From Fimbriimonadales bacterium (lineage in GTDB: Bacteria; Armatimonadota; Fimbriimonadia; Fimbriimonadales; ATM1): 14,120 bases of DNA. The DNA is taken from assembly GCA_041744215.1 (NCBI GenBank), contig JBGTLG010000003.1, positions 1 through 14,120 on the forward strand, given 5' to 3'. The position numbers and the translations under genes are program-made. Of the stretch, positions 1 to 14,120 are shown piece after piece. The stretch's first letter is position 1. Every line of letters begins with the position of its first letter. The notes beneath the pieces were generated by a model that saw only the letters and a list, made by a program, of their open reading frames with translations, did no database searches and was not told the DNA's origin.

Positions 1-1581
1 GCGCCCGCCGCCATCGCCGCTGTCTTGGCGCCCTCCTCGACGACGATCTCCGCGCTCGCGGTCGCGCTCACGGCCCCGGCCGCCGCTGCCCGTGCCTCCG
101 CCGCCACCTTCGTACCGGTTGAAGTCATCCCGCGAAGGACGCTCCTCGTAAGGGAGCAGGGCACGCATAGACAGAACCATCCTGCGCTCGTCGGGCCGCA
201 ATTCGATGACCTGGACTTCGACCTCGATGCCAGCCGTCACGACCTCGGAGGGCTTGTTGATTCTGCGGTGAGACATCTCACTGGCGGGGATGAATGCCTC
301 GGCACCCTCGTTCAGCTTCACAAACGCACCGCTCTGCACGACCCGCGAGATAGGCAGCGTTATCCGCTGTCCGATAGAGTAGTGCTCGCGGATTTCAGCC
401 CACGGATCTGGAAGCACTTGCCGGCGTCCGAGGCTGATTCGGCCTGAACTCGGATCGAGCCGCAGGACCATCACCCGGACTTCGTCGCCTTCTTTTAATA
501 CTTCTTTCGGGTGGTCCACGCGCGACCAAGCCATCTCGCTGATGTGCAAAAGCCCGTCTACACCGCCCAAGTCAACGAACGCGCCGTAATCGACGAGCCG
601 GCGAACCGTTCCTTCCAAGATCTCGCCCGGCTTCACCTTGTCGAAAAGCTCGCGCTTTTTGACTTCGCGGAGCTCCTCCTCGGCCAACCGATTCGACAGA
701 ACTACTTTCTTGCGCTCCTTGTCGATGTCAATGATCTTCAGTGGAATGGACTGACCTACATACTTGTCGAGGTTCCGGAGCTTGCCGGTACCAACGTGTG
801 AACCTGGAACGAATCCACGAACGCCGATATCGACCTCGAGGCCTCCCTTCACGCGACCAACCACAAATGCATGAATCGTCTTCTTCTCGTCGAACTCGTC
901 GACGAGCCTGTCCCACGCAGCCTGGAAGTCAGCACGCTTCTTGCTGACGATTGGATTGCCGTCGCGCGTGTCGGTCTGGATGACGACGACCTTGATCTTG
1001 TCGCCAACTTTGACCACGTCGGAAGCCTTCTCGATGTTCCCAACACCGAGTTCATCGAGCGGAATCTTCCCTTCTGACTTAGTTCCCAGATCTACAAAGG
1101 CACCTGTGTCATCAATGTGGATGACCGTCGCAGTCAGTGTCTCGCCTCGCCGTAGCGGCCGATACGCTTCGTCGTATTGCGTACCCGTCTCACCGCCCGC
1201 AAACGCCTCAACTGCGGCCTCGAATTCGTCAACATCGGAAACACGGCCCGATGGCTTCGGCCCAGAGGCCTCGGATGGTTTCGGCTCGGGCGGCGTAGGC
1301 GGCGCTGCGTCGCTGACCGCGCTCACCGGAATGGGAGGCGGTCTTTCCTCGGTTGCCGGAAGCGGTGGCGGTGTGATTGGCTGGGTAGGCGCATGCTCCG
1401 CCTCAGATTCTGTTTCTGAACGGGGCGTTTGCGGCTCCGGTTGATGGGTCGATCCCGCGCTTAGCGGGATGGAATCAGTCGCGGTGGCGGCCGCAGACGC
1501 CTCGGTCTCAGGCGAGGAGTCAGCTCCGCCGCCTAAGGCCTCGGGCTCGGTGCCCGAAGGCGTCAAATGCTCGTCACTCAT
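1..1581 (-). CDS. rpsA: 30S ribosomal protein S1 (3' end runs off the window): four S1 domains, long Pro/Glu/Ser/Thr-rich N-terminal extension, Arg/Asp/Gly-rich tail
   Basis: Manual translation of the minus strand from ATG at 1581 (upstream in-frame stop at 1591-1593) is open to base 1. It gives S1 motifs GAFVDLGTKSEGKIP, RVKGGLEVDIGVRGFVPGSHV, RLVDYGAFVDLGGVDGLLHISEMAWSRVDHP and SGAFVKLNEGAEAFIPASEMS. The + strand ORFs at 25, 511, 871 and 1177 are its antisense shadows. Confidence 0.95.
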   Translation of the reverse strand, partial: MSDEHLTPSGTEPEALGGGADSSPETEASAAATATDSIPLSAGSTHQPEPQTPRSETESEAEHAPTQPITPPPLPATEERPPPIPVSAVSDAAPPTPPEPKPSEASGPKPSGRVSDVDEFEAAVEAFAGGETGTQYDEAYRPLRRGETLTATVIHIDDTGAFVDLGTKSEGKIPLDELGVGNIEKASDVVKVGDKIKVVVIQTDTRDGNPIVSKKRADFQAAWDRLVDEFDEKKTIHAFVVGRVKGGLEVDIGVRGFVPGSHVGTGKLRNLDKYVGQSIPLKIIDIDKERKKVVLSNRLAEEELREVKKRELFDKVKPGEILEGTVRRLVDYGAFVDLGGVDGLLHISEMAWSRVDHPKEVLKEGDEVRVMVLRLDPSSGRISLGRRQVLPDPWAEIREHYSIGQRITLPISRVVQSGAFVKLNEGAEAFIPASEMSHRRINKPSEVVTAGIEVEVQVIELRPDERRMVLSMRALLPYEERPSRDDFNRYEGGGGGTGSGGRGRERDRERGDRRRGGRQDSGDGGGR

Positions 1582-1684
1582 GGTTGGGATTCACGCTCCA
1601 GATGGTAGTCCACGCGGCTCAGGCGTGACAGTTCTCCAAGTATTGCATACTCTCCCCCCTAAGGTCACCCCTTTTGTAACGAAC

Positions 1685-2953
1685 ATGGACATCCATAACT
1701 TCCTCGCAACGAAGCGAGAAGGGCGCACTCACTCACCAAAAGCGATATCCGAGTTTGTTCGCGCCATCACAGCCGACGAGGTCGAAGACTACCACGTGGC
1801 TGCTTGGCTGATGGCCGCATACATCAATGGTTTAGACGGCACGGAAACTTCTGCCTTGACGATCGCGATGGCAACGTCGGGCGAGACGCTGAAGTTTGAA
1901 AATGTCCCTCGGCCGATCATCGACAAGCACTCGACGGGTGGCGTCGGAGACACCACCACCTTTCTTCTGCTGCCACTGTTGGCGGCGTGCGGGATAACCG
2001 GTCTCAAGCTGTCCGGGCGAGGGTTAGGATTCACCGGCGGCACATTAGACAAACTGGCGTCGATTCCGGGGTTCCGAACAGATCTTTCGGGCGAGGAGAT
2101 TTCGCGGATCGCGAACGAGGTCGGCTGCGCGCTTGGCGGACAAACAGCGAACCTCGCGCCCGCTGACAAAAAACTCTATGCCCTCCGAGACGCCACCGAG
2201 ACAGTATCGAGTCTGCCATTGATTGCTGCCAGCGTAATGTCTAAAAAGCTCGCCGTCGAATCCGACGGCATTGTCCTCGACGTGAAGTGCGGAAGCGGAG
2301 CTTTCATGGAAACCAAGGAAGCTGCTCTCGCCCTCGCTACCCAACTGGTCGCGATCGGCGCGTCGGCAGGGCGCGAGACTCGTGCTCTCGTCACCGACAT
2401 GAGTCAACCGCTAAATCGGTATGTTGGAAATGCGCTCGAGATTCGCGGGGCGATCGAATCGCTCGATGGCGGATTGCAAGACCAACTGGGGCAGGTAGTG
2501 CTTCGACTGGCCGAAGAAATGGCCGACATCGCTGGCGTCTCCGTGAATTTTGCAGACGCAGTCTCTTCGGGTCGCGTTCATCACAAACTTCAAGAGTGGA
2601 TATCCGCGCAGGGTGGCGACCCGGGCGCACCTCTTCCGCGAGCACCAGTTGTCGAAACCGTCCTGAGCGATCGCGACGGATACATAGCCGCGATAGATTG
2701 CGCCAGCATCGGCAAGGCAGCGCGCGCTCTCGGTGCCGGGCGTGCTACGGTCGTCGACAAAATCGACCCTTCAGTCGGCATCGTCATGCAGGTTTCCATC
2801 GGAGACCCAGTGTCTGTCGGCGCGCCTCTCTACAATATCCACGCGAAGACGTCACACGACGCCACAAGCGCGCAAAACTCGTTGGCAAGCGCAATACAGT
2901 TTGCGCAGGATCCAGTCGAGCCCAAGCCGCTCATCCTCGCGACAATAAAATAG
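1685..2953 (+). CDS. pdp: Pyrimidine-nucleoside / thymidine phosphorylase (Pdp/DeoA family)
   Basis: Family motifs DKHSTGGVGD, KLSGRGLGFTGGTLDKL, PADKKLYALRD, SVMSKK and DVKCGSGAFM. Start moved to ATG 1685 (MDIHNFLATKREG) because the track start at 1469 overlaps rpsA. Confidence 0.93.
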   Translation: MDIHNFLATKREGRTHSPKAISEFVRAITADEVEDYHVAAWLMAAYINGLDGTETSALTIAMATSGETLKFENVPRPIIDKHSTGGVGDTTTFLLLPLLAACGITGLKLSGRGLGFTGGTLDKLASIPGFRTDLSGEEISRIANEVGCALGGQTANLAPADKKLYALRDATETVSSLPLIAASVMSKKLAVESDGIVLDVKCGSGAFMETKEAALALATQLVAIGASAGRETRALVTDMSQPLNRYVGNALEIRGAIESLDGGLQDQLGQVVLRLAEEMADIAGVSVNFADAVSSGRVHHKLQEWISAQGGDPGAPLPRAPVVETVLSDRDGYIAAIDCASIGKAARALGAGRATVVDKIDPSVGIVMQVSIGDPVSVGAPLYNIHAKTSHDATSAQNSLASAIQFAQDPVEPKPLILATIK

Positions 2954-2955
2954 AG

Positions 2956-4515
2956 CTACTCGCTTGCAGTCTTATCAAGCGAAAGCCAAATCCGCAGCGC
3001 CATCGCAATCGCGCCAACGAACGCTCCAAAGCCGACTGCCGTTTGCACCGCGTTGTTTACGATCAGCAGCGACCACGTCCGAACCTCAGCCGCGGTCGCG
3101 TCAAAGCGCGCTCCGGCGGACACCGCCGAATCCGAAATCAAACTGCCGATGAACTGCGCCGTTGGCACCTGAGTTAGTACCACGAGCGCAGCCATCGCTG
3201 TCAACACAGCGGCATCAAACGTTCGTATCCGAAAAGCGCGATACGCAGCAGAGACCAGATATGCAGCAAGCAGTCCAAACATCGTCGCGCCCAGAGGAAA
3301 CTGAATGTTCATAAACAGCAGTTCGTTCATGTCCTTCCAAAACGAACTCTCTCGATCGCTTCTGAAACCGATTTGCACCGTTATCATTGCGAACAGCGCG
3401 ACAAGCGTGACTCCCGAATAAAACCGATTCTCGCCGCCACGACCTATGCGCCTGCCATGCAAGACGAGCAGACTGATCAGCCCCAAACCGAAGCCGAATG
3501 TCATTACAGTCGGCACAAAGTCCGCAGCATTCCCCGCAAGTTCGTGGAAGAATGTTGAAGTCGCAGGAGACCCAAGAGCAGCAATCGATCCGTCGGCTTG
3601 GGATCCCGCGACCGGCCGAAGATCGTCGAGCGACGATCCCTCAAGCAATCCGATTCGCAAGCGAATGTCATCGCTCCCTGCGCCACCAACAAGAAGCAGC
3701 CGCAGAATTGCGCCGTCGCTGACGGCGCGAACATCCACCACTTCACTCGCAAACTGCAATTCAGGAAAAGCAAGCGCTTCCCTTTCCAATAACACTCCGC
3801 CTTCCACCTTTCCAGAAAACAATGTCGCGCCACCGCTCTCAGTTCTCGCCAAAACCAGCGCTCTGCCATCGGGCAGCGTCGCGAAGCTCATGATCGATTC
3901 CGGCTCGGGCAATCGCAAAAACACGCCCTGATCCGACCATGAAACAAGATCCAGGCTTGTCGCCGAATGCAAGACTTGACGCCCGCGCTCGGTCGCGGAA
4001 TACAGCATCGTAAAACCGCCGCCAGCATCAAACACCGTCATCCAATCAGGACCGTTTACCGACACCTGTTCAGGCGCGTCGAAAACCGCGTTCTGGCGCA
4101 CATCCCAATTCGTCCCGTCGATCGAATCCGCAACGCAAACTCGCCGTCGATCGTCGTTGCCGACGCCGATGAAAACCGCACGAAACCCGCCATCGAGAGC
4201 AAACACCGACGGCCGAAACTGTCCGTGATAATCGTGCCCCCGAAAGAACGACGAATCCAGCATCTTCCGTCGTACTCCAGTTGCATCGAGATCCATCTGC
4301 ACCAAGTACGTCCCGCGCGACTGCACTGAGAACGGCTTGCCCGCAGCTCGAACCGCACTCGTATAGTACAAGCGGTTCCCCACCAAGTCCGCGCCAAACG
4401 CGCCGTGTCGATCAATGCCTCCGCCAATCTCGCTCGGCAGAAAGAAAGCCAGCACCCAAATCGCGCCGAAGCCAAACGTGAATCCCCAGATCAGCGCGCG
4501 CCGAAATCGCTTCAA
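2956..4515 (-). CDS. Multi-pass membrane protein (conserved partner of DUF6754-like genes) with a large extracytoplasmic beta-propeller-like insert
   Basis: One N-terminal TM helix, then ~300 aa soluble region with blade-like repeats (RPSVFALDGGFRAVF...ADSIDGTNW; TVFDAGGGFTMLY...ATSLDLVSW), then several TM helices including ATMFGLLAAYLVSAAYRAFR. TTG start overlaps the upstream stop (TTGA, 4512-4515). Confidence 0.75.
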   Translation of the reverse strand: MKRFRRALIWGFTFGFGAIWVLAFFLPSEIGGGIDRHGAFGADLVGNRLYYTSAVRAAGKPFSVQSRGTYLVQMDLDATGVRRKMLDSSFFRGHDYHGQFRPSVFALDGGFRAVFIGVGNDDRRRVCVADSIDGTNWDVRQNAVFDAPEQVSVNGPDWMTVFDAGGGFTMLYSATERGRQVLHSATSLDLVSWSDQGVFLRLPEPESIMSFATLPDGRALVLARTESGGATLFSGKVEGGVLLEREALAFPELQFASEVVDVRAVSDGAILRLLLVGGAGSDDIRLRIGLLEGSSLDDLRPVAGSQADGSIAALGSPATSTFFHELAGNAADFVPTVMTFGFGLGLISLLVLHGRRIGRGGENRFYSGVTLVALFAMITVQIGFRSDRESSFWKDMNELLFMNIQFPLGATMFGLLAAYLVSAAYRAFRIRTFDAAVLTAMAALVVLTQVPTAQFIGSLISDSAVSAGARFDATAAEVRTWSLLIVNNAVQTAVGFGAFVGAIAMALRIWLSLDKTASE

Positions 4516-5282
4516 CGCCCAAGAATCCCCGTAACAGGATTAAGCGCTGACTGAGAAAAGACTGCAGCCAGAGAACCGCAGATTAACAGCGCCAAAATTA
4601 CCAGCTTCGCTACGTCTTGGCCAGCGACCGTACCGACTTGCACAGGATCGCGACTTAAGTAGGCGCTCGCAGCATACAGCTCTTCACCAATCAAAGTGTA
4701 ATCGCAAGCGCAGATGAAAAATGGAATCTGAAAGTAATCCGCAGTCGCAGCAATCTGAACGACGCCAAGACGCCGGCCATTCTCCGTAATCAACAGCGAT
4801 TCGAAACCGTAGCTCCCAAAGTAAAACGCGCTCGCGACGCCTTCACGACTCACCATCCCGATAGTTCCTGCTGCGTACGCGTTCTGATCCTCTGATAAGA
4901 ACCGCACCTCATTCGGATCGAACGCCTCTTCGCGATCAACTTCGCGAAATGCCTCGCGCAAGATGTCACCAGCTATCGAGACGACCGTCGCAATTCGCAG
5001 TGGCACCAGCACGCGAACGCCCATCTGAACGCACCGCTTGGCAACCCAAGAGAGCACCGCCAATCCCGCCAGAGTCTGCATATTGTCCAGTCCGCCCGAG
5101 CCCGGGCTAAACAAAACGGGCTTCCCCATCTCAGTCGCTCGACCTACGGCTTCCTCGATCGCGTCAACTCCGGCGATCCGCCGAATGAAATACTCTCGAC
5201 CCCGCCGCGCAGCCGCCATCCGATAAAGAATGGCCGCACACATGACCAGTGCGACGATCCGAATCGCCCAAGAGGGGTCCAT
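4512..5282 (-). CDS. DUF6754-like membrane protein
   Basis: Motifs IRRIAGVDAIEEAVGRATEMGKPV and ACDYTLIGEELYAASAYLSRDP recognised from memory of this family (no search run). N- and C-terminal TM helices. Confidence 0.75.
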   Translation of the reverse strand: MDPSWAIRIVALVMCAAILYRMAAARRGREYFIRRIAGVDAIEEAVGRATEMGKPVLFSPGSGGLDNMQTLAGLAVLSWVAKRCVQMGVRVLVPLRIATVVSIAGDILREAFREVDREEAFDPNEVRFLSEDQNAYAAGTIGMVSREGVASAFYFGSYGFESLLITENGRRLGVVQIAATADYFQIPFFICACDYTLIGEELYAASAYLSRDPVQVGTVAGQDVAKLVILALLICGSLAAVFSQSALNPVTGILGR

Positions 5283-5331
5283 GCCTGCCTGATTCGACGA
5301 TCAACAGCGTCGATCCTGCCAAACTTATCTC

Positions 5332-5643
5332 GTGCCGATCTACGAGTACCGTTGCGAGTCCTGCGGAAAAACCTTCGCAGCCCTAATCGGCATGACCGCT
5401 GAACCCGACGACGAGCGATGCCCCCATTGCAAATCGCGAAAAACCGCACGCCTCGTCTCCCGCCCAGCAAAATTCAGAACCGAAGACGACCGACTCGACG
5501 AACTCGCCGATAAACTTGACGGGATGCCAGAACCCAACTCGTATAAGCAAATGCGAGAAACAGTGCGCGAACTCGGCGGCGCGCTCGACGACAGCGCAGC
5601 CGACGAAATGGAAGAGATGTTCGAGATGGACGCGGAAGAATAG
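5332..5643 (+). CDS. FmdB-family zinc-ribbon protein
   Basis: MPIYEYRCESCG...CPHCKS...RLVS signature (CxxC-CxxC) with an acidic C-terminus. GTG start. Confidence 0.88.
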   Translation: MPIYEYRCESCGKTFAALIGMTAEPDDERCPHCKSRKTARLVSRPAKFRTEDDRLDELADKLDGMPEPNSYKQMRETVRELGGALDDSAADEMEEMFEMDAEE

Positions 5644-5677
5644 CAAGCCCTTGCCAGCCGTCACTCTCAAACAAGCA

Positions 5678-6370
5678 TCAGCGCATCTTCGATGCCATCT
5701 CGCTGATAGTAACAAACTTGTACCCCTGCGCGGTCAGCTCCTTATAGATTCGCTCCAAAGCGGCGACTGAATCAGGAACACCCGAATGCATCATGACAAT
5801 TCCCCCTGGCGTCGCTTTGTCGATAACCAACTTCGCTATCTTATCGGCCCCCGGGTTGAGATAATCCGCGGTATTGATCGTCCAAAGAACGCAAACGTAG
5901 TTGTGCTTTCTCGCGCGATCCAAAACCTCTGTGTTGTAGTTCCCGCCCGGTGGCCTCCAATAAACAACGCGCGCGCCGGTGATTGCCTGCATCTCCTTGT
6001 CCGCGTCGACAAGCTCTCGCTCAGCTTCGTCCAGCGAAATCTTCGTGAGATTCGGATGAGTGTAAGAGTGATTCGCTATCTCGTGACCGCTCTCCTGAAT
6101 CTCTTTCGCAAGTTCTGGAAATGCTTTCACCTGTTTGCCGACCAAAAAGAACGTCCCTTTGATTCCCAAACGATCGAGCTCTGCGACGAGCGGCTCCGTC
6201 GCGCCTGGCTTGGGCCCGTCATCAAACGTGAGCGCGATCTCTTTGTGTTCTGGCGATCCGGCCAACAACTTGCCGTTATCAAGCGCGGTCATCGCCTCCT
6301 GCTTCGTCGGCGGCTTTTCTCCGCACGCGCAAACGAACACGGCTAATACGATGGGAAACAGTCGAAACAT
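5678..6370 (-). CDS. Polysaccharide deacetylase (NodB/CE4 family), probable lipoprotein
   Basis: Motifs TFDDGP, NHSYTHP, RPPGG, DY and MMH. Signal peptide ends in lipobox-like VCAC. Confidence 0.92.
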   Translation of the reverse strand: MFRLFPIVLAVFVCACGEKPPTKQEAMTALDNGKLLAGSPEHKEIALTFDDGPKPGATEPLVAELDRLGIKGTFFLVGKQVKAFPELAKEIQESGHEIANHSYTHPNLTKISLDEAERELVDADKEMQAITGARVVYWRPPGGNYNTEVLDRARKHNYVCVLWTINTADYLNPGADKIAKLVIDKATPGGIVMMHSGVPDSVAALERIYKELTAQGYKFVTISEMASKMR

Positions 6371-6378
6371 CAGCGACG

Positions 6379-6384
6379 ATTATA
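6379..6384 (-). promoter_or_regulatory. Putative -10 box (TATAAT) for the deacetylase gene
   Basis: Consensus TATAAT on the minus strand, 8 nt upstream of ATG 6370. No Shine-Dalgarno and no recognisable -35. Confidence 0.4.
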
Positions 6385-6842
6385 TCCTGCACGAGATCAT
6401 CGATTCGCACCTCTCTCCCCACCCTCAAACCCGGCGAGCCGGAAAGCAGCTTCCGCTCCGCCACCGACAGCATAGAACTCCTCTCTCGCGCCCAAATGAG
6501 TTCTAGGAGAGAACGTGCTCACCTATTTCTCAAACCTGAATTGTCAAACCTGTTAAGTCTGCCAATCGAAAAGCGCGCAATCAAGCAGCTGCACGGAGTC
6601 CTACATCATGCACACCAATGCATCACTAAAAACAAAAGACGCAAGGTTTCATCCAAAAAGTCCACTGATCGACTGTCGGTAGAAACGTGGACATCGGATG
6701 GCGGACTTGTTAGAAGGCATCGCATTGCGCAAGAATTGATTCGTAACGAGTACGCACACTTGCTCGATGAACGCAATGAGCGCGAATGAGCAGTTGATGG
6801 GGCGTGCCTCGCCACGAAAACTGGCGACATCGGAGAAAACAA

Positions 6843-7166
6843 ATGTCATATTCAGAAGATCGAGCCGACTCGCGTTCAATGATGACAGTGCTGGTCGTCA
6901 TCTTAGTCATCGCGGTTGCAGCGGTCGCCATCTACTTCTTAGCGATTGCGCCCGGACAGCGGTCCACAGACACGGTCATCGTGACGCCAGCGGGTCCAGC
7001 CCCAGCCGGTGAGCCCGGACCTCCAGGAGCGCAAGGTGCTCCCGGAATGCCAGGATATCAGGGACCTCAAGGCAGCCCAGGTGCGCCAGGAGTGCCAGGT
7101 ACCACGCCGCCACCCACCAACACACCGCCTCCCAACAACACACCCCCCCCTGGTGGCGGAAACTAA
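6843..7166 (+). CDS. Small membrane-anchored collagen-like protein (107 aa)
   Basis: GGAG then ATG at 6843. TM helix VLVVILVIAVAAVAIYFLAIA, 11 Gly-X-Y triplets and a Pro/Thr/Asn tail. Confidence 0.8.
   Translation: MSYSEDRADSRSMMTVLVVILVIAVAAVAIYFLAIAPGQRSTDTVIVTPAGPAPAGEPGPPGAQGAPGMPGYQGPQGSPGAPGVPGTTPPPTNTPPPNNTPPPGGGN
7008..7106 (+). repeat. Collagen-like (Gly-X-Y)11 coding repeat
   Basis: GEP GPP GAQ GAP GMP GYQ GPQ GSP GAP GVP GTT. Confidence 0.85.
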
Positions 7167-7202
7167 AGGCGCCCATGATCTGATCGGTTACAATCGAAGG
7201 TG

Positions 7203-7237
7203 AAGTGCCCATGAAACAGCTGATTTCATGGGCACTT
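7203..7237. terminator. Perfect 14-bp inverted repeat, probable (possibly bidirectional) intrinsic terminator
   Basis: AAGTGCCCATGAAA-cagctga-TTTCATGGGCACTT, between the convergent collagen-like and HAF-repeat genes. Only a short T run follows. Confidence 0.7.
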
Positions 7238-7614
7238 TATCGTGACTCCTTACAATATGCGTGGCCGCTGCATCCGCATATGTTGAGCCGCGCGGACAGG
7301 TTCTTATACTTTCACTGCTTGACGTGGATGGTGCATGCCCAGCCAGTCTTCATATCGCTATCCAACTCCATACTCCTCAATGTGAGACACCTCCAAGAAC
7401 TCCTTAGGACACATCATGAATTCCCGAACCGGTGGCTATTGTGGCTTCGAGATGCACATGAGCTTTACGGTTTGCTGATCAGAAGGTAGCAAGGTTGCCG
7501 AATACTAACCAAGTCACGCAGCGCATCGGCTAAGTGGTACATGCTGCATGCATCGATCAAACCCTGTGATACGGAGCAAAAGGCTACTGGCTTTAAGCAC
7601 GCCAAAACTGGCGA

Positions 7615-8775
7615 TCACAAGTTCTCATTCGGACGTGATGAGCGACCGCAGCTGTGGCGTCGAATACGCAAAAGCAGCAATCCACCGATCAGCGACACGA
7701 TAGCTGCAGGTTCGGACACGGTATCCAAGTGCCAAGCTTCGGACCTGCCTTGCGCATTAACTCCGTGGCCAACAATGAACCTGCCATCGGGCGATATTCC
7801 TGTTGCAAAAGTCAAGCGCCAACCCGCAGGAATGTACTGAGCGTAGAGCGTGTTTAAGTCCGCAATCCCAACTCCATCTCTCCAAAGCGCGGCGCGTACT
7901 CCAAGCGTCGGATCCAAAGCCGATCCGACTATCATCGCACCGTCAAGACTCACACCGTATGCAGACCCAGTAGCTCCCCCAAAAGTCCCCAGATCAACAA
8001 CATTCCCTGCAATCCACTTCGTTGGCCGTCTATTGCCCGACAGCGTTTCAGAATCGCCCACAGGCACTCTGCCATCGCCCGAAATCGCCAGAGCGCTATT
8101 GGAGCGGCCGCCCAAAGAGCCTAAGATCTCGATTTTGCCCTCTCGCCACCAAACTGCATGACGGGTCGAAGGGAAATCCGAATCTTCCGAAGAACCGACG
8201 ACAACAAGTCCATCGTGAGAGATTCCATTAGCAAATGTATCGCTCCCAGGAATCAACGACAGCGACGGAAGCAACTCGACTTGACCACTGCGCCAAACGA
8301 AGGCCCGGGTGGAACTATCAGGAGCAGTTGTCCACCCGACAAGGTTCGCCCCCTCGGGCGTCATTCCGAGAATGCCGCTATAAGCGTTTTCGAATACTTG
8401 AATCTCGACGAAAGTATCGTTTTCCCAACGAAACGCATACCGCTCGTAATGAGAATTCGGACCGACCATCGCGCCCGCAATAACCGAGCCGTCACTGGAC
8501 GTGGCTGCACCAGACCCCTGCACGTAACCAGGCGTCGCCATCGGGATGAGCTGACCGTCAACCCACCGAATCGCAATGACAGAGGAAGTGTGGAAATCCC
8601 CCCCTGCGCCCACGGCAACTCTCCCATCCCAGGAAACGGCGTATGCACGAGTGGCGTGCTGCATTGGAGAAAGCAGCCCAAGTGGAGTGAATATCTGACT
8701 GAACGCAGTCCCGCAACAAAACAGGGCGACCGCAATAGCTACAATAACTCGGTGCCAAGCGACCTCAAGAATCAA
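7615..8775 (-). CDS. Secreted HAF-repeat (beta-propeller) protein with PEP-CTERM-type sorting signal
   Basis: Repeated A-x-[AG]-[IV]-S-x-DG-x2-[IV]-VG...A-x2-W units. Signal peptide ends AFS-Q. C-terminus VSEP-AAIVSLIGGLLLL-RIRR. Start taken as TTG 8775 (GGAGG 9 nt upstream); the track uses TTG 8820. Confidence 0.88.
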   Translation of the reverse strand: MILEVAWHRVIVAIAVALFCCGTAFSQIFTPLGLLSPMQHATRAYAVSWDGRVAVGAGGDFHTSSVIAIRWVDGQLIPMATPGYVQGSGAATSSDGSVIAGAMVGPNSHYERYAFRWENDTFVEIQVFENAYSGILGMTPEGANLVGWTTAPDSSTRAFVWRSGQVELLPSLSLIPGSDTFANGISHDGLVVVGSSEDSDFPSTRHAVWWREGKIEILGSLGGRSNSALAISGDGRVPVGDSETLSGNRRPTKWIAGNVVDLGTFGGATGSAYGVSLDGAMIVGSALDPTLGVRAALWRDGVGIADLNTLYAQYIPAGWRLTFATGISPDGRFIVGHGVNAQGRSEAWHLDTVSEPAAIVSLIGGLLLLRIRRHSCGRSSRPNENL

Positions 8776-8887
8776 CTTTCGCAACCTCCGGCACTTGCGG
8801 ACGTCCGCTTCCCTGCCCAAACTTTCATGTTCGAGCGCATATCAGAGAGCATACCCGTGGTGAGCGCCCCACTCCGTCGAGCAAACA

Positions 8888-9059
8888 GCGGGCGGGTGCC
8901 ATGGGCATGGTCGAAATGCCAGGTAAATTCAGAAGTCCGATGTTCGGAAGTAGCGTCCAGAAGATTGTTGCGAGACCGCCGGTCTCAGCCGCGGCAGGGA
9001 TGAATCCTCATCGTGCCGAATGGTGGGGTTTGAATGACAACGAATTCACCCACGCCCGC
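8888..9059. repeat. Junction element A (imperfect inverted-repeat-bounded)
   Basis: Left arm GCGGGCGGGTG (8888-8898). Right arm CACCCACGCCCGC (9047-9059), whose reverse complement is the left arm plus 2 extra nt. Confidence 0.55.
8899..9053 (+). repeat. ~155-bp direct repeat, copy 1 (copy 2 at 10528-10683)
   Basis: 8912-9053 and 10542-10683 differ at only two positions (8945/10575 and 8949/10579). Confidence 0.95.
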
Positions 9060-9128
9060 CGTCGCCCATAGGCAAGACATGCAGCGATTCATAAAAGAGC
9101 TTCTCGAATCTGCGACGGAGCAGAGATC

Positions 9129-9851
9129 TTGAGCAGGGATTGGCAAACCCACGTCGTGTTTTCAGTGGATATCAGCGAGAGCCTGTTGATCCGTTTGTGG
9201 GGCGGAGCGTTGCGGGAGGCTGGTGCATTAGATCCGTCGGAGCCCATACTTCCGCTCCGTGATGAGGAAGTTCATTGGGCGAGGTGCATAGCAACGATGG
9301 GAAGAGCTCGGCTATACGACTTGGCTCGAGCCCTCGGCGCACAACGCGGCTTCGAAGTACGACAGTTGATTACTCCTCCTCTGTTGTATCGAGTTTACGA
9401 ATACTGTTTTTGGAAGGCGGAAGAGTGGATTGAAGATGTCATCGGTGATGTTCGCCATGAGAAGTCCGAGAGCGGTGAACTGACCCTGATCTACCCGACG
9501 CTAGACCACTGGATGAATCTGTCATGGCTATGTTGCTATTCTCCTTTTGATTTTGAGCTCCACTTCTTTGGCGATCAAGGTCGATTCATGTCATGGACGG
9601 GTATCGGTGACGACAACTGCAATTTGCAGATTGAACTCTACGGCGCCGACGCAAACCCTCATGATGCGCTCAGTCATTGGGCGGGGAAAACTGGAATCAA
9701 TTTGTACCGGCTCGATGTTTCTGAGGACTATAAGCTGAAGCCTTGGGACATTACGACCGATTCGCCACACGCAGGCTTATCCCCAGTCGTGGGAACAGGT
9801 GGCGATCAGGTCAATCATTGGCCAGCGGATGGACGGAATGACCAGTCATAA
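9129..9851 (+). CDS. Hypothetical soluble protein, acidic and Trp-rich (candidate orphan immunity protein)
   Basis: 240-codon ORF with GGAG 8 nt before the TTG start. No family recognised. Confidence 0.65.
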   Translation: MSRDWQTHVVFSVDISESLLIRLWGGALREAGALDPSEPILPLRDEEVHWARCIATMGRARLYDLARALGAQRGFEVRQLITPPLLYRVYEYCFWKAEEWIEDVIGDVRHEKSESGELTLIYPTLDHWMNLSWLCCYSPFDFELHFFGDQGRFMSWTGIGDDNCNLQIELYGADANPHDALSHWAGKTGINLYRLDVSEDYKLKPWDITTDSPHAGLSPVVGTGGDQVNHWPADGRNDQS

Positions 9852-9999
9852 GAAACAAGATAGAAAGAAGATGACAGTGGGACCAAATCTGTATGCCACG
9901 GCTGATGGGCGGTTTGCAGAGTTCTCGTTCGCCACACTAACCATTGAGCTCTCCCCAGCTTTCACAACACCCGTGAATCGTCAATCCGTCCACGCCCGC
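9825..9999. repeat. Junction element B
   Basis: Left GCGGATGGACGGAATGAC (9825-9842) versus reverse complement of 9980-9999, GCGGG[CG]TGGACGGATTGAC. Confidence 0.7.
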
Positions 10000-10022
10000 G
10001 AAGCACTACGGAGTGTCTGATT

Positions 10023-10454
10023 TTGTTTTCTTCGGTTGGTAACATCCTAATCTCGGTCGCATTTGCCACCTTCGTCGGAGCCTGTGCAGGAGTCCTCTGC
10101 CACATGTTGACTCGATCTCGGTGGCGTCGGCTACACCGTAACCGTGGCATCTCGAACCAAACAGAGTTACTGCTATTAGAATGGAGACAGGTAGCAGTAT
10201 CATACGACATTCCGTTCGCCTTGGTTTTTTTGTTTGTTGGCAGAAGTGTTTTCGTGGCCGGGGTAGTTTTTGGAACGTGCATAGCGATACGGGCTCTGTT
10301 TGTGTTGATGGACATCAGGGCAATAAAGCACGGAGAAACAATTGCCCTTCCAAGCCTCATCTTGTTGTTTGCGAGGGAGGCTGTCAGGGTGGTAAGCGTA
10401 TTCATAATTGCGACGGGCCTCTACATTGCTGCGGGTGGCCGACCTGAAGTATGA
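10023..10454 (+). CDS. Hypothetical membrane protein (~4 TM)
   Basis: Hydrophobic helices. GGAG at 10010-10013 before the TTG start. Confidence 0.65.
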   Translation: MFSSVGNILISVAFATFVGACAGVLCHMLTRSRWRRLHRNRGISNQTELLLLEWRQVAVSYDIPFALVFLFVGRSVFVAGVVFGTCIAIRALFVLMDIRAIKHGETIALPSLILLFAREAVRVVSVFIIATGLYIAAGGRPEV

Positions 10455-10721
10455 CGGACGGGTGGCAGGCGTAGCTACTGAAAAGGAGCGGGCTGAATGA
10501 GAGTGGTCATTCGAGCAAAGCTGAGTACCATGGGCGATGGGCGAAATGCCAGGTAAATTCAGAAGTCCGATGTTTGGAGGTAGCGTCCAGAAGATTGTTG
10601 CGAGACCGCCGGTCTCAGCCGCGGCAGGGATGAATCCTCATCGTGCCGAATGGTGGGGTTTGAATGACAACGAATTCACCCACCGCGTCCACAACCGTCA
10701 CCTCAACCCGACCAGGCCCGC
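10431..10721. repeat. Junction element C (contains copy 2 of the 155-bp repeat)
   Basis: Left GCGGGTGGCCGACCTGAAGT (10431-10450) versus reverse complement of 10700-10721, GCGGG[CC]TGGTCGGGTTGAGGT. Confidence 0.6.
10528..10683 (+). repeat. ~155-bp direct repeat, copy 2
   Basis: Near-identical to 8899-9053. Confidence 0.95.
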
Positions 10722-10740
10722 CGCTTAAACTCGATGAGTA

Positions 10741-11079
10741 ATGATGATGAGCGAACTATCTAGTAACAGCGTGCTATCTATAGTGTTGATCGCTGTCGGG
10801 CTATCTTCGGCTGCGATCAGTGTGTACCCGTGGCACAATGGTATGCGTCCGGTGTTTTTTGCGGGCCTCGGGATGGTCGCGTTCGGAGCGTCGGAGTTTT
10901 GTGAACAGTTCCTGTCTCCAGCCTCAGGGTTAGTGGCGTTGTTCATCGGTGTCTATCTGATCGGAATTGCGTCCGCATTAGTGATAGCTGAAAGATCTCC
11001 AGTTAATCGTCGTGGAAAAGCGGCGAGCGCAGATCACTCGACACCGCCTGCGGTCGATAAAAACCAAACCAGTGAATGA
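10741..11079 (+). CDS. Hypothetical 3-TM membrane protein
   Basis: Three hydrophobic helices and a polar tail. Shares a residue pattern with 11274-11579. Confidence 0.7.
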   Translation: MMMSELSSNSVLSIVLIAVGLSSAAISVYPWHNGMRPVFFAGLGMVAFGASEFCEQFLSPASGLVALFIGVYLIGIASALVIAERSPVNRRGKAASADHSTPPAVDKNQTSE

Positions 11080-11162
11080 AATATTTGTGAAGTCCACATC
11101 CTGTCGCGCAGACTTCGAAGCTATGGGTGGCGAGCAGCGATGCCTGGAACGTGAATGGGCAA

Positions 11163-11235
11163 GGCGGGGCGGCGAAAGAGAGCTAAGCAAGAATCCGGAT
11201 AAGATACTGATGGGCTATCTTCGCCTGGCACCCTC
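11163..11235. repeat. Junction element H (short, degenerate)
   Basis: GGCGGG-GC-GGCGAAAGAGAGC (11163-11183) pairs with GCTATCTTCGCC-TGGCA-CCCTC (11214-11235). Confidence 0.4.
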
Positions 11236-11273
11236 AGACTCATCAGTTCACGCTCTAATGGAGGAATTGTAAG

Positions 11274-11579
11274 ATGGGCGGTTCAACTATCCTACTTAGT
11301 GGGTTATTGATGGCGTCGCTCGGACTTGCAATGGTCGCCGTGTCGATTTTTTGGAAGAGCCCCTATCGATTGCAGCTGCTCGTCCTTGGATTGGGAGGCC
11401 TGCTGTTCGGCTTAGGCAAAACTATTGCAGCTTTCGGCATAACTGAGCTCGGCTGGTACACTCTACTTGCGGGTTTTGGGCTCTGCGTGATATCGGTTCT
11501 GTGGGGGCTGCTGGACGTGTTCCTCCGACGCAAACGACTGGTGACCAGCGCAAACGATGATGGAAGTGAAGAAGTGTGA
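11274..11579 (+). CDS. Hypothetical 3-TM membrane protein
   Basis: GGAGG at 11260-11264. Three Leu/Gly-rich helices followed by RRKR. Confidence 0.8.
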   Translation: MGGSTILLSGLLMASLGLAMVAVSIFWKSPYRLQLLVLGLGGLLFGLGKTIAAFGITELGWYTLLAGFGLCVISVLWGLLDVFLRRKRLVTSANDDGSEEV

Positions 11580-11604
11580 CACCGGCCGCTATGGAGAATG
11601 AGGG

Positions 11605-12132
11605 ATGTTTTTCGGCATTATCGTATTGTTGTTCGCTGCATACGCAGTATGGATTCTTCGGCCATGCCTACAGAGCGGCGGAACTAGGCGATGTCACTGG
11701 GCGTTCACCACGCTGGTGCTCATAGCTGGGTTTTCGCCCATGGCCCTGCTCCTGAGTTCCGAAGCGCACCAGATCATCGCCTTGGGAGCGCTTACAGCTA
11801 GCTTCTTTTTCTTGCCGCTGATCCTGTGGCTGCTAAAGCCTCCGCTACCGAATCATGTCAGGGCGAAGTGCGGTAGAACGAACATTGCAATAGGCGGATC
11901 AATTGGACTGCTAACGTTTATCGGTTTCGCCGCTTACGCAGTCATAAATCACCATACGGTTCCCGAACCAGTAAGGGTGGGTTTGGCGGCTAGTTTGACC
12001 ATGTCCTTCATCGGTTACGTTCTGCTTTGCTTGTACCTCTTGCATGCCGGAAGCTCGATCCACTCGACAAACTACCGGAGCACATTTGAAAGAGGAAAGT
12101 GTCGTGACCCCAGTGATAACTCAAATGAATGA
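11605..12132 (+). CDS. Hypothetical membrane protein (~5 TM)
   Basis: GGAG/GAGG upstream of the ATG. Five hydrophobic segments. Confidence 0.75.
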   Translation: MFFGIIVLLFAAYAVWILRPCLQSGGTRRCHWAFTTLVLIAGFSPMALLLSSEAHQIIALGALTASFFFLPLILWLLKPPLPNHVRAKCGRTNIAIGGSIGLLTFIGFAAYAVINHHTVPEPVRVGLAASLTMSFIGYVLLCLYLLHAGSSIHSTNYRSTFERGKCRDPSDNSNE

Positions 12133-12139
12133 ATCGGCC

Positions 12140-12240
12140 GATGGGTGCCCAGAGTGTAAGATGACGAGAACTGATATGCGTGAGATAGGTTGGCGCAGTC
12201 AGATGCGTCGGATAGATGTGATTCGGCGTGATCTTCGTGC
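12140..12240 (+). repeat. Junction element D: diverged, right-truncated tandem copy of element E
   Basis: Aligns without gaps to 12241-12341 (offset 101 nt; MTRTDMREIGWRSQMRRIDVIRR vs MTRMRMREIGWHDQMRRTDLIRR). Lacks the CATCTGCCCGTCAAC end. Confidence 0.85.
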
Positions 12241-12357
12241 GGCGGGTGGGCGGAGTGAAGGATGACGAGAATGAGAATGCGTGAAATCGGGTGGCACGAC
12301 CAGATGCGTCGAACTGATTTGATTCGGCGTAGCCCCCGCGCGCATCTGCCCGTCAAC
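12241..12357 (+). repeat. Junction element E (supplies SD and ATG of the Rhs ORF)
   Basis: Left GGCGGGTGGG pairs with right TCTGCCCGTC (10 bp including G-T pairs), followed by AAC. Homologous to elements D and F. Confidence 0.75.
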
Positions 12358-13137
12358 GGCGTTGCGCGTACGCAGTACGGATTAGGCGCAAGAGGAATCG
12401 ATTGGATTCGCAACAAGGTTGGCAGCGACCCAGAGACGATCGTGTTCCCGATCTACGATGGGCGTGGGAACATGATCTACACGCTAACGCGCGAGGCCAA
12501 CGACGGCCACGATCTCGGCAACAAACGCATCTACGGCGCATGGGGAGACCTAAGACACGACAGCAATCCCGGCGACGGACCCAACACGCAGTACGTCGGA
12601 AATCTCGGACACAAGAAAGACAACGAATCCGGGCTCACCTACATGCGCGCGCGCTACTACGAGCCGTGGACGGGGCGATTCATCAGCGAGGACCCGGCAG
12701 GTGATGGATGGAATTGGTTTACATATTGCGGAAATGATCCCATCAATAAAATGGACGACTCGGGCAAGAAAGCCAGTCCAATCGGCGCGACTTGGGGATT
12801 TGCGATTGCCGCGTTCTTCATGTTCTACTTCAGTTGGGATCACGAAGGGTCTACTTTCTTACATGCAGTGAAGTTCGTTGAGGCGATTGTGGCTGGCGGG
12901 GCGGCATATCACATTAATCATCCAAAGACATATGCTTGGGTCCGTAGCGCTGCCAACTCGTTCCTCAAGGCGATCGGCATGGCCGCTGGCGCTGGAGACA
13001 TCAACAGATCCATGGGGCCCAAAACTCGCAATATGCTAACGGGCGGACTCATCATTTCTTTTTACATCGGGTACTCGATGTCTCTGTGGTATCTGATGCA
13101 CGAACTTGACGCTTGGGTGGAGGGGCACATCCGATGA
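12262..13137 (+). CDS. Orphan Rhs module: Rhs-associated core end plus hydrophobic C-terminal toxin domain
   Basis: YDGRGN, YGAWG, ESGLTYMRARYYEPWTGRFISEDP and YCGNDPINKMDDSG (PxxxxDPxG-like boundary), followed by a 123-aa variable C-terminus from 12766. Confidence 0.9.
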   Translation: MTRMRMREIGWHDQMRRTDLIRRSPRAHLPVNGVARTQYGLGARGIDWIRNKVGSDPETIVFPIYDGRGNMIYTLTREANDGHDLGNKRIYGAWGDLRHDSNPGDGPNTQYVGNLGHKKDNESGLTYMRARYYEPWTGRFISEDPAGDGWNWFTYCGNDPINKMDDSGKKASPIGATWGFAIAAFFMFYFSWDHEGSTFLHAVKFVEAIVAGGAAYHINHPKTYAWVRSAANSFLKAIGMAAGAGDINRSMGPKTRNMLTGGLIISFYIGYSMSLWYLMHELDAWVEGHIR

Positions 13138-13415
13138 AGATTAGAAGTCTAGATCTCCGCGGGGTCATGATGTGCTTGGCCACCGCCTGCGTGGGAGTAC
13201 TGTCTGGCCTCTTATGCCTCCAGTTGGGCTTGCGAGGGGTCTGGTTGGCCGTCCCAGTTCCGATGGTGATCGTCCCGGTGATCGGACGCATTATCTATCG
13301 CGGCGGGTGGGCAAGAGAGCACGATGCCTTTTACATCATCGTGGGCGTGGCGTGGCTGGTCGCTCTCGTCTTGGTAAACATCGGTCCCAACATCGTTGCG
13401 GGCTTCGGGTGGTAA
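13134..13415 (+). CDS. Putative cognate immunity protein (3 TM, 93 aa)
   Basis: ATGA overlap with the Rhs stop and GGAGG at 13119-13123. Small hydrophobic protein immediately downstream of the Rhs CT. Confidence 0.75.
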   Translation: MKIRSLDLRGVMMCLATACVGVLSGLLCLQLGLRGVWLAVPVPMVIVPVIGRIIYRGGWAREHDAFYIIVGVAWLVALVLVNIGPNIVAGFGW

Positions 13416-13431
13416 AGGCCGTCTACTGGCG

Positions 13432-13548
13432 GACGGGTGGCCGGAGTGAAAAATGACGATAATGAAAATGCGTGAAACCGGGTGGCACGACCAGATGCGT
13501 CGATGTGAGTTGATTCGGCGTAGCCCCCGGGCGCATCTGCCCGTCAAC
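13432..13548 (+). repeat. Junction element F (paralogue of E)
   Basis: GACGGGTGGCCGGAGTGA ... CATCTGCCCGTCAAC. Offset 1191 nt from element E. Confidence 0.8.
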
Positions 13549-13716
13549 GTCGTTGCGCACACGAAGTACGGCTTGGACGCGAGAGGAATCGACTGGATTC
13601 GCGACAAAGTCGGAAGCGATCCCGAGACGATCGTGTTCCCGACTTATGACGGGCATGGGAACATGGTGTATACGCTCAAACGCGACGGCACCGACGATTA
13701 TCTGCGCGGCAACTAG
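13453..13716 (+). pseudogene. Truncated second Rhs core fragment
   Basis: Colinear with the first 87 aa of 12262-13137 (YGLDARGIDWIRDKVGSDPETIVFPTYDGHGN). Stops at TAG and homology ends there. Confidence 0.85.
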
Positions 13717-13717
13717 C

Positions 13718-13863
13718 GGCGGGCGGGCGGTGCGATAGATAAGAGAGAACAGGATCAAAAGATGACAAAAGGAAGAACGCTAGATGATATGAATCGCGGG
13801 CGATTTGCAAGCTGCTTGTTACCCAAAAAGGCGCGGAGCTTTGTATCGATCTCCCCCGTCAAC
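13718..13863. repeat. Junction element G
   Basis: Left GGCGGGCGGGCGGTGCGATA and right TATCGATCTCCCCCGTCAAC. Interior resembles element B. Confidence 0.6.
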
Positions 13864-13992
13864 TGCGAAGCCGAAACGCGAGCCTGGTAACTGAAATGAC
13901 TTTGAGAGTGCATCGCAATGAATGCAGATTTGCTCCAAAAGCAGAAATGCGAACCGAATGAATCACGACACAACAGACAAATGAGGAAACGG

Positions 13993-14120
13993 ATGAAACA
14001 ACTGACACTTGCAATCGCAGCCTTCGCGCTGACTTGCGCCGCAACGGCGCAGGGCTTTTTCACCATAGAGATTCCAACCGACGCCACAAACGGCATCAAC
14101 GAACGCAAAGCGGCCCCAAC
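13993..14120 (+). CDS. Secreted protein, N-terminus only (runs off the window)
   Basis: GAGGA then ATG. MKQLTLAIAAFALTCAATAQGFFTIEIPTDATNGINERKAAP has a Sec signal peptide ending ATA-Q. Confidence 0.7.
   Translation, partial: MKQLTLAIAAFALTCAATAQGFFTIEIPTDATNGINERKAAP

Follow-up and report, generated by a model that had tools for sequence, protein, structure and literature searches.

Junctions of an orphan Rhs island in a Fimbriimonadales genome belong to a dispersed, modular repeat family

The locus studied here raises the question of what the spacers are that separate the genes of an orphan Rhs island in a hot-spring bacterium of the Fimbriimonadales. The window, that is, the whole 14,120-nt stretch analysed (contig JBGTLG010000003.1), comes from a 2.7 Mb metagenome-assembled genome of 42 contigs whose assembly is broken at its repeats. 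The array lies at 8888..13863, and the gene order and all-plus orientation given for it in a sequence-only reading were borne out by the window sequence and the ORF list. That reading had proposed that the junctions, labelled A to H, may be recombination sites of a cassette-capture system. Its modularity, its boundaries at the elements and their co-orientation held up, but the dispersal of the elements, the lack of a nearby recombinase and the absence of attC boxes did not fit such a system. To us the spacers resemble junction DNA that is mobile or prone to recombination, not integron-type capture sites, because they form one non-coding repeat family that is also found elsewhere in the genome.

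The first gene of the array, orf9129 (9129..9851; 240 aa), matched no Pfam or NCBIfam family and had no homologue besides itself in a search of 5.8 billion proteins; its 3' end overlaps the left arm of element B. It is followed by orf10023 (10023..10454; 143 aa), which has no paralogue among the array ORFs and from its context is possibly an immunity protein, then by orf10741 (10741..11079; 112 aa) and the pair orf11274 and orf11605 (11274..12132; 101 and 175 aa), all four being hydrophobic and without a family match. The orphan Rhs tip (12262..13137), a core end with a hydrophobic C-terminal toxin domain, matched TIGR03696 in a profile search (71.6 bits against a cut-off of 32.5) and was 80% identical to residues 1188-1341 of a full-length Rhs paralogue located elsewhere, on contig C8. 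The start of a 93-aa membrane protein (13134..13415) overlaps the toxin stop (ATGA), and this position and overlap make it the presumed cognate immunity protein. A truncated Rhs fragment (13453..13716; 87 codons) stops short of the core end, and the contig terminates within a gene for a signal-peptide protein (13974..14120), four copies of which are present. The label of a toxin/immunity array was confirmed only for the Rhs tip; the other ORFs had no family match, the 93-aa partner among them.

Seven of the eight junctions, A to G, were members of one repeat family, far above chance, but spacer H (11080..11273; fold z -0.65) matched none of three profiles. Elements A and C, whose flanks are unrelated, were 96.9% identical across 159 nt, D, E and F were 72-91% alike (nhmmer E 1e-27 to 3e-39), and B, C and G reached E 1e-20 to 4e-27 with a left-arm-plus-motif profile of which all three were seeds. 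Elements of the family are about 145-345 nt long and have an imperfect terminal inverted repeat of 14-17 nt, with ...GACGGGTGGCCGGAGTG on the left and GGCCACGCCCGCCG or ...CTGCCCGTCAAC on the right. Examples of the full form, which comprises T1, head, hairpin and tail, are C27:20262-20607 and window 10455-10732; internal deletion has shortened B, G and C33:3082-3294, all of which retain both ends. Interiors vary between conserved ends, as had been proposed, and we likewise saw no target-site duplication. The left-arm pattern also matched, in reverse complement, the end following the L-module.

Element A (8888..9072) is a truncated copy with a weak left part, head-1, a hairpin remnant lacking the 3' stem arm and the right terminus ...CACGCCCGCCG (nhmmer E 5e-45; covariance model R1 E 3e-12); a unitig matching it had double depth in run X1. 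The internally deleted element B (9822..10000) joins a T1 module, consisting of left arm, purine-rich stretch and CCAyGG..GATGGGCG motif, to the right terminus (T1 profile E 3.8e-27, B itself being a seed), and has an inverted repeat of its own, 19 nt long (9830-9848 and 9974-9992; complementarity 84%). Element C (10431..10732) has an extra left arm (10431-10447) and then a near full-length copy with T1 (10455-10589), head-1, a decayed hairpin and tail; its E values were 2.4e-56 with nhmmer, 1.3e-20 with T1 and 1.2e-24 with R1, C being a seed of the latter two. Element D (12129..12241) is an E-type head alone, interrupted by E and 74% identical to it (nhmmer E 1.1e-27). Element E (12235..12369; nhmmer E 5.8e-38) comprises a left arm, GGAG plus ATG, a 108-nt head and the right end ...CTGCCCGTCAAC, which is joined to the Rhs core at a point matching residue 1187 in the full-length paralogue, Rhs homology beginning at 12361-12370. 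Element F (13422..13560; nhmmer E 3.4e-39) is a second E-type copy, and element G (13717..13863) is a T1 module with the right end ...CCCCGTCAAC (T1 E 1.7e-26, G being a seed). A G-type element also precedes the repeated secreted-protein gene elsewhere (C36:90492, C8:11612, C4:111299 and C7:16960). All seven left arms listed earlier were present at the positions given for them; the right ends of A, B and C read ...CCCGCCG/CCCGCG and those of E, F and G ...CCCGTCAAC.

The proposal that each right arm is complementary to its own left arm was upheld in the duplex test for element B, where none of 500 shuffles was as good (z -4.3), but was marginal for A (43 of 500 shuffles as good) and failed for C, E, F and G, whose duplexes were no better than those of shuffled arms. 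The arms are one shared terminal motif, since cognate and non-cognate pairs had equal mean duplex energies (-13.5 and -13.55 kcal/mol, respectively). Folding of whole elements was no better than that of dinucleotide shuffles (z -1.8 to +1.8), with no stable hairpin. The canonical tail hairpin showed little covariation (term +1.21; 5 pairs with one compensatory case each in 10 sequences).

An HMM search of the genome identified 31 merged elements on 16 contigs. They were not confined to the Rhs/immunity locus, having unrelated neighbours that include a TTHB210-like gene and DUF2254, and in the congener G001 an element lies beside an ankyrin-repeat gene. The R1 model, which covers the tail, matched two of 20 family genomes (12 matches in G000 and three in G001), ten of these 15 matches being the model's own seeds, and an exact 31-nt pattern had G001 as its sole match among 185,579 species genomes scanned. 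The elements had no match in plasmid and phage collections or in Rfam. Arrays of a like kind in the congener combine Rhs orphans and membrane ORFs with elements and a gene resembling RAYTs (REP-associated transposases); synteny with this genome is lost upstream of the array and other loci are rearranged, and the comparison revealed no presence/absence polymorphism with clean element boundaries.

The elements share the orientation of their flanking ORFs. Seventeen of the 31 begin 40 nt or less from the stop of a co-oriented ORF, compared with 15% at random places, and for 24 of 31 the next ORF is co-oriented (47% at random); the binomial p-values for this placement overstate support because the copies are related to each other. 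In the array, the stated distance of at most 25 nt from a plus-strand stop codon was correct for the arms of B, C (both), D, F and G; A is instead preceded by the start of a divergent HAF-repeat gene, and E follows D. The modular nature of the locus, with elements as module boundaries, was corroborated by paralogue comparisons, in which homology begins exactly at left arms (E/C4 at 12239, F/E at 13429 and G/C36 at 13717), and by one metagenome contig that diverges at 12238.

In at least seven copies the right end is fused to a 5'-truncated gene fragment. These fragments are Rhs-1 at residue 1187 (E, F and C4), a 31-nt Rhs remnant (C5; z 10.8), about the last 105 codons of Rhs-2 (C27:20607), the 3' part of a RAYT gene (C26) and the final 55 codons of a gene of which G001 has an intact copy (C41). 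Three other mobile elements abut such ends: an IS110-family pseudogene, a DDE IS and a tyrosine-recombinase island. The insertion point of the IS110-family element is precisely a ...GT|GCCACCCG end. The family itself matched no ends of a known IS, those of the IS110 and DDE elements being different.

Family searches of the window, including the 8.9 kb upstream of the array, found no recombinase. The three tyrosine recombinases of the genome are all located away from the array and none reaches an integron-integrase cut-off; the best TIGR02249 score, on another contig, was 21.5 bits where 265 is required. We consider it quite unlikely that the arms are recombination sites for an enzyme encoded elsewhere (a tyrosine recombinase, RAYT-type HUH or IS110-type enzyme) that would capture, excise and reorder units of element plus gene(s), as is thought for integrons and rAID arrays. 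Such a system would account for the conserved ends with variable interiors, the unit boundaries at left arms, the co-orientation, the comparable arrays in G001 with their RAYT-like gene, and the varied points at which right ends join gene fragments, a pattern like that of secondary-site recombination. Also consistent with it are the exact IS110-family insertion and a multi-copy RAYT present at at least 11 contig ends, small Rhs contigs among them, with RAYT-1 1.3 kb upstream of the C4 orphan. However, no recombinase is consistently adjacent to elements, single elements stand beside unrelated genes, both RAYTs of the genome (NF047646, 108.8 and 95.1 bits) are flanked by hairpins other than the elements, the sole IS110 gene carries two stops and is a pseudogene, and contig-level comparison revealed no excision or circle junction. 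Integron attC sites resemble the junctions in lying between co-oriented cassettes and in their imperfectly complementary ends and variable interiors, but here RYYYAAC/GTTRRRY boxes are absent, as had been noted (0 attC-type pairs), there is no folded-strand signal, and unit homology begins 5' of the gene, not 3'. The nearest described analogue of a dedicated cassette system is the rAID-1 (recombinase-associated acquired interbacterial defence) arrays of Bacteroidales, so "undescribed" holds in part; in the available portions of the sources these are co-oriented short-gene arrays including orphan immunity genes, with repetitive intergenic separators, whose defining features are skewed GC content and a neighbouring tyrosine recombinase of the XerD family (10.1101/471110, PMC12247911). 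By that description the present locus, from the phylum Armatimonadota, differs in having neither feature and in repeats that are also dispersed outside arrays.

An alternative that we regard as unlikely is a role for each element as leader, or 5' untranslated region, of the downstream gene, with which it would spread by duplication. It would supply an RNA structure, a short upstream ORF, or a ribosome-binding site with its start codon (GGAG, then ATG); for the Rhs orphans it would be a translation-start adaptor. The co-oriented ORF after 24 of 31 elements is consistent with this, as is the homology of paralogous units (E type, G type) that runs from the left arm into the downstream gene. All six E-type heads keep GGAG plus ATG with at least 34 open codons, the ATG being in frame with the Rhs piece in all three Rhs-linked copies, and the tail is about 90% identical between the two species, compared with about 75% for housekeeping DNA. 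Against it, A and C precede unrelated ORFs despite their 97% identity, some copies precede another repeat module and not a gene (G001:C7), neither a sigma-70-like promoter in any element (one site in the region against 3.9 expected) nor an Rfam match was found, and substitutions show no peptide constraint. Synonymous/non-synonymous codon changes in E-type heads were 1/7, 1/18 and 1/18, compared with 9/1 to 14/8 in the adjoining Rhs core (13/15 for E-F), and copies of the tail/head-1 part (A/C type) conserve neither a start codon nor a reading frame. Highly improbable, in our view, is an ordinary orphan-Rhs history, in which the junctions would be decayed core left by repeated homologous-recombination displacement, the accepted model for orphan modules in the available part of one source (PMC3150448). 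From 12370 and from 13561 the sequence is indeed true Rhs core, with 83-87% identity to its full-length paralogue, and the C5 copy carries its core remnant, but no similarity to core upstream of the junction was seen in the heads of D, E, F, C4 or C33 or in elements A, B, G or H (z -0.1 to 2.3), and elements of the same kinds occur beside non-Rhs genes; for the elements themselves, decayed core is already contradicted. The island does resemble orphan rhs-CT/rhsI and cdiA-CT/cdiI modules, as far as that source describes them, in its stacked 5'-truncated core, variable toxin tip, immunity gene and full-length paralogue elsewhere (here on C8). Published modules are there mostly without translation start signals and bounded by core homology; each orphan here is instead preceded by a non-core repeat element with in-frame GGAG and ATG (PMC3150448).

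The reading that we prefer, and to which we give about an even chance, is that of a lineage-restricted, MITE/BIME-like non-coding element whose copies act as junctions for rearrangement within an orphan Rhs/immunity island. The REP/BIME sequences of enterobacteria and pseudomonads are lineage-specific, non-coding, modular mosaics of 20-40-nt palindromic units, associated with RAYTs; they occur as many dispersed copies between co-oriented genes near stop codons, and are favoured IS targets. The present family shares these traits in a genome that encodes two RAYTs, but its units are 145-345 nt long with terminal inverted repeats, the RAYT genes have other flanking hairpins, and window copies fold no better than shuffles. 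It is like MITEs in its terminal inverted repeats, its size of 0.15-0.35 kb, its dispersal, its near-identical copies with unrelated flanks and its internal deletions that keep both ends, but unlike them in lacking target-site duplications and a parent IS with the same ends, no such autonomous element being found, and in its strong strand and gene-position bias. Strict co-orientation and stop-codon placement are unexpected for a randomly inserting MITE; a cis-acting RNA role or directional recombination would fit equally well.

Under the MITE/BIME-like reading, the junctions, which are complete, truncated or internally deleted copies of a single modular repeat, would be non-autonomously mobile or recombinogenic DNA that colonised the spacers of an island of orphan Rhs tips and small membrane proteins. 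Each copy would sit directly past one gene's stop and before the next gene, in the orientation of both, giving direct repeats every 0.6-1.2 kb. We infer that copies have spread and recombined, perhaps through some enzyme acting on them, and modules may be duplicated, deleted and stacked with the copies as breakpoints, the right end being a putative preferred joint for attaching 5'-truncated gene pieces, including Rhs tips. Gene conversion may maintain the likeness among copies; the heads of E and F are 91% identical, compared with 77% in the adjoining Rhs core.

The spacers designated A to G, which separate the + strand genes of the Rhs toxin/immunity array (8888..13863), are copies of a real, tidy repeat family. 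The + strand ORFs and every arm listed by the sequence-only reading were found where that reading had placed them, and the junctions were confirmed to be genuine repeats, forming the groups A/C, D/E/F and B/C/G. A and C were 96.9% identical over 159 nt within unrelated flanks, and a unitig matching A/C was present at double depth in the sequencing run X1. D, E and F were mutually 72–91% identical, while B, C and G had in common a module (T1) consisting of the left arm, an ATG-bearing purine-rich stretch and a CCAYGG..GATGGGCG motif. The spacer H had no match to the nhmmer profiles of the family. The fullest copies were ~280–345 nt (C27:20262-20607, on another contig of this genome, and window 10455-10732) and had the order T1, head, a two-stem hairpin of ~95 nt, and a tail ending GGCCACGCCCGCCG. 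B, G and C33:3082-3294 were internal-deletion variants that had kept both ends, A had lost the 3' stem arm, the outer stem of C had decayed, and D, E and F had a different head and the right end ...CTGCCCGTCAAC.

It had been claimed from the sequence that each right arm was complementary to its own left arm. This held for B, which had a 19-nt repeat that was 84% complementary (duplex z -4.3), and was marginal for A; it did not stand for the remaining elements, whose cognate and non-cognate arms paired with equal strength. The arms are thus a shared imperfect terminal inverted repeat. Integron attC sites had been cited as a parallel in placement, with the proviso that their boxes were missing, and the latter was borne out by a regular-expression search of both strands of 8800-14120, which gave no RYYYAAC...GTTRRRY pairs 40–130 nt apart (shuffle mean 0.85). 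The stable imperfect single-strand hairpin of an attC site was not matched by A to H, none of which folded above dinucleotide shuffles (DNA-parameter MFE z -1.8 to +1.8). The highest score for the integron-integrase model TIGR02249 was 21.5 bits, at C27, where the cut-off is 265; whatever follows the array downstream lies beyond the contig end. As boxes, integrase and folding were all wanting, the element family is not attC-like.

Three nhmmer profiles identified 31 merged elements on 16 contigs of the genome. The tail covariance model was matched in two of 20 genomes of the family, with 12 matches in this genome and three in its congener, ten of these 15 being the model's own seeds; the covariation set for the tail hairpin comprised ten closely alike sequences from two species. 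Tails were 84–91% identical between the two genomes, and their housekeeping DNA ~75%. A 31-nt pattern matched solely the congener in the species-genome collection (genome_contigs) and had no matches in metagenome_contigs, a first 23-nt pattern had none in genome_contigs, and the plasmid and phage collections held no element match. For the window and six related loci Rfam gave no matches, whether the gathering thresholds or permissive ones were applied.

The placement of the elements is not random, and arrays are enriched in them. Eight junctions lie within 5 kb in the window, a second array with small membrane ORFs was found at C33:118.5-121.3 kb, and lone copies adjoin unrelated genes (a TTHB210-like gene, a DUF2254 gene and an SBBP/sulfatase-modifying neighbourhood). 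The element start was at most 40 nt from the stop of a co-oriented ORF in 17 of 31 cases, compared with 15% of 3000 random placements, and a co-oriented ORF followed the element in 24 of 31, compared with 47% of random placements; the p-values for these counts are indicative only, as ORFs were called mechanically and the copies are interrelated.

The genome is a fragmented MAG (2.68 Mb, 42 contigs, 56% GC) of the Fimbriimonadales (Armatimonadota), and the nearest named relatives of one of its housekeeping proteins were Fimbriimonadia/Fimbriimonadales MAGs. The window is one entire contig (C3, 14,120 bp) of this genome. Its sequence was present in three DNA runs from a single hot-spring metagenome study, and no RNA dataset was listed as containing it. 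Window 1-6400 contains housekeeping genes with ~75% identity and synteny to the congener, the one genome used for close comparison, and the synteny breaks at 6370, past the polysaccharide deacetylase gene. The genes upstream of the array are S1, thymidine phosphorylase, DUF6754, polysaccharide deacetylase and a HAF-repeat protein; the last (7615-8820, - strand) is no recombinase. GC content, which is skewed in rAID-1 arrays, was 54% in the array, 57% in the remaining window and 52–58% across contigs.

The features of an orphan Rhs module, namely a core end (Rhs_assc_core), a variable tip and a small downstream gene, were present, with the N-terminal Rhs region absent. The 291-aa orphan Rhs ORF matched TIGR03696 (71.6 bits, residues 91-168) and was homologous to residues 1188-1341 of a full-length 1445-aa paralogue on C8 (Rhs-1). 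A search for relatives of the tip found two distant Rhs proteins from other phyla. The Rhs tips and their partner ORFs had no family match, and the small array ORFs showed no paralogy among themselves or with known immunity genes. We infer immunity roles for four ORFs from their hydrophobicity and position only. For orf9129 (9129-9851, 240 aa) the sole match among 5.8 billion clustered proteins was itself; it could be a lineage-specific gene or no gene at all.

The boundaries of these modules coincided with element ends. Homology between paralogous units starts at the left arm, at 12239 for E and the C4 copy, at 13429 for F and E, and at 13717 for G and the C36 copy, and in run X1 a contig departs from the window sequence at 12238. 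Two joints in run contigs were taken as paralogue mappings, one having a 23-nt side and the other matching a paralogue. As for the right termini, those of E, F and the C4 copy are joined to a 5'-truncated Rhs-1 gene beginning at residue 1187, that of the C5 copy to a 31-nt Rhs-1 remnant, and that at C27:20607 to the final ~105 codons of a second Rhs family. On C26 a right terminus is joined to the 3' portion of a RAYT gene (REP-associated tyrosine transposase), and on C41 one is joined to the final 55 codons of a gene whose counterpart in the congener is intact. In every fusion listed the missing 5' half of the gene was absent from the other side of the element, and therefore the fusions are not simple insertions. 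Orthologous empty sites were sought in the congener, and one partial comparison could be made, synteny with the window ending at 6370 and the C41 and C6 loci being rearranged. Compared with the part of the Rhs core that precedes the junction, neither the heads of D, E, F, C4 and C33 nor elements A, B, G and H showed significant similarity (z -0.1 to 2.3), which rules out a pure core-remnant origin of the heads for all copies except that on C5. We consider these right-end fusions to truncated genes the best ground for further interest in the elements.

Mobile elements occur at or near similar junctions. The genome has one IS110-family pseudogene, in an element (C25:25166-26283, - strand) whose transposase gene has two in-frame stops and which is inserted precisely where an L-module end meets its CCACCCG core; a DDE IS lies at the same kind of junction. 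Some 150 nt of non-coding sequence precede the IS110-family transposase gene, the position in which elements of the IS110 group carry their guide RNA. The L-module is a second repeat family, outside the window, of ~315 nt with ~30 nhmmer matches in the genome (C25:26284-26601, C2:31134-31448, C14:28634-28943 and ~25 further places). It has two TTGTTAACG boxes and a terminal 11-bp-stem hairpin followed by GTGCCACCCGG, and its end is often continued by a 55-nt hairpin and GGCCACCCGTC. Conservation in the congener (seven places) and in genome G017 (two places) is limited to the final 90 nt, and the L-module had no Rfam match. The left-arm pattern of the elements also fits the reverse complement of the right end that follows the L-module.

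Two RAYTs were identified. A CCCTCCAC...GTGGAGGG hairpin, in inverted copies, brackets RAYT-1 (212 aa, NF047646 108.8 bits), and copies or remnants of this RAYT lie at window 7304-7376, C18:949-1617, C4:107962-108633 and C8:11563-11613. The C4 copy is 1.3 kb upstream of an Rhs orphan, the window holds a degenerate RAYT-1 3' end with a REP (7310-7363) 1.5 kb upstream of the array, and the C8 remnant is beside the full-length Rhs locus. RAYT-2 (95.1 bits), bracketed by a GTCTCAAC...GTTGAGAC hairpin, has many near-identical copies (C15:3-509 and the ends of C7, C10, C18, C20, C21, C26, C28, C29, C32, C33 and C34), and the assembly breaks there, at no fewer than 11 contig ends that include small Rhs contigs. 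Neither RAYT hairpin occurs in elements A to G. PF00589 had three matches in the genome and none on the window contig, and a tyrosine-recombinase island adjoins a T1 fragment. The congener combines the same features: Rhs orphan, membrane ORF, tail, E-like head and RAYT-like gene.

The likeliest reading, which we rate at about even odds, is that the family is a lineage-restricted MITE/BIME-like element whose copies act as rearrangement junctions in the Rhs/immunity island. The elements resemble MITEs in their terminal inverted repeats, but strict membership fails because reading of the flanks found no target-site duplication, although one of 2–3 nt could escape detection, and because no autonomous IS has the element ends, those of the IS110-family element and the DDE IS being different. 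They resemble REP/BIME sequences in being extragenic, dispersed and modular mosaics of T1, head-1, head-2, hairpin and tail, but membership there fails on unit size and RAYT linkage, the RAYT genes of this genome being flanked by hairpins that are no part of A to G. REPs are located close to stop codons and are targets of IS elements, and the behaviour of the family, which is extragenic, modular, dispersed, lineage-specific and IS-targeted, fits both classes. If the elements supply portable homology only, they would be another case of repeats shaping a variable island. That they are instead cis-acting leaders is unlikely. All six E-type heads keep GGAG plus ATG and at least 34 open codons; however, synonymous/non-synonymous codon changes in these heads were 1/7, 1/18 and 1/18, neither start codons nor frames were conserved across copies of the A/C-type part, and the adjoining Rhs core showed the usual third-position bias. 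The codon-change pattern and unconserved frames indicate that the elements are non-coding and rule out a leader-peptide reading, and a promoter/terminator scan found none inside the elements.

A true site-specific cassette system, as the sequence-only reading had proposed, seems quite improbable. The nearest described array type is rAID-1, which likewise has co-oriented short genes with conserved intergenic motifs between them, but whose head-of-array XerD-family tyrosine recombinase is not among the genes upstream of the window array. Very unlikely, in our view, is a cassette system of a new kind whose recombination sites are the elements and whose enzyme is supplied in trans; the enzyme may be the multi-copy REP-associated HUH transposase found among the Rhs contigs, or a tyrosine or IS110-type recombinase. 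Such a system would join the element right end to internal positions of donor genes and capture 3' pieces, for example Rhs toxin tips with their immunity genes. It would supply these with a ribosome-binding site plus a start codon in frame, and stack them one behind another. The accumulation of orphan toxin tips and immunity genes is usually ascribed only to homologous recombination in the conserved toxin core. The modules studied here, in little-studied hot-spring Armatimonadota, are bounded by a dispersed non-core repeat whose ends coincide with module boundaries, with the points at which several unrelated genes are truncated and with mobile-element insertion points. If an enzyme acts on the elements, this would be a second independent integron-like collection of interbacterial weapons and defences, after rAID in Bacteroidales, and would offer a defined pair of DNA ends for testing. 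In published orphan modules (PMC3150448), signals for translation start are mostly missing and the boundaries are set by core homology.

Several other observations concern the Rhs loci and their surroundings. Hydrophobic helices abound in the C-terminal tips of the orphan (window 12741-13137) and of the full-length Rhs (C8:10900-11265), and both have small polytopic membrane proteins as partner ORFs, which suggests membrane-acting toxins. A gene for a signal-peptide protein (MKQLTLAIAAF...) follows Rhs-1-type loci in four copies that are 93–96% identical (window 13974-14120, C8:11800-12259, C36:90750-91187 and C4:111490-111636), each preceded by a G-type element. On C36 (88246-89685), an Rhs-1 fragment that begins at residue 997 lies directly against tsaE with no intervening element, and the joint reads ...GACCACCCGGG, resembling the core of the element ends. 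Upstream of the array, a small ORF (6843-7166) encodes a membrane anchor and a collagen-like Gly-Pro-rich and Pro/Thr/Asn-rich tail, and is followed by a perfect 13-bp-stem hairpin at 7203-7237. The second Rhs family, at C27:14159-19089 and on C42, is split into two ORFs: a shell ORF with the C-terminus ...WDGDEYLGEVQ, and another (starting MALSKRY...) that holds the core end and tip; the latter is followed by a WD40-repeat ORF.
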